From NCBI GenBank assembly GCA_963666215.2, contig CAXWPL010000001.1:32001-96000 (forward strand): DNA of 64,000 nt, given 5' to 3'. Below, one piece after another: positions 1 to 64,000 of the stretch (position 1 is the stretch's first letter; each line of letters opens with the position of its first letter). The position numbers and the translations under genes are program-made. Below the pieces are notes generated by a model. It saw only the letters and a program-made list of their open reading frames with translations, ran no database searches and had not been told where the DNA came from. The stretch is from Acidobacteriota bacterium. GTDB taxonomy: Bacteria; Acidobacteriota; UBA890; WLXD01.

Positions 1-116
1 CGCGCACGGGGGCGAGTTGTCGGTACGCAGTGAGCGCGATAGCGGCACTGTCTTCACGATTCGTTTACCCATGGAGAAGGTCGACAGCGGAGCACCCTCC
101 GCGGGAGCACAGCGCC

Positions 117-1501
117 ATGCCGCGTAGCCGACTACTCATCGTCGACGACGATCCCGAAGTTCGTTACACGCTGCGCGAGGCCCTCGTGCCGCAGGGCTTC
201 GACGTCGACGAGGCTGGCACCGCCTCCGAGGGTGTCGAGCGCGTTCGCGAGCAGGTGTATGACCTGGTTCTGCTCGACCAGCGGCTACCGGATGCCGAAG
301 GTCTCAGCGTGGTCGGCGAGCTGCGGCTACTGCAGCCTCAGCTGCTCATCGTCATGATGACGGCACACGGCACTCGGAAGACGGCGATCCAGGCCGTGGA
401 TCGGGGCGCCTATGACTTCTTTCACAAGCCCATCAAGCTGGATGAGTTGCGCGTGGTGATCACCCGAGCCCTCGAGCGCCGAGCTCTGGGGCGAGAGGTG
501 GGTCGCCTGCGCGCGCGCGTTCCTCGGAGGACACCTTCGGCAGCATCATCGGCCGCTCGGCGGCGATGCGCGAGGTCTTCGCGACGCTCGAGAAGGTGGT
601 GAGCACCAACACCACCGTGCTTGTGCTAGGCGAGAGCGGCACAGGCAAAGAGCTCGTCGCTCAGGCGGTCCACGAGCGGAGCGGCCGTGCGCAAGAGCCG
701 TTCGTCAAGCTCAACTGCGTCGCGATTCCACAAACCCTGTTGGAGAGCGAGTTATTCGGTCACGAGAAGGGGGCTTTCACGGGCGCTCATCAGCGCAGGA
801 TCGGCAAGTTCGAGCTCGCCGACCGCGGATCCATCCTGCTCGACGAGATCGGCGACATGAGTCTGGAGACGCAGGCCAAGATCTTGCGCGTGCTCCAGGA
901 GCGCGAGTTCGAACGGGTTGGGGGCGTCGAGACCGTGGCGGTGGATGTGAGGGTGATCGCGGCGACGAACCGCGACCTCGTGCGTGAAGTCGAGCGCGGA
1001 CGTTTCCGTGAAGACCTCTACTTCCGACTGAACGTAGTGACCGTTACGCTGCCCGCGCTGCGTCAGCGGCCCGAGGACATTCCGTTGCTGGCGCACCACT
1101 TCATGGCGGAGGCGGCGGAGTCGCAGGGCAAGCCTGTGGCGAAGATCTCGCCGGGCGCGATGGCGGCGCTCGCTGCCTACGACTGGCCCGGAAACGTGCG
1201 GCAACTGCGCCACGCTCTCGAACGCGCCGTCATCTGGGCGGAGGCGGATGAGATCCGCCGTAGCGATCTGCCTGGTGAGGTGGTGGCGGGCTCCCTGGTC
1301 ACGCCGCGCAGCCTGGCGGCGCGCGATTCGGGCGATCTCCCGGCCCTGATGGTGCAAATCGAGCTCGATCTCGTCACCGACGCGCTCCGCCAGGCGGGCG
1401 GCGTGCAGGCAACCGCCGCACGACGCCTCGGCATCAGCGAACGTTCGATGTGGCACAAGGTCAAGAAGCACAACATCGACGTCGAGCGCCTCAAGGCGTA
1501 A
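117..1501 (+). pseudogene. sigma54-dependent response regulator (NtrC/AtoC-type REC-AAA+-Fis HTH), split by a frameshift at ~509-521
   Basis: Frame 1 encodes a receiver domain (LLIVDDD, LLDQRLPD, MTAHG, KP). A second frame continues [19 protein letters not shown] into [36 protein letters not shown] and a C-terminal HTH. One indel joins them. Confidence 0.85.
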
Positions 1502-1633
1502 GCCGCATCACCTCAGGTGACCAACGCTTGGCCGCGCTCGACCATGGCGGTTGCCCGGACCTCTCGCGCTGTGCGGCGCGCCGGCCGCGAGGGTCATCCG
1601 CGGCCACTCTTCCCACGGGTTGTGTTGCCATCA

Positions 1634-1648
1634 CTACAAAATTTGTAG
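1634..1648. promoter_or_regulatory. candidate enhancer (UAS) palindrome for a sigma54 activator
   Basis: Perfect inverted repeat CTACAAA-A-TTTGTAG in an AT-rich intergenic patch ~230 bp upstream of the -24/-12 promoter. Confidence 0.5.
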
Positions 1649-1669
1649 ATCGACGTTCAAGTGCTTTGT

Positions 1670-1682
1670 TATCAACGATTTA
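1670..1682 (+). promoter_or_regulatory. IHF-binding site
   Basis: TATCAACGATTTA matches WATCAANNNNTTR exactly and lies between the palindrome and the sigma54 promoter. Confidence 0.6.
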
Positions 1683-1744
1683 ATCGGACTCATGGTTGCC
1701 ATTTCGAGGATGAGGCTGCACGGAACAGGGGACGGCGTCGCTGT

Positions 1745-1760
1745 GTCGGGATGTCCCGAC
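1745..1760. promoter_or_regulatory. second candidate activator-binding palindrome
   Basis: GTCGGGA-TG-TCCCGAC inverted repeat ~120 bp upstream of -24. A further spaced repeat TGTAAGT-N15-ACTTACA lies at 1799-1827. Confidence 0.45.
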
Positions 1761-1876
1761 TTGACCCGAGGGGGAGGTGAATGACTTTTCTCGATCTTTG
1801 TAAGTCATTCTGATCCAATCACTTACAGCCGATCTTGGTGTCGCCCAGACCTCGATCGAGCCGATCTGGCTGCGTC

Positions 1877-1892
1877 TGGCACGAGCGTTGCT
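1877..1892 (+). promoter_or_regulatory. sigma54 (-24/-12) promoter
   Basis: TGGCACGAGCGTTGCT matches TGGCACG-N4-TTGC(W); it lies just downstream of a bEBP gene and upstream of the HTH/pilin cluster. Confidence 0.85.
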
Positions 1893-1989
1893 CTTCTCTT
1901 CGGCCGTGACGGGCTTGCGTTCGTCACGCTGCCGTACCCACGGCGACCCGCCTCCCGCGGCAAGACAGAGAAGAAGGGGAGCAATCACC

Positions 1990-2208
1990 GTGCAGAAGCT
2001 CTATACCACCGAGACGCTCGCTGAGCTGTTGCAGGTCTCGCCTCGCACCATTCGGCGCGAGCGCAAAGAAGGCCGGCTACCGTTCGTGCGCGTTCGAGGA
2101 CAGATCCGTTATCGCGAGAGCGATGTACGTGCCTATCTCGAGCGCAACGCCAGTATGTCGATGGACGAAGACGTCCTTGGTTCAGCGCTGAGTTGGCGCG
2201 AGGGTTGA
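1990..2208 (+). CDS. small Xis/BldC-like helix-turn-helix DNA-binding protein (HTH_17-type) #1
   Basis: GTG start after GAAGGGGA; LYTTETLAELLQVSPRTIRRERKEGRLPFVRVRGQIRYRESDVRAYL. Confidence 0.85.
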   Translation: MQKLYTTETLAELLQVSPRTIRRERKEGRLPFVRVRGQIRYRESDVRAYLERNASMSMDEDVLGSALSWREG

Positions 2209-2323
2209 TCTCGAACGGCACGGCTCGCGCCGTATCGATCGCGACCTCTCCAGGGACGGACCGGTCGCAGCAACTCGAGCTCAGTCACGAGCGCACCGCG
2301 AAGCAGCAATAGGGAGGCACACC

Positions 2324-2542
2324 ATGACGGGTCTTTACACCACAGAAAGTCTTGCCGACTACCTGCAGGTATCGCCGCACACGGTTCGGCGTGAGCGCGA
2401 GGCGGGACGGTTGCCCTTCATCCGTATCCGCGACCTCGTGAGGTATCGCCCCGAGGATGTCGAGGCGTACCTGTCACGTCAGTCACACGATCGCTACGTT
2501 GCACCGCTGAACGGTCACGGCAGGATCGCGGCTTTCGGCTAG
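2324..2542 (+). CDS. small Xis/BldC-like HTH protein #2
   Basis: SD AGGGAGG; LYTTESLADYLQVSPHTVRREREAGRLPFIRIRDLVRYRPEDVEAYL, a clear paralog of #1. Confidence 0.88.
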   Translation: MTGLYTTESLADYLQVSPHTVRREREAGRLPFIRIRDLVRYRPEDVEAYLSRQSHDRYVAPLNGHGRIAAFG

Positions 2543-2608
2543 AGCAGCTTCGTACGCAACCCGGGATCCTGCTGCCACCGCATGTGGCGAGCGCTCCTGG
2601 TCGAGTCT

Positions 2609-3235
2609 ATGGAGACCCAATTGAGCCAGGCCAAAGGCTTCACTTTGATGGAGGTGGCCGTCATGCTCGCGGTGTTATCCGTTCTCGCCGGCCTTACGGT
2701 CGGAATGGTCGGCAACGTTGTCGAGGATGGGCAGGTGATTCGCGCCCGCGAAGAAGTCGGGCAGATCGGCCGCGCGGTGACCAGTTTCTATGCCGATACT
2801 GGTCAGTTCCCGCAAACTCTCGACGGCAGCCAGTCGACTTTGTCTGCGCAGCTGATCGGCTTGCTGGCCAGTAGCGCGGCGATGCCCGACGTTACCGACG
2901 GCACAGCGTTGTGGGTCCAAGCTCGCGCCGATCGGATGGACGCGCATCTTGCAGCCAACTACCGCGGCTACACGCCGCGCAGCGAGCTGCTGTCGCACGG
3001 CTGGAACGGGCCCTACTTGGCTCCCGAGCTCGGCGACGATCCCTGGGGGCGGGCCTATCTGATCAACGTGTTCTACCGCGACGCTCGCGATGCTCTCGTC
3101 GAGGCCGACGGTACGCCGCTCGGAGCGGTGTACGCGATCTCGGCCGGACCGAACGGAGTCATTGAGACGCCTTATTACCAGCGCCGCGACAGCGCCACTA
3201 TCTTCGGTGACGACATCGGATTCCGACTCCAATGA
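2609..3235 (+). CDS. GspG-like prepilin/pseudopilin #1
   Basis: Class III signal KG|FTLMEV plus hydrophobic helix; WNGPYL, DPWGRAY, SAGPNG and DDIG motifs. Start could be TTG 2621. Confidence 0.85.
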   Translation: METQLSQAKGFTLMEVAVMLAVLSVLAGLTVGMVGNVVEDGQVIRAREEVGQIGRAVTSFYADTGQFPQTLDGSQSTLSAQLIGLLASSAAMPDVTDGTALWVQARADRMDAHLAANYRGYTPRSELLSHGWNGPYLAPELGDDPWGRAYLINVFYRDARDALVEADGTPLGAVYAISAGPNGVIETPYYQRRDSATIFGDDIGFRLQ

Positions 3236-4002
3236 GGACAACAACCAAGAACCCAATCGCCGGCTTTACGCTTGTTGAGGTCGCCATCATCCTGCTCGTG
3301 ATCGCCATTCTGTCGGCGATCGTGACTCCGGTGCTCAGCAGCACCATCGCCGACGCCAGACTTTCGGCGGCGAAATCGGAGATGAGCACGATCGTGCGAG
3401 CCTTCCGCGAGCTGCTTGCGGACCTCGGCTGCCCGTTCGTGCCACGGCGCTCCACCACCGGCAACGTTTACCGCGACCGCGCCAAGGGTGTTGCCGCTGA
3501 CATTCCACCCGTTGCGCCCCCTATGGGTGGGGACTTCGATCTGCGGCCCACCGCGCCGTTGGGGTGCGAGGCTAGCGCGGTGTGTGGTGGCGAGCCGGTC
3601 GCGATTCTCGTGACCTCAGGCGACATTCCCTCGGTAGGGCCAGAGGGCGACTGGAGTTGGGCCGATCCCGTCGATCGGGATGAGGTCGATTTTCTCGAGT
3701 ACTACCTGGTGAGCAACACGCCGGGGGGTAAGGAAGAGCTCGCGTTTCCGACCGCGGCGGAGTGTGGCTCGCGTGAGTTCGGAGGCGCCCACAACTGGCG
3801 CGGCGCGTACACGACACCGGGCACGGGCGATCCTTGGGGGAACCGATACATGATCAATTCGCTCTTTCTGCCGGGCTTCGGTACCGACGACGTGGTGATC
3901 CTGTCGGCCGGGCCCGATCAGGAGATCGACACCGAGTTCGCCGAGGACGGTCTTGTTGCCGGCGGCGACGACCTGGTGCTGTTGATCGCGCCGGGACGCT
4001 AG
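3232..4002 (+). CDS. GspG-like prepilin/pseudopilin #2
   Basis: AG|FTLVEV; WRGAY, DPWGNRY, SAGPDQ, GDDL; ATGA overlap with the previous gene; four Cys in the variable region. Confidence 0.85.
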   Translation: MRTTTKNPIAGFTLVEVAIILLVIAILSAIVTPVLSSTIADARLSAAKSEMSTIVRAFRELLADLGCPFVPRRSTTGNVYRDRAKGVAADIPPVAPPMGGDFDLRPTAPLGCEASAVCGGEPVAILVTSGDIPSVGPEGDWSWADPVDRDEVDFLEYYLVSNTPGGKEELAFPTAAECGSREFGGAHNWRGAYTTPGTGDPWGNRYMINSLFLPGFGTDDVVILSAGPDQEIDTEFAEDGLVAGGDDLVLLIAPGR

Positions 4003-4084
4003 AAGGCGACAGCTGTAGGAATTCTTCGCAAGAAGCGCCACGAGGGTGGCGCAGAGAGACAGGGATCCTGGGGAGGCAAAACGA

Positions 4085-4924
4085 ATGCGACATCAACAAC
4101 AACAACTACGCGGTACACGGCAGCAGGGCTTCACGCTCGTCGAAGTCACGATCATCGTGACGACGCTGGCGATTCTCTCGGCCATCATGCTGCCCCAGAT
4201 GGGCGTCTACCTGCGCGAAGCGCGGTTCGCACGAGTGCGCGAGGACGTTGGCGCGATCGGCGTCGCCATCATGCAGCTTCTCAAGGACACTGGAGAGAGC
4301 GCGCTGTACAAGGAGCCCCAGGGCAACTGGCGCTCGCCTCAGCGAATCGGCTCCAACGATGGCGGCGAGCCCATCGGGCTGCTCGTAGGCGACGGTGACA
4401 CACCCGACGGCAACGACTACAGCTGGCGCGCGTCCTTGGACGACCATGTGCCGGCCGCATCGACCGACTTCGGCAACGTATGGATTCCCAGCGGCTTGGT
4501 CGACACGTTCGCCAATCACTTGATCCACAACAACCCCGGAGGAGGCGACAACTGGAATGGCGTAGGGTCGCCTTGGGCGCGCTATCGCACGCCAGCCGAG
4601 ATGACTTCCGGCGATCACAGCTCGGGCCAACCCAACGGGCTGCAGTTCGACCCGTCCGCTGGCGAGGGGTTCAACTCGGACTTCGCCTGGCGCGGTCCCT
4701 ACCTCGACGCGGTTCGCCCCGATCCTTGGGGGAATCGCTATTCCGCCAACGTGCTCTGGTTCACGATTCCCCAGGGCGGCAACTCCTCGGGTTTCAACCG
4801 CCCGATCGTGGTCATCTCGGCCGGGCCCGACGAGGAGATCGACACCGACTTCTCTTCATCCGGCGGCTTCGTGGTCGGCGACGACGATATTGCGTACCCA
4901 GTGGCCTTCGGCTCATTGCGCTAG
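4085..4924 (+). CDS. GspG-like prepilin/pseudopilin #3
   Basis: SD GGAGG; QG|FTLVEV; WRGPYL, DPWGNRY, SAGPDE, GDDDI. Confidence 0.87.
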   Translation: MRHQQQQLRGTRQQGFTLVEVTIIVTTLAILSAIMLPQMGVYLREARFARVREDVGAIGVAIMQLLKDTGESALYKEPQGNWRSPQRIGSNDGGEPIGLLVGDGDTPDGNDYSWRASLDDHVPAASTDFGNVWIPSGLVDTFANHLIHNNPGGGDNWNGVGSPWARYRTPAEMTSGDHSSGQPNGLQFDPSAGEGFNSDFAWRGPYLDAVRPDPWGNRYSANVLWFTIPQGGNSSGFNRPIVVISAGPDEEIDTDFSSSGGFVVGDDDIAYPVAFGSLR

Positions 4925-4972
4925 CCCAGCGATCCTCCCCTGCCAAGCGATCGTGATGCCGAGAGACGGACG

Positions 4973-5803
4973 ATGATGAGATCGAGATCAGTAGACCGCC
5001 AACATAGCCTGCAAGGCGCGAGCGCCGCAGCTGCCGCCGGTGCCGTCGACCGGGAGCGTGGCTTCACGCTGGTCGAGGTGACGATCATCCTGACAGTGCT
5101 GACGGTGCTCGGTCTGACGCTTCTTCCCGGCATCGGTAACTACCTGCGCGAAGCCCGACTGGCTCGTGCCCGCGGTGATCTCAAGGCGATCTCGAGCGCT
5201 GTGCATGTTTTTCTGGCCGACACCGGCGAGCAGGCGTTCCGCTGCCGCGGCAACGGCAGCCGCGATTCCACCGGCTGGGGCTCGCACAACCCCTCGAGCC
5301 CAGATCCCGACCAGTTGGTGTGGACGCTGGTGAGCGATGGAGACCTGCCCGACGAGCCCAAGAGCGGCAGCGTTGACGGTGCCTGGCGCTGGCGCCGCAC
5401 GGTCGATGGTCATCAGGTCGACACGATTTCCAACCACCTCGTTCAGAACACACCAGGCAACGATCCCGGGACCCATTACCGCACCGCCAAGCATCTCGAC
5501 AACGCGCCGCCCGAGCAGTTCGCGTTCCAGCAAATGTCGGGCTTCAACGCGCGCTTCGCGTGGCGCGGACCCTACCTGTCGGGCCCAGTACGCTCCGACC
5601 CCTGGGGCAATCGTTATGCGATCAACGTGCGATTCCTCGACCCAGTCGCCGACAGCGTTGGCGGGCCAGAGAGCGGCTACACGGAGGATGTCTTCGTGCT
5701 CTCGGCAGGCCCAGACGAGGAAATTGATACTCTTTATGCTGCCGATGGCGTCGTACCTGGTGACGACGATCTGATTATGGTGATCTCTGGGGACAGCCGA
5801 TGA
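4973..5803 (+). CDS. GspG-like prepilin/pseudopilin #4
   Basis: RG|FTLVEV; WRGPYL, DPWGNRY, SAGPDE, GDDDL; closest paralog of #3. Confidence 0.87.
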   Translation: MMRSRSVDRQHSLQGASAAAAAGAVDRERGFTLVEVTIILTVLTVLGLTLLPGIGNYLREARLARARGDLKAISSAVHVFLADTGEQAFRCRGNGSRDSTGWGSHNPSSPDPDQLVWTLVSDGDLPDEPKSGSVDGAWRWRRTVDGHQVDTISNHLVQNTPGNDPGTHYRTAKHLDNAPPEQFAFQQMSGFNARFAWRGPYLSGPVRSDPWGNRYAINVRFLDPVADSVGGPESGYTEDVFVLSAGPDEEIDTLYAADGVVPGDDDLIMVISGDSR

Positions 5804-6516
5804 CTGAAGTCGAGGGTTCGGGTAGCCGGTGCCGCCGGTGTTGGCCGGCGCCATCGGGCTCGCACCGGAAGGCTCGCGGCGAAGCCGGCTTCACGCTGCT
5901 CGAGATCACGATCATTCTGGCCGTAGTCGCCATTCTCGGGCTCATCATGGCGCCCGCCGTGCTGAATTTGATGAATTCGTCGCGGGTTGCCCGCGCGCAA
6001 ACCGACGTGCAAGCGATCGCCGATTCGGTTCGCGACTTTTACGTCGACAACGGGTTCTTCCCTCAGTACGCCGATGCCGCTCGCACCCGCCCGATTCGTT
6101 TGCTGGTTACGGCGGGAGCCGCTCCCGAATCCGCCTCGGCGACGATCGACGGCTGGCAGCTGACTGATCCTTCGCAGATCGATCGTGTTGGCAACCAGCT
6201 GGCCAACAACCGCCCTTCGTTCGGTGCCATCGGCTATCCGCTCAAGCGAGCCAATGGTGAATCGGGCTGGAACGGCCCGTATTTGCATGGCGAGATTGGC
6301 CCCGATCCGTGGGGCAACCGATACGTGATCAATGTCGAGTTCCTATCGGTGAATCTCGGCGGCTACGAGGTCAACGGTGTGCAGCCCAAGCGCGCCGTGT
6401 GGGTGTTGTCGGCCGGGCCCGACGGTGTGATCGACACGATCTATCCGACAGTGTCTGAACAGTCGATCGGGTTGGCCGCGGCGAGCCCATTGGACATCAC
6501 CGCTCGCATTCAGTAG
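5800..6516 (+). CDS. GspG-like prepilin/pseudopilin #5
   Basis: AG|FTLLEI; FYVDNGFFP, WNGPYL, DPWGNRY, SAGPDG; ATGA overlap. Confidence 0.87.
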   Translation: MTEVEGSGSRCRRCWPAPSGSHRKARGEAGFTLLEITIILAVVAILGLIMAPAVLNLMNSSRVARAQTDVQAIADSVRDFYVDNGFFPQYADAARTRPIRLLVTAGAAPESASATIDGWQLTDPSQIDRVGNQLANNRPSFGAIGYPLKRANGESGWNGPYLHGEIGPDPWGNRYVINVEFLSVNLGGYEVNGVQPKRAVWVLSAGPDGVIDTIYPTVSEQSIGLAAASPLDITARIQ

Positions 6517-6903
6517 CTCAGCTCGCACCGCTCGCTGATCTCCCAGCGAGCGCGGCTGACGAGCTCCTCGTCCTCGACTTCTCGAGGAAGAGATCCACGA
6601 CGACTAACGGAAGACCCATGTGCGCCGAGCGGGCCGGGGTCGTCGGTCGTCCGGTCATTTGCTCTCGACCGCAGGGGCCGCGTACGCACCATAGGAGTGT
6701 GACCCCGCGAAATCAGGCCCGCCGTTGTCGGTTGCTGTCGATCGTCCAGCGCCCAGGCAACGGCCCGGGTGTCAGCGGTGGCCACAGCGGATAGGAGGAA
6801 TTGCGGTTACTCAGGACGCCCGGTAGGGTACCCGGATGGTTGACGTCGAGCCTTGCAGGTAGGGCTTGGCCCGGTTGAGATACGATTGAGCAGGCGGCGT
6901 TCG

Positions 6904-7122
6904 ATGGCGAAAGACACGCTTTTTACGACCTATAGCTTGGCCCAGTACCTACAGGTCAGCACACGGACCGTGCAGCGAGAGGTCGAGCGCGGTCGCATGC
7001 CGTTCGTCCTCGTGAGCGGTCGCCGTAGATACCGTAAGGCCGACGTCGAGGCCTATCTGCAGAGCCGGCTGCAACGGTCGCGCTTCCGTCTTATCCAGGG
7101 CGGCAGAAGTAACTTCGGCTAG
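6904..7122 (+). CDS. small Xis/BldC-like HTH protein #3
   Basis: LFTTYSLAQYLQVSTRTVQREVERGRMPFVLVSGRRRYRKADVEAYL, paralog of #1 and #2. Confidence 0.85.
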   Translation: MAKDTLFTTYSLAQYLQVSTRTVQREVERGRMPFVLVSGRRRYRKADVEAYLQSRLQRSRFRLIQGGRSNFG

Positions 7123-7329
7123 AGCGCCAGCGGAACCGGTCGTCCGCAAGCCCGTTGAGGGTGTTGCCTGCGGCGGCCAGGATCGGCCGCGTGGTCGCCA
7201 AACCTAGCAACGAGGCCGATAGCTGGACACACGGGGTCAACGCCTCCCGTCGGTAGTTGTCGCTGCGTCCCCAGCCGTGACATCGTCGCGCTCGATAACT
7301 CGCCCCCCATCTTCCCCCCGGCGGTCTCC

Positions 7330-7605
7330 GTGCCCAAGCAGCGGCTCGACACTCTCGACACCCTCGCGGAGCGCTTCGGCCTACCGTGGCGGACGATCGT
7401 TCGCGAGGTATTGCGTACGCGCCTGCCGTACGTAAGCGTCGCTGGGAGCTGGCGGTTCCGCGAGCGCGATGTGGAGGTCTGGCTACAGCGCGTCGGCGAC
7501 CTTCCTCGTCTCGAGCTGCTCACGGGAGGTAGAACAGCGAGGGCACCGGGTGAACGCTCCCGTCGCCATGGCGCAGACCAGGAAGCTCGTGGTCGGCACG
7601 ACTAG
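7330..7605 (+). CDS. small Xis/BldC-like HTH protein #4 (divergent)
   Basis: TLDTLAERFGLPWRTIVREVLRTRLPYVSVAGSWRFRERDVEVWL fits the same wing pattern LP(F/Y)V.V.G..R(F/Y)R..DV. Confidence 0.75.
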   Translation: MPKQRLDTLDTLAERFGLPWRTIVREVLRTRLPYVSVAGSWRFRERDVEVWLQRVGDLPRLELLTGGRTARAPGERSRRHGADQEARGRHD

Positions 7606-7693
7606 AGACCTGCCGCGGCGCCAATCGAGGTCCTGTCCTGGATTCTGTGGCCAAGCGCGGACAAACGTGGCCAGCGCCGCTTGAGAGACGGTA

Positions 7694-7720
7694 GGAACGC
7701 GTCTAGGCTCTCCCCTCGTT
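7694..7720 (+). promoter_or_regulatory. possible ECF-sigma promoter upstream of HTH #5
   Basis: GGAAC-N18-CGTT about 40 bp before the start codon; short motif, could be chance. Confidence 0.3.
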
Positions 7721-7761
7721 TGGATGAGCTTCACTAAAGAGCTGGGAAGAGGCGACGACTC

Positions 7762-7977
7762 TTGAGCGAGAGTCTTCGAGTTGAGACGGTCGCGAGCTTG
7801 ACTGAGCGGGTCGGTATGAGCCGCGAAACCATCGTTCGCGAGGTCCGCGAGGGGAGTCTGCCGTACGTCAACGTCGGTGGCCATTGGCGATTCCGCGATT
7901 GCGACGTGGCCTACTGGAAGCGCAATCAGCGGCGAGCCGGTTTTCGCGTCATCGCAGGCGCCGCCGAAACCGCCTAG
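7762..7977 (+). CDS. small Xis/BldC-like HTH protein #5
   Basis: ETVASLTERVGMSRETIVREVREGSLPYVNVGGHWRFRDCDVAYW, paralog of #4. Confidence 0.78.
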   Translation: MSESLRVETVASLTERVGMSRETIVREVREGSLPYVNVGGHWRFRDCDVAYWKRNQRRAGFRVIAGAAETA

Positions 7978-7978
7978 G

Positions 7979-8957
7979 TGTGTTTTCTAAGTAGGTTGTT
8001 CACATCGGGGCTCACTTCTGAGATCAATGGGGTTGTTCAAAAGACTCCACGACCTCAGAAGGAGCGCCCGATGCAGCTGCATGGTAACGCCCGCACGACG
8101 CCGTATATACGCCGAGAGATGGTCCGCCGAGTCCGGGAGCGGGCGGAGCCCGTGACGGAAACGGCGGCGGCGCTCGGCGTGTCGGCTCGAACGGTTTACA
8201 AGTGGCTGGATAGATACGAGCGAGAAGGTGAGGCCGGGCTGCTCGATCGATCAAGCCGGCCGACGTGCTGTCCGCACGCAACAAGCGCTGGAGTTGTGAG
8301 GCAGATCGACAAGCTACGTCGGCGGCGACTGACGGCCTGGCAGATCAGCCGAAGGTTGGCTGTGCCGCGCTCGACCGTCTCGGCGTGGCTGAAGCGGCTC
8401 GGACTCGCCAAGCTTGATGCGCTCGAGCCCAAGCCCGAGATCGTTCGCTACGAGTACGAGCACCCCGGTGACCTACTGCACCTGGATACGAAGAAACTGG
8501 CCCGTATCCGGCGACCTGGACACCGCATCCACGGCGACCGCTCCAAGCGGGCCTACGGCGTCGGCTGGGAGAACGCCCACGTCGCTATCGACGATCACTC
8601 TCGGGTGGCGTACGTCGAAGTGCTGCCCGCCGAAGACCAACACACCTGCACAGCGTTCCTGCAGCGAGCCGTCGAGCACTTCGCTTCGATGGGAGTAGCG
8701 GTGCGCCGAGTGATGACAGACAACGGGCCTGGCTACGTCTCGAAGCGCTTCAATCGCCTATGCCATCAACTCGAGATCCGGCACATTTACACCCGGCCCT
8801 ACACCCCCAGAACCAACGGCAAAGCCGAACGCTTCATCCGCACACTCAAGGAGCAGTGGGCCTACGGCACCTGCTACCAGACCTCAGCTCGACGTACTCG
8901 AGCTCTACGGCCCTGGCTCAACCACTACAATCGTCACCGTCCCCACGCCGGCATCGG
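7979..8957 (+). mobile_element. IS481-family element, copy 1, lacking its last 64 bp including the right inverted repeat
   Basis: Starts TGTGTTTTCTAAGTAGGTTGTTCAC after CCTAGG. Matches 23224-24202 with one difference seen (8511 G vs 23756 C), then diverges. Confidence 0.93.
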
Positions 8958-9285
8958 GGAGTTCGATCGCACCCTCACTCTCGACCCGGGTCAGATCGAT
9001 GCCTACGTCAATAAGGGCCTGATCCTGATGCGCGGTGGCGAGTACTCCAAAGCCGTGGGCGTGTTCCAAGCGGCGATCGCGAGGGACCCGAATCATGCCC
9101 TGGCACACTACAACCTCGGTCTCGCCTACGAAGAGAGCGAGCATTTTGACCAGGCGATCGATGTCTACGCCATGTTCATGCGTCTCGGTGGTGCCGAGCA
9201 CGGGGAGCTGGCTACATACGTTGGCCGCCGTATCGAATGGCTCGAAACACTGCCCGGTAGCCGCTACGGTGGCTCGCAACGCTGA
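8071..9285 (+). CDS. IS481 transposase fused in frame to a C-terminal TPR-repeat fragment
   Basis: SD AAGGAG; LHLDTKK, IDDHSR, TDNG, TNGKAER (DDE); after HAGIG it continues EFDRTLTLDP..AYVNKG..DPNHALAHYNLG (TPRs). Confidence 0.85.
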   Translation: MQLHGNARTTPYIRREMVRRVRERAEPVTETAAALGVSARTVYKWLDRYEREGEAGLLDRSSRPTCCPHATSAGVVRQIDKLRRRRLTAWQISRRLAVPRSTVSAWLKRLGLAKLDALEPKPEIVRYEYEHPGDLLHLDTKKLARIRRPGHRIHGDRSKRAYGVGWENAHVAIDDHSRVAYVEVLPAEDQHTCTAFLQRAVEHFASMGVAVRRVMTDNGPGYVSKRFNRLCHQLEIRHIYTRPYTPRTNGKAERFIRTLKEQWAYGTCYQTSARRTRALRPWLNHYNRHRPHAGIGEFDRTLTLDPGQIDAYVNKGLILMRGGEYSKAVGVFQAAIARDPNHALAHYNLGLAYEESEHFDQAIDVYAMFMRLGGAEHGELATYVGRRIEWLETLPGSRYGGSQR

Positions 9286-9907
9286 GGCCCAACCGGCGGC
9301 CAAGCGATGCGATGCTGTTGGCTTGTGCTTGGCGATCGCCCTTGTCGTGATGGCGCCGGGAGCCGCGAGCGCACAGGCTCGCCCGTGCGTGTATCACGAC
9401 ACAGACGGCCGCATCGTGATCACCGATCGACTCTCAGATCCCCGCTGCGCCCACCTGCGCCCGCGCCCCGCAGCGGCATCTCGAGCTACGCCAAGACGGA
9501 TCTCGCTGGCGACGGCCGAGCTGGTTGATCTCACACACCGCACCGCGCTCGAGTTCGGCGTGGACCACCGGCTCATCGAATCGGTCGTCGAGATGGAATC
9601 TGCCTACAACCCACGGGCGGTCTCGCGAACCGGCGCCATGGGGCTCATGCAGTTGATGCCCGACCTGGCGCGGCAGTACGGCGTGCGGAACGCGTTCGAT
9701 GCGCGTGAGAATCTTCGCGCCGGCATTCTGCACATGAGAGCGCTGCTGCGAAAGTATGAGTCGGATGTTCGGCTCACGCTCGCGGCCTACAACGCCGGGG
9801 AGGGGAGCGTGAAGCGATACGGTGGAGTGTCCCCGTTCCGCGAGACGCTCGACTACGTTGCTCGAGTGCTGGCGCGATATCGTCAGCGAGTCAGAGCCGA
9901 GACGTAG
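9269..9907 (+). CDS. lytic transglycosylase (SLT domain), exported
   Basis: Signal-like segment ending ASAQ; ESAYNPRAVSRTGAMGLMQLMP, LAAYNAGEG, ETLDYV; start uncertain. Confidence 0.88.
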   Translation: MARNAEAQPAAKRCDAVGLCLAIALVVMAPGAASAQARPCVYHDTDGRIVITDRLSDPRCAHLRPRPAAASRATPRRISLATAELVDLTHRTALEFGVDHRLIESVVEMESAYNPRAVSRTGAMGLMQLMPDLARQYGVRNAFDARENLRAGILHMRALLRKYESDVRLTLAAYNAGEGSVKRYGGVSPFRETLDYVARVLARYRQRVRAET

Positions 9908-9921
9908 CAACGGCTTCCTCG

Positions 9922-9957
9922 GAAGACTCGGGACATCGCTAGAAGACTTGAGACATC
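9922..9957 (+). repeat. tandem direct repeat with 20-bp period
   Basis: GAAGACTCGGGACATC (9922-9937) and GAAGACTTGAGACATC (9942-9957), 14/16 identical. Confidence 0.7.
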
Positions 9958-10038
9958 AGTGCGCGAGGCCGCCGACGTGTTTCCGGCAGGCGAGAGTGCG
10001 AGGATGCAGCCAACTCTTCTCGAGACTCGGAGGCTGCA

Positions 10039-10752
10039 GTGGGTGGGTTTCTCGCCGAGCGCCGGCGCCATTCGGAGCTGATGGACGCACCGGACATCGC
10101 TGCCAGTGAACACCGACGCGCCCTCGCCGGATTGGAGCGCATCAACCGGCTCTCCGCTGCCGTCCGACCGATTTGGAACCAGATCGCCCCCCTCATCGTG
10201 CGCACTGGCGGCGCTCTCCGAGTTCTCGACGTTGCGTGCGGAGGCGGTGAAGTCGCCGTCGGGCTGCAGAAACGCGCCCTCCGCGCCGGGCTCGACATCG
10301 AGGTTTTCGGTCTGGATATCAGCTCGTTGGCGGTCCAGGTCGCTCGCGAGAGGGCGTCGGCCGAAGGACTGGTGATGCGGTTTGCCGTTGGCGACGCTGT
10401 TGCCACACCGATCGACATCCACGAGCACTACGATGTCGTGATGAGCAGCCTGTTCCTGCACCACCTCGACGAACACGACGCCCTCCGCCTGCTGCGCCAT
10501 TCGGCGGCCGCGGCAACGCGTCGCGTGCTCGTCGTCGACCTGCGCCGCTCTCTGCGGGGCTACGTCCTGGCCGTGCTCGGCACGCGCGCTCTGAGCCGCT
10601 CGCCGGTTGTGCACTACGATGGCCCCGCCTCGGTACGCGCCGCATTCCATATCGAAGAAGCATGCCGGCTGGCCGAGCGTGCCGGCCTGCAGAACGTGCG
10701 AGCGGAGGCTCGTTGGCCGTTCCGATTTCTTCTCTCGGCGGATCCTGCATGA
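10039..10752 (+). CDS. SAM-dependent methyltransferase (type III PKS-associated)
   Basis: RRRHSELMD N-terminal motif, VLDVACGGG, SSLFLHHL, DLRRS, DGPASVRAAF. Confidence 0.88.
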   Translation: MGGFLAERRRHSELMDAPDIAASEHRRALAGLERINRLSAAVRPIWNQIAPLIVRTGGALRVLDVACGGGEVAVGLQKRALRAGLDIEVFGLDISSLAVQVARERASAEGLVMRFAVGDAVATPIDIHEHYDVVMSSLFLHHLDEHDALRLLRHSAAAATRRVLVVDLRRSLRGYVLAVLGTRALSRSPVVHYDGPASVRAAFHIEEACRLAERAGLQNVRAEARWPFRFLLSADPA

Positions 10753-12131
10753 ACTCCTTCGCTGTCACGGAAGATCGCCGCGAGCTCGGGTGCGGCGTAT
10801 TCGACGTCGTTGTGGTTGGCGCCGGACCGGCGGGCTCGATGGCGGCGCTGGAATGCGCTCGCGCAGGCATGTCGGTGCTCCTGGTTGATCGCAGTCGGCA
10901 TCCCCGAGCCAAGGTATGCGGCTGCTGTCTCACTCCCGGCTCGCTCGACGCCCTTACGGCCGCGCTCGGATGCGCCGAAGTGGATGCATTGGGTGGCCTA
11001 CCGCTGCGTCGCGTGCGGCTCGCGGCTTGGGGCCGGCGGCTCGAACTGCCGCTGGCGCGGGCCATGGTGTTGTCGCGCGCGCGTCTCGACAGCGTGCTGC
11101 TCGAGCGAGCCCGAGACGCCGGGGCACGGATTCTGTTCCCTGCCACGGCGAGCCCCGGTGCAGTGACCGCCGAATGGCGCGAGGTTCGCCTGCGTCACGA
11201 GGGTTCATCGATGCGGGTTCGCGGCCGTGTTGTCCTGGCTGCCGACGGGCTGAGCGGAGGCTTTCTGCGCGCCTGCCGAAAGCAGGCACTCGCGCAGGTT
11301 GGCGGTGCGTCGCAGGCCGTTGCGAAGGGTGAATCCGCCGCCGAACGTCCGGCGTTGGGACACGTCGGCGCCGCCTTGATACTGCCTTCTACGCAGGCAA
11401 ATCCTGATTACGCTCCCGGCGTTGTCTACATGGCCGCGGGCTCGGGGGGATACGTGGGCGTAGTTCGCCTCGAGGACGGTCGCCTCAACATCGCCGCTTC
11501 GCTATCGAGCGACGCTCTGCGCCCCGAGGCCCAAGTCGGGGAGCGGAGGCGGCCGAAACTCGAAGGCGTGGTGGCGGGAATTCTCGCCGCGGCGGGGTTG
11601 CCGCCGATTGGCTTCGACCGCGTTGGAGCCCATGCCGACGGCCGCGCCAATTCCCGGCCGGCCGCGGTCGTCGAATCGATGACCGCCGAGCAGCCGTCGA
11701 CCGACGAGGCGGGACCACCGCTGCGACACTGGATGGCGACCCCAAGGTTGCGGACACGCCCAGGGCACCTGATGGCGCCGCGCGTGCTGGCCATTGGCGA
11801 CGCTGCCGGATTCTGGGAGCCATTCACCGGCGAGGGAATCGCGTGGGCGCTCAACTCAGGCCGCGAAGCGGCGGCCGCCGTTCCGGGGCTGATTCCACAG
11901 TGGCGAGCTGGCGAGGTCGAGGCCTGGGAGCAGGGGTTCAGGGCCCGGTTGCGGCGACGTCAGCGACACAGTCAGCGTGTCGCGGCTCTGGCTGGTCGAC
12001 CACGGCTCGCCGCTGCAGCCATGACACTGTTGAGTGCGTGGCCACACTCGCTCCATTGGTTGTTGCCCGGTCAGCAACTGACTGGACGTCGTGCATCGGG
12101 AAGCGCGCGGTCCGAGCGGGTGAACGCATGA
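10749..12131 (+). CDS. FAD-dependent oxidoreductase (geranylgeranyl reductase/aromatic hydroxylase-like)
   Basis: VVVGAGPAGS, PRAKVCG, AADG, IGDAAGFWEPFTGEGI; ATGA coupling on both sides. Confidence 0.88.
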   Translation: MNSFAVTEDRRELGCGVFDVVVVGAGPAGSMAALECARAGMSVLLVDRSRHPRAKVCGCCLTPGSLDALTAALGCAEVDALGGLPLRRVRLAAWGRRLELPLARAMVLSRARLDSVLLERARDAGARILFPATASPGAVTAEWREVRLRHEGSSMRVRGRVVLAADGLSGGFLRACRKQALAQVGGASQAVAKGESAAERPALGHVGAALILPSTQANPDYAPGVVYMAAGSGGYVGVVRLEDGRLNIAASLSSDALRPEAQVGERRRPKLEGVVAGILAAAGLPPIGFDRVGAHADGRANSRPAAVVESMTAEQPSTDEAGPPLRHWMATPRLRTRPGHLMAPRVLAIGDAAGFWEPFTGEGIAWALNSGREAAAAVPGLIPQWRAGEVEAWEQGFRARLRRRQRHSQRVAALAGRPRLAAAAMTLLSAWPHSLHWLLPGQQLTGRRASGSARSERVNA

Positions 12132-13357
12132 GCTTGCACGTTGTCGGAATCGGGACGGCGGTTCCCGAACATACGATCGCGCAATCCGACGCCGCCAGCG
12201 TCAGCCGTGCCCTGCTTCCCCCCAATGCATCCCCGCGACACGGGTCACTGCTCGAAGCCTTGTATCGCCGCTCGGGCGTCGAGCGTCGGGGGTCGGTTCT
12301 GCTGGCCGAGACCGATGGAGACTGCGGGGCAAGGGCAGAGACCACGACCGACTCGGGCGCACAGGGCTTCTACAAGCCGGCGACCTCCGAAACGGACGGT
12401 GGTCCGGGGACGGCGTCGCGGATGGCGCACTATGAGCGGTCGGCGATTGCTCTTCTCGACACGGCCGCTCGACGAGCGATCCTCGAGGCGGGCGTCGATG
12501 CGGCTGCCTTCACTCACCTGATTACCGTTTCCTGCACCGGATTCTACGCGCCCGGTCTGGACGCGGGCCTCATCAACCGGCTCTCGCTGCCGCGCGATGT
12601 TGCCCGCGCGCACATCGGGTTCATGGGTTGTCACGGCCTGTTCAACGCCATCGGCGTGGCGAAGTCGATCGTCGAGGCGGAGCCCTCTGCGACGGTTCTT
12701 GTGGCCGCGGTGGAGCTCTGCAGCCTTCACTTCAGCTACGGCTGGGAGTCGGAGAAGATCGTCGCGAACTCACTCTTCGCCGACGGCGCGGCGGCTTTGA
12801 TTTGCACCGCCGCGGGCTCGGAGCTGCCGCAGTCGACACCGTTGCTGGCGTTCGACGCCACGGCCTCCTACCTGCTGCCCGATTCCGAGGATGCCATGAC
12901 GTGGAGGATCGGTGATCACGGCTTCGAGATGACTCTCGCCGCCAGCGTGCCCGGGCTGGTTGCGCGTCACGTGGGCCCATGGCTCGATGCTTGGCTCGGG
13001 GAGGAAGGACTGTGCCGCGACCAGGTTCGTACGTGGGCGGTTCATCCGGGGGGACCGCGCATTCTCACCGCGTTCGAGCGCTCGGCGTCTCTGCGCAACG
13101 GGGCGCTGGCGGTTTCGCGCCTGGTGTTGTCGCGCTGCGGCAACATGTCGTCGGTGACGGTGGCGTTCATCCTCGAGGAGCTGTCACGCTCAGGTGCCGA
13201 GTCGCCGGGTGTCGCCGTTGGGTTCGGTCCGGGAATGGTGGCCGAGGGGCTGCTCTTCAGAACGCTCGATGGAGGCAAACACGAGGACCGACGGCAGGCG
13301 CCTTCGCCGGGCGAGTCGGACGGCCCTCGTACGGGCCCGACATTGATCCCCGGCTAG
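12128..13357 (+). CDS. type III polyketide synthase
   Basis: Cys-His-Asn triad motifs FMGCHG, VHPGG, GNMSS; also ELCSLH, LFADGAAA, GFGPG. Confidence 0.93.
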   Translation: MSLHVVGIGTAVPEHTIAQSDAASVSRALLPPNASPRHGSLLEALYRRSGVERRGSVLLAETDGDCGARAETTTDSGAQGFYKPATSETDGGPGTASRMAHYERSAIALLDTAARRAILEAGVDAAAFTHLITVSCTGFYAPGLDAGLINRLSLPRDVARAHIGFMGCHGLFNAIGVAKSIVEAEPSATVLVAAVELCSLHFSYGWESEKIVANSLFADGAAALICTAAGSELPQSTPLLAFDATASYLLPDSEDAMTWRIGDHGFEMTLAASVPGLVARHVGPWLDAWLGEEGLCRDQVRTWAVHPGGPRILTAFERSASLRNGALAVSRLVLSRCGNMSSVTVAFILEELSRSGAESPGVAVGFGPGMVAEGLLFRTLDGGKHEDRRQAPSPGESDGPRTGPTLIPG

Positions 13358-13385
13358 CAGCCAACACCCTCGGTCGAAGAAGGGA

Positions 13386-14081
13386 GTGCTCGTGAACCTA
13401 CGAAGTCCACGTTGGCGCACGCCGACGCTGTTCGCCGTGGGGGTCTGCCTCATCGGGGCGCTGCCGCCGTCGGAACGCTCGCCGTGTCAGGCGCCTCAAC
13501 TTGAGCTGCGCATCGATTACGACCGGTCGTTCATCGTGGCGAGCACTGGCAAAGCCGGCCTTCTCGGGTTTCTGGGCCACAAGCACGGTGTTTTGGCAAC
13601 CAGCTGGGAGGCCGAGTTGCGCTACAACACAGAAGCCGTCGAGGGCTCCACGATCCGGGTCGGCGTGGACGTGGCTGCTTTGGTGATCGATACCGACGTG
13701 GCGAGACGGCGTGCCCGGCTAGGCGCCGGGCCCACCGACGAAGAGCGCGCCGAGTTGCAGCCGAAGATGCTCGACAATGAGCACCTTGCGGCCGAGACTC
13801 ATGCTGCCATCGAGTTCGCCAGCAGCTCGGTCGAGCGTCGAGGCGAGAGCGAGCTGCGGGTGGTCGGGACCTTCACGCTGATGGGGGTGAGCCGCGACGT
13901 TGAGGTCGACATCACCGCCTGGAGCACGGCCGGCTACCAGATCTTCTCGGGCGAGTTCGAGATCGGACAGCGCGACTACGGTCTCGAGCCGGAGTCAGTC
14001 GGTGGCGTGGTCAAGGTTGCCAACGACGTGACGATCCGTTTCCAGATCTGGACGCTGCCTGCTGAGACGGTACGGCGGTAA
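13386..14081 (+). CDS. YceI-family protein, exported
   Basis: Signal-like N terminus; GLLGFLGHKH, IEFASSSV, GTFTLMGVSR, QRDYGLEP, VKVANDVTIRF. Confidence 0.8.
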   Translation: MLVNLRSPRWRTPTLFAVGVCLIGALPPSERSPCQAPQLELRIDYDRSFIVASTGKAGLLGFLGHKHGVLATSWEAELRYNTEAVEGSTIRVGVDVAALVIDTDVARRRARLGAGPTDEERAELQPKMLDNEHLAAETHAAIEFASSSVERRGESELRVVGTFTLMGVSRDVEVDITAWSTAGYQIFSGEFEIGQRDYGLEPESVGGVVKVANDVTIRFQIWTLPAETVRR

Positions 14082-14106
14082 CGCAGGCTCTCGTATTGAC
14101 GGCCTG

Positions 14107-16416
14107 CTACAGCGAAACCCGACGCAGTCGTAGCGCGTTGCCCACCACGGTGAGTGACGACAGCGCCATCGCGACCTCCGCGATCACCGGGTGCAGCAGG
14201 CCTGCAATCGCCAGCGGAATGGCGACGAGGTTGTAGAAGAACGCCCAAAACAGGTTCTGTCGGATTACGCGGAAGGTCGCCCGCGCCAGCTTTATGGCAG
14301 CGGCAACACCGGCGAGCTCGCCGTGTACCAGCGTGACGTCGGCCGCCTGTATGGCGATGTCGGTGCCCGTACCTATGGCAACGCCGACGTCGGCCTGGGT
14401 GAGGGCCGGAGCGTCGTTGATCCCGTCGCCCACCATCACCACTCGCTTGCCGGTCGCCTGTAGCTGGCGAATCGCCTCGAGCTTGTCGGCGGGCAGCAGC
14501 TGGGCTCGAACCTCCGTTATACCCACGCTGGACGCGATCGCCTCGGCGGTGCGCCGGTTGTCGCCGGTCAGCATCGTCGTCGTCAGCCCGGCATCGTGCA
14601 GCGCTTGGATGGCGCTTCGAGCGCCCGGCTTGACAGGGTCGGCGATACCCAGCACGCCAAGAGCTCGGCCGGCGCGCGCAACCACCACCGTGGTCATGGC
14701 GGCGCGCTCGAGCTCGTCGATCCCGATGTCGAGAGCCGCGAGATCGACGCGGCGTTCGCGCAGCCAGGCGGCACTCCCGACCACGACATGGATCCCGTCG
14801 ACCATGCCGTGGGCGCCCCGCCCGACCACCGCCTCGAATTGCTCGACAGGGGGCGGCGCGATCGATCGCGTTGCGGCGGCTTCACGAATCGCGCTCGCCA
14901 AAGGGTGCTCGGAGGCCTGCTCAACGCCCACGGCGGCTCGCAACAGCTCGGCCTCATCAACGCCTGCCGCCGTGCGCAGCTCCACAACCTCCGGGCGGCC
15001 GAGTGTGACGGTGCCGGTCTTGTCGAGCAGGACGACGTCGGCCTCCACCAGAGCCTGCAGCGCGGCGCCCGACCGGAACAGCACGCCCGCGCGCGCGCCT
15101 CGTCCGCTTCCCACCGTCAGCGCCGTCGGAGTGGCGAGTCCCAGCGCACAGGGGCAGGCGATGACGAGCACCGCGACGGCGGCGAAAACGGCAAGAGAAA
15201 CGCTGCCGAGGTCGGCGTTGACCCAAGGCAGAACGGCGGCGGCGCGGCGCGCCAGGGATGCCATGAAGTCGGGCAGTAGGAGCCACGCGACAAGTGTGGC
15301 GGTCGCGGTGATCAAGCTAGCGGGAACGAACACGCCGGTCACGCGATCTGCCAGCTGCTGGATGGGCACCTTGGTGGTTTGGCACTCCTCGACCATGCGC
15401 ACGATCTGCGCCAGGAACGTGTCGGCCCCGATGCGCGTTGCTTCAATGACGAGGCGCCCGTGTTGGTTGACCGTGGCGCCAATCACCTCGGCTCCGGGCT
15501 CCTTCGCAACGGGGATCGACTCACCCGTGGCCATCGACTCGTCGGCCGTGCTGTTGCCCTCGACCACGCGGCCGTCCACCGGAATCTTCTCCCCCGGTCT
15601 CACGAGCACGAGCGTGCCGACCTCGATGAGCTCGATCGCCACGCGCTGCTCGACATCGTCGACGAGGATCGAGGCCTCCTTCGCGCCGAGCTCGAGGAGG
15701 CCTCGAATCGCGCTCGCCGCGCGGCCTTTGGCGCGGGTCTCCAGATATCGGCCAGTCAGGTGGAACGCCATGATCATTGCTGCGACGCCGGCGAAGCTCG
15801 TCATTGGAGTCAGGAGCGACGCGACTCCGCTGCCGTAGGCGGCCAGGGTGCCGAGTGCGATCAGCAGATCCATGTTGGCGTTGCCGCGATGCAGGCCGCT
15901 GAGCCCTCGGAACCCCGCTCGGAAGGTTTCGGCCCCAACCACGAAGAGCACCGGGAACGCGAGCACGACCATGAGGAGCTTGTGCAGAACGGGGCTCGGC
16001 CAGGGAGCCCCGAAGCCCCAGCTTCCGGCCATGATGAGCATGATCGGGAGCGTGAACAGCCAAGCGAAGAACACACGCCCCTGCGCTTCGCGCACCCGCG
16101 CACGTTCGTTGCCGCTGGTCGCAACGCGCGGGTCGCGCGGCGTGGTGATGGCCTCGATCGTGTAGCCGGCGCCGGCGACGGCCTTCGACAGCGCCGCCTC
16201 GTCGGCCAGAGCGGGATCGAACGCCACGCGGGCGCGTTCCGTGGTGACGTTGACCGCGGCCTCGGTCACGCCCGGGAGCGCCCGCAGCGCCCGCTCGACG
16301 TTGCCGGCGCAGGCGCCACAGTGCATGCCGCTAACGGTGAGCGTGCGGGTGGCGAGCGCCGCGTCAGTGGGAGCGATTGCGCTGCGTGTCGAGGTTGATT
16401 CTGTTGTCGGTGTCAT
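14107..16416 (-). CDS. copA: copper-translocating P1B-type ATPase
   Basis: GMHCGAC HMA domain, [31 protein letters not shown] and MALSS motifs. Confidence 0.95.
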
Positions 16417-16745
16417 CGGTGACTCCGGTCGACGATCGAGATCACTTCGTCAATCCGCTGGTCGCGGATGGCTTCGTTGCCGCTCTGCACCGCCTCGACC
16501 ACGCAGTGGCGCAGGTGTCGATGCAGAATCGACTGGCCGACGCGTTGCAGTGCGCGCTCGGCCGAGCGCACCTGCGTGAGGATATCGATGCAATAGCGCT
16601 CGGCCTCGATCATCCGCTGAAGACCACGCACCTGTCCTTCGATGCGTCGCAGACGCTTGATCTCGTCGTCGTGTGGTACGCCGTGGCTTGGCGTGGTGGA
16701 GCCCGCGTTGGTTGCCTCGGCCGTCGAATCGTCGCGATCGCTCAT
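16413..16745 (-). CDS. csoR: CsoR-family copper-sensing repressor
   Basis: [23 protein letters not shown] metal ligands; overlaps the copA start. Confidence 0.92.
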
Positions 16746-16752
16746 GTGTCCA

Positions 16753-16774
16753 ATACTATAGGGGGGTAGGGTAT
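16753..16774. promoter_or_regulatory. CsoR operator
   Basis: ATACTATA-GGGGGG-TAGGGTAT, a G6 tract flanked by ATAC/GTAT inverted repeats directly upstream of csoR. Confidence 0.8.
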
Positions 16775-16892
16775 AATCAAGATTCTGGTGCAACCGTAGA
16801 CGCCAGCAAGGGGTACCCTTCGTGGCATTCTTTGACGCCCGCGCTCGTGTTCCGCTACGCGCGGTCTCCTCGATTCTCCCGAGCCATCTGCC

Positions 16893-19370
16893 GTGCGAAG
16901 AACGTCGCTAGGAATCTGCCTGATCGCGCTCTGCACGCTCATGGTGGAGCTTCTGCTGACTCGCGTATTCGACGTGGTCCTGTATCCCAACCTCGGGTAC
17001 ATGATCATCACCGCCGCGATGTTCTCGCTCGGCCTCGCCGGTATCTACACGACGCTGAAGCCGCCCCCAGCCGACGGGGTCGGGCAACGGCTCAGCCGTC
17101 TCGCGTTCTGGTTCGGACTGTCGCTACTGGTCATCCGGCCGGCGCTCAACGCGATTCCCTTCGAGTACACCGCGATCGCCTCGAACCCCGTCCGACAGCT
17201 GCTCTATTTCGCCGCGATCTATCTGGTGATCACCGTACCGTTTTTCCTGGCTGGCCTCATCTTTTGCCATGCGTTCACCAGCTACGCGACCTCGATCCAG
17301 TCGCTGTACGCGTGGGACCTCACCGGCGCCGCAGTCGGCTGCGTGGTGCTGGTGCCGGCTTTGCCCTACCTCGGACCTGGCGGGCTCCTGTTTGTGGCTA
17401 CGGCGATCGCCATGGCCGCGGCATGGCTGTTCCATCCGGGCGGGCGCTGGCGCACGGTGTTGCTGGCGACGGTTGCCGCTGTCAGCTTCTTGCCGCCGCT
17501 CGCCGTGATGCCCGGTTACCTGGAATTCGTCGAGCACAAGAGTGATCGTGGCCTTCGGGACGCGCGCCGTGATGGCCGGTCCGAGCTCACCCATTGGGAT
17601 CCGATCTCGAAAGTCGAAGTGATCGATCTGGGAGTCTCGAAGAACATCGTCTACGACGGTGGCAGTCAGAGCAGCTTCATCTACCCGTTTTCGGGAGATT
17701 TCGGACGGCTGCGCACGGTGCTCGATCGCGCGATTCGCGCGAATGCCGAGGCCATTGTTCTGCGCCATTTTTGGCAGCGAAGCGTGTTCCTTTCTCACTA
17801 TCTCAAGCGCGACTCCGACCAGCGTGTGCTGGTGATTGGCAGCGCCGCTGGGCAGGAGGTGAAGGCCGCACTGACGTACGGTGCCGGCCACGTCGACGGT
17901 GTCGAGATGGTCGGGGTGGTGGTCGACCTCGGCAAGACGACGTACGCGCGCTACAACGGCAACGTGCTGAACGAACCGCGAGCCAATGTGGTCCGTGGCG
18001 AGGGCAGGAGCTTTCTTCGAGCTTCGGCCGCCGCGGGGGCGCGCTACGACATCATCCAGATCTGGAGCAACCACGCGTCCTCGAGCGTTGCTGCCGGCGT
18101 CGGAGCGCTCGATCCCGCATACCTGCTCACCGCCGACTCGTTCGTCGAGTACTTCAATGGGCTGAGCGACGACGGCATCCTGCAGGTCAATCACCACACC
18201 TACCCACGGATCATCGCCACGGCCGCGCTTGCGTGGAAGTGGCTGGAACGCGAGGACTTCCAACGTCACGTCGTGGTCACGTCGAGAGCCGTCGATCGCG
18301 ACGATTCGCTGCCAACGGTCTTGATCAAGATGACGCCGTGGACGGCCCGCGAGCTTCAGGACGTGCGCTACTTCCTGTCGATGCGACCCGGGTACGACCC
18401 GAAGTTCAAGATCGACGAGAATCCGAGGCGAAACGAGGAGAGCTTCCTTTCGGCGGAGTTCTACTCAGGCGAGCTCAGCGATGAATTACTGGAGCAGGTG
18501 CCCTACAGAATCACGCCGACGACCGACGATCGCCCGTACTTCAAGTTTCTACGTCGAGACATGAGCCGGGTGCGCGCCAACGCATCGCTGTTCGTCTGGC
18601 CCGAGACATCTCGCCGTCTCAACATGCAGCTCGCGCAGGGCGGCGGAGTGCCTATGGACGTGATCCATTTGCTCGTCAGCGCGTTCGTGTCGGTGCTGTT
18701 CGGGATCGTCTTCGTGCTGGTGCCACTGTTGTTCTCGTCGGTCGGACGCGGCCGCTGGCGGGGAAAGTACACTTCGCTGACGTACTTCTCGTGTCTTGGC
18801 GCCGGCTTCATCATTATCGAGCTGGTGTTGATTCAAAAGTTGCTGCGCTTCGTTGGCTATCCGCTCTACACCTACTCGCTGGTGCTATTCACGTTGCTGC
18901 TTGCTGCGGGAATCGGCAGCATGGCCTCCGCCAAGTTGCGCGTGAGTCCCGGTAGCCGCTGGTGGTGGCCGTTCGCGGGTGTGCTCGGATACGGGGTGTT
19001 CTTGCTTGCCACCCACATGACGATCCTCGATCGTTTTCTGGGGTTGCCGACGGTGCCGCGGATGGCGATTGCGGCCGCCTACATTTTCCCTCTCGGCTTC
19101 TTCTTGGGGATGCCTTTCCCGCTCGGCATCCTGGCTGTAGAGCGCGTGGCCCGCGGGGCGGTTGCCTGGGCGTGGGGCATGAACGGGCTGTTCACCGTGG
19201 TCGGTGGACTCGCCAGCGTGCTGCTCTCGGTTTACCTCGGCTTCAACGCGGCGCTGGTGGTTGCGTTGGCGATGTACGCGGTGGCGATGGGCTGCATGGT
19301 CCGCATGCGCGCGGTGGCGGGTCGAGCGGCTCTACCGCGTCTACAGGACAAGGCGAGCGCGAATTCCTGA
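16893..19370 (+). CDS. multi-pass membrane protein with central spermidine-synthase-like SAM-binding domain
   Basis: N- and C-terminal TM blocks; VLVIGSAAGQEV, EGRSFL, YDIIQI, TDDRPYF, GMPFPLG, WAWGMNG. Confidence 0.85.
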   Translation: MRRTSLGICLIALCTLMVELLLTRVFDVVLYPNLGYMIITAAMFSLGLAGIYTTLKPPPADGVGQRLSRLAFWFGLSLLVIRPALNAIPFEYTAIASNPVRQLLYFAAIYLVITVPFFLAGLIFCHAFTSYATSIQSLYAWDLTGAAVGCVVLVPALPYLGPGGLLFVATAIAMAAAWLFHPGGRWRTVLLATVAAVSFLPPLAVMPGYLEFVEHKSDRGLRDARRDGRSELTHWDPISKVEVIDLGVSKNIVYDGGSQSSFIYPFSGDFGRLRTVLDRAIRANAEAIVLRHFWQRSVFLSHYLKRDSDQRVLVIGSAAGQEVKAALTYGAGHVDGVEMVGVVVDLGKTTYARYNGNVLNEPRANVVRGEGRSFLRASAAAGARYDIIQIWSNHASSSVAAGVGALDPAYLLTADSFVEYFNGLSDDGILQVNHHTYPRIIATAALAWKWLEREDFQRHVVVTSRAVDRDDSLPTVLIKMTPWTARELQDVRYFLSMRPGYDPKFKIDENPRRNEESFLSAEFYSGELSDELLEQVPYRITPTTDDRPYFKFLRRDMSRVRANASLFVWPETSRRLNMQLAQGGGVPMDVIHLLVSAFVSVLFGIVFVLVPLLFSSVGRGRWRGKYTSLTYFSCLGAGFIIIELVLIQKLLRFVGYPLYTYSLVLFTLLLAAGIGSMASAKLRVSPGSRWWWPFAGVLGYGVFLLATHMTILDRFLGLPTVPRMAIAAAYIFPLGFFLGMPFPLGILAVERVARGAVAWAWGMNGLFTVVGGLASVLLSVYLGFNAALVVALAMYAVAMGCMVRMRAVAGRAALPRLQDKASANS

Positions 19371-19396
19371 GGCGGGCGGCGCATGCCGTCGCCGCG

Positions 19397-19954
19397 TCAG
19401 TCGCTGGCCGTAGCCTCCGCTTCGATTTTCTCGAAGAGGCCGAAGATTTCGGCTTCCTGCTCGTCGGTCAGGTAGTGATCGGCGACCAAGAAGAGGATCT
19501 GGTCCTCCTTGAGCAGGTGCTCGAGGACCAGATGGACGATGTAGAGGCCGTACCCCTTCAGCATCTGAGCAGCGAAGTAGCTTTGGTCGCTGCCAGCATC
19601 GCTGCTACGGGCATGTTCGCGGCACTCGTTCAGAGCCTCGCGAAACTTGCCGTGCATGATCTGAAGGTCTTCGTGATCGGCGATTCGACCGTCGAGATTG
19701 AGGTTCTCGTCCACCAGGAAGCGCGACAGCAGCGGGAAGAGCGCCTGCTCTTCTTTGCGATGATGCAGCGCCATCTCATGGTCGATATACGAGGCGACGT
19801 GCTCGATGCGGTCGAGCACGTCGATCGCCGGGCCTTGATCACCCAGCGTGTGGAGCGCGGCCGTCAGCTGTTGCAGCTGATCTTCGATCTGCCGATGCTC
19901 GTGCTTGAGCACGTCGGTCGGGCGTAGCTTGCGGGGTTGCTCGGTGGGCTGCAT
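19397..19954 (-). CDS. hemerythrin (HHE) domain protein
   Basis: EHRQI, HHRKEEQALFP, DHE, HLLKEDQILF. Confidence 0.85.
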   Translation of the reverse strand: MQPTEQPRKLRPTDVLKHEHRQIEDQLQQLTAALHTLGDQGPAIDVLDRIEHVASYIDHEMALHHRKEEQALFPLLSRFLVDENLNLDGRIADHEDLQIMHGKFREALNECREHARSSDAGSDQSYFAAQMLKGYGLYIVHLVLEHLLKEDQILFLVADHYLTDEQEAEIFGLFEKIEAEATASD

Positions 19955-20343
19955 GCCGTACAAGACTTCTGCGCTGAGAAAACTGACGACCGGCATCATC
20001 TCAACGCTCTCGTGCGCTCAGAGTCGCGAGTGGCCGCTGCTGGTCAACAATACCTGAAAGGATTGTCCAGTATAGGTAGCCGCAGGATCGGGCGCAAACG
20101 CTTGTCTGCTCCCGGTTTGGCCGTATCCGGCCCCTTCTGCCAGATGGCTCAACGATGCTGACGACACCGGCACGAGAGTCCGACGCCCCCGCTTGCGTTG
20201 CCTCGTACGGCGGCGGTAGCGTGACGGCGGACATGCCGGAGCCCCTGCGGGCGAAGCCGTGACGACGGGCCCCCGCCGAGGCGTTGGCGGCGCCGGCTCT
20301 CGAGCCCGGGCGACGCTGTCCGCGCGAGCACACGCGAGACGAA

Positions 20344-20835
20344 ATGACGGAAGGCGAACAGAACATGCCACTGTGGCGCGTCGAAGAGGCTGCCGAATAC
20401 CTCGGTATTCGCCCCAAGACGCTCTACGAATGGGTTCGAACGGGGCGGGTGCCCCATCGCAAGTTGGGTTTCAACGTGCGTTTCGATCGCAGTGAGCTCG
20501 AACGCTGGGTGGCTCAGCAGGCAGACGGAGGCCAGCCGAAACGAGCGGCAGGAGGGCGCCCGAGCGCTGGAGGAGGGTCGCCGGGTGCCCGTCGGAGCAC
20601 GGCCGGGGGTCGTTCCGCGTCGGCCGCCGAGTCGAGGAGCGACGCAGCAGAGCCCCTGGTGCCGGATGCCGGTGGTGCAGCGCGAGTTGCAGAGCTTTTT
20701 GCCGCGCTCGACGAGGCCGCACGGCGGCTGCGCTCGCTCGACAAGGAGCTCGGCAGCCATCTCGGTTTTCGCCAGCGAAAAGAGATGCTCGCCACGGTAG
20801 CACGGCTCGAGAAGCTCATCACCAGCGGCGCATGA
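20344..20835 (+). CDS. excisionase-like HTH_17 protein with low-complexity linker and C-terminal helical domain
   Basis: VEEAAEYLGIRPKTLYEWVRTGRVPHRKLGFNVRFDRSELERW. Confidence 0.85.
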   Translation: MTEGEQNMPLWRVEEAAEYLGIRPKTLYEWVRTGRVPHRKLGFNVRFDRSELERWVAQQADGGQPKRAAGGRPSAGGGSPGARRSTAGGRSASAAESRSDAAEPLVPDAGGAARVAELFAALDEAARRLRSLDKELGSHLGFRQRKEMLATVARLEKLITSGA

Positions 20836-20904
20836 CGGTGACTGGCGACGTTCGCTCGCGTCGTACGCGTTGGCGCCCACTCCGTACAGGTTGCCGGCCG
20901 CGCC

Positions 20905-21342
20905 GTGCGTGTTGCCGCGCTCTGCGCACGTGTTGCCGTCGGCCTCGTAGAGGCGTTTCGCGAGATGGCCGCCGCAATGGGCGGTGATGGCGCGGCGGTG
21001 CTCCCGGTATTCGTCTGCGGTCAGAGCTGTGCGGCTCAGTTGCTGCAACTGAAGCTCGGACGCGTACCGCTGGCCGCGGTTGCGGTGCTAGCGGAGTACC
21101 AACGTGCTCGCGATCCGGCCTCCGGTCGGTTCGACGTGTTGCCACTTGCCGATGGCCGGCTACCCGGTTTGCTGTTGAGCGGTTTGACGGTGACCGATCT
21201 GCAGCGTCTCGACGAGGTCGAGCGCGAGGGTACGCGCTGTAATCGCCGCGAGGTGACTGTGCTTCGTCTCAGCGACGGCGAGCGCGTGCCGGCACATGCC
21301 TATCTGGCGGCAACGCCGTCGACTCGCCAGCAGAGCGACTGA
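20905..21342 (+). CDS. possible degenerate gamma-glutamylcyclotransferase-like protein
   Basis: C-terminal GLTVTDLQRLDEVE..RREVTV..GERVPAHAY resembles the GGCT/AIG2 fold; N-terminal YG(S/T)L motif not evident; start uncertain. Confidence 0.45.
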   Translation: MRVAALCARVAVGLVEAFREMAAAMGGDGAAVLPVFVCGQSCAAQLLQLKLGRVPLAAVAVLAEYQRARDPASGRFDVLPLADGRLPGLLLSGLTVTDLQRLDEVEREGTRCNRREVTVLRLSDGERVPAHAYLAATPSTRQQSD

Positions 21343-21344
21343 TC

Positions 21345-22886
21345 TCACTCGGTCCCGGTGGGCCCTCCTCGGGGCGCAGGCGCGGGCGCCGGCTCGGGTA
21401 GAGTCTGCAGTGCCAGCTCACCGGTTTCTGGTAGCCAGTGGAGCCGCAAGTTGGCGACGAGATCGCGACCGATCGTTGCTCGCGGCGCCGCCAGGCCGCC
21501 GCGAGCTGCTCCTTCCAGGTCGGCGCGGCGCCAGTCGACATCGAACCGCAGTCCAGCCAGAAAGGTGGGGAGGGATTCCTGCTCGGCACCATCTTGGTCG
21601 GCGGACTCGAGCTCGAGATCGAGGTCGATGTCCAGGCTGGACGGCCGGGCCAGGTCGAGTAGCGCCGCCACCGGGCGCCCGGCGATGCGCGGCAACAGGA
21701 ACATCTGTACCGCTAGTTCGTTGGCCGCGATCCAAGGTCGTGCGCGATACAGCGACGTCTCGGACGGAAGCGATCTCACCGACTCGGTCGCCCCGGGCCC
21801 GGATTGCGCCTCCGGGGAGAGCACGAGTGTCATTGTGCGCACGTCGAGGCTCCAACGCACCCTCAGCATGTGGTCGGCGGCCAGGATTCCATCGATGTCA
21901 GCGAGGTCCGTGGCCGTCGCAACGTCCGAGTTTCTGAACTCTGCATCATTCTCCAACCGAAAAGGCTCGCCGATCACGAACGGCGCGTCGTTCAGCGAGG
22001 TTGCGCCCAGGCTCAGGTTCGGTATCCGGCCGACAATGAGATCGATATCGAGAGGGGCTTCGAGTTGTGCGCGGCGAGCGTCGGCGGTGCTGCGTTCGGA
22101 GCTGTCCTCCGAGAGCAATCGAGTGAGCGCGATGTTGGCGGCTTGCGCGATCTCCGGGCGAAGGACCGAACGCGCCGCGTCCAGCTGCACCGCGAGACGA
22201 ACCTCGATGCCGCCGATGCGCGCCTGCAGCGTTGGCAATCTGGACGCGCCGGTGCGGAGATCGATTCGTGTCGAGGCTCCGGTCCATCGCGCCATCGGAG
22301 CCGCGGAGCGATCGTTCGCGGCCGCGTTGACCGCACCCAGCGCGGTGACCGCGGAGTTGGCCAGCGCACGACTCGTGCGGCGTGGCTCGAGCCGCGCCCA
22401 GGTCTCCAGGTGCACGCGTGCAGCGGGCGCGTCGCCGCGCTGCAGGTCCATAGCGGCCAACAGCGCACTCGCCGCCGGCGCGGTCGACGGGCGGCTTGCC
22501 GCGTCGGAGGCGAGGGACTGCGCGACCGACCAGTGTCGTTGTGCCGCCTTAGCCATCGCCAGGCCCAGCAGGCCGAGGCCGGCGCCGGCGTCCGCGGCGC
22601 GTCGAAAGTGAGCTTCGGCTTCCATCAGCTCGCCACTGCGCCACAGCGCTAGCCCCAGAAGTCCCTCGTTTGCGGCGCTCGGCACGTTGCGCGCAAGCGG
22701 CTCGGCGTAGCGGAGCGCGTCCCGAACGCGATCCTCATCGAGCGCCTTGAGCGTGACGAAAGCCGACGGCAAAACACCATTCACGGTGCCAACGTGGCTC
22801 GCCGACGAGCAGCCAAGCGTTGCGAGCACGAGCCCCATAACCATACCGTATGGTGCCCTAGATCCGGCCACGTCTCTTCTGCTCAT
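21345..22886 (-). CDS. lipoprotein with TPR-like helices and degenerate retropepsin-like domains
   Basis: Lipobox LATLGC; GLLGLALWRSGELMEAEAHFRRA; ARIGGIEVRLAVQLDAARSVL, IDGILAADHM. Confidence 0.6.
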   Translation of the reverse strand: MSRRDVAGSRAPYGMVMGLVLATLGCSSASHVGTVNGVLPSAFVTLKALDEDRVRDALRYAEPLARNVPSAANEGLLGLALWRSGELMEAEAHFRRAADAGAGLGLLGLAMAKAAQRHWSVAQSLASDAASRPSTAPAASALLAAMDLQRGDAPAARVHLETWARLEPRRTSRALANSAVTALGAVNAAANDRSAAPMARWTGASTRIDLRTGASRLPTLQARIGGIEVRLAVQLDAARSVLRPEIAQAANIALTRLLSEDSSERSTADARRAQLEAPLDIDLIVGRIPNLSLGATSLNDAPFVIGEPFRLENDAEFRNSDVATATDLADIDGILAADHMLRVRWSLDVRTMTLVLSPEAQSGPGATESVRSLPSETSLYRARPWIAANELAVQMFLLPRIAGRPVAALLDLARPSSLDIDLDLELESADQDGAEQESLPTFLAGLRFDVDWRRADLEGAARGGLAAPRATIGRDLVANLRLHWLPETGELALQTLPEPAPAPAPRGGPTGTE

Positions 22887-22931
22887 GCGTCTCTGAATGG
22901 TATAGTTGCTCCTGTTGCGAAGGGAGGCGTA

Positions 22932-23174
22932 TTGAAGATCGACAACTACATCTCACGTTGGCAAGAGTTTCACCAGTGGTCGGTGAGTAATCGGCCGGAC
23001 ATCGTGACCTCCGTGGAAGATCTCGGCGACGAGTTGCGTGAATCGATCAGCGAGTATCGACAGGCGACTGACCCGAATCGGCGGCAAGACCGCATGGAGT
23101 TGATCAAACAGCACTACGACCGTGTGGTCCAGTGGCACATGCGCGAGATCCTTTCCAAGCTGGACGGCGAGTAG
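22932..23174 (+). CDS. small helical hypothetical protein (80 aa)
   Basis: SD AGGGAGG, TTG start, protein-like composition. Confidence 0.7.
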   Translation: MKIDNYISRWQEFHQWSVSNRPDIVTSVEDLGDELRESISEYRQATDPNRRQDRMELIKQHYDRVVQWHMREILSKLDGE

Positions 23175-23223
23175 CCAGCCTGGCCCCAAAAGGCTAATCG
23201 AAGTTCACGCGGGTCCGACTAGT

Positions 23224-24266
23224 TGTGTTTTCTAAGTAGGTTGTTCACATCGGGGCTCACTTCTGAGATCAATGGGGTTGTTCAAAAGACTCCACGACCT
23301 CAGAAGGAGCGCCCGATGCAGCTGCATGGTAACGCCCGCACGACGCCGTATATACGCCGAGAGATGGTCCGCCGAGTCCGGGAGCGGGCGGAGCCCGTGA
23401 CGGAAACGGCGGCGGCGCTCGGCGTGTCGGCTCGAACGGTTTACAAGTGGCTGGATAGATACGAGCGAGAAGGTGAGGCCGGGCTGCTCGATCGATCAAG
23501 CCGGCCGACGTGCTGTCCGCACGCAACAAGCGCTGGAGTTGTGAGGCAGATCGACAAGCTACGTCGGCGGCGACTGACGGCCTGGCAGATCAGCCGAAGG
23601 TTGGCTGTGCCGCGCTCGACCGTCTCGGCGTGGCTGAAGCGGCTCGGACTCGCCAAGCTTGATGCGCTCGAGCCCAAGCCCGAGATCGTTCGCTACGAGT
23701 ACGAGCACCCCGGTGACCTACTGCACCTGGATACGAAGAAACTGGCCCGTATCCGCCGACCTGGACACCGCATCCACGGCGACCGCTCCAAGCGGGCCTA
23801 CGGCGTCGGCTGGGAGAACGCCCACGTCGCTATCGACGATCACTCTCGGGTGGCGTACGTCGAAGTGCTGCCCGCCGAAGACCAACACACCTGCACAGCG
23901 TTCCTGCAGCGAGCCGTCGAGCACTTCGCTTCGATGGGAGTAGCGGTGCGCCGAGTGATGACAGACAACGGGCCTGGCTACGTCTCGAAGCGCTTCAATC
24001 GCCTATGCCATCAACTCGAGATCCGGCACATTTACACCCGGCCCTACACCCCCAGAACCAACGGCAAAGCCGAACGCTTCATCCGCACACTCAAGGAGCA
24101 GTGGGCCTACGGCACCTGCTACCAGACCTCAGCTCGACGTACTCGAGCTCTACGGCCCTGGCTCAACCACTACAATCGTCACCGTCCCCACGCCGGCATC
24201 GGCATGACACCGCCGATCGCTCGGCTCTCAGGGGTGAGTTCGTGAACAACCTACCTAGAACTCACA
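23224..24266 (+). mobile_element. IS481-family element, copy 2 (complete, 1043 bp)
   Basis: TGT...ACA ends; 25-bp terminal inverted repeats with 3 mismatches; flanks ACTAGT and ACTAGG (NCTAGN-type target). Confidence 0.95.
23316..24245 (+). CDS. IS481-family transposase
   Basis: N-terminal HTH, DDE motifs, YNRHRPHAGIGMTPP end; stop codon lies inside the right inverted repeat. Confidence 0.95.
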   Translation: MQLHGNARTTPYIRREMVRRVRERAEPVTETAAALGVSARTVYKWLDRYEREGEAGLLDRSSRPTCCPHATSAGVVRQIDKLRRRRLTAWQISRRLAVPRSTVSAWLKRLGLAKLDALEPKPEIVRYEYEHPGDLLHLDTKKLARIRRPGHRIHGDRSKRAYGVGWENAHVAIDDHSRVAYVEVLPAEDQHTCTAFLQRAVEHFASMGVAVRRVMTDNGPGYVSKRFNRLCHQLEIRHIYTRPYTPRTNGKAERFIRTLKEQWAYGTCYQTSARRTRALRPWLNHYNRHRPHAGIGMTPPIARLSGVSS

Positions 24267-24376
24267 ACTAGGCGGGCCCGTTTCGTGTTTGGCGACCCCT
24301 TCGGCGTCGCGGTCGTCGCACAACGCACCGTGTCGCGACTGCGGAGCATCGGGTCGGCGATACAATGCGCGGCGCG

Positions 24377-25885
24377 ATGAGCGACTCCACCGAGCTGTCC
24401 CGCGACATTCTGCAGAAGGTCTGCCTCCAGGCCTACCCTCGCGATCAAGTCCTGGAGCCTGTGCTCGCCGACTTCGTCGACGTCGCCAAGCAGATCACGG
24501 GAAGCGACTACGGAAGCATCTTCGTGATGGAGCGGGAGGAGAAGGAGGTGCGGCTCGTCGCCCACCGCGAGGAGGGCGAGTTGCTCGCCGACTTGCCCAA
24601 CCTTCTCGAGCTCGATACGGAGTCGCCCGGCATTATCACGTGGGTCTATCTGAACAATCAGACCTACATGAGCAACGACGTCAGCCAGGATCCGTACTAC
24701 TTCCCGGCGTTCAAGGATGTTCAGGCCGATCTCGTGGTGCCGATCCGCCTCCAGGGCGAGGCGATTGGCGTTCTCTCGGTGGAGTCGCGCGAGCTAGACC
24801 ACTATTCCGATGAGCACCGAGACCGGCTAGAAGAGTTCGCCGAGGCGATCTCGCTGGTCATCGCACGGCTGTGGCTGTCGCGCTACTCGCAGCGTCGCGG
24901 TTACAACGTCGAGATCGTCGGTGTCTCCGAGCCAATTCGACGCATCGAGGCGCTGGTCAAGCGAGTGGCTCCAACTCGAGAGCCGGTGCTGCTCACAGGC
25001 GAGAGCGGGGTGGGTAAGGAGCTGCTGGCCCACGCGATCCATTACTTCTCGCCGCGGCGCGACCGCGACATGATGATTGTGAATTGCGGGGCTTTTGCCG
25101 ACGAGCTGCTCGCCTCCGAGCTGTTTGGCCACGTCAAGGGGTCGTTCACGGGCGCCCACCGCGACAGATCGGGGCAGATGGAGCTGGCCGACGGAGGCAC
25201 GTTGTTTCTCGACGAGGTCGAGTCGATGACGCCGCGGCTGCAGGTCATGTTGCTGCGTGCGCTCGAGTACGGCGAGGTGCAAAAGGTAGGCGAGGACAGA
25301 CGCTCGCGGCGTGTTGATGTCCGCATCATCGCGGCCAGCAATCAGGATCTGCGTGAGCTGGTGGCAGAGGGCACCTTCCGTGAAGATCTCTACTATCGCT
25401 TCGACGTCTTCGGCATTCGAGTGCCAGCGCTGCGCGAGCGGCGCGAGGACATTCCGCTTCTCGCTCGACACTTTCTGGTCAAGTTCATCGAGGAGAACGG
25501 TGGAGGGCCCACGGACTACACCCGTGAGGCAGGGGCAGCAATGAAGATGTATGGCTGGCCGGGCAACGTGCGCGAGTTGCGCAACGCGGTGCGGCGTGCC
25601 GCCGTGCTCGCCGAAGGCGTCGAGTTCGGCATCGATGATCTTCCGCCGGGCATCGCATCGTCGATCAACGACAGCTCGATGGCCGCCGCCACCTACGCGG
25701 AAGACACGCCGATCGACGACGCGGTCCTACGGCTCGATCTCGTGGTGGCGGGACACCTTCGCCGCGTGCTCGAGCATGTCGACGGCAACAAGAGCCGCGC
25801 TGCCGAGGTGCTCGGCATCCCGCGCACGTCGCTCTATCACAAGCTGCGGAAGTACGGCATCGATGTTCCGGAGGCCGCGGCCTAG
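24377..25885 (+). CDS. GAF-domain sigma54 enhancer-binding protein (GAF-AAA+-Fis HTH)
   Basis: GAF domain (NDVSQDPYY, VPIRLQGEAIGVLSVES); GESGVGKE, ELFGHVKGSFTGA, FLDEV, WPGNVRELRN, GNKSRAAEVLGI. Confidence 0.93.
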   Translation: MSDSTELSRDILQKVCLQAYPRDQVLEPVLADFVDVAKQITGSDYGSIFVMEREEKEVRLVAHREEGELLADLPNLLELDTESPGIITWVYLNNQTYMSNDVSQDPYYFPAFKDVQADLVVPIRLQGEAIGVLSVESRELDHYSDEHRDRLEEFAEAISLVIARLWLSRYSQRRGYNVEIVGVSEPIRRIEALVKRVAPTREPVLLTGESGVGKELLAHAIHYFSPRRDRDMMIVNCGAFADELLASELFGHVKGSFTGAHRDRSGQMELADGGTLFLDEVESMTPRLQVMLLRALEYGEVQKVGEDRRSRRVDVRIIAASNQDLRELVAEGTFREDLYYRFDVFGIRVPALRERREDIPLLARHFLVKFIEENGGGPTDYTREAGAAMKMYGWPGNVRELRNAVRRAAVLAEGVEFGIDDLPPGIASSINDSSMAAATYAEDTPIDDAVLRLDLVVAGHLRRVLEHVDGNKSRAAEVLGIPRTSLYHKLRKYGIDVPEAAA

Positions 25886-26155
25886 GATCCCTCGGCTGCC
25901 GTCGTCGTCATGCGGTCGTCGACGTTATACGGTCGTCCCCATGCGGTCGTCGCGCGCACCTTACTGCGGCATTGTGGCCTGTCGAGTCCACTGGAGCCCG
26001 GTGCGACCGCGGGTCGCCGGTTACTGCGAGCCTGTTGGCAGCTCTTTCCATGCTTCGAAAGATGGGCGCAATCGTGCTCGGCGGCGCCTTTCTCGCCACC
26101 CTTGACTGATACTCGCGGTCGCTCGTCGTCTGCCGTGGGGTGGATTCCTGGCAAT

Positions 26156-26171
26156 TGGCACGCAGCTTGCT
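26156..26171 (+). promoter_or_regulatory. sigma54 (-24/-12) promoter
   Basis: TGGCACGCAGCTTGCT, a consensus match 270 bp downstream of the bEBP gene. Confidence 0.8.
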
Positions 26172-26181
26172 CTGTGTATCT

Positions 26182-26330
26182 GACGTACGACGGAGACGGA
26201 ACGGTCGGGCATCGACCGGGCTGGCTTCTAGCCGGGATGAATGTCGGACGGAAGGGGAAACAGGGGACCCTCGCTCTGACCCGGTGAAGAGGCTGGCCCG
26301 GCCGGTGCCTGATTTGCGTGTGCGCCCGTC
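26182..26330 (+). ncRNA. candidate sigma54-dependent GGA-rich small RNA (3' end undefined)
   Basis: No credible + strand CDS between the promoter and the convergent gene; 7 GGA motifs in ~76 nt and two hairpins. Confidence 0.45.
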
Positions 26331-26439
26331 GCCGCGCCGATCGGCTCTAGCGCCCAATAATGACCCGATCGCGACATGGGGGCTCGCCACCGCGCCACAC
26401 CGCGCGGTCTCCAATGCCGTCCGAGTTTGCGGACGACGA

Positions 26440-27345
26440 TCAGAATTCGATCGACACCATGCCGCCCACGCGGCGGAGTGCGAAAAGCCGATCGAGGAAG
26501 CCACCGTCCGTTTGCGTCAGGGCGCGGAACTCGCGGAAATCGAGCCGGATAGCCATATGATCGCTCACGTAGTAGCGCACGCCGAACCCCAGCGCCAACA
26601 GCGGCCCGCGCTCGACCTCGTCTCCGAGCTCGATCCCGAAAATTTCGAGCTCTTCCTGAACCGCGGCTTGAAGGTCGATCTCGGCGTGATAGAAGCCGCC
26701 ACCGATCGCGAGGTAGGGTGCCATCTTCGCCGAGCGCGCACCCGATTGCAGAATCACGCTGAGTAGCCCGTGATACACACGGCCGCTGGGGCCGAAGGTG
26801 GCAGCGCCCTCGAGCTCCAAACCGAGCGCGGCTGTCGTGGGCCGGAAGTAGGCCAGCGTCGCACCCACCTGGCCCGAGGAAGAACCGACGAGCTGGGCCG
26901 CGCCGAAGAGGTTGAGCTGGAAGCCGCCGACGCGATCGAGCGTGGGTCGGTTGCCGTCCGTCAGCACCTGCTGAGCTCGACTGGCTGATGGTGCCAGGTC
27001 AAGCGATTCCCTGATGGCGATAGGCCGGATTCTGAACACCACGGGCGCCACAGGCACGCCCGCCGCTGCGGTCGTGTCGCCGCGTCGCGTCGCGTCGCCG
27101 ATATCGCCGATCGCAACCAGCGAGGGCAGGCGGAATCCGCCAACGGCCCCAACGATTCGAGCGAGGCCGGAAGGATTCTCGGGTGCTGCGTCGCGCACGG
27201 CGGACGCGGCAATCGGCTCGTTGCCCTCCCACTCGCCAACATCTTGGGCCCACGCTGGCGTGGCCACGCTCGCACCGGCGATGACCGTCAGCGCGACCGC
27301 GACCAGCGGCACGAGTCTGCCCACGCTGTGGCCTGAGCGAGTCAT
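26440..27345 (-). CDS. exported protein with C-terminal outer-membrane beta-barrel
   Basis: Signal peptide ending AWAQ; APYLAIGGG, GFGVRYYV, IRLDFRE; terminal Phe. Confidence 0.72.
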   Translation of the reverse strand: MTRSGHSVGRLVPLVAVALTVIAGASVATPAWAQDVGEWEGNEPIAASAVRDAAPENPSGLARIVGAVGGFRLPSLVAIGDIGDATRRGDTTAAAGVPVAPVVFRIRPIAIRESLDLAPSASRAQQVLTDGNRPTLDRVGGFQLNLFGAAQLVGSSSGQVGATLAYFRPTTAALGLELEGAATFGPSGRVYHGLLSVILQSGARSAKMAPYLAIGGGFYHAEIDLQAAVQEELEIFGIELGDEVERGPLLALGFGVRYYVSDHMAIRLDFREFRALTQTDGGFLDRLFALRRVGGMVSIEF

Positions 27346-28265
27346 CAAAAGAGCACCGCGCTTCCGGTGGGAAAGTCAGCCGTGCGGTTGATCAGTGTGA
27401 TGATCTCTCCGCCCCGCAGGCCAGCGGGCAGGAAACCCTCCAGAACGATGAGCTGCGAGCGCGTGGCGACATCCTCGAAGCGTCCTTCCAGCGAAACGGT
27501 GATGCGCGTTCCGGAGAGGTCGAGCGGGAAGATCAGGCTGGAACCCTCGGGGGGGTTGATCAGGAAATCTTCGCCTGGAGCCTGGGGAGCCGGATCGACA
27601 CCGCTGAAGGAGTTGATCGTGTCGGGCATTTCGGGATCTTCGAAACGTCCTAGCGTCAGGGTTTCGCCGGCCGTGTCGATGAACAACTCATAGGTCAGTT
27701 GCTGCGTCGGGGCGGGCAAGGACAGCGACGGATCGCCTGCGGAGTCCACGAACCAGAAGCCAGAGCTCTCGTTGCTATCGGGACCGTTCGTGGGTGTAAA
27801 GATGCGTACGCTGCCGTTGCCGCTAGCGATTTCGCCAGGGAAGGGCACCGAGAGCGGGGCGACATTGTTGACGAATGCTCCCGAGAGAATCTGAAAAGAG
27901 GAGGGACCCTCCACCTGTCGCCCAATGGGCTCGAACGTAACGAGCACTCCCAGTGCGTCGCCGGCATTGAAGGTGGTGGCCTCGAATTGTTGGAACGGCT
28001 GCCCGTCGAGGTCCACGATCTGCCCGGCGGCGTCGACGTTGAACGGGCCGAGAGGCTCGGTGCGATTGCGCTCGAATACCGCCCACGCGTGGTAGGTGCC
28101 CTCGTTTACTGTCAGCGGCACGAGCCCCGTAACGCGCAGCAGCACGCCGCGCACCTCGCCGGTGGCTCGCACCAACGGACTGAACTCAGTGGGTGTGCCG
28201 CCGCAGGCCATTGCAGAAAAGAGCAAGGCCGCGGCCGCGATGGTTGCTATGAGCGAGCGTTTCAT
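27345..28265 (-). CDS. hypothetical lipoprotein
   Basis: MKR, hydrophobic stretch and AMAC lipobox; acidic, beta-rich body. Confidence 0.75.
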   Translation of the reverse strand: MKRSLIATIAAAALLFSAMACGGTPTEFSPLVRATGEVRGVLLRVTGLVPLTVNEGTYHAWAVFERNRTEPLGPFNVDAAGQIVDLDGQPFQQFEATTFNAGDALGVLVTFEPIGRQVEGPSSFQILSGAFVNNVAPLSVPFPGEIASGNGSVRIFTPTNGPDSNESSGFWFVDSAGDPSLSLPAPTQQLTYELFIDTAGETLTLGRFEDPEMPDTINSFSGVDPAPQAPGEDFLINPPEGSSLIFPLDLSGTRITVSLEGRFEDVATRSQLIVLEGFLPAGLRGGEIITLINRTADFPTGSAVLF

Positions 28266-28317
28266 CCGTCCGCGTCCAGGGCGTCCAGGCGATAGCGAGG
28301 AGAGTAGTTTTTCGACG

Positions 28318-28701
28318 TCAAGCGTTGTTTGTGGCAGCGTGACGCTCGAGTTCTTCGAGCATCAGCCAGTACAGCGCCTCGTGGTCCGACTGTCCCTGCT
28401 CCAGCCCCTTGCTCCAAGCCTTCAGGACACGCTCGTGGGAGACGCCGTAGTCGGCGAGCCAGCGGCGTGCGTCGTACCAGGTTGGCAGCCACGTGAACCC
28501 CTCTCGGAGCGCGTCCGCGCCGCCTGCGATCGTCTCTAGTGCGTTGCGACTGGTCATGAGGTGGACGCTCGCCTGAAAAGGCGAGCCCGCCTTCACAACG
28601 CCGTCGATGTCGAATACGAAATGCCCTGGCTGCGGCTGCCACTGCAGTCCGGCACCACGCAGCCTGCTGGCAAGTTGGATCTCGGACTCGGTGAAGCGCA
28701 T
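28318..28701 (-). CDS. hypothetical protein
   Basis: SD GGGAGG; GLQWQPQPGHF and TWLPTW pattern; co-oriented with neighbours. Confidence 0.72.
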   Translation of the reverse strand: MRFTESEIQLASRLRGAGLQWQPQPGHFVFDIDGVVKAGSPFQASVHLMTSRNALETIAGGADALREGFTWLPTWYDARRWLADYGVSHERVLKAWSKGLEQGQSDHEALYWLMLEELERHAATNNA

Positions 28702-28821
28702 TGTCGATCCCTCCCGCGCCGCGTGATTGTAGCAGCAGCGAGGGCCGTGACTCTGCTCCGTCTGTTACCGCATCGGCGTCATAGGTCGATCGCGCCTCAT
28801 ACCGAGCACGAGGTGCTATGG

Positions 28822-29856
28822 CTACGGGGCTCCTGCCAGCCGGGCTCGATAGGCATCGCCGTTGTAGGCGTCGGGGTTGACGCAATTCGGCGCCGGGTTC
28901 CCAGCGAGCATTGCCAGTGCGTTGGCGGCCGCTTTGGTGGCCATGAGGTTGCGGGTGCCGCGCGTTGCGCTGCCCAGGTGGGGGAGTATGACAGCGTTGT
29001 CGAGCTCGGCGAGGCCGGGGGCCATTCCCGGCTCCTTTTCGTACACGTCGAGCCCGGCACCAGCGATCTGGCGATTGCGCAGCGCCACTACGAGGGCTGC
29101 CTCGTCGACAATCGGGCCGCGCGCCGCGTTGAGCAGGAACGACGTCGGCTTCATCAGCCCGAGCTCGCGCTCGCCGACCAGGTGCCGCGTCTCCTCGGAG
29201 AGCACCGTGTGGACCGTTACGAAATCGCTCGTCGTCAGGAGTGTGTCGAGGTCGGCCCATTCCACGAGATCCGACGCCGCGATCGCCTCGCGGGCGTACG
29301 GGTCGTAGGCGAGCACGCGCATGTCGAAGCCCAACGATCGCTTGGCCACCGCCTCGCCAATGCGGCCGTAGCCCAGAATTCCCAGAACCTTCTGCTGGTT
29401 GTCGCAACCCGGCCCGACGTCTTCGCCGAGCAGCAAGTTGGGTCCCCAAACCTTGTAGTGGCCGCCGCGCATGAAAGCGTCGCCAGGCACGATGTTGCGC
29501 GCCGCCGAAAGCAGAAGAGCCCATGTCAGGTCGGCTGTTGTGTCGGTGAGAACGCCTGGTGTGTTGCTGATGGGCACTCCGAGCTCGGTCGCAACCGGCA
29601 CATCCACGTTGTCGAAGCCAACTGCGTAGTTGGCTACCCCACGGAGGTAAGGATTGGCGCTCATGACCTCGCGGTTGATCGGCTCGGTCAGCAGGCTGAG
29701 CAGAACGTCGGCCCACTGCGCCCCCTCGATGACCTCTTCTCGCGACGGCTTGGCATCTTCCGGGCCCTCCCAAACTCTGACCTCGGCGCCGCCGTCGCGG
29801 AGCAGTTGCAGCCCAGCGTCGCGTATGCGCCGCGTAACGAATACCTTCCCCGACAT
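28822..29856 (-). CDS. D-2-hydroxyacid dehydrogenase (glyoxylate reductase/D-glycerate dehydrogenase type)
   Basis: AVGFDNVD, NTPGVLT, GYGRIG, NAARG, GLDVYEKEP, PHLGSAT. Confidence 0.93.
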   Translation of the reverse strand: MSGKVFVTRRIRDAGLQLLRDGGAEVRVWEGPEDAKPSREEVIEGAQWADVLLSLLTEPINREVMSANPYLRGVANYAVGFDNVDVPVATELGVPISNTPGVLTDTTADLTWALLLSAARNIVPGDAFMRGGHYKVWGPNLLLGEDVGPGCDNQQKVLGILGYGRIGEAVAKRSLGFDMRVLAYDPYAREAIAASDLVEWADLDTLLTTSDFVTVHTVLSEETRHLVGERELGLMKPTSFLLNAARGPIVDEAALVVALRNRQIAGAGLDVYEKEPGMAPGLAELDNAVILPHLGSATRGTRNLMATKAAANALAMLAGNPAPNCVNPDAYNGDAYRARLAGAP

Positions 29857-29951
29857 ACTCTCGACTCCTCGTAAGACGGCGCTGTGCGGCTGAAAGACGA
29901 AGGGCGCGCGCTGTGAAGATCCACCTTGATCCAGTGACTCGCGCGTGCGAG

Positions 29952-31253
<1,302 letters not shown>

Positions 31254-31433
31254 CGCGCTCTCTCCTTGATGCTCGCTGTGACGGCTTTCAGCGATCTTCC
31301 AGCGAGCGACCGCATAGACTAACATCGGCCCCGCCGGTGGCACAAAACGGGCCCTGGACATGTTCCTGAATCGCCCCATGGTCGTGCTCGCTGGTCGCTG
31401 TGGCGCCGCGACGATGCCGACTTCGGGCGGCTC

Positions 31434-31446
31434 GGGGGGGGGGGGG
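31434..31446. repeat. G13 homopolymer tract (intergenic)
   Basis: 13 consecutive G between the DUF2231-like gene stop and the aminotransferase upstream region. Confidence 0.9.
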
Positions 31447-31455
31447 TTCTCATTC

Positions 31456-31893
31456 TCATGGGCTTCCGGTGGCTACGCCCACGCCGTGCCGGAATACCAG
31501 CGAGCCACCGAAGAAGGCGCCGAGTAGCAGGACCGTGGCGCCGAACGCTGTCAGCAGCCAGTAGAGCTGCGCTCGGCGGGCCGGCGGCGCCCCTCCAGCG
31601 GCACCTCTCCAGGCGGCGCAGCAGCCGAAAACCAGCGCGGTCGCAATTCCGAGATTTCGGTGCAGCACGACCATGGCGGCGGCGGCCGCTTCGAGGGGTT
31701 GTTCGGTGGCGACTGACGCGGCCGAGTAGCCCGATAGAACAGACAGCGCTGCTGCGGTCGCGCCGAAGTAAAGCGTCCACGTGGCGACGACACGCAGCTC
31801 GGGCTCCTCGCCGATGCTGGCCAGCAGATCGCAGGTGACCGAGGTGATCAACAGGGCAACGGCGAAGTCGACGACGAGGGTGTGCGGAGCCAT
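31456..31893 (-). CDS. DUF2231-like membrane protein
   Basis: Four TM segments; PHTLVVDFAVAL, HRNLG, GGSLVFRHGVGV. Confidence 0.72.
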   Translation of the reverse strand: MAPHTLVVDFAVALLITSVTCDLLASIGEEPELRVVATWTLYFGATAAALSVLSGYSAASVATEQPLEAAAAAMVVLHRNLGIATALVFGCCAAWRGAAGGAPPARRAQLYWLLTAFGATVLLLGAFFGGSLVFRHGVGVATGSP

Positions 31894-31997
31894 GGTCGGG
31901 ATTCTATGGTTCGGATCCCATCGATGCTCGTGGTGGCTCCCACTCCGCGCGCTGCGGTTCACGATGGAGACGGCTCGATCTGCTACGCTGCCGCGCC

Positions 31998-32126
31998 ATG
32001 CGCGTCGGCTGGTTGATCGTTCTGATCATCGCGGCGTTTCCGCTCATCGTGGCCGGAAACGCGATCTACGTCTTATTTGTACGCGATCGCGATAGCCGCA
32101 GCACGTCACCGGCGAGCCGCCGATGA
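31998..32126 (+). CDS. 42-aa single-TM protein coupled to the symporter (not in ORF track)
   Basis: MRVGWLIVLIIAAFPLIVAGNAIYVLFVRDRDSRSTSPASRR; ATGA overlap with the next gene. Confidence 0.65.
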   Translation: MRVGWLIVLIIAAFPLIVAGNAIYVLFVRDRDSRSTSPASRR

Positions 32127-33601
32127 GCTGGCTGAGCGCCAACGCACTACCTCTGCTCGTGCTCGGCGGCTACATGTGTGTGGTCATGGTCCACGGCTGG
32201 CACGGCCATCGCAGCACCAAGGGCCTCACCGACTACACCATCGGCGGGCGCGCGATGGGGGGCGGCACGCTGGCGCTTTCTTTCTACGCCACCTACTTTT
32301 CGACCAACAGCTTTGTGGGGTTCGCTGGCAAATCGTTCGATGTCGGGTTCGCTTGGCTGGGCATGGGATTGATCTTGCTCGCCTTCGCGGTGGTCTCGTG
32401 GCACGTCGTCGCGCCTCGCCTGCGCGCCGACAGCGAGCGACATGACGCGCTTACGGTCGCCGACTACCTCGCCTGCCACTACCGTTCCGACACCGTTCGT
32501 TGGGTCGCGGCCGTTGTCGTGTTGTTCTCGTCGCTGATCTACATGACTGCGATCTTCAAGGGTGCCGGGAACACGATTGAGGCTTTCCTGGGGCTGCAGT
32601 ATGAGATCGCCATCCTGCTCGTCCTGATCATCGTCGTTCTCTACACTGCCTTCGGAGGTTTCATCTCCGTCGTCCAGACGGACGCTTTCCAGGGCGGACT
32701 CATGCTTGTGAGCGGTGTCTACATGCTCTACGCCGTCCTGCGCGCCGGGGGCGGCCTGACGTCGTTGCTGGAGCGTGTGGGTTCGACGCCCGGAACAGCG
32801 CCGGACGGTCGCGCCTTGGGGGAGGCGTTACTGGCCAGCAGCGGCACGATGACCTGGCCTGTTCTTCTCGGCGTGGCCTGTGCCGGTGGGGCCAAGTTCC
32901 TCGTTGAGCCGCGTCAACTGATGCGCTTCTTCGCCTTGCGCGACGATGCTGCGCTGCGCCGGGCCATGATCCTGGCGCCGGCGGCGATTGGCCTCTCGTA
33001 CCTCTGTTTGCTGCCCCTCGGCGTGCTCGCGCGCGGCCTACTCGCGCCGGGCGTCGTAACCGATACCGACCGCGTGATCCCCGCTCTGCTCACCGACCCC
33101 AGCGTCGTTGCGCCGCTTGCCGGGGCGATCATCTTGACCACGCTGATCGCGGCGGCCATGTCGTCGCTCGATTCCGTCCTGCTGGTTGTGGCCGCGACTT
33201 TCCAGCGCGACGTCGTCGAAGTGGCTCGCGGTCGTGTACCCGACGCTACCGCTCTGCGGCACTCGCGTTGGTACGTCGTGATCTTCGCGGTGGTGACGGC
33301 CGTCGTCGCCCTCAATCCTCCGGGCGATATTCTCTCGCTGACGATCTTCTCGGGAAGCCTGTACGCCGCCTGCTTCGGGCCACCGCTCTTTGGCGCCCTC
33401 TACCGTGCCGGGCCGACGGCAACAGGAGCGCTAGCGGCCATGATTACCGGTGTGATCGCCGTTCCGGTTTGGGCCAACTTCGCGCGCCGCGGGATCTTGG
33501 CCGACGTGCACGAGATCTTCCCGGCGGTCGCTATCGCGACCACCGTCTACTTCCTTGCGCCCCGGGCAGGGGAGGCACGAGGCTCTGTGCCATCCCGCTA
33601 G
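32123..33601 (+). CDS. sodium:solute symporter (PutP/PanF-like)
   Basis: DYTIGGR, STNSFVGFAG, YTAFGGFISVVQTDAFQG, AAAMSSLDS; many TM segments. Confidence 0.92.
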   Translation: MSWLSANALPLLVLGGYMCVVMVHGWHGHRSTKGLTDYTIGGRAMGGGTLALSFYATYFSTNSFVGFAGKSFDVGFAWLGMGLILLAFAVVSWHVVAPRLRADSERHDALTVADYLACHYRSDTVRWVAAVVVLFSSLIYMTAIFKGAGNTIEAFLGLQYEIAILLVLIIVVLYTAFGGFISVVQTDAFQGGLMLVSGVYMLYAVLRAGGGLTSLLERVGSTPGTAPDGRALGEALLASSGTMTWPVLLGVACAGGAKFLVEPRQLMRFFALRDDAALRRAMILAPAAIGLSYLCLLPLGVLARGLLAPGVVTDTDRVIPALLTDPSVVAPLAGAIILTTLIAAAMSSLDSVLLVVAATFQRDVVEVARGRVPDATALRHSRWYVVIFAVVTAVVALNPPGDILSLTIFSGSLYAACFGPPLFGALYRAGPTATGALAAMITGVIAVPVWANFARRGILADVHEIFPAVAIATTVYFLAPRAGEARGSVPSR

Positions 33602-33632
33602 AGTCCCCGGGACTGATCCAACTGAGCTTTCG

Positions 33633-34028
33633 CTACTCGATTCCGAGCTTGGCCACGGCGTCGGTCGGATCGGCGACCTTGAAGATGCAGAGCGCCTTGG
33701 AGTTACCCGAGACTGCAGTGGCGTAGGCGTACTCGACGTTGATTCCCGCTTCCGCCAGATTGACGGCAACCTTGCCCAAGGCGCCGGGCTCGTCGGCGAC
33801 GTGGACGCCCAGCACGTCGACGGTAGAAAACGGGAGATCGGCCGACCGCAAGGCTTCTTCGCCACCCTCGACGTCCGACACGATCATCCTCACCACGCCG
33901 TACTCGCTTCCCTCCGACGTGGCCATCGCCCGTAGATCAATGCCATGGTTCTCGAGCGCGTTGCATAGCGTAGCGAGACGACCGGGGACATTCTCGAGAA
34001 AAACGCTGATCTGGCGCATGACGGGCAT
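33633..34028 (-). CDS. ACT domain pair protein
   Basis: QISVFLENVPGRL, DEPGALGKV, GINVEYAY. Confidence 0.88.
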   Translation of the reverse strand: MPVMRQISVFLENVPGRLATLCNALENHGIDLRAMATSEGSEYGVVRMIVSDVEGGEEALRSADLPFSTVDVLGVHVADEPGALGKVAVNLAEAGINVEYAYATAVSGNSKALCIFKVADPTDAVAKLGIE

Positions 34029-34049
34029 CGGTGGCAACGACTCCTTGGC

Positions 34050-34757
34050 TTACTCGGTTTGTTGATGGGTGTTGGCTGAGTCGGTCGCCGCCTCTGAGCG
34101 GCGATCGGCGACTTCGACGAAAACTCCCGCGGCCGCGACCGTACCGACGTGGTGCGTGTTGCCGCCGACCTCCACCGTGATCGGACCGTCGTGCGTGCCT
34201 TTCGCAGTCACCGCGATCGGCGCGTCGGGCTTGATGCCCACATCGTGGTAGAACCGCAGCAATTCGGCATCGCGGTCGCGAACACGCCGCACAATGCCGT
34301 GTTGGCCTGCGGCCAGCTCGACAAGAGTCGGCAGCTGCTCCTCCTGCATGCGGCCGTCGCGTCCCGGAATCGGTGCTCCATGCGGGTCGGTGCGCGGACG
34401 CTTCAACAGCTGGTCGAGTGCTTCGATAAAGCGGGCGCTCACGGCATGCTCGAGGCGCTCCGCCTCCTCGTGCACCTCGTCCCACGGGTACCCGAGAGCC
34501 TCGCTGAGAAAGCGCTCGATGAGGCGGTGGCGCCGAATCATGCGACGTGCCAGCCGCTCGCCGTCGTCGGTTAGCCGCGCACCACGATACGGCTCGTAGG
34601 TGATGAGGCCGAGCGTGTCGAGGCGTCGCATCATGTTGCTTACCGACGAAGGCCGGATTCCGAGGCGATCGGCGAGCGCCGATGTCTGAACCGCCTTGTC
34701 GTCGTCGGCAAGCTTGAAGATTGCTTTGATGTAGTCCTCGATCGACTGTGTCGACAT
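34050..34757 (-). CDS. DtxR/MntR-family metal-dependent regulator with FeoA-like domain
   Basis: EDYIKAIF, RRHRLIERFL, VHEEAERLEH, DPHGAPIP. Confidence 0.93.
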   Translation of the reverse strand: MSTQSIEDYIKAIFKLADDDKAVQTSALADRLGIRPSSVSNMMRRLDTLGLITYEPYRGARLTDDGERLARRMIRRHRLIERFLSEALGYPWDEVHEEAERLEHAVSARFIEALDQLLKRPRTDPHGAPIPGRDGRMQEEQLPTLVELAAGQHGIVRRVRDRDAELLRFYHDVGIKPDAPIAVTAKGTHDGPITVEVGGNTHHVGTVAAAGVFVEVADRRSEAATDSANTHQQTE

Positions 34758-34769
34758 CGGGCTGCTCTG

Positions 34770-36218
34770 CTATCCCGGGGGCGATGTGAAACTCCACCTG
34801 CCAGCGGCTTCGGCGAGCTCCGGTTCGTCGATGAGCGTCAGCCTACCATCGCGAAGGATTTCCTGTCCCGCCACCATGACGTGGCGAATCGCGCCGCGCG
34901 CGGCCATGGCGTTGACGATGTTGTGCAGCAGGGCCTCCGGATCCATATCGTGGTGCGGCAGTAGGGATAGATCGTTGGTGTCGACCACGACACAATCGGC
35001 CCAATAGCCTGGCGCCAGCCGCCCGACCTTCAGGCCGAGGACCTCGCCACCGTTCGAGGTGCCCATTTCGAGACAGTAGTTGGCGGTTTCGGCGCGATCA
35101 GCGGCGGCGGGGGTGACGACGTTCATGCGCAGCTTGTCGACTCGCTGCAGCCACTCGGCGAAGCGCATTTCCTGCCAGATGTTCACCTGGTGGTTGGCGC
35201 ATGGGCCGTCGCAGCCCAGCGCCACCGTGACTCCGGCAGCGATCATGGCGTCGATGTCGGTAATCCCGTCGCCGAGTGCCATGTTGCTGATCGGGTTGTA
35301 GGCGAGCTTGGCGCCCGCCTGGCCGAGCATCGCGATTTCTTCGCCGTCGAGCCACACGCCGTGCACCACGCACAAGCGCTCGGAGACGACGCCGAGCTTC
35401 TCGAGCACGCGACCGGGGGTCGTTCCGTAGTGCTGGCGCGCGAAGTCGACGTCGTGCGCTTCTTCCGCGATGTGGATCTGGAACGGTCGGTCGAGCTCGG
35501 CCGCTAGCTGAGCCGCCGCCGCGATGCCTTCCGCGGTGGCGCCGTGCAATGAGTGGGGGGCGATCGAGACCGTTACTGCCTGGTCGCTGCTGTACGTATC
35601 GCGAAGCTCACGAGTCGCTTCGATTGCGACGTCGGCGGGCTCGTAGAAGCGGCGTTGCCCGGCCTTGGCCGCGCGATCGTACAGGCAACGCAGCAAGTGG
35701 GTCCGTAACCCGACACGACGCGCAGCGGCGACCACGAGCCTCGAGTTCGTGTTGCCGCCCTCGGCGCAGCTCCCGGATACGGGATCTCGTGGTTCGTTGT
35801 GTACGTAGAAGAACTCGCCGACGGTGGTGACGCCGTTCTTCACCATCTCGGCGAAAGCCAGCGTCGAGCCCAGCTCGAGCTCTTCGGCGGTGATGTTCAG
35901 CGATAATGGGTAGAGGTAGTTGTCGACCCAGTCGCGAAAGTCGCTGGCGGCGTCGGAGCGGCCGCGCAACAGCACCTGGAACGCGTGACTGTGGGCGTTC
36001 ACCGCTCCCGGCACCAGCGCCCCCTCGTAGCGGATCTTCTCGGTTGCCGCGGGGCAGGACGGATCGTTTCGCGGACCCGCCCTGGCGATGCGACCGGCCT
36101 CGTCGACCCACAGCGCGCAGTCGCGTCGCAGCTTGCCGTCGATCAGGATGAGGTCGGCCGTGATCTCTCGTAGCCGCCGAGCGGCGTTGTGGTCGGGCTG
36201 CGGCCTGCTGCCGGTCAA
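34770..36218 (-). CDS. amidohydrolase-family deaminase (HutF/MtaD-like)
   Basis: NAHSHAFQ, APHSLH, HIAE, VHGVW, LGCDG; TTG start overlaps the pyk stop. Confidence 0.87.
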   Translation of the reverse strand: MTGSRPQPDHNAARRLREITADLILIDGKLRRDCALWVDEAGRIARAGPRNDPSCPAATEKIRYEGALVPGAVNAHSHAFQVLLRGRSDAASDFRDWVDNYLYPLSLNITAEELELGSTLAFAEMVKNGVTTVGEFFYVHNEPRDPVSGSCAEGGNTNSRLVVAAARRVGLRTHLLRCLYDRAAKAGQRRFYEPADVAIEATRELRDTYSSDQAVTVSIAPHSLHGATAEGIAAAAQLAAELDRPFQIHIAEEAHDVDFARQHYGTTPGRVLEKLGVVSERLCVVHGVWLDGEEIAMLGQAGAKLAYNPISNMALGDGITDIDAMIAAGVTVALGCDGPCANHQVNIWQEMRFAEWLQRVDKLRMNVVTPAAADRAETANYCLEMGTSNGGEVLGLKVGRLAPGYWADCVVVDTNDLSLLPHHDMDPEALLHNIVNAMAARGAIRHVMVAGQEILRDGRLTLIDEPELAEAAGRWSFTSPPG

Positions 36219-37738
36219 TCGGATGGCCCGGTGAACAGGCGGGGCTCGCCGATGGTCTCCTCGAGCCAGCTCGCCGTGCCGTCCACGATTCGCTCGCCGA
36301 TCTGTTTCACGGTCACCGTGTTGGTCGAGCCAGGTCCGCCCACCGGGAAGCCGGCCGTGATGACCACCAGGTCGTCCTCTTCCAGAAGGCCTGCGTCCAT
36401 CGCGGTCCGCTCGGCTTCGGCCAGCATCGCTTCGTGTGTGGGGACCTCGTGCCCCTGCAACGGCAGCACACCCCAGGTGAGCGTCAAGCGTCCGACGCTG
36501 ATGGGGTGAGTGCTGATCGCCAGGATGCGTTGCGTTGGCCGGAAAGAGGCGATCTTGATGGCGGTGCTCCCGGTTCGCGTGGGAATGAGCAGCGCGTCGG
36601 CGTTGAGGTGGCGTGCTACGAAGCAGGCGGCCGCCGCAACGGAGTCGGGGACCGATTGGCGCCTCTCCGGGGGCAGCGTGTGCGGTGCGGCGTTCTGCAT
36701 CATGTCGCGCTCGGTCGCCACACAAATGCGATGCATGATCCGCACCGTGGCCACCGGGTAGCTCCCCACGGCAGTTTCCTCCGAGAGCATCACGGCGTCG
36801 GTGCCGTCGTAGAGCGCATTGGCGACATCCGTGGTCTCGGCGCGCGTCGGCCGCTGCGCCGACACCATCGAGCGCAGCATCTGCGTGGCCGTGATCACCG
36901 GCTTGCCGGCGGCGTTGGCCAGTCGGATGATCCGTTTTTGCACCTGCGGGATCATCTCGAGTGGCATCGCGACGGCGAGGTCGCCGCGCGCCACCAGCAA
37001 CCCGTCGGACTCCTCGAGAATTGCCTCGAGCTGTTCCACGGCCTCCGGACGCTCGATCTTGGCGATCAGCGGCACGGAACCGCCACAGGCCAGGATCGCG
37101 TCACGCGCGGCGCGGATGTCCTCGCGGCTGCGCACGAACGACAGCGCGATGAAATCAACACCGATCTCGAGACCGATCTCGAGGGCAGCGCGGTCCTCAT
37201 CGGTCAGACCGGGGAAGTCGAGTGGGCGCATCGGAAGCGTCAGCCCCTTACGGCTCGAAAGAGGGCCCCCGGCGATGACTTCGCAGGTAATGAGCTCGGG
37301 GTCGGAATGGCGGACTTCCAGCTCGGCATCGCCGTCGCCAAGGACGATCCGGTCTCCCGGCCTGACCTGACTGGCGAGCTCGAGGTAATCGACCGACGCC
37401 TCGAGCGCGTTGCCGACCCTGTCACCCATATGTATTCGGAACGTCGATCCGGTGCGCAGTTCCACGGGCTCGCCGTCCGGCGAGGCGATCTCACCAACCC
37501 GGAGCTTGGGCCCTGGCAGGTCCTGGAGAATGCCGATGGGGCGCCCGTGCTCCTGGCTGATCTGGCGCAGCAGCTCCACCCGTTCCCGGTGCCAGGCCGG
37601 GCTTCCGTGCGAGAAATTCAGACGTGCGACGTCCATGCCGGCGGTTACGAGACTCTCGAGGCTCTCGCGCGACTCCGTGGCCGGGCCGATCGTGCACACG
37701 ATCTTCGTGCGGCGTGAACTGCGAATGCTTGGCTTCAA
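36215..37738 (-). CDS. pyk: pyruvate kinase
   Basis: RRTKIVCTIGPA, ARLNFSHG, IAKIE, VARGDL, ATQML, DAVMLSEETA. Confidence 0.96.
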   Translation of the reverse strand: MKPSIRSSRRTKIVCTIGPATESRESLESLVTAGMDVARLNFSHGSPAWHRERVELLRQISQEHGRPIGILQDLPGPKLRVGEIASPDGEPVELRTGSTFRIHMGDRVGNALEASVDYLELASQVRPGDRIVLGDGDAELEVRHSDPELITCEVIAGGPLSSRKGLTLPMRPLDFPGLTDEDRAALEIGLEIGVDFIALSFVRSREDIRAARDAILACGGSVPLIAKIERPEAVEQLEAILEESDGLLVARGDLAVAMPLEMIPQVQKRIIRLANAAGKPVITATQMLRSMVSAQRPTRAETTDVANALYDGTDAVMLSEETAVGSYPVATVRIMHRICVATERDMMQNAAPHTLPPERRQSVPDSVAAAACFVARHLNADALLIPTRTGSTAIKIASFRPTQRILAISTHPISVGRLTLTWGVLPLQGHEVPTHEAMLAEAERTAMDAGLLEEDDLVVITAGFPVGGPGSTNTVTVKQIGERIVDGTASWLEETIGEPRLFTGPSD

Positions 37739-38154
37739 TCCATGATCTCCGGGGCCGGGCCTAGCCCGTCGTGCGGCGCGGGGTCTTCTTCGATCCAGGG
37801 AAACTCGTAGGGCTCGAACATGTCGATCAGCTGCACCTTCACTCGCCGTGGGTAGTCGGGTGGCACGGCGAACCACACCCCCGCCATGTCGGGCCGCCCC
37901 GCCTGCACCTGCACCAGGCGCACCGTTCCTTGGAAGAAGTCTGCTCCTTCACGGGTGCCGAGCAGGGCGCTCAGCACGTCCCCGCCGAGCGTCTCTCCCC
38001 AGAGCCGCGCAATCTCGCGCATGACCGTTTTGAGGGCGAGCACAGTCTCCGGCAGCACTCGACAGGGACAGAATACGAGCCCATGTCCGCCGATCTCGAA
38101 CGGCCTCGTAAGCGCTTCGATGCGATCTGCAGTCCGACGGCTTATTCGCTCCAC
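37735..38154 (-). CDS. hypothetical protein
   Basis: Overlaps both neighbours within an apparent operon. Confidence 0.65.
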   Translation of the reverse strand: MERISRRTADRIEALTRPFEIGGHGLVFCPCRVLPETVLALKTVMREIARLWGETLGGDVLSALLGTREGADFFQGTVRLVQVQAGRPDMAGVWFAVPPDYPRRVKVQLIDMFEPYEFPWIEEDPAPHDGLGPAPEIMD

Positions 38155-38894
38155 GAAGTTGCCTCGGTAGCGGCGACCCGACGAGCCGGCGTGCTCGCGA
38201 GCCCGAGAAGTGTGCCGAGCTCGCGCGGATCGCTGATGGTGAAATCAGGAGTGTCCATGGGTGTTGCTGGCGCCATGCGGCTGAACTCGCCGCGGCGCAG
38301 CCAGACCGTTTTCATGCCGAGATGGTTGCCGCTGCGGATCTCACCCACCAACCGGTCGCCGACGCACACGCACCGTTCCGCTTCCAGGTCGTGCCCTTGC
38401 ATCAGATCGACGAACGCGGCGTCCTTGTCCTCGCCTTCGAGCGAGGAGACAAAGCGCATCTCGTCGAATCGCGAGCCAATATCGAGCTGCGCGATCTTGG
38501 CTCGCTGCGTTGCCGGATCGCCGGCGGTGACAAGAAACAGCCGGCACCTGCCTTCGAGTGTGTCGAGCAGCTGTGCGACGCCGGGAAGCGTGCGAATGGC
38601 CGGGACCTCGACAGTGAGGAAGGTCCGACGCCCGATCTCCGCCAGACGATCGACGTCCATATCGGATGCGCCGAAGTGCACGGCGGCGTTGCGAAAGTAG
38701 TCGAGTCCGCGTCCGGCCTGCGCCTGGCGGAGAAGGAACTGTTCGACCTCTGCGATTGCTCCGGGCATTCCGGCGTCGAGCAGTCGGCGGGCGGTAACCC
38801 GAAGCGCCGGATCAACGAGCACGCCCGAGGTATCGATGAGCGTGTCGTCGAGATCGAAGAAGATCGCGTCGATGCGCTCGAGATCGAGTGTCAT
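38142..38894 (-). CDS. HAD-family hydrolase
   Basis: FDLDDTL motif I; VGDRLVGEI motif IV. Confidence 0.88.
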   Translation of the reverse strand: MTLDLERIDAIFFDLDDTLIDTSGVLVDPALRVTARRLLDAGMPGAIAEVEQFLLRQAQAGRGLDYFRNAAVHFGASDMDVDRLAEIGRRTFLTVEVPAIRTLPGVAQLLDTLEGRCRLFLVTAGDPATQRAKIAQLDIGSRFDEMRFVSSLEGEDKDAAFVDLMQGHDLEAERCVCVGDRLVGEIRSGNHLGMKTVWLRRGEFSRMAPATPMDTPDFTISDPRELGTLLGLASTPARRVAATEATSWSE

Positions 38895-39186
38895 CGAGTA
38901 TTCGCCTCGTGACGGGCAGCTCGGCGAGGGGAGGCCGCGCGTGCCGGCGCGCCAACCCGAACGATCACCAGATCGATGGGTCGAATCCGCAGGGTCAATA
39001 GAGTCCATAGGATGCGGTCTGAGATGCGACACAGCAAACACATGTTCGCTTGCCCGCGCCTCGCCTAGGCTCGCTGCTCTCCGCTCGCGACTCGAGAGGC
39101 GGTAGCTGCGGCCGGTGGGGCCTGCCGCCCGACCTGACGACCTTCGGGGAGCCGCTGAGGGCACCCGAGAGAAGCCGCGAGTGGCC

Positions 39187-39816
39187 CTAGTATCCTTCGG
39201 GGGCCTCACCGCCGACGACAACCAGGCCGAAAGCGAGAGGGGCTTCACCGGATTGCGGGAGATCGACTCGCAGCACCCACAGGTCATCGACCCGCCCTAA
39301 CGCTGGCAGCTCAGTGGCGCTCACGTCGCTCGCCGGCCATAGCCCCCACACGAATGCGTGCGTGTTCAGCTCCAGTGCGGCGTCGAGGCCGTCGTCCTGG
39401 CTGATGGGCTCCGCGATGGTTGAATCGTCCAGCGGCACGAGGGCGGCGAAGTCGCGAAAGAACGTCATGCCCGCGTGCGCCCCGTCGAGTGACTGTTGCA
39501 GATAGCGGACGCCGTACAGCCCGGGCGGCACGCTCTGGCCGCGGTAGTCGTCGTGCTCACGATGGACCTGCATGACGCCGAGCAGCGAGCCGATCTCGAT
39601 CATCGGATAGCGCAGAAAGCCGCGCGCCGACTCCCCGGTAGAGGGCGGCAGTTGGCTAATCAGCCTCACGGTCAGAACATCTTCGTCGCCGTCGACCAGC
39701 GTCAGGGCGTCGCCGTCGAGCACCGCGGCGATGGCGTCGGGCAGCGCTTCGAGCGCCGCGGCATCGGCGCGCAGCGAAAAGTTCTCGGCGAGTGGCCTGA
39801 CTGGAAGAGAGGCCAC
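39187..39816 (-). pseudogene. probably 5'-truncated hypothetical exported protein
   Basis: Protein-like frame (YRGQSVPPGLYGVRY..DGAHAG..RDF) that begins abruptly at the junction with the Mo-subunit fragment. Confidence 0.5.
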
Positions 39817-39817
39817 G

Positions 39818-40105
39818 CTGGGCGTACGGAGAGCGCACCATCTTCCCGTAGCACATCTCCGGTCGGTTGATGTCGTAGCTGTAGCGCGCCGCGCCCGTCA
39901 CCTTTACGGAGCCGTCGATCCGCTGGATACGGGTCCCGATCAGGCGGCGTTCCTCGGGCCAAGACCACTGCCGTGGTTCGCCGGCTTCCTGGGCCCATGT
40001 GCGGGCTCGTTCGGTGATTGTTGCCGCGGCACCGGTCGGTTCGACCTTGCCGGCGTAGCGATCGCTACGTGGCACCGTGCCCGTCCCCTCGTTCGCTCGG
40101 CTCAT
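39818..40105 (-). pseudogene. N-terminal fragment of a xanthine-dehydrogenase-family molybdopterin subunit
   Basis: IGTRIQRIDGSVKVTGAARYSYDINRPEMCYGKMVRSPYA, then homology stops; ATGA-coupled to the 2Fe-2S gene. Confidence 0.8.
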
Positions 40106-40764
40106 GTCCGCGCCCCGCGCATCTTCGCAGCAACCGCGTCGGTAGCCTGGAAGATCTTTGCATAGGTCCCGCAGCGGCAGATGTTGCCGTCGAGAGCCTT
40201 CTGAATTTGCTCGTGTGGCGGGCTCGAGTTGTTCTGCAGGAGCGTGGTAACCGCGATCACCATCCCGGGCGTACAGAAGCCGCACATGGTGGCGTCGTGC
40301 TCTATGAAGGCCTCTTGAACCGAGCTCAAGCTCTCCGGCGTGCCAAGGCCTTCGATGGTCGTGATTGCCGCTCCCTGCGCTTCGACGGCGAGCACTGAGC
40401 AGCCGTAGATCATCTCGCCGTCGAGCAGCATCGAGCAGGCACCACACGTGGCGCGATCACAAACACGCTTGTTGCCGGTCAAATCGACATACTCGTTGTC
40501 CGGCGTCTTTCCCTGGCGCAGCGCGTCGAGCAGCGTTTCGCGCGGCTCGACGTTCATCTCGATGGTCTCACCGTTGACGTTGAGCGTGACAGGGACCGCT
40601 CCAGGACCATCGACGCGCCCGAGGTTGGGGTCGACGGTTTGCTCGGCTGCCAACGCTTGTGACGCCAGGAGCGTGGTTCCGATGCCACCGGCCCCGACAC
40701 CCTTGATGAACGATCGCCGAGAGACCTCTGGGCGAGGCTCGGCGCCCGGTTTGCGTTTACTCAT
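40102..40764 (-). CDS. (2Fe-2S) subunit of a xanthine dehydrogenase/aldehyde oxidoreductase family enzyme with Tat signal
   Basis: SRRSFIK Tat motif; CDRATCGAC, CGFCTPG, GNICRCG. Confidence 0.93.
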   Translation of the reverse strand: MSKRKPGAEPRPEVSRRSFIKGVGAGGIGTTLLASQALAAEQTVDPNLGRVDGPGAVPVTLNVNGETIEMNVEPRETLLDALRQGKTPDNEYVDLTGNKRVCDRATCGACSMLLDGEMIYGCSVLAVEAQGAAITTIEGLGTPESLSSVQEAFIEHDATMCGFCTPGMVIAVTTLLQNNSSPPHEQIQKALDGNICRCGTYAKIFQATDAVAAKMRGART

Positions 40765-40963
40765 TCAGTAGCTCCGAACGGGCCGAGTTACTGGCCCTGC
40801 GAGGGCGTGACGGCGTTCACCGTCAACAAATTCCATGCCGGCGGCCACAGACCTACACCATCAGGCCAACACCTGACAAGTGTGCGGGAGTACTTTCGTT
40901 CGCCGAGAGGCGTTCCGAGCGCCCCGAATCCCTCAGCCCGGCCTTACAGCAAACCCAGCCCTG

Positions 40964-43642
40964 CTACGCGTGAGCCGGAAGCAAACGGATGCTGGCGCCC
41001 GGCGCATTGCGCTCGAAAGTCGAGATCAGGTGCCGATGGCAGGTGAAGGCCAAGATCTGATGGCCGTCGGCGGCGTAGTCGGCCAGGAGTCGCGTGGTGG
41101 ATCGTGCGCGGTCGTCGTCGAAGTTCACCAGGATGTCGTCGGCGACGAGTGGCAGGGCCACTGCACGTGCGCCGTACACCTTGGCGAGTGCCAGCCGCAG
41201 GGCCAGGTAGAGCTGCTCGCGGGTGCCACGCGAAAGATCGGCCGGACACAGTCTTTCACCGCTCACGGCGCGCTCGATCTCGAGCCGGTCTTCTCCCAAG
41301 GGTGCGATCACGCGCAAGTAGCGGCGGTCGGTCATGGTCTCCAGATAGTCGCTGGCGAACCGCAACACTTCCGGTTGGCGCTCCGATTCGTAGGTGTTCT
41401 TCGCCTGCTCGTACAACGACACGGCGAGGGCCCGCACCGCCCACTCTTCGACCTGGCTGGTTAGCGTCGAACGTCGCGCTTCTCGCCGCTGGAGATGAGT
41501 CGTCAACTCTGCGTCGTTTTCGAGGCCGCGAATTTGCTCGCGCAACGCCCCGAGACTCTCGTTCACCGCGTCGCGGTCGGCTCGAGCCGAATCGAGCTCT
41601 CCCTTGGCGGCACCAACCGCTCGTTCGCGGCTGTCGGGATCGGTAGCCTCGAGGCGCGCACGCAGCGCCTCGGCCCCGTCGTCGCCGGCGAGCGCGCGCA
41701 AGGCCGCGATCGCCTGAGAGTGCTCGTCGAGTCCTTTGCGGATGCGCTCGCGGTAGTCCTCGGCGCTGTCGAACTCCGCATGCAAGGCTTCGATGGTGCT
41801 CAGCAGCGGGTCGACCATCTTGAGGGGGTTGTAGGTGAGCTCCAGGTGCGACCTGCCGAGATCGTTGAGCAGGGTGAGCACGTTCATGCACGATTGCTGC
41901 AGCTCGGCGAGCGCCGCGTTGACCGAGTCTTCCGCGGCGTCGGCTCTGCCATCTTTGGCCTGCAGGGCGCATACGCGCGCCAGCAGATCGAGTGCCCCGC
42001 CGAAGGTCAGGTCGTGGGGCAGCGCCTCGGCCGCGAGCCAGCGCTGCCAGTCGGCCTCGAGGCGCTCCTCGTGGATCTTCGCGTCTTCGTGGCGCTGCCA
42101 GTGCTCGGCCTCGCGCTGCGAAGCGACCTGTCGCTCGGTGCGGCCTCGCACCAGGCCACGGAAGTGCAGCCAGGTGATGACGGCTCCAATCACCAAGCCG
42201 ACGACCGAGACACTCGCGGTGCTCGCGAGACGAGCCTGCTCGGGCACCAGCACCGCGCTCAATACGACCCCGGCGCCGATGAGCATCCAGGAGGCGAGCA
42301 TGCTGCCGCGAGAGATCTGCTCGGCGTTCTGGACCATGGCGGCGTAGATCGAGTGTGACTCCTCGGCACGCTCGCGGCTACCGTCGATCTCGACGGTCGC
42401 GCGGGCCCGAGCATCGGCCTGCGCGCGAATCTCGTCACGAGCCGTGACGTCGGTGCGGATGCGGCGCGCGCGTTCCAGCGACCAGCCCTCGCCGAAGCCC
42501 TCGAGCTCACCGAATAGCCCCTTCCGCAGAGCGCGGGCGTGTTCGCGTCGGGCAACCGCCGTGGCGTGCAGTTCGCCCAGTCGCTCGCCGCTCGCCGCCA
42601 ATCCACGGATGCGGTTCGATTCGGACAGCAGCCGTCGTTGGGCGCTCGACATCAGCTCGCCAGCCAGGGTGCGCCCATCCGGGGCCACCGCCGACCCGTC
42701 GGTTGCGAGGGCTGTCGCCACTGCTGTCGACGAGGCCGTCGGGGCAGGGGCCTGCGCGGTGGCTCTTGCTGGCAACGAAGCCGGTGTGACCGTGGCGGTG
42801 GCGACCGCTGTGCGAGAGCTTCGCCCGGCTTCGGCGAGCGCGGTGGCCGGGATGCCGAGCGTCTCCAGTCCGGTTTCCGCTCGAAGGAGCACGCTGTAGT
42901 GACTCCAGGCGCGTCGGTCGCGACGGGCTTCGTCGTATCGGGCGCGTCTCTGCTCGAGACGCTGGTCGTGCTGTTCGAGCCGACGCTCCAGCGCCAGGCG
43001 GCGACGATGAAGCTCGGCGTGCTCCTCCGGCCGCTGCGAGAGCATCTCGATGCTCTCTCCGTCGGCCTCGATCTCGTTCAATAGGCGGCAGACCGGCTGA
43101 CGCTTGCCCCTGGGGCGATAGATCGCGGCCATCTCGGCGCGCAACTTGGCGTGGAAAGCCACTGGATTGACCGTGCCACCGCTCATGCCGGCGCTGTATA
43201 TATGGCCCGCGACATCTTCGGCCTGCAGCGTGTCGAGCGCCTGCAGCTCGTCGAGGCCGAAGGCGAACACGTGCTCGTACAAGGTCTCTGTTGTGCCGTG
43301 CAGCAGGCTGTCGAGCTTCGTCGCCGGCAGCTCCTTGCCGTCGGCCGCTACTACGCTCACGTCTCCTCGCGAGGTCACGCCCTCTCGGCGCTCGACGCGA
43401 TAATGCGCGCCCTCGTTACTGAGCTCGATGTAGCCGCCGTGAGTACCGCCTCGGAGCGGCTCATAGCGACACGCGTGGCCGCGGCGCTTGAAACCGAACA
43501 GCAGCGCCCTGATGAACGCCATGAGGGTGGACTTGCCGCCCTCGTTCGGGGCCGCCAGGACGTTCAGCCCAGGACTCAGATTGTCGAGCGTCAGGTCGCG
43601 CCAAATGCCGAAGCCGTCGACGTGGATTCGCTTGAAGATCAT
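40964..43642 (-). CDS. YhaN-like SMC/AAA ATPase
   Basis: NEGGKSTL Walker A, coiled coils, central TM hairpin, LSRGTREQLYLALRLA, DDILVNFD, FTCH. Confidence 0.9.
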   Translation of the reverse strand: MIFKRIHVDGFGIWRDLTLDNLSPGLNVLAAPNEGGKSTLMAFIRALLFGFKRRGHACRYEPLRGGTHGGYIELSNEGAHYRVERREGVTSRGDVSVVAADGKELPATKLDSLLHGTTETLYEHVFAFGLDELQALDTLQAEDVAGHIYSAGMSGGTVNPVAFHAKLRAEMAAIYRPRGKRQPVCRLLNEIEADGESIEMLSQRPEEHAELHRRRLALERRLEQHDQRLEQRRARYDEARRDRRAWSHYSVLLRAETGLETLGIPATALAEAGRSSRTAVATATVTPASLPARATAQAPAPTASSTAVATALATDGSAVAPDGRTLAGELMSSAQRRLLSESNRIRGLAASGERLGELHATAVARREHARALRKGLFGELEGFGEGWSLERARRIRTDVTARDEIRAQADARARATVEIDGSRERAEESHSIYAAMVQNAEQISRGSMLASWMLIGAGVVLSAVLVPEQARLASTASVSVVGLVIGAVITWLHFRGLVRGRTERQVASQREAEHWQRHEDAKIHEERLEADWQRWLAAEALPHDLTFGGALDLLARVCALQAKDGRADAAEDSVNAALAELQQSCMNVLTLLNDLGRSHLELTYNPLKMVDPLLSTIEALHAEFDSAEDYRERIRKGLDEHSQAIAALRALAGDDGAEALRARLEATDPDSRERAVGAAKGELDSARADRDAVNESLGALREQIRGLENDAELTTHLQRREARRSTLTSQVEEWAVRALAVSLYEQAKNTYESERQPEVLRFASDYLETMTDRRYLRVIAPLGEDRLEIERAVSGERLCPADLSRGTREQLYLALRLALAKVYGARAVALPLVADDILVNFDDDRARSTTRLLADYAADGHQILAFTCHRHLISTFERNAPGASIRLLPAHA

Positions 43643-45129
43643 TGCTCGGGCACCTCGGCGAGCGGCGCCCGCTCGTCGTGCGCTGAGTTGCCGGGGCCAG
43701 CTTCGGCGGTCGCCGGTTTCAGATCGAGGGCGTGGTGCGTTGGCTCGGCGGTCGAGTGGAGCTCGTGCGGGGCCAACCGCTCGACCACCAGTGCTTGGGA
43801 GCGGCTGATCAAGTGATCCCAGTCCAGCGAGCTCCAAGGGTCTTCGCCGAGTGCACGATGGAGTCGCGCGTGGTCGAGGAGCTCGCCGAGCTCGGCGCCA
43901 ACCGAACGCACCAGGGAAGCCCGTGGGGGAGTCTCCGGCGATTCAGCCCCGCCGCTGTCCGTGGTTGCCGTTGCCGCGGCCGCCGCGGATCGGGCCGTTC
44001 CCATGCCTCCTGACGGAGCCCGACCGCGCAGTGTCTCGCCCAGCCGCAGCATATCGCCGAGATAATCCTGCTGCTCGAGCATGTGCTTGATGTCGGGCAC
44101 CGGCGATGTCGCCAGCTCGAGGCGCTCGAGCCACACGGGGCTGCCCTCCGACGGTTGCCCTTGCTGAGCCCGCAATGTTTCGCAGAGCTGGTCGATCGCC
44201 CCCGGTCGTGACAGCTCCGCATGCAGTGGGCCGTAGCCTTCGAGACGCCACCGAATGAGGTGGATCCGGTTCGGGTTCAGCCCCCTCAGCGCCCCCGCGA
44301 TCTCGGCGAACGAGCCCTGTAGCTCGTCGATCGATTCGACATCGTCGATTGCCGTCGGTATGCGATGCCAGCGAGCGACGTCGGTCCAGACCGGCGTCAG
44401 TTCAACGGTGCCGGCCTCCGAAACCGAAACCAAGGTGGCGCCACGGGCGCCAGTTTCCTTTGTGTGCAGCGCCTGCGGGTTGCCGGGATAGTGAATCGTG
44501 GGCCTGGCCGCACGGATGGTTTCTCGTGCGTGGACATGCCCCAGCGCCCAATAATCGAACCCGCTTTTCTCGAGCTGTGCGACGGTGCACGGCGAGTACG
44601 GTCCACCCCCGGGCTCGTGGCCGATATTTGCGTGCAACACAGCGATATTGAACGGGCCAACCGGAGCATCGGGGAACTCGGCCGCGAGGTTGCGGTGCAC
44701 TGCCGAGGCCGGGTAAGAAACGCCATAGACGTGCGCTACAACCTTGCCGTCATGGCGCACGATGTGGCGCTCGACGCGCTCGCCGAACAGGTGTGTCGAC
44801 TCGGGCAGGTTGATGCTGGAGCGAAAGCTGCCGAGCGGGTCGTGGTTGCCTCCGGCAATGAACGACGGGATGTCGGCAGTGTGGAGGCGCACGAGCTGGT
44901 CGCGCAGTTGCGACTGGGCGTAGAGATTGCGCTCGGTGCCGTCGAACAGGTCGCCTGCAACGAAAACGGCGGCTACGCAGCGATCGATCGCAACGTCGAT
45001 GATGCGCTCGAACGCCGCTGCGGGGGCGTTGCGAAGGCGCTCGCGGATGGCGTCCGGCACGGGTCCCAGGCCGCGTACAGGCGCACCAAGGTGGACGTCG
45101 GCACAGTGCAGGAAGCTGAAGGCCGGCAT
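43639..45129 (-). CDS. YhaO/Mre11/SbcD-like metallophosphoesterase nuclease
   Basis: ADVHLG, AGDLFD, GNHD, ALGHVH, YPGNPQ. Confidence 0.92.
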   Translation of the reverse strand: MPAFSFLHCADVHLGAPVRGLGPVPDAIRERLRNAPAAAFERIIDVAIDRCVAAVFVAGDLFDGTERNLYAQSQLRDQLVRLHTADIPSFIAGGNHDPLGSFRSSINLPESTHLFGERVERHIVRHDGKVVAHVYGVSYPASAVHRNLAAEFPDAPVGPFNIAVLHANIGHEPGGGPYSPCTVAQLEKSGFDYWALGHVHARETIRAARPTIHYPGNPQALHTKETGARGATLVSVSEAGTVELTPVWTDVARWHRIPTAIDDVESIDELQGSFAEIAGALRGLNPNRIHLIRWRLEGYGPLHAELSRPGAIDQLCETLRAQQGQPSEGSPVWLERLELATSPVPDIKHMLEQQDYLGDMLRLGETLRGRAPSGGMGTARSAAAAATATTDSGGAESPETPPRASLVRSVGAELGELLDHARLHRALGEDPWSSLDWDHLISRSQALVVERLAPHELHSTAEPTHHALDLKPATAEAGPGNSAHDERAPLAEVPEQ

Positions 45130-45365
45130 GATTCCACCCCGTCGTCTCGTAGAAACGGACGCACCCCAAAACCCGGCGTCCGCCCCCAGGCGCCGGTGTC
45201 GTTGCTTTCGATCACTCGACTGAAAGCGGCGAGCGTGCTCTGGGAACTCGCCCGCAACGTCGCCGACATAATAGTCTGAGACGGCCATTCGTACATCTGG
45301 TGCGGGCATCCTTGAACTGGGTGGCCCAGAGATCACGCGGCTCAGCGTCGCCAGTAGGAGCGTCG

Positions 45366-47384
45366 ATGGAACACGCCAGCCACTGTCCGCTCGACTGTCC
45401 CGATGCCTGCAGCCTTCGGGTAGAGGTCGTCGACGACCGCGTCGTTGCTGTCGATGGCACGGAGATCAACCCGCTTACCGAGGGCTACATCTGCGGCAAG
45501 GTGCGACGGCTTCCGGAGCACCTCTACGGCGAGGATCGCCTGCTCTACCCGGCAGTTCGCAGATCGGGTGCTCCCAAAGGCGACGCGAGTCGGGACGCGT
45601 TCGAACGCGTCAGTTGGGACGAGGCTCTGGATCGGATCGCGCGATCGCTGGTTGCCGTCGCCGACGAGCACGGTTCTGAGTCGATCCTGCCCTTCTACTA
45701 TGGCGGTTCCAACGGACTCCTGACGCAAGACACGTCCGATGTGCGCTTCTTCCGTCGGCTGGGCGCATCGAATCTGGCGCGCACGGTCTGCGCCGTGCCC
45801 TCCGGCCTGGCGGCCGGCGGCCTGTACGGCAAAATGCCGGGTGTTGCCTTCGCTGACTACCCGGACGCCGAGCTGATTATCGTGTGGGGCTGCAACCCGG
45901 GCGCCACGGGTATCCATGCTCTGCCCTGGTTGCGTCGCGCGCAGGACGTGGGCGCAAAGGTGGTCGTTGTCGATCCGCGACGGAATCGTTTGGCGCGCAC
46001 CGCCAACATCCACATCGCACCATGGCCGGGAACCGATTTGCCGGTGGCCCTGTCGATGATCGATTGGCTATTCCGCAACGAGCGCGCCGATTTGGAGTTT
46101 CTCGCGGCTCATGCCACGGGTGTAGTCGAGCTCAGGGAACGTGCGGCCCGCTGGCCGACCGAACGTGCCGCCGACGTTGCCGGCCTGCGGCCAGAACAGA
46201 TCGAGAACCTAGCGCGTCTGTACGCCGACGCTCAGCCCGCAATCATCCGCTGCGGCTGGGGGCTCGAACGCAATCGCAACGGCTGCTCGGCAGTGGCCTC
46301 GGTGCTCGCGTTGCCGGCGGTGGCAGGGAAGTTCGGCGTACGCGGCGGCGGCTACACCATGAGCAACTCTCGAGCTTTCGACCTCCGAGCGGAGAAAGCG
46401 GCGGCGGAACCGCCGACCGCGGCGCGCACGATCAACATGAATCGCCTCGGTCAGGTGCTGCTCGAGGAGAGCTCGCCGCGTGTCAACGCGCTGTTCGTCT
46501 ACAACTGCAACCCCGTTGCCACAATGCCCGACCAGCAGCGCGTCATCGCCGGCCTGCAGCGCGAGGATCTGTTCACGGTCGTCTTCGACCAGGTGCACAC
46601 CGACACCGCGCGATACGCCGACATACTGTTGCCCGCAACCTGCTTTGTGGAGCACTCGGAGCTCAGCAGTGGATACGGTGCAATGGTCCTTCAGCACAGC
46701 GGACCCGTTGCTACGGCTGCCGGGGAGGCAAGGTCGAACACCGACGTTTTCCACGAGCTCTGCCAACGAATGGGGCTGGCACGAGAGGGGGACCCGGGGA
46801 CCGCCGCGGAGATGGTTGAGGCCATCCTTTCGAGTAACGGCGGTGCTGCGAGCAACGGGCTCGCGGGCAAGCTCGACCGCGATCTCATCGCCTACCCGAC
46901 GTCGGGCTATGCGCCCATTCAGTTCAAGGACGTCGTGCCGCTCACGGACGACGAGAAGGTGCATCTCGTTCCCGCCGATCTCGACGCCGCGGCGGCCAAC
47001 GGGCTCTACGGGTATCGGGACGATCCGGGTACCGAGGAGTACCCGCTGGCGCTGATCTCTCCAGCTACGCGGCACACGGTCAGCTCAACATTCGGCCAGC
47101 TGCGCAAGCGTCAGGTGCCGCTGCAAATCAATCCGGTCGACGCCCTTGCCCGGTCGCTCGAGGATGGCGACGTGGTGCGCGTCTTCAACGACCTCGGCGA
47201 GATGCGCTGCTATGTCGACGTCACCGAGAACGTGCGGCCGGGCGTTGTGATGCATCCGAAGGGAATGTGGAGTCACAACACGCTCACAGGGACGTCGTCG
47301 AACTCGCTGACGCCGAGCAGCTACACCGACATCGGAGACGGGGCCTGCTTCAACGATGCACGGGTCCAGGTGGAGCGGGGGTAG
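45366..47384 (+). CDS. molybdopterin (bis-MGD) oxidoreductase family protein
   Basis: SD AGGAG; CPLDCPDAC..C 4Fe-4S motif, SWDEAL, TDTARYADILLPA, C-terminal MopB_CT-like domain. Confidence 0.92.
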   Translation: MEHASHCPLDCPDACSLRVEVVDDRVVAVDGTEINPLTEGYICGKVRRLPEHLYGEDRLLYPAVRRSGAPKGDASRDAFERVSWDEALDRIARSLVAVADEHGSESILPFYYGGSNGLLTQDTSDVRFFRRLGASNLARTVCAVPSGLAAGGLYGKMPGVAFADYPDAELIIVWGCNPGATGIHALPWLRRAQDVGAKVVVVDPRRNRLARTANIHIAPWPGTDLPVALSMIDWLFRNERADLEFLAAHATGVVELRERAARWPTERAADVAGLRPEQIENLARLYADAQPAIIRCGWGLERNRNGCSAVASVLALPAVAGKFGVRGGGYTMSNSRAFDLRAEKAAAEPPTAARTINMNRLGQVLLEESSPRVNALFVYNCNPVATMPDQQRVIAGLQREDLFTVVFDQVHTDTARYADILLPATCFVEHSELSSGYGAMVLQHSGPVATAAGEARSNTDVFHELCQRMGLAREGDPGTAAEMVEAILSSNGGAASNGLAGKLDRDLIAYPTSGYAPIQFKDVVPLTDDEKVHLVPADLDAAAANGLYGYRDDPGTEEYPLALISPATRHTVSSTFGQLRKRQVPLQINPVDALARSLEDGDVVRVFNDLGEMRCYVDVTENVRPGVVMHPKGMWSHNTLTGTSSNSLTPSSYTDIGDGACFNDARVQVERG

Positions 47385-47546
47385 CAGACCCGGGCGATCT
47401 GAGCGTCCGCACGGGCGATCACGTGGCCGTGCGGGGGCTCCGGCGGAGCGTCTATAGTACGGGGGCACCCGCACGGGTAGCGGCGCGACCGGGAGAGCGC
47501 TGAGAAGCAGCTTCGCTCCGGATGTTCTGCATGGGATCGTTGAACG

Positions 47547-49763
47547 ATGCCCACCCTCGAGAGTCCCGCTATCCGCGCCGTCCTGCTGGTTGCCCTTTTT
47601 GCCGTGGCTTCGGCGCCGATGGTGCGTACCGACGCGGGGCCCGCAATACGAGCGAGCGCTGTTGCCGCAATCGCTGTTTTGCCGCCGATCGCTCTGCGTC
47701 TGACCGAGCCGGCTGGCGTAAAGCGGTCGTCCGATCCGGTCACCATGGGTGTCCCTTTGCCCTTTCTGGACGGCACCAAGCGCGTCGACGACCTGCGGTT
47801 GTTCAACAGCCAGGGTGACCGCGTTGATGCTCAGCTGACGGTGCTGTCGCGCTGGGGAGGCGCTCTGAACAAGAAGGCGCGGGCGATCAAGTGGGTTCAG
47901 GTTGATTTCCAGGCCGACGTCGCTGCACGGAAGACGCTGAATCTCGAGCTCCGGGCGCGGGCAGGCGCTTCCAAGCAGGGCGGACGGGATCTACTGAGAC
48001 GCGCCGGCGCGGCTGTTCTGGCTAACACGGGTGCACTGAGCTTCCGCGTGGGCGCGAGTGGGTTTCGTCTGCTGGAGAATGTTCAGCTCGACGTCGACGG
48101 CAATGGCGAGCCCGAGACCCTGAGGGTGGCCTCGGGACATACGGGTGGCGTGGAGATCGAGCGCCTCGACGGCACGGTTTTCCGTTCGAGTGCCGACGGG
48201 TCTGTGAAGGTGACGATCGAGCAGAACGGGCCGCTGCACGGGGTGATTCGAGTCGACGGTCGGCACACGTCGAATACCGACAATGGTCGGCAGCTATCGA
48301 ACGGGCGGATGCCGCTGCCCTATCTGGAGTTCACGGCACGGATTCACGTCTATCGCGGCAAGTCCTGGGTGCGCGTCTTCTACAGCGTGAGGAACCCCGA
48401 GCGGTTCCTGACCACCGAGCACAACCAGGGTGGCTCGCGCCTCTAGCACGAGTTCGAGCGATTGAGTCTGGTGCTTCCGGTGATGACCGGCGGCGCGACG
48501 ACGAGGTTCACGCTCGGCGGAGAGACTCCCGCCGGAGTCGAGTATCCGAACAAGGGCGGAGCCGCGACGGGCAACAGGCTGTATTCGGGGCCGTTGCCGG
48601 CGGCGGCCAGCGTTGGCGTGTTTCAGGACAGCAGCGGCGGCCCGAAATGGGGCGAGAGCAACGACGGCGACCGCGGCGTGAGCTTCCGCGGCTTTCGCGT
48701 AGACGGTGCGCCGGGTCGCGGGCTGCAAGCGAGTGGCTGGGCGGATCTGAGCACGACTGCCTGGGGCGTAGCGTTCGGGATGCGGCACTTCTGGCAGAAC
48801 TTCCCCAAGGGTCTCCGGGTCGCCGGCGACGGAACGGTGTCGATCGACCTGTGGCCTGCCGGCTCGCGACAACCGCACCGGCTCGAAGGCGGGCGTCAGA
48901 AGACTCACGAGATTCTGTTCGATTTCCATCGCGGAGCGCATCAAGGTCAGTCTCCTTCTTTCGCGGCGTTCGCAGAGCCACTGCACGGAACCGTTGAACC
49001 GGAGTGGGTCGCGGAGACCCTGGCCCTGGGGCCGATCGCGGCGGCGCAATCGGGAGACTCCTCGACGAAGCGGCTCACCGAGATCGGCGATCGCGTGGTC
49101 AACGGACCCCGCGGCAAGGACCTCTGGGGCGAGCGTCTAGCGGACGACATCTATGGCTGGCGCGACTGGGGCGACAGCTATCGCGCCGGCAACAAGGACG
49201 ATCGTCACTTCGGCAACAACGAGTTCGACTTCGGCTGGTCACTACTGGTCCAGTACCTGCGGCAGGCCAAGCCCGACCGTGCCTTCCTCGACGCCGCGGA
49301 GTCGATACTGCGTCATCTCGTCGATATCGACATCTACCACTCCGGCAAGGATGCCGGCGTTTACTCCCACGGCGTCCGCCAGCACGACAACAGCGACACC
49401 GACCACTCGAATGAGCCCCTGCCGAGCCACTATTGGGTGCGCGGGTTGCTCGCCTGGTATGTGCTCACCGGCGACCGCGCGATGCTGGATGCCGCCGAGG
49501 AGACCGCCCTTTGGCTCGACGCGATGATCGCGGGCAATGGCGAGCTCGACTTCAACAGCCAAACGCGGTCGCAGGCCTGGCCAGCGCTGGCTCTCACGGA
49601 ACTCTGGGAGGTCACTGGCAAGGCCAAGTACTTGACGCTGGCCAAGAAGCTCCTCAAAGCCGAGATCATCAGCGAGCAGAACCTGTCTGGGGCGCGCTAC
49701 CCGTGCGCCGCGCTCGACTGGGAAGGGGACCGTGGCGAGCGTGACAAGGGGAACGCCGCGCCA
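47547..49763 (+). pseudogene. secreted RIFT-barrel/alpha-toroid lyase-like protein (YetA/PcRGLX-like) with in-frame TAG at 48444-48446 and IS256 truncation
   Basis: Signal-like N terminus; PVTMGVP, SRW..IKW..VDF, FWQNFPK, YGWRDWGD, NNEFD, YVLTGD; the ORFs either side of the TAG are in the same frame. Confidence 0.65.
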
Positions 49764-51172
49764 GGGGATGTCACAGGCTCCGTTGAAAAAGGGTGACGGT
49801 GATCCGACCTCGATAGTGTGTCGGGGTCAATCCACTGGCATGGAGGATCACCGTCATGAGCAAGAGTCGCAGAACAGAGACAAGTAGGAAAGCGGAGCGC
49901 CAAGAGAACCCGCTCCTGGAGGCAGTGGTAGCGGCGCGATCGGATCTACGAGCGCTGGTCATGGACGCGGGCTTCGGGGTGTTGGGTTCGCTGCTGGAAG
50001 AAGACCGGGCGGAGCTCTGCGGAGAGCGCTACGCGCGGTCACAGCAGCGGCGGGCGTACCGACACGGCTACGACGAGGGCTCGCTGGTGATGGGCGGCCG
50101 GCGGGTCAAGGTACGCAAGCCGCGGGCTCGGAGCGTCGATGGCCAAGAGCTGCCGCTGCCGCACTGGGAGAGGTTCAAGGCAACAGATCCGCTCGAAGAG
50201 CGCGCCGTAGAGCAGATCCTGTGCGGCGTCACGACGCGCAAGTACGAGCGCTCGTTAGAGCGGCTCGACGACGGGCGAGCTTCGTCGGGAACGAGTCGCT
50301 CGAGTGTGTCGCGGCGGTTCGTAGCGCGTACAGCCAAGCAGGTGCAGCAGTACCTGGCCCAACCGCTCAATGAAGTGGACCTGCCGGTGCTGGTGATCGA
50401 CGGCACGCACATGGGCAAGCACTTGTTGGTGATCGCCATGGGCATCGACGCGGACGGCGTCAAGCATGTGCTGGGTGCCGTAGAGGGCACCACGGAGAGC
50501 TCCCACGTGTGCCGGTCGCTGCTGCGGCAGTTGATCGAGCGCGGCATGCCCGTCGAACGGGCGCGGTTGGTGGTAATCGATGGCTCCAAGGGCCTCCGTA
50601 AAGCAGTGCGCGACACGTTCGGCGAGTGGGCCCTGATCCAGCGCTGCCGTGTCCACAAGATCAAGAATGTATTGGAGCATCTGCCAGGGCATATCCGGCC
50701 CTGGTTCGCAGCCAAGATCCGCAAGGCGTGGAAGGCGGAGACGGCCACGGCAGCGACCAAGCAGCTCGACGCCGTGGCCAAAGAGCTGGAGACCGATCAC
50801 CCCGGTGCAGCGGCCTCGCTCAGAGAAGGAATGCAAGAGACGCTCACCGTCACTCGGCTCCGAGTTCAGGGGCCGCTGCTTCGGACGTTACGTTCAACGA
50901 ATACGATCGAGAACCTGAACGGGACGATCAAACACGTCAGCCGCAACGTAAAGCGGTGGCGCTCCGGGAGCATGATCGTTCGATGGGCGGTTACTGCACT
51001 CATCGAGGCCGAGAGCAAGTTCCGGAGGGTTCGTGGCTACCGCGACATCGCCAAGCTCGATGCCGTACTCAACACCGCCGTCGACGTTCCCCTTGAGCAG
51101 GAGCGCCGTACTGCGTAACAATCCCCAACCACTTCACCGTCGCCTTAGTTCAACGGACGGTGGGACATCCCC
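49764..51172 (+). mobile_element. IS256-family element (1409 bp)
   Basis: 39-bp imperfect terminal inverted repeats GGGGATGTC..TCCGTTGAA..GACGGTGA; no target duplication. Confidence 0.92.
49856..51118 (+). CDS. IS256-family (Mutator-type) transposase
   Basis: SD GGAGG; VIDG, IDGSKGL, QRCRVHK, STNTIENLN. Confidence 0.93.
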   Translation: MSKSRRTETSRKAERQENPLLEAVVAARSDLRALVMDAGFGVLGSLLEEDRAELCGERYARSQQRRAYRHGYDEGSLVMGGRRVKVRKPRARSVDGQELPLPHWERFKATDPLEERAVEQILCGVTTRKYERSLERLDDGRASSGTSRSSVSRRFVARTAKQVQQYLAQPLNEVDLPVLVIDGTHMGKHLLVIAMGIDADGVKHVLGAVEGTTESSHVCRSLLRQLIERGMPVERARLVVIDGSKGLRKAVRDTFGEWALIQRCRVHKIKNVLEHLPGHIRPWFAAKIRKAWKAETATAATKQLDAVAKELETDHPGAAASLREGMQETLTVTRLRVQGPLLRTLRSTNTIENLNGTIKHVSRNVKRWRSGSMIVRWAVTALIEAESKFRRVRGYRDIAKLDAVLNTAVDVPLEQERRTA

Positions 51173-51658
51173 GTTTACCAGGCTTTCCCAGCTACTCCAG
51201 CTGCCCGCACCGGCGTTGACCACTCGAACGTTGGGGAAGCCCTCGTCGCGCAGATAGCGCTGCAGCCGATCCGGGTAGGAGTCGCGGAAGTCGGCCACAG
51301 CGAAGGTGTAGGTAGTAGAGCCGCCCAGGCAGACGATCCTGAACTCGCCCTCCGGCTTGGGCATGTCGATCTCGTCGCCTCGATAGCCGAGCGAGTTGTG
51401 CCGGTTCTCACCACTTACGTAGTTTGGAGTTGGATAGTGCCCTAGATACCTGTGAGCGATGAACCGCGAATCAAGACCACGCGCTCGGAGCTGGCGCAAG
51501 GACGCGAATCGTGAGAAGTCCTGCTCGCTGGCGAGGCTCCGCAGCCAAACGCGGGCTGCGATCTCCATTCCCACGCAAATCAGAGCGCACGCCAGCAGCA
51601 CCAGGAACGCGTTTGCCAGGATCGCCTGGACACGGTTCACAGCCGGGTTGTCGCTCAT
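51173..51658 (-). pseudogene. membrane-anchored SGNH/GDSL hydrolase, 3'-truncated by IS256
   Basis: N-terminal TM, NSLGYRG, IVCLGGSTT (block I), VVNAGAGSWSS (block II); later blocks missing. Confidence 0.82.
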
Positions 51659-51769
51659 CGGTTAGCCCTCGGAGTGGCGGCCACTGACCCGGTGAGTCGC
51701 GCTACCAGCGATGGGCCGCCGGCGCGGCGGTTGCGTGCGCCGCGACCATTCCTCGCAGCAACTTCGACC

Positions 51770-53188
51770 TTATACCTGGCTGCACGCCGCCGCGACTTCA
51801 TTGGCCTCGCCAGGGAGCAGGGTCCGTACCTCGATCACCACCCGATCATCGACAATGCGGGTGAGCACGGCTGGCTGTTGGGCTCGCAAGCGCGCCGCCA
51901 GGCTGTCGGCTGAAAGATCGCCGCTCAGGGCCACCCCGAAAGACGGGAGCCCAACCTCCGGCGCCGCTCCCCCGCCCGCCTGGCTTTGCGTGGCAACGAC
52001 CTCGGCACCCAGATCGGGGCACGCCGTCCCTATCCGCTTCGCCAGCGCGCACGCACGCTCGTGCACCTGATCGGCGGTCGCCATCAGCATTGCGACAGCG
52101 GGAATTCCTTCGTACCTGCCAGCGACGTACTCGAGAAGAGTCGCCTCGAGTGCCAGCAGTGACGCGCGGTCGAGCCGCATGGCTCGGAAAAGCGGGTTCC
52201 GCCGCACCTGTGCAACCAGGTGGCGCTTACCAGCAACGAAACCCGCCTGAGGGCCGCCGAGAAGCTTGTCGCCCGAGAACGTGACGAGGTCCAGCCCCTC
52301 GGCGAGCCTGCTTCCCACCGTGGGCTCGTCGATCCCGAAGTCAGCAAGATCCACGAGACTGCCGCTGCCAAGGTCCTCGACCACGGGAATGTCGTGCTCG
52401 GCGCCGAGAGCCACGAGCTCTGCGACATCGGCCTCTTCGGTAAAACCCACGAGCCGGTAGTTGGAAGGATGCACCGCCAGCAGCATGCCGGTTTCAGGGC
52501 CGATCGCGGCGCGGAAATCGTCGACGCGCGTACGATTCGTGGTGCCGACCTCACGCAGTCGGCAGCCTCCTTTGGCCATGACATCTGGAATGCGGAAAGA
52601 GCCACCGATCTCCACCAACTGACCACGCGAGACGATGACCTCCCTACCCTCGGCCAACGTGTTCAGCACCAGAAGCACAGCGGCAGCGTTGTTGTTCACG
52701 GCGACGGCGGCCGATCCCGGCAGCAACTGCTCCAGAGGCCGGCTGAGCACCACGTCGCGATCGCCTCGGCGACCGCTTTCGAGATCGAGCTCGAGATTCA
52801 AGTAGCCACGCGCCAGGCTCGACACCCGCTCGGCGGCGGCGGCGCACCACGGAGAGCGACCCAGGTTGGTATGAACAACGATCCCCGTGGCGTTGATGAC
52901 GCGCTGCAGATGCGGCGCCAACAGGCGCTCGGCAACGTCGATGACACCGGCGGCGTGACTCGCCAGATCCGCCAGATCCGTGCAATGCGCCTGATGCGCG
53001 AGGGCCGCCGGTGTCTCGCCCTCCGCGATGGCCGCACGCAGCCGATCGAGGTACGCGTTGACGGCGCCGCGCAGGAAGTCTCTACCGACCTGCCGTCGCG
53101 TCGACCAGTCGATCAGCGGCGGCGCGTCGAGCAGAGCGTCCACCGACGGCAACCTTCGGTACAGCGCCGCCAGATTGCTCGCGTTCAT
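51770..53188 (-). CDS. selA: L-seryl-tRNA(Sec) selenium transferase
   Basis: VINATGIVVHTNLGR, VNNNAAA, SRGQLVEIGGSFRIP, EVGTTN, SGDKLLGGPQAG. Confidence 0.96.
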   Translation of the reverse strand: MNASNLAALYRRLPSVDALLDAPPLIDWSTRRQVGRDFLRGAVNAYLDRLRAAIAEGETPAALAHQAHCTDLADLASHAAGVIDVAERLLAPHLQRVINATGIVVHTNLGRSPWCAAAAERVSSLARGYLNLELDLESGRRGDRDVVLSRPLEQLLPGSAAVAVNNNAAAVLLVLNTLAEGREVIVSRGQLVEIGGSFRIPDVMAKGGCRLREVGTTNRTRVDDFRAAIGPETGMLLAVHPSNYRLVGFTEEADVAELVALGAEHDIPVVEDLGSGSLVDLADFGIDEPTVGSRLAEGLDLVTFSGDKLLGGPQAGFVAGKRHLVAQVRRNPLFRAMRLDRASLLALEATLLEYVAGRYEGIPAVAMLMATADQVHERACALAKRIGTACPDLGAEVVATQSQAGGGAAPEVGLPSFGVALSGDLSADSLAARLRAQQPAVLTRIVDDRVVIEVRTLLPGEANEVAAACSQV

Positions 53189-53277
53189 CGAGGGAGCGCA
53201 GGGTTGGCCGCCGAGGTCCCTTGCCGGGCCGGGCCACCGTCACTACGATGGAGCAGCCTTTCCACGAGCAGATTTGA

Positions 53278-53667
53278 ATGACGATGGCCAACGCCGACAA
53301 AATGCGTGACGCTGCCCTGCTCGACGGGCTGGACGAGGAGACGGCACGACTGCTGTTTCCCGAGCGCTTTTCTCGCGAAATCGTCGTGACCTTCGTCTAC
53401 CCGGCACCGACGGCCAAGGAATCGGCCGGCTTCGCTGAAATGACGCGACACGCTCGCACAGAACAGGTGCGCGATCCTGAGCGTCCCGGGCGACCACTGG
53501 TCGAGCGAGCCTCGTTCGACCTGGCTGCCGTCGAGAGCATGCATGCGCTCTACTCCTTCCTGGAGGAAAACGCCGAACCGGACGAGGTCGAGATCCGGGT
53601 CGGGAATCGAAGTCTGCCGCTGGTGCGCGAGCTGTGGCTGCCGCTCCTTTGGCTGCTGCGGTCGTAG
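53278..53667 (+). CDS. hypothetical protein
   Basis: Protein-like 129-aa ORF divergent from selA, ending LPLVRELWLPLLWLL. Confidence 0.7.
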   Translation: MTMANADKMRDAALLDGLDEETARLLFPERFSREIVVTFVYPAPTAKESAGFAEMTRHARTEQVRDPERPGRPLVERASFDLAAVESMHALYSFLEENAEPDEVEIRVGNRSLPLVRELWLPLLWLLRS

Positions 53668-53817
53668 CGCCCGTGCCGGCCGTCGCGCCGAGCACCTGAA
53701 AGGATACAGGCGCGCGCCAGTCTCACCGACCGGGGCTGCCGACGATCGTTTTTGGACAGCGATGTCGCCGCACGCCACCGGCCGCCGCCTCCGCCTGGCC
53801 CGATCGATGTCGACGGT

Positions 53818-53846
53818 TTGACACCCTCAGAGGGCTGGGATAGAAA
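53818..53846 (+). promoter_or_regulatory. probable sigma70-type promoter of the nuo operon
   Basis: TTGACA-N17-TAGAAA about 140 bp upstream of nuoA. Confidence 0.5.
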
Positions 53847-53984
53847 CCTCGTGACAATCGGCTAGCAGGCCGGTTGGAGCCGCATCCCGCCCCATCATCG
53901 CATCCTCGTTCACGGTGCGAGGTGGCCCGAGTCGAACAACACCGCAAGCAGAGTACGCGGTAACTACGCGCCCAAGACACACTT

Positions 53985-54341
53985 ATGGTCGTCTATCTCC
54001 CGATAGCCATCTTCTTTTTGATCGCCATCGTTTTCGCCGCGCTGCCGCTGGTTATCGGGCCGCTGATCCGGCCGACGCCGATTCCCACCGAGGGCAAGTT
54101 GGCTGCCTACGAGTGCGGTGTGGAGCCGTCGCGCGACGCGCGCCAGCGTTTCTCGGTTCGGTTCTATATTGTCGCCATGCTCTTCCTGATTTTCGACGTG
54201 GAAACTGTCTTCTTGTTCCCCTGGGCCGTGCAATTCCGCAGCCTCGCGCTCTTCGGCTTCATCGAGATGCTGATCTTCCTCGCCATCCTCATCGTCGGCT
54301 ACGTCTACGCCTGGAAACGCGGGGCACTCGAATGGGTCTAG
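53985..54341 (+). CDS. nuoA: NADH-quinone oxidoreductase subunit A
   Basis: [23 protein letters not shown]. Confidence 0.96.
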
Positions 54342-54811
54342 TCGAACACTCGCTTCCCGACAACGTTCTGACGACTTCGGTCGACGGCATCATCAACTGG
54401 GCGCGCAAATCGGCCATCTGGCCTCTGACCTTCGGGCTCGCCTGCTGCGCCATCGAGATGATCGTCACAACGTGCTCGCGCTTCGACATGGCGCGATACG
54501 GTGCCGAGGTCTTCCGGGCGACCCCCAGACAAGCCGACCTGATGATCGTTGCGGGCACCGTAACGCTGAAGATGGCGCCGGTCATCAAACGACTGTACGA
54601 CCAGATGCCGGACCCGAAATGGGTGATCTCGATGGGTTCCTGCGCCACCTGTGGCGGCCCCTATCCGACCTACAGCGTGCTTCAGGGAGTCGACCGCATC
54701 GTCCCTGTCGACGTCTACGTGCCAGGCTGCCCGCCGCGGCCCGAGGCACTTCTCTACGGCCTGCTGCGTCTGCAAGACAAGATCGACGAAATGCGGGTGC
54801 TGCGGAAATAA
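54332..54811 (+). CDS. nuoB: NADH-quinone oxidoreductase subunit B
   Basis: [31 protein letters not shown]. Confidence 0.96.
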
Positions 54812-54856
54812 TCGGGTCGCAACAAGCATCAGGCCGGTTGCCCGGCGAAAGCACAC

Positions 54857-55819
54857 ATGAGCGAAGAAACACCACAGAACGGCGACCATTCGCCTGAGCG
54901 CCCAGACGAGGGCGAAGGCGCCGAGATCGCAGCTCACGCTTCTCCGGAGCCGGAGAGCGCCGCGACGCCTGAAGCCTCTGCAGCGCCCACCGAGCAAACG
55001 GCGCCTGAGCCTACGGCTGAAGAGAAGCCAGAACCGGTCGCTGTGGAAGCCGCTCCAGCGGCCGACGGTGCGCCTGCGACCGGTAGCGCGCCTGCGGCCG
55101 ACGCTGCGCCCAAGCCGGCTCCCCCGAAGCCAAAGCCCGAGCCGGAACCCGAGCCGGAGCCCGAGCCCAGCCCGATCGTTGTTGCGCTTACCGGAGCGTT
55201 CCCCAGCGCCGTACAGGTCGAAGGCGAAGACCAGGAGGCCGTCCCGATCGTTCGAACGGACGCCGACAATCTGGTTGAGGTCATGACCTGGCTGCGCGAC
55301 GACCCCGAGCAACGCTTCGACTACCTTGCCAATCTCACGGCGATCGACTGGACCGAGCGCGAGCCGCGGTTCGACATGGTCTACAACCTCTACTCGATCA
55401 GCCACCGCCACCGTCTCACGGTGAAGTGCGGCTGTGCCGACGGCGAGGGTGTACCAACGATGTGCGACGTCTGGCGAGGCGCCGACTGGATCGAGCGCGA
55501 GACCTACGATCTTTACGGCATCGAGTTCCTCGGACATCCCGACCTGCGGCGCATCTTCCTTTCGGACGACTGGGAGGGCTTCCCGCTGCGCAAGGACTAC
55601 CCGCTCGAAGGTCCCAACCTCGAACTGCTGACGCGTCAGCAGGCGGCGTTCCGCGGCGGGCGCTTCGACCGCATCCGTGGTGAGCACGAGATCAACGAGC
55701 AGGAACGCCAAATGGCCGGCCCGGGCATTGTCGGCGCCCTCTGGACGCCAACGCCACCGACGATGGAAGAGGTGGAAAGCGATGACACGGAGTCGGCAAC
55801 CGACACGACTGGGGACTGA
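54857..55819 (+). CDS. nuoC: NADH-quinone oxidoreductase subunit C with long Pro/Ala/Glu-rich N-terminal extension
   Basis: ERETYDLYGIEFLGHPDLRRI, PLRKDYP. Confidence 0.93.
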   Translation: MSEETPQNGDHSPERPDEGEGAEIAAHASPEPESAATPEASAAPTEQTAPEPTAEEKPEPVAVEAAPAADGAPATGSAPAADAAPKPAPPKPKPEPEPEPEPEPSPIVVALTGAFPSAVQVEGEDQEAVPIVRTDADNLVEVMTWLRDDPEQRFDYLANLTAIDWTEREPRFDMVYNLYSISHRHRLTVKCGCADGEGVPTMCDVWRGADWIERETYDLYGIEFLGHPDLRRIFLSDDWEGFPLRKDYPLEGPNLELLTRQQAAFRGGRFDRIRGEHEINEQERQMAGPGIVGALWTPTPPTMEEVESDDTESATDTTGD

Positions 55820-55926
55820 CTCCAAGCAATTCCTGGGACAGCAAGCAAGACGCTCACGCACACGATCTAGAGAACTAGCGCGAACGGATTAGCGCGAACC
55901 GGAACCGCAGGGCAAACAAGCCGAAC

Positions 55927-57030
55927 ATGCTGGAAACCAAAGAGTTCGAGCTCAACATGGGCCCGCAGCACCCGTCGACGCACGGCGTGCTGCGCCTGGT
56001 GTTGTATCTGGATGGCGAGACCATCACCGACTGCGAGACGGTGATCGGCTACCTGCATCGGGGCACCGAGAAGCTCTGCGAAACACGCAACTACTACCAG
56101 AACGTTCCGTTCACCGACCGCACCGACTATCTCGCAGCGCCGAATAACAACCTCGGCTACGTCGAAGCCGTCGAATCGCTGGGCGGCTACGAGGTACCGG
56201 AACGCGCCCTCTTTGCCCGCACGGCGATTGTCGAGCTGTCGCGCATCGCCAGTCACCTTTTCTGGCTGGCTACCCATGCGCTCGACATCGGTGCGCAGAC
56301 GATGTTGTTCTGGTGCACCCGCGAGCGTGAGGTCATTCTCGATTTCTTCGAAGCGGCCCTCGGCGACCGGCTGACCACATCGGCGTTCCGGCCCGGCGGC
56401 TTGCGGCGTGAGCTGCCTGCCGGCTGGGTAGAGGCGGTACGCGACTTCTGCAGCTCCTTCCCGGCGCGCATCGACGAGTACGAGACGCTGCTGACGGAGA
56501 ATCGCATCTGGCTCGGGCGCACCGTCGGCGTTGGCGTGATCAGCGGCCCCGACGCGATTGCCTTTGGCCTGTCCGGACCGATGATTCGCGGCTCCGGCGT
56601 CCCCTACGACATCCGCAAGGACCTTCCCTACGCCGCCTACGACCAGGTGGACTTCGACATCGCGGTTTTCGAGGACGGCGACACGTACGCCCGCTACCTC
56701 GTGCGCATGGAAGAGATGCGGCAGTCGGTGCACATCATCCAGCAGTGCCTCGACAAGATGCCCGCTGAGGGCAAGATCGTTGGCAAGGTGCCGAAGAGCA
56801 TGCGCATCCCGGCAGGTCGCGAGGTCTACCACGTCATTGAGTCGCCGCGCGGCGAGATGGGCTACTACATGATCGCCAGCGGTGGCGACACTCCCTACAA
56901 ATGCAAGATCCGATCGCCCTCCTTCTGCAATCTGCAATGCATCCGTGAGTTGTCGCGCGGCCACCTGATTGCCGACGTGGTTACCCTCATCGGGACCATC
57001 GACATCGTCCTCGGAGACGTTGATCGATGA
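55927..57030 (+). CDS. nuoD: NADH-quinone oxidoreductase subunit D
   Basis: NMGPQHPSTHGVLRL, GYLHRGTEK, ESPRGE, DIVLGDVDR. Confidence 0.96.
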   Translation: MLETKEFELNMGPQHPSTHGVLRLVLYLDGETITDCETVIGYLHRGTEKLCETRNYYQNVPFTDRTDYLAAPNNNLGYVEAVESLGGYEVPERALFARTAIVELSRIASHLFWLATHALDIGAQTMLFWCTREREVILDFFEAALGDRLTTSAFRPGGLRRELPAGWVEAVRDFCSSFPARIDEYETLLTENRIWLGRTVGVGVISGPDAIAFGLSGPMIRGSGVPYDIRKDLPYAAYDQVDFDIAVFEDGDTYARYLVRMEEMRQSVHIIQQCLDKMPAEGKIVGKVPKSMRIPAGREVYHVIESPRGEMGYYMIASGGDTPYKCKIRSPSFCNLQCIRELSRGHLIADVVTLIGTIDIVLGDVDR

Positions 57031-58061
57031 GCGATTTCACGATCATCAATGTCCTCATCCCGGCCGCCCAGATCGGGGTCATTCTGGGAATCCTCGGGCT
57101 GGCCATTGGCTATATCGTTCTCGCCGAGCGCAAGATCCTCGCCTTCATGCAGAGCCGCCTCGGCCCGATGCGCGTGGGACCACATGGGCTCCTGCAGCCG
57201 ATCGCCGACACGATCAAGCTCCTCTTCAAGGAGGACATCATCCCTGGTGGTGTCGACCGGTTCATCTTCAGGATCTCGCCCATCATCGTCGTGGTGGCCG
57301 CGTTCACCACACTGACGCTCGTACCCTGGGCTCGCGGGACGACTCTTTTCGGATATCAGATCCCAGGTGCGATCGCCGATGTGAACGTCGGGATTCTGCT
57401 GATCCTGGGCATCGGCGGTCTGACGACCTACGGCGTCATCCTGGCGGGCTGGTCGAGCAACTCGAAGTACCCACTGCTGGGCGCGCTTCGTGCCGCAGCG
57501 CAGATGGTGTCGTACGAGATCGCGCTCACGTTCGCGGTGCTCTCCGGGCTGATGGTGGCCGGAACGTTATCGATGGTGGGCATCGTCGAGGCCCAGCGCG
57601 ACATGGGCGTTTGGTTCGTCTTCCTGCAGCCGGTTGCCTGGGGCATCTTCACCATCTCGATGGTCGCCGAAACCAACCGGCCACCGTTCGACATGCCGGA
57701 GGCCGAGTCGGAGCTTGTAGGCGGCTTCTTCACCGAGTACTCCGGGATGCGCTGGTCGCTGTTCTTCCTCGGTGAGTACACGGCGATGATCGTGATGTCG
57801 GCCGTCAACATCACGATCTTCTGGGGCGGCTGGATGCGACCGTTCCCAAACGTCGAAGCGCTGGCCTTCCTCGATATCGTGCCGCCGGTTGCCTGGTTCC
57901 TGTTCAAGCTCACAAGCTGGATCTTCTTCTACATCTGGATCCGGGGCACGTTCCCGCGTTACCGCTACGACCAGCTGATGAATCTCGGCTGGAAGTCGCT
58001 GATCCCGCTCTCGATCGCCAACCTACTCATCACGGGACTCGTGATGATTCTCCTGAGCTAG
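57027..58061 (+). CDS. nuoH: NADH-quinone oxidoreductase subunit H
   Basis: ERKI..MQSRLGP, GWSSNSKY, ETNRPPFD, PRYRYDQLM. Confidence 0.96.
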   Translation: MSDFTIINVLIPAAQIGVILGILGLAIGYIVLAERKILAFMQSRLGPMRVGPHGLLQPIADTIKLLFKEDIIPGGVDRFIFRISPIIVVVAAFTTLTLVPWARGTTLFGYQIPGAIADVNVGILLILGIGGLTTYGVILAGWSSNSKYPLLGALRAAAQMVSYEIALTFAVLSGLMVAGTLSMVGIVEAQRDMGVWFVFLQPVAWGIFTISMVAETNRPPFDMPEAESELVGGFFTEYSGMRWSLFFLGEYTAMIVMSAVNITIFWGGWMRPFPNVEALAFLDIVPPVAWFLFKLTSWIFFYIWIRGTFPRYRYDQLMNLGWKSLIPLSIANLLITGLVMILLS

Positions 58062-58090
58062 CTCTCCCTGATCTCCAAAGTCTCGCAACC

Positions 58091-58543
58091 ATGCCCGCAC
58101 CGAAAAAAGGTCTCCTGACCCGGTTCCTCCTGCTCGAGCTACTCAAAGGCATGTGGCTCACGCTGCGCTACACCTTCCGGCCGAAGGTGACTGTGCAGTA
58201 CCCACTCGAGCGCGAGGCGGTTCATCCGAACTACCGCGGCATCCTGCGGGTAGACGAGTCGCTCTGCATCGCCTGCTACCTGTGCGAGAAGATCTGCCCG
58301 GACAACTGCATCCACCTCGACGGTGAGCGTGGCTACGGCAAGGGCAAGGGCGGCAAGTACGCGACCTACTTCTATATTGACCACGCACGCTGCCTCTTCT
58401 GTGGGCTATGCGAAGAGGTCTGCCCCGTCGACTCGATCTACCACAGCAACGAGTTCGAGGCCGCGGTCTACAACCGCGCCGATTCGATCCACGACCTGAA
58501 GATCCTGCACTCCGGTCACAACATCGTTCACTACGAGCGCTGA
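58091..58543 (+). CDS. nuoI: NADH-quinone oxidoreductase subunit I
   Basis: CIACYLCEKICP and CLFCGLCEEVCP (2x 4Fe-4S). Confidence 0.95.
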   Translation: MPAPKKGLLTRFLLLELLKGMWLTLRYTFRPKVTVQYPLEREAVHPNYRGILRVDESLCIACYLCEKICPDNCIHLDGERGYGKGKGGKYATYFYIDHARCLFCGLCEEVCPVDSIYHSNEFEAAVYNRADSIHDLKILHSGHNIVHYER

Positions 58544-58552
58544 GTTAAGCCG

Positions 58553-59065
58553 TTGGAAAGCCTCGCCTTCTACATCCTCGCCGGAATCATCCTGGTCAGC
58601 GCCGTGCTGATGGTGACGAGCCGCAACATGGTGCACTCCATCGTCTACATGGTGATCTCGTTCATCGCCGTCGGAGCCCTCTTCTTCCAGTTGCAGGCCG
58701 AGTTCGTTGGCGCGGTTCAGATTCTTGTGTACGCCGGCGGAATCGTCGTGCTGTTCCTCTTCGTGATCATGCTGGTGAACGTCGGCGAGGTCATGCAGCT
58801 GGACTACCTGCATACCCAATGGCTGCCGGCGACGCTGCTGATGCTCGTGGTTGTGGCGGAAGTCGGCTTCCTCGTTTGGGGCAACGGTGGAGCGCTTCAG
58901 GCCTCGCCGGCCGAGGCCGGCGCCGTTGTTCGAGCGCTCGGCGGCAACACCGAGACCGTCGGCATGACGCTCTATACCGACTACCTACTGCCGTTCGAGA
59001 TCGCTTCGGTGCTGTTGCTGGTTGCGATGGTCGGGGCGATCTACCTGGCCAAGAAGGAAGCCTGA
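58553..59065 (+). CDS. nuoJ: NADH-quinone oxidoreductase subunit J
   Basis: QILVYAGGIVVLFLFVIML, PFEIASVLLL. Confidence 0.95.
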   Translation: MESLAFYILAGIILVSAVLMVTSRNMVHSIVYMVISFIAVGALFFQLQAEFVGAVQILVYAGGIVVLFLFVIMLVNVGEVMQLDYLHTQWLPATLLMLVVVAEVGFLVWGNGGALQASPAEAGAVVRALGGNTETVGMTLYTDYLLPFEIASVLLLVAMVGAIYLAKKEA

Positions 59066-59069
59066 GGCG

Positions 59070-59378
59070 ATGGGAACTCTGGGGCTAGAACACTACCTGC
59101 TGCTCTCGGCACTGCTGTTCGGCATCGGTGTCATCGGCGTGCTCGTGCGCCGCAACGTCATCATGGTGCTGATGTGCCTCGAGCTAATCTTCAACGCCGC
59201 CAACATCAACCTGGTGGCGGTGTCGCGCTTCCGTCCCGATCTCGCCGGACAGATCTTCACGATCTTCACGATTACGGTGGCTGCCGCCGAGGCAGCGATC
59301 GGGCTTGGCCTGGTGATCGCGCTCTATCGCCACGTACAGACCGTCAACGTGGACGAAATCCACGTCCTCCGCGGATAG
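59070..59378 (+). CDS. nuoK: NADH-quinone oxidoreductase subunit K
   Basis: RRN, ELIFNAANIN, VAAAEAAIGL. Confidence 0.95.
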   Translation: MGTLGLEHYLLLSALLFGIGVIGVLVRRNVIMVLMCLELIFNAANINLVAVSRFRPDLAGQIFTIFTITVAAAEAAIGLGLVIALYRHVQTVNVDEIHVLRG

Positions 59379-59387
59379 GAACCCAAC

Positions 59388-61604
59388 GTGATCGATCTCT
59401 TCTGGCTGATCCCGCTGGTGCCGCTCGTTGGCGTTGTTATCAACGGGCTCTTCGCCAAGCGTTTCATCGGCTCCGAGAACTTCACCGGCTGGCTCGCCAG
59501 CGGACTGATGCTGATTGCGTTCTTCATCGGAGCCGGCGCCTTCCTCGGGCTTGCCGAGCTGCCGCCAGAGCAACGGCACATCGAGATCGAGCTGTACGAC
59601 TGGATCCCCGCCGGGCTGGCTCACATGAACACGGCTGACGCGGGCGTCGAGTCGGCGCGCTTCACGATCCCGTTCGGGTTCCAGCTCGACCCGTTGTCGG
59701 CCTTGATGGTGCTCATCATAACGGGCGTCGGCTTCCTGATTCACGTGTACGCCATAGGCTACATGAAGCACGATCCGCCCGACCCGGGGTTCTATCGCTT
59801 CTTCACCTACCTGAACCTCTTCGCCTCCTTCATGCTCATCCTCGTGTTGGGCAATTCCTACGCCATGATGTTCATTGGCTGGGAAGGCGTGGGGCTCTGC
59901 TCCTATCTGCTGATCGGCTACTACTACACCAAGAAGTCCGCCGGCGACGCCGGCAAGAAGGCGTTCGTGGCCAACCGCGTCGGCGACGCGGCCTTCCTGC
60001 TGGCGATGTTCGCGACCTTCTTCACCTTCGGCACGCTCGACTACGACGGCGTGTTCGCGGGCGCCGCCCAGCATTACGAAGTCGGCGCTCCGCTGATCAC
60101 GATGATCACGCTGCTGTGGTTCATCGGGGCCACGGGAAAGAGCGCTCAGATCCCGCTATTCGTCTGGCTCCCCGACGCGATGGAGGGTCCGACCCCTGTG
60201 TCGGCGCTGATCCACGCGGCGACGATGGTGACCGCCGGCGTCTACATGGTGGTGCGCTCGAACGTCCTCTACTCGCTGTCGCCCTTCACGATGACCGTCG
60301 TAGCCGTCATCGGAGCCGCTACGGCATTGATGGCCGCCACCATCGCGATGGTGCAAAACGACATCAAGCGCGTGCTCGCCTACTCGACGATCAGCCAGCT
60401 CGGCTACATGTTCCTGGCCTGCGGCGTGGGCGCCTACGCCGTTGGCGTGTTCCACCTGATGACGCACGCGTTCTTCAAGGCTCTGCTGTTCATGGCCGCT
60501 GGCTCGGTGATGCACGCGCTGCATGGCGAGCTCGACATGTGGAAGATGGGCAACGTCCGCAAGTACATGCCGATCACCCACAGGACCTTCATGGTGGGCA
60601 CGTTGGCGATCGCGGGCGTGCCCGGACTCGCCGGTTTCTTCTCCAAGGACGAGATCCTCTGGTACGCCTGGTCGGGCCCGAACGGGCACCCGCTTCTATG
60701 GGCGGTGGGAACACTGGTGGCAGGACTGACCGCCTTCTACATGATGCGCATGTTCCTCGTGACCTTCTACGGCGAGTCGCGCATGGACCCGCACGTGGAG
60801 TCGCACGCGCACGAGAATCCGCCGATGATGACCTATCCGCTGATCGTGCTGGCGATCCTGTCGGTGCTCGGAGGCTACGTCGGCATTCCGGCCAACCTAC
60901 GTATCGGTCCTCTGGCAACGCTACACAACAACTTCGATCTCATGACCTGGCTGGAGCCGGTTGCCGGCGGGCACGCTGGGGCGGGCGGTGGCGATCAGGC
61001 CGAGGCGGACACCGAGGAGCATGCGGCGATCGAGTCGGTGCCCCTGGATGACGTTGGGTTCGCACGGGTTGCCGAAGTCATCCCTGCCGAGGTCGCACTC
61101 GCGCCTGTGCTGCAAGACGAGGAGCACGCCGAAGACCATACGGCGCTCGAGTGGACGTTGATGCTCATCTCGGTGGCAGTCGCGCTGGCAGGCATGGGGC
61201 TGGCCTACGTCATCTACATCGGCAACCCGAAGATGGCGACCACGTTGCAGCAACGCTTTTCTGGCCTTCACAGGCTGCTGTTCAACAAGTACAAGGTCGA
61301 CGAGCTCTACGACGCCCTGTTCATCAACCGCGCCAAGGACCTCGGCGTCGGGCTCTGGGCCTTCGATGACGGCGTCGTGGATGGAGTGGTAAATGGCGCC
61401 GCCAGCTCAACGATGCAGGCCGCCGACGCCAGCACCGAGTTCGATGAACGCGTCGTCGACGGCGCGGTCAACGGCGTTGGCTACACCCTGTGGTCGGGCT
61501 CCGGCGGCTTGCGTGCGCTACAGACCGGCTTCGTACAGAACTACGCGTTGATCATCGTGATCGGCATGGTTGCGCTCCTGAGCGCGTACTTCTTCGGTTT
61601 CTAG
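59388..61604 (+). CDS. nuoL: NADH-quinone oxidoreductase subunit L
   Basis: GWEGVGLCSY, GKSAQIPL, AMEGPTPVSALIHAATMV, HAFFKALLF. Confidence 0.96.
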   Translation: MIDLFWLIPLVPLVGVVINGLFAKRFIGSENFTGWLASGLMLIAFFIGAGAFLGLAELPPEQRHIEIELYDWIPAGLAHMNTADAGVESARFTIPFGFQLDPLSALMVLIITGVGFLIHVYAIGYMKHDPPDPGFYRFFTYLNLFASFMLILVLGNSYAMMFIGWEGVGLCSYLLIGYYYTKKSAGDAGKKAFVANRVGDAAFLLAMFATFFTFGTLDYDGVFAGAAQHYEVGAPLITMITLLWFIGATGKSAQIPLFVWLPDAMEGPTPVSALIHAATMVTAGVYMVVRSNVLYSLSPFTMTVVAVIGAATALMAATIAMVQNDIKRVLAYSTISQLGYMFLACGVGAYAVGVFHLMTHAFFKALLFMAAGSVMHALHGELDMWKMGNVRKYMPITHRTFMVGTLAIAGVPGLAGFFSKDEILWYAWSGPNGHPLLWAVGTLVAGLTAFYMMRMFLVTFYGESRMDPHVESHAHENPPMMTYPLIVLAILSVLGGYVGIPANLRIGPLATLHNNFDLMTWLEPVAGGHAGAGGGDQAEADTEEHAAIESVPLDDVGFARVAEVIPAEVALAPVLQDEEHAEDHTALEWTLMLISVAVALAGMGLAYVIYIGNPKMATTLQQRFSGLHRLLFNKYKVDELYDALFINRAKDLGVGLWAFDDGVVDGVVNGAASSTMQAADASTEFDERVVDGAVNGVGYTLWSGSGGLRALQTGFVQNYALIIVIGMVALLSAYFFGF

Positions 61605-61709
61605 GAAGAGCCCACGGATTTCTGGAAAGAGCCAACACCAACTTCCACCGCGATCTAGACGAACATTCTGCGAGATCTATCTGTGATGAGTAACGAGGAG
61701 CGCTAGGCG

Positions 61710-63413
61710 ATGTCAGGAACCCTTCTACAGCTGGTCGTCTTCCTGCCGGCACTGGGAGCGATCGCGATCGCGCTCTTACTCAGCAAGGAACGCGAAAACG
61801 AAATCAGGTGGGTCGCGCACATCGTCGTCTTCGTAGACATGGTGCTGTCGCTGTTTCTGCTGCGCGGCTTCGACTTCACGAGCGCCGAGCTGCAGCACGT
61901 CACCCGCGCCTCCTGGATCCCGACGATCGGCGTCGAGTACTTCATGGGAATCGACGGCATCTCGCTCCTTCTGATCATCCTGACCACTGTGCTGGGTGCG
62001 ATCGCCTTCATGTCCTCGTGGACCTACATCACCACGCGGATCAAGGAGTACTACGTGTTCCTGCTGCTGCTGCAGACGGGAATGCTGGGCGTCTTCGTGT
62101 CGTTCGACTTCTTCCTGTTCTACATCTTCTGGGAAGTGATGCTCGTGCCGATGTACTTCCTCATCGGCATCTGGGGCGGCAAGAACCGCATGTACGCCGC
62201 CATCAAGTTCTTCCTGTACACGCTCTTCGGGTCGGTCCTGATGTTGCTGGCGATCCTGGCGCTGTACTTCCACATGCACGCCGTCACCGGTACCTGGACA
62301 CTGAACATCCTCGAGTACTACCAGCTCGATGTGCCGGCGAACCTGCAGTGGTGGGTGTTCCTCGGCTTCTTCTTCGGGTTCGCGATCAAGGTGCCGATGT
62401 GGCCGTTCCACACCTGGCTCCCCGACGCGCACGTCCAGGCGCCTACCGCGGCCTCCGTAATCCTGGCGGCCGTGCTGCTGAAGATGGGTGCCTACGGCTT
62501 CATCCGGCTGTCGCTGCCGGTGCTTCCGGACGCCTCGATCGACTTCGCGCCGTTGATCGCGGTGCTGTCGATCATCGCGATCATCTACGGCGCGCTCGTG
62601 GCCATGATGCAGAAGGACTGGAAGAGCCTCGTCGCGTACTCGTCGGTGTCGCACATGGGGTTCATCACACTCGGCATCTTCGCGCTGAACCCGGTAGGGC
62701 TGCAGGGCGGACTGATCCAGATGCTCAGCCACGGTATCTCGACCGGCGGACTGTTCCTCGTGGTCGGGCTGATCTACGAGCGCACGCACACCCGTGAGAT
62801 TGCTGCCTTCTCGGGCCTCGGTAAGGTCATGCCGGTGTACGCGACGCTGTTCGCGATCATCATGCTGTCGTCAATGGGGCTGCCGGGGCTCAATGGGTTT
62901 ATCGGTGAGTTCCTGATTCTGGTTGGCGCCTTCGAGGCCAACCCGGTGTGGGCCTACTGGGCGGTCTGGGGCGTGGTTCTAGCGGCGGCCTATTTGTTGT
63001 GGCTCTTCCAGCGGGTGATGTTGGGTGAGGTCAAGGACGACAAGATCGCGGGTCTCAAGGACCTCAACCTGCGCGAGACGATGACGCTGGCGCCGCTATG
63101 CGTCCTGGCGATTTGGATGGGGCTTTATCCGAAGCCGATTCTCGAGACGCTCGAGCCGCCGGTGAACGCAATCATCGAGCGCGTACAGCCTGGCTACTTC
63201 GCAGAGAGCGGGATCTCCACGCCGCGCTTGCCGAGCGTCGCCGGCTTGAGCCGTACCGCGGAGCCTGGCGTCGACGCCGACCTCCTGGTGGCCGACGAGC
63301 TCACGGAACAACGTTCGAACACCGACACGGCTAACGACCCGGTACCGCTAACGACCTCGGAGCAGAACGAGCCCACCGCTGACGCAGATCCCTCGACGGG
63401 CGGAGACCACTAG
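61710..63413 (+). CDS. nuoM: NADH-quinone oxidoreductase subunit M
   Basis: FWEVML, KVPMWPFHTWLPDAH, LLKMG, AYSSVSHMG. Confidence 0.96.
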   Translation: MSGTLLQLVVFLPALGAIAIALLLSKERENEIRWVAHIVVFVDMVLSLFLLRGFDFTSAELQHVTRASWIPTIGVEYFMGIDGISLLLIILTTVLGAIAFMSSWTYITTRIKEYYVFLLLLQTGMLGVFVSFDFFLFYIFWEVMLVPMYFLIGIWGGKNRMYAAIKFFLYTLFGSVLMLLAILALYFHMHAVTGTWTLNILEYYQLDVPANLQWWVFLGFFFGFAIKVPMWPFHTWLPDAHVQAPTAASVILAAVLLKMGAYGFIRLSLPVLPDASIDFAPLIAVLSIIAIIYGALVAMMQKDWKSLVAYSSVSHMGFITLGIFALNPVGLQGGLIQMLSHGISTGGLFLVVGLIYERTHTREIAAFSGLGKVMPVYATLFAIIMLSSMGLPGLNGFIGEFLILVGAFEANPVWAYWAVWGVVLAAAYLLWLFQRVMLGEVKDDKIAGLKDLNLRETMTLAPLCVLAIWMGLYPKPILETLEPPVNAIIERVQPGYFAESGISTPRLPSVAGLSRTAEPGVDADLLVADELTEQRSNTDTANDPVPLTTSEQNEPTADADPSTGGDH

Positions 63414-63417
63414 TTCG

Positions 63418-64000
63418 ATGGACTCGATGCCGTTTTCAAGCTCCGATCTGGTGGCGCTCAGCCCCGAGATCATCCTCACCATCGGTGCGATGGTCGTTCT
63501 CCTGTGGGGTTCGTTCGACAGCGCGCGCCAGAAACCCGGCAACTTCGCGTACATCTCCCTCGCCAGTGTGCTCAGCGCTGCAGCGGCACTCTGGCTCTGG
63601 GTGTCACCGCTCGCGGCCTCCGGTGTTACGACCGCGTTCTCCAACCAGCTCGCGGTTGACGGCTTCGGCACCTTCTTCTCGGCGATTTTTCTGCTGACCG
63701 CCGCGCTGGCGATCCTCGCGTCGACGCGCTTTCTCGACGACGCCAAGGCGCACCATCCCGAGTACTACTTCCTGATGCTGACGGCGCTGATCGGCATGCT
63801 GATCATGGCGCGTGGTGCCGATCTGATCTCCCTCTTCGTCGGCCTCGAGCTCCAGGCTCTCTCGGTGTACGTGATGGTCGGCTACCTCAAGGGCGATCGT
63901 CGCTCCGCAGAGGGCGGCCTCAAATATTTCATCCTCGGCGGCCTTTCGTCGGGCATATTCATCTACGCGTTGTCGCTCCTCTACGCCGTTACCGGGGTCA
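63418..64000 (+). CDS. nuoN: NADH-quinone oxidoreductase subunit N (runs off the window)
   Basis: Read by eye: LVALSPEIIL, EYYFLML, LFVGLELQAL, SAEGGLKYFILG. Confidence 0.93.
   Translation, partial: MDSMPFSSSDLVALSPEIILTIGAMVVLLWGSFDSARQKPGNFAYISLASVLSAAAALWLWVSPLAASGVTTAFSNQLAVDGFGTFFSAIFLLTAALAILASTRFLDDAKAHHPEYYFLMLTALIGMLIMARGADLISLFVGLELQALSVYVMVGYLKGDRRSAEGGLKYFILGGLSSGIFIYALSLLYAVTGV

Follow-up and report, generated by a model that had tools for sequence, protein, structure and literature searches.

In Pseudomonas, Myxococcus and Geobacter, pilA is under PilS-PilR/sigma54 control. Two further described groups are relevant to the locus considered here: the T2SS/MSHA machines and the small winged-helix DNA-binding proteins. 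Among the latter, BldC of Streptomyces is described as a small MerR-like regulator whose head-to-tail multimers assemble on direct repeats (PMC5859096). The same winged-helix fold is found in the excisionases and recombination directionality factors Pukovnik Xis, RdfS and the GIsul2 excisionase. The locus of the WLXD01 genome shares features with each of these. In the window – the whole 64,000-nt stretch of DNA that was analysed – positions 1990–7977 of the plus strand hold two HTH_17 genes, then five GspG-like prepilin genes and then three more HTH_17 genes. The features are:

1–127, plus: 3' end of a PAS-HisKA-HATPase_c sensor histidine kinase gene (Pfam on L179:6637–8127)
117–1501, plus: NtrC/PilR-type sigma54 activator, REC + Sigma54_activat + HTH_8 (Pfam on two pieces)
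1623–1648, unstranded: dyad TGT(T/A)G-N6-CTACA-N5-TGTAG, its CTACA and TGTAG columns invariant in an 11-sequence alignment
1670–1682, unstranded: IHF-consensus-like TATCAACGATTTA, read from the sequence, partly conserved in the same alignment
1799–1827, unstranded: inverted repeat TGTAAGTCATT/AATCACTTACA between UAS and promoter
1877–1892, plus: sigma54 promoter TGGCACGAGCGTTGCT (-24 GG, -12 GC), one exact element per locus
1990–2208, plus: HTH1, 72-aa HTH_17 protein (PF12728, 58.9 bits), conserved GTG start
2324–2542, plus: HTH2, 72-aa HTH_17 protein (48.3 bits), sister paralogue of HTH1
2582–3235, plus: p1, GspG-like prepilin, likely start 2612 (p1 orthogroup, 99% support)
3232–4002, plus: p2, start overlapping the p1 stop
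4046–4924, plus: p3, likely start 4085 (prepilin motif, orthogroup)
4973–5803, plus: p4, present in every reduced locus examined
5800–6516, plus: p5, ATG overlapping the p4 stop
6904–7122, plus: HTH3 (42.2 bits), ORF open from 6853
7330–7605, plus: HTH4, weakest HTH_17 match (24.6 bits, just under the 27-bit cut-off)
7762–7977, plus: HTH5, full length (32.1 bits)
7974–8957, plus: IS481-family insertion sequence (Pfam LZ_Tnp_IS481, rve, rve_3)
8958–9285, plus: TPR gene remnant, last ~100 codons, right edge of a deletion
9300–9907, start approximate, plus: lytic transglycosylase (SLT domain), next after the TPR gene in relatives

As with PilS-PilR, a sensor kinase and an NtrC-type activator are encoded directly upstream of a -24/-12 promoter for pilin genes. 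The kinase, of 496 aa and starting 1363 nt before the window, is syntenic in five relatives at 59–66% identity, and the genome carries two rpoN genes. The exact sigma54 consensus TGGCACGAGCGTTGC is located at 1877–1891, with a predicted transcription start near 1902–1903. By itself the motif is not above chance (5 matches with up to one mismatch in the window, 4.46 expected). TGGCAC-N5-TTGCT is present in exact form, exactly once per locus, in 11/11 stretches covering the region upstream of HTH1, always 76–107 nt 5' of that gene across a variable spacer, and two unrelated metagenome loci, L109 and L167, likewise have exact sites directly 5' of their homologous pilins. The dyad, with CTACAAAATTTGTAG at 1634–1648, is a conserved alignment block approximately 235 nt 5' of the -24 element; it is likely to be the UAS to which the activator would bind. 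The 1670–1682 element is a candidate IHF site by its likeness to the IHF consensus. In the 1799–1827 repeat the TAAG..CTTA columns are partly conserved in the alignment, and the strict form TAAG-N14-20-CTTA was present in the homologous promoter region of four of the nine genomes scanned, with one more match (in G001) elsewhere. The UAS/IHF/-24-12 architecture noted in the first-pass annotation is borne out by these conserved blocks and by the invariable -24/-12 element. Searches for repeated operator motifs turned up none beyond the sigma54 promoter region.

Two features set the region apart from PilS-PilR: the HTH_17 genes, of which two separate the promoter from the first pilin gene and three come after the fifth, and the state of the activator gene, which in the WLXD01 genome is a pseudogene. 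A 1-nt frameshift near 505–521, where the intact G001 orthologue shifts from frame +3 to +2 in tblastn, divides it into two frames (117–~520 and 521–1501). The frameshift recurs in contigs of runs X2 and X6, which match the window, while contigs of X10 and X12 have an extra G behind 521 which restores the frame. In X12, a contig of depth 2 shows CAG>TAG at 390. X10 has the restored frame without a stop, and a functional activator may therefore exist in part of the cells. Judged from its reading frame, the activator is inactivated in the assembled genome.

All five pilins possess the prepilin signature G↓FTL(V/M/L)E and share invariant DPWG..Y and SAGP motifs. Their description as GspG-like held up in HMM searches: three of five reach the PF08334 T2SSG cut-off, three of five that of N_methyl, and all five match TIGR01710 (GspG) at 34–50 bits, below its cut-off of 88.85. 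The AlphaFold2 model of p5 (pLDDT 86.6) had T2SS major pseudopilins as all of its best eight structural matches (Z 5.5–8.6), the top five giving Z 8.1–8.6 over 99–109 residues. Each of the five genes belongs to an old orthogroup of its own, and they share one promoter, with start and stop codons that overlap or lie close together, which argues against the proposal that they specify alternative major subunits.

Four of the five HTH proteins exceed the cut-off for the TIGR01764 'excisionase family' domain, the domain match they share with the Xis proteins. HTH1 is conserved more strongly than any other gene here (85–88% identity between genera); in the HTH tree HTH4 has a long branch in the WLXD01 genome and HTH5 the longest of all. 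HTH3 is preceded by a gap of 340–390 nt with partly conserved blocks. Like BldC, the proteins are ~70 aa in length with an H-H-wing-H layout and no effector or dimerisation domain, and the best Foldseek match of the HTH1 AlphaFold2 model (pLDDT 78) is BldC itself (6AMA/6AMK; 38–39% identity, TM 0.72–0.78 normalised to target), consistent with the BldC/Xis-like fold predicted from the sequence. Where BldC is a single global regulator, the pilus locus encodes five divergent paralogues; none of them scores above 30 bits with the NCBIfam BldC model (cut-off 77), and no direct-repeat operator was identified at the locus. They are most likely cytoplasmic DNA-binding regulators.

The pilin/HTH array is real and conserved in one bacterial family. 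The ten genes were recovered in the HTH-HTH-pilin x5-HTH-HTH-HTH order first noted, as judged from ORFs and Pfam/NCBIfam matches, with every ORF intact and co-oriented, and the postulated HTH-pilin linkage extends to 10/10 other genomes of the family, spanning five genera. The complete 2+5+3 arrangement was seen in G001, G002, G006, G007, G010 and metagenome locus L100; in G004 it is spread over two contigs, in G003 p2 carries an insertion, G008 and G009 have fewer pilins, and in G005 the core is interrupted by the end of a contig. Across the family the HTHs and the pilins are all positional orthologues, the trees clustering by position. The suggested covariation of copy numbers did not materialise, five HTHs persisting around only two or three pilins in G009, L135, L139 and L141. 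Since related loci keep five HTHs with 2–5 pilins between them, and homologous arrays outside the family (G050, and 14 metagenome loci that span at least 6 kb and hold at least three pilin matches) have no HTHs, the 5:5 count is a coincidence. Such HTH-free arrays outside the family count against the first-pass interpretation by the refutation test that it had itself set.

The first-pass annotation regarded the module as stand-alone. In the six relatives for which long stretches were fetched, however, the core continues into a block of T2SS/MSHA-like machinery. HTH3-5 are followed by a variable set of further pilin paralogues and then by machinery genes whose orthologues have 41–79% identity: a GspE-like ATPase (6/6, partial in G003), a GspF-like platform protein (5/6, none in the G008 stretch), PilM/GspL-like (PilM-like in 6/6) and GspM-like proteins, a secretin (6/6) with MshL as its nearest match, an MshM/GspA-like AAA_22 ATPase (5/6) and a closing TPR protein (5/6). 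Pfam matches include T2SSE (397 bits), T2SSF (156), Secretin (134), AAA_22+SPOR, TPR and a weak PilM_2; the best NCBIfam matches are GspE (503), GspF (271), MshL (203) and TIGR03015 (267 bits). The likeness to T2SS/MSHA covers this block and the subunits, with their class III signal peptide and GspG fold. In contrast to those systems, no component reaches a curated equivalog cut-off, 6–14 or more GspG-like paralogues (200–290 aa) replace one GspG plus GspH-K, GspC is not recognised in the locus, the MshM-like protein bears a SPOR domain, and the machine is absent in the WLXD01 genome. By the scheme of Denise et al. 2019 (PMC6668835), this is probably a 'generic' or divergent T2SS/MSH system.

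The missing stretch amounts to 17–29 kb in relatives, and its absence here is attributed to an IS insertion plus a deletion. The HTH5 TAG stop is inside the CTAG used as the IS target. Compared with four full copies, the left end of the element is intact and ~68 nt are absent from the right end, so the transposase ORF (7978–9285) runs on into the TPR remnant. Synteny with relatives jumps from HTH5 to TPR residue 352: residues 352–448 of the G001 TPR protein match C1:40959–41249 (window 8959–9249) in tblastn, and TPR Pfam matches occur at residues 341–398 of the fused ORF. Contigs of X2, X6 and X10 extend from HTH5 19–28 nt into the IS, of which the genome holds 39 other, scattered copies of >=967 nt and >=97% identity, plus fragments. 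Most probably an IS481-family element inserted at the CTAG of the HTH5 stop codon, after which a deletion from inside it into the TPR gene took away the additional pilin genes together with the entire machine. With the assembly at 91.7% completeness, a move of the machine to an unassembled part is conceivable. The best match in the genome to the relatives' ATPase has only 42% identity and is PilB of a T4aP cluster (C1:184–214 kb) with PilB, PilC and a secretin; the only prepilin peptidase of the genome is kept with these genes. Polymorphisms in the ten genes number 19 nonsynonymous to 8 synonymous, close to expectation without constraint, in mostly depth 2–4 contigs with possible errors and without a housekeeping-gene control.

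Could the region nonetheless be a self-contained filament module, with five alternative major subunits, a cognate HTH for each pilin and its machinery in the T4aP cluster? The ten intact ORFs and the peptidase, PilB, PilC and secretin genes elsewhere favour this, as does the known sharing of prepilin peptidases between systems (Denise et al. 2019; PMC6668835). The T4aP machine could in principle process and assemble p1-p5; this, and the still intact ORFs, are counterpoints to regarding the locus as a relic. We consider such a module unlikely, given the location of these genes with their own machine in all six relatives examined, the close packing of p1-p5 behind a single promoter, the lack of covariation and the inactivated activator.

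Other alternatives concern the HTHs. AlpA is an antiterminator, and the HTHs might, instead of regulating through operators in the classical way, be AlpA-like antiterminators, RNA-polymerase-associated factors, or nucleoid-type benders acting at the sigma54 promoter with or in place of IHF. A single promoter serves a long operon in which the gaps of 150–390 nt before HTH3, HTH4 and HTH5 revealed no consensus terminator and no sigma70 promoter, and AT-rich inverted repeats are conserved between UAS and promoter; BldC strongly distorts DNA (PMC5859096). The Phage_AlpA family is absent from the Pfam matches, and we hold this role to be quite improbable. That the HTHs are recombination directionality factors or mobile-element remnants, possibly driving pilin-gene rearrangement, is suggested by the TIGR01764 matches and by the rve-core transposase adjoining HTH5. 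The IS that encodes this transposase is scattered over the genome in about 40 copies, and the earlier statement that no integrase is present is true only of tyrosine and serine recombinases, none of which occurs among the annotated genes of the G001 locus or in the window; the DDE transposase with its rve integrase-core domain directly follows HTH5. Unlike the Xis proteins, the HTHs have no recognisable partner integrase, att site or mobile-element context: they are positional orthologues, syntenic between housekeeping genes in five genera, GC content is flat over the region, and 1500–8000 lacks inverted repeats of >=18 nt and has only paralogous coding segments as direct repeats. The earlier view that they are not debris of a local integrated element is upheld, and an excisionase role appears extremely improbable.

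The reading that we favour, and think probable, is that the region makes up the front part, with the regulatory and pilin genes, of a lineage-specific T2SS/MSHA-like type IV filament locus, here a relic. At the level of the family, the conserved cis elements suggest that the sensor kinase and NtrC/PilR-type activator would fire one sigma54 promoter, driving HTH1-HTH2-p1..p5, with HTH3-5, extra pilins and machinery genes coming next. From GspG-fold subunits the machine would build a filament, either spanning the periplasm or exposed at the surface, and the HTHs, as the first products of the sigma54 transcript, may relay or shape expression of the remaining locus. In the WLXD01 genome, with the machine deleted and the activator frameshifted, the ten genes, though intact, are probably either silent or heading for decay, and the locus is best regarded as a degenerating copy of a T2SS/MSHA-like type IV filament system in a variant specific to the lineage.

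The first 12000 nucleotides of the window were read in six frames, followed by Pfam and NCBIfam scans of the ten candidate proteins. The features on which the analysis turns are the following.

1634-1648, CTACA..TGTAG dyad
1799-1827, TAAG..CTTA inverted repeat
1877-1891, exact sigma54 promoter consensus
1990-7977, forward strand, core array HTH1-HTH2-p1 to p5-HTH3-HTH4-HTH5
6904-7122, forward strand, HTH3
7330-7605, forward strand, HTH4
7762-7977, forward strand, HTH5
7974-8957, IS481-family element
8959-9249, remnant of a gene for a TPR protein (residues 352-448 only)

The gene array described in the first-pass annotation is borne out, with ten co-oriented ORFs carrying HTH_17 (the five small genes HTH1 to HTH5) or GspG-like prepilin signatures (p1 to p5). 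The GC content is level throughout the region, and Rfam revealed no RNA families in 1-12000. Of the five small ORFs, HTH4 alone lies under the HTH_17 Pfam cut-off, and only slightly; in the alignment it is clearly paralogous. Against the excisionase domain TIGR01764 (cut-off 28.8) HTH1, HTH2, HTH3 and HTH5 score 43.5, 35.8, 38.2 and 34.8 bits, and HTH4 stays below with 21.5. With 30.3 bits at best (HTH1), the proteins stay below the cut-off of 77 for the BldC family NF033787. HTH3, HTH4, HTH5 and their orthologues carry a C-terminal hydrophobic (R/K)-Φ-x-Φ-Φ motif past the last helix, in many cases with G or GG after it (FRLIQGG, LELLTGG, FRVIAGA); HTH1 and HTH2 lack the motif.

The cleavage motif G↓FTL(V/M/L)E is common to all five pilins, as are the invariant motifs DPWG..Y and SAGP in the C-terminal part. 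A class III signal peptide is present, with glycine at -1, phenylalanine at +1, glutamate at +5 and a hydrophobic helix at the N terminus; G-F-T-L-x-E is invariant in five of five. Their scores to GspG (TIGR01710) range from 34.5 to 50 bits, all under the cut-off of 88.85, and the 21-bit cut-off of PF08334 (T2SSG) is reached by p1, p4 and p5 but not by p2 (18.8 bits); for p3 the Pfam scan gave no PF08334 match. The genomic context of GspG, i.e. GspC-M and secretin genes, was found neither in the window nor as orthologues elsewhere in the genome. The p5 protein was modelled from 101 aligned sequences (pLDDT 86.6), its hydrophobic N-terminal helix spanning residues 33-84. The ten best Foldseek matches are all major pseudopilins of type II secretion systems. 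A second structural aligner matched it to EHEC GspG, PulG and EpsG (Z 8.1-8.6, rmsd 2.4-4.2, 99-109 residues, ~20% identity), a moderately strong match only, with large insertions relative to GspG; its eight best rows are again all major pseudopilins, and type IV pilins follow at Z 2-5. The globular domain of p5 is, as modelled, of the GspG fold.

HTH1 (72 aa) was modelled from 53 aligned sequences (pLDDT 78) as helix-helix-wing-helix (helices 7-14, 18-27 and 43-56, with a two-strand wing after the second), with no coiled-coil or effector domain. Its top PDB matches by Foldseek are the BldC-DNA complexes 6AMA and 6AMK (38-39% identity, target-normalised TM 0.72-0.78), with weak E-values of 1.4e-3 to 1.2e-2 for a very small protein, followed by Xis/RDF proteins and MerR-type N-terminal domains. 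In the ESM Atlas only generic HTH_17 clusters were retrieved.

Upstream of HTH1, exactly one TGGCAC-N5-TTGCT sequence occurs per locus, at a distance of 76-107 nt and with a spacer that differs from genome to genome (11 of 11 stretches); its -24 GG/-12 GC elements have 4-nt-exact spacing and are kept among relatives. An alignment of the upstream 400 nt revealed that the CTACA..TGTAG dyad is invariant, with a third half-site farther upstream, that an IHF-like block accompanies the TAAG..CTTA inverted repeat, and that the start of HTH1 is kept as GGGAG-GTG. The UAS/IHF/-24/-12 architecture seen in the first pass thus stands as conserved sequence, at which binding may be presumed. The genome carries two rpoN genes. 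No additional sigma54 promoter was found in the intergenic DNA of the array in nine genomes scanned, nor any consensus sigma70 promoter in the array, and terminator-like sites show no excess (4 vs 4.2 expected). A TTGCG-N17-TAGGGT-like block 5' of HTH3, partly conserved and degenerate here, is not claimed as a promoter. TAAG-N14-20-CTTA was rejected as a repeated operator, its strict matches being confined to the sigma54 promoter region (four of nine genomes); the sole other one lies far from the array in relative G001. Repeat searches gave no convincing direct-repeat operator for BldC-type multimers at the locus, and no RNA runs are among the sequencing runs listed for it.

The array is preceded by genes for a PAS-HisKA-HATPase kinase and an NtrC-type activator with REC, Sigma54_activat and HTH_8 domains. 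The activator gene is split over two frames, the intact G001 orthologue aligning in frame +3 to ~446 and in frame +2 from 521. The identical frameshift occurs in sequencing runs X2 and X6 (depth 12-15), and contigs of X10 and X12 (depth 2-2.5) have an extra G behind 521 that yields a continuous ORF; X12 also carries CAG>TAG at 390, a possible stop. These differences between runs at 390 and 521, seen in contigs of depth 2-2.5 only, may represent independent inactivations. Run contigs differ across the ten array genes by 19 nonsynonymous and 8 synonymous changes, counted over the array genes alone and largely in low-depth contigs; this ratio and the activator variants hint at relaxed constraint.

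The window encodes a second NtrC-type activator (24365-25885), 77-79% identical to its own orthologues and ~41-43% identical to the pilin-locus activator of relatives; 3' of it, TGGCACGCAGCTTGC at 26156-26170 is the sole other exact sigma54 consensus in the window. About 3 kb before the window lies a further small HTH_17 gene (contig C1, 28972-29163, reverse strand), 88-92% identical across genera and conserved above its neighbours; in relatives its counterpart occupies the syntenic position just 5' of the kinase gene, on the opposite strand.

Protein-level synteny revealed that the genes from mreB to the activator, and those 3' of 9000, are collinear with relatives of the same family. Between HTH5 and the TPR/SLT genes the relatives possess an extra stretch, whose computed length ranges from 17 kb in G002 and 20 kb in G006 through 24 kb in both G003 and G010 to 28.9 kb in G001. 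The G001 stretch comprises further pilins and some unrelated inserts (an ABC transporter, PadR with a permease, and a reverse transcriptase), after which comes a machinery block. The reverse transcriptase (316 aa, RVT_1; fetched stretch L062, 18222-19172, reverse strand) is flanked by the sixth pilin and those that come later in the locus.

Products of the machinery block of G001, as assigned by Pfam
T2SSE ATPase, 445 aa
T2SSF platform protein, 401 aa
Pilin-like protein, 290 aa
PilM-like protein, 556 aa
GspM-like protein, 216 aa
Secretin, 583 aa
AAA_22+SPOR ATPase, 495 aa
TPR protein, 455 aa

The nearest NCBIfam models are GspE, GspF, MshL and the MshM/GspA-like TIGR03015, all with scores under the equivalog cut-offs. 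In six relatives with long stretches, orthologues 3' of the core include the ATPase (6/6, partial in G003), the platform protein (5/6, missing from the stretch of G008), the PilM-like protein (6/6), the secretin (6/6), the MshM-like protein (5/6) and the TPR protein (5/6), some being cut by stretch ends. In these relatives the core leads into an ATPase-platform-secretin-TPR block, and the proposal of a stand-alone module is abandoned.

In the genome under study the block is gone. Its top match to the ATPase (42% identity) is PilB of a separate T4aP cluster, and the PilM-like, 216-aa and 290-aa pilin-like proteins have no match. The intervening element encodes a transposase with LZ_Tnp_IS481 and rve domains (Pfam) and belongs to an IS481-type family of ~1.05 kb that has bloomed in this genome: a further 39 copies, each 967 nt or longer and at least 97% identical, are spread with additional fragments over all five contigs. 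Another copy lies in the window at 23219-24270. Four full copies have imperfect inverted repeats, TGTG..TTCAC ends and CTAG flanks, CTAG being the preferred target of IS481. At the array the left end is intact and lies within the CTAG of the final codons of HTH5 (..GCC TAG), which is therefore full length. The right ~68 nt are missing and the sequence passes directly into the TPR gene; because of this loss the transposase ORF extends to 9285 with TPR repeats. Contigs from X2, X6 and X10, three runs from different studies, extend from HTH5 to 19-28 nt inside the element, and from its final 17-30 nt into the TPR remnant. They agree with the junction without formally bridging it (17-28 nt in the element vs 31 nt needed); short contig joints with sides of 20-29 nt were set aside as other organisms or paralogues. 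The simplest history would be insertion at the HTH5 stop followed by deletion from within the element to the TPR gene. The copy of the filament locus in the window is a relic, and its orphan appearance is the outcome of IS bloom and deletion.

Several other loci of this genome deserve mention. At C1:197838-200653 (stretch L181, 13823-16653), within the T4aP cluster, a second PilB/MshE-type ATPase gene (MshEN and T2SSE domains) is split by a further copy of this IS481-family element; close by, an intact PilB of 555 aa persists together with a secretin, two platform genes and the sole prepilin peptidase of the genome. Pairs of PadR with a duplicated permease are numerous in the genome, a trait suggestive of Acidobacteriota. 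A solitary sixth pilin paralogue of 249 aa (C1:690816-691565, reverse strand) branches at the base of the clade of downstream pilins and adjoins a 770-aa protein without Pfam match, with an IS256-like transposase near. At window positions 10039-13357 a type III polyketide synthase with chalcone/stilbene synthase domains is encoded beside a methyltransferase and an ORF of 489 aa (10662-12131); of the relatives' stretches searched, only that of G003 shares this block.

Conservation was assessed with profiles of the five pilins and five HTH proteins, the assembly itself being 4.65 Mb in 5 contigs and 91.7% complete, with the window at C1:32001-96000. The pilin profile gave strong full-length matches in all ten other family genomes (five genera, including its own) and in one of 50 further genomes of the order or phylum (G050). 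The HTH profile found five copies at 69-118 bits in or beside the family's pilin arrays (that of G005 is cut by a contig end), with one extra copy away from the array in each of G006 and G008. Among 401 phylum genomes such scores are exclusive to this family; 18 others have single matches of 50-55 bits in longer ORFs. Mapped on the fetched loci, both profiles gave an identical order throughout, i.e. HTH-HTH, pilins, HTH-HTH-HTH and one to eight further pilins. In trees, the HTH proteins and the pilins each form five orthogroups by position, apparent exceptions being numbering artefacts of partial contigs, and the downstream pilins, whose number varies, fall into a clade of their own. No gene of the locus is better conserved than HTH1, with 85-88% identity between genera vs 42-68% for the pilins.

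The pilins belong to a large protein family, with 202 representatives at E of 1e-30 or less. Eighty metagenome loci were fetched. Six carry family-type HTH genes, one duplicating an already counted genome, and one short contig has a different HTH_17 protein (54 bits) 5' of a pilin. Fourteen loci that are 6 kb or longer and have three or more pilin matches lack HTHs, and several of these 14 arrays adjoin the same secretin/MshM-like/TPR genes, or ATPase and platform genes. Tandem arrays of GspG-like genes accompanied by this machine are thus widespread and older, and it is this family that added the HTH quintet. The HTH-pilin linkage holds in ten of ten other family genomes and fails for the homologous arrays of G050 and the 14 metagenome loci. 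Between the HTH blocks of three metagenome loci with HTHs, p4 and p5 alone remain (in one also a p1 fragment), and the pilins in this position are similarly reduced in G008 and G009. The HTH number is fixed and the pilin number variable; the numerical link between the two envisaged earlier dissolves, since five HTHs stay where only p4 and p5 remain. A search of genome contigs with p3 gave only two loci, in a Lentisphaerae MAG (35-36% identity), both single pilins with no HTH in 2-kb flanks. Two of the runs that contain the locus are labelled seawater metagenome, and the family is uncultured and apparently marine.

The excisionase-domain scores of the HTH proteins raise the question of a recombination system. 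The annotated neighbours, both here and in G001, include no tyrosine or serine integrase and no att sites, no flanking repeats were detected, and the chromosomal context of the HTH genes is kept across five genera. The remark that an integrase is lacking holds only for tyrosine and serine recombinases and has to be amended for the IS481-family transposase adjoining HTH5. A shufflon, or gene conversion among the pilins, was likewise rejected: 1500-8000 contains no inverted repeat of at least 18 nt, and its direct repeats are merely paralogous coding segments of 60-90% identity.

We regard it as fairly probable that the array is the head of a divergent T2SS/MSHA-like filament locus, reduced to a relic in this genome. 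The kinase/activator pair would turn on the sigma54 promoter, for which the control of a pilin locus by PilS-PilR provides a parallel; the pilins would be processed by the single prepilin peptidase and, in relatives, polymerised by the machine that the locus encodes. Descriptions of type IV filament systems usually feature a single major pilin, a two-component system and control by sigma54 or sigma70. In its working mode the system resembles a T2SS/MSHA filament under PilSR-sigma54-type control; it differs in that the curated cut-offs of GspG, GspE, GspF, MshL and BldC are all missed. It is best named a divergent variant, which Denise et al. (2019) would probably class as 'generic'.

The embedded set of five BldC-like paralogues is the new element of this system, and a literature search turned up no publication that describes such a set or connects HTH_17 or excisionase-family proteins with pilins. 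BldC-type proteins oligomerise on DNA only. That the HTH proteins are transcription regulators of this locus we rate at even odds; they would bind DNA in the manner of BldC (PMC5859096). A more specific and rather doubtful proposal is that the five diverged proteins form a dedicated regulatory layer, assembling mixed head-to-tail oligomers of fixed order on the locus DNA and choosing which downstream pilin and machinery genes are expressed. HTH1 and HTH2 would then be supplied from the sigma54 transcript and HTH3 to HTH5 from the genes that follow. If true, this would be the first multi-paralogue set of BldC type and the first linked to pilus or secretion biogenesis.

For the window the lesson is cautionary and no new stand-alone design emerges; its relic state lowers the interest of this copy, and the family-level architecture merits experiment. 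The retention of the HTH genes despite pilin loss, together with a conservation of HTH1 above all other genes of the locus, marks the quintet as a candidate for a functionally important, so far undescribed layer of pilus/secretion control in this family.
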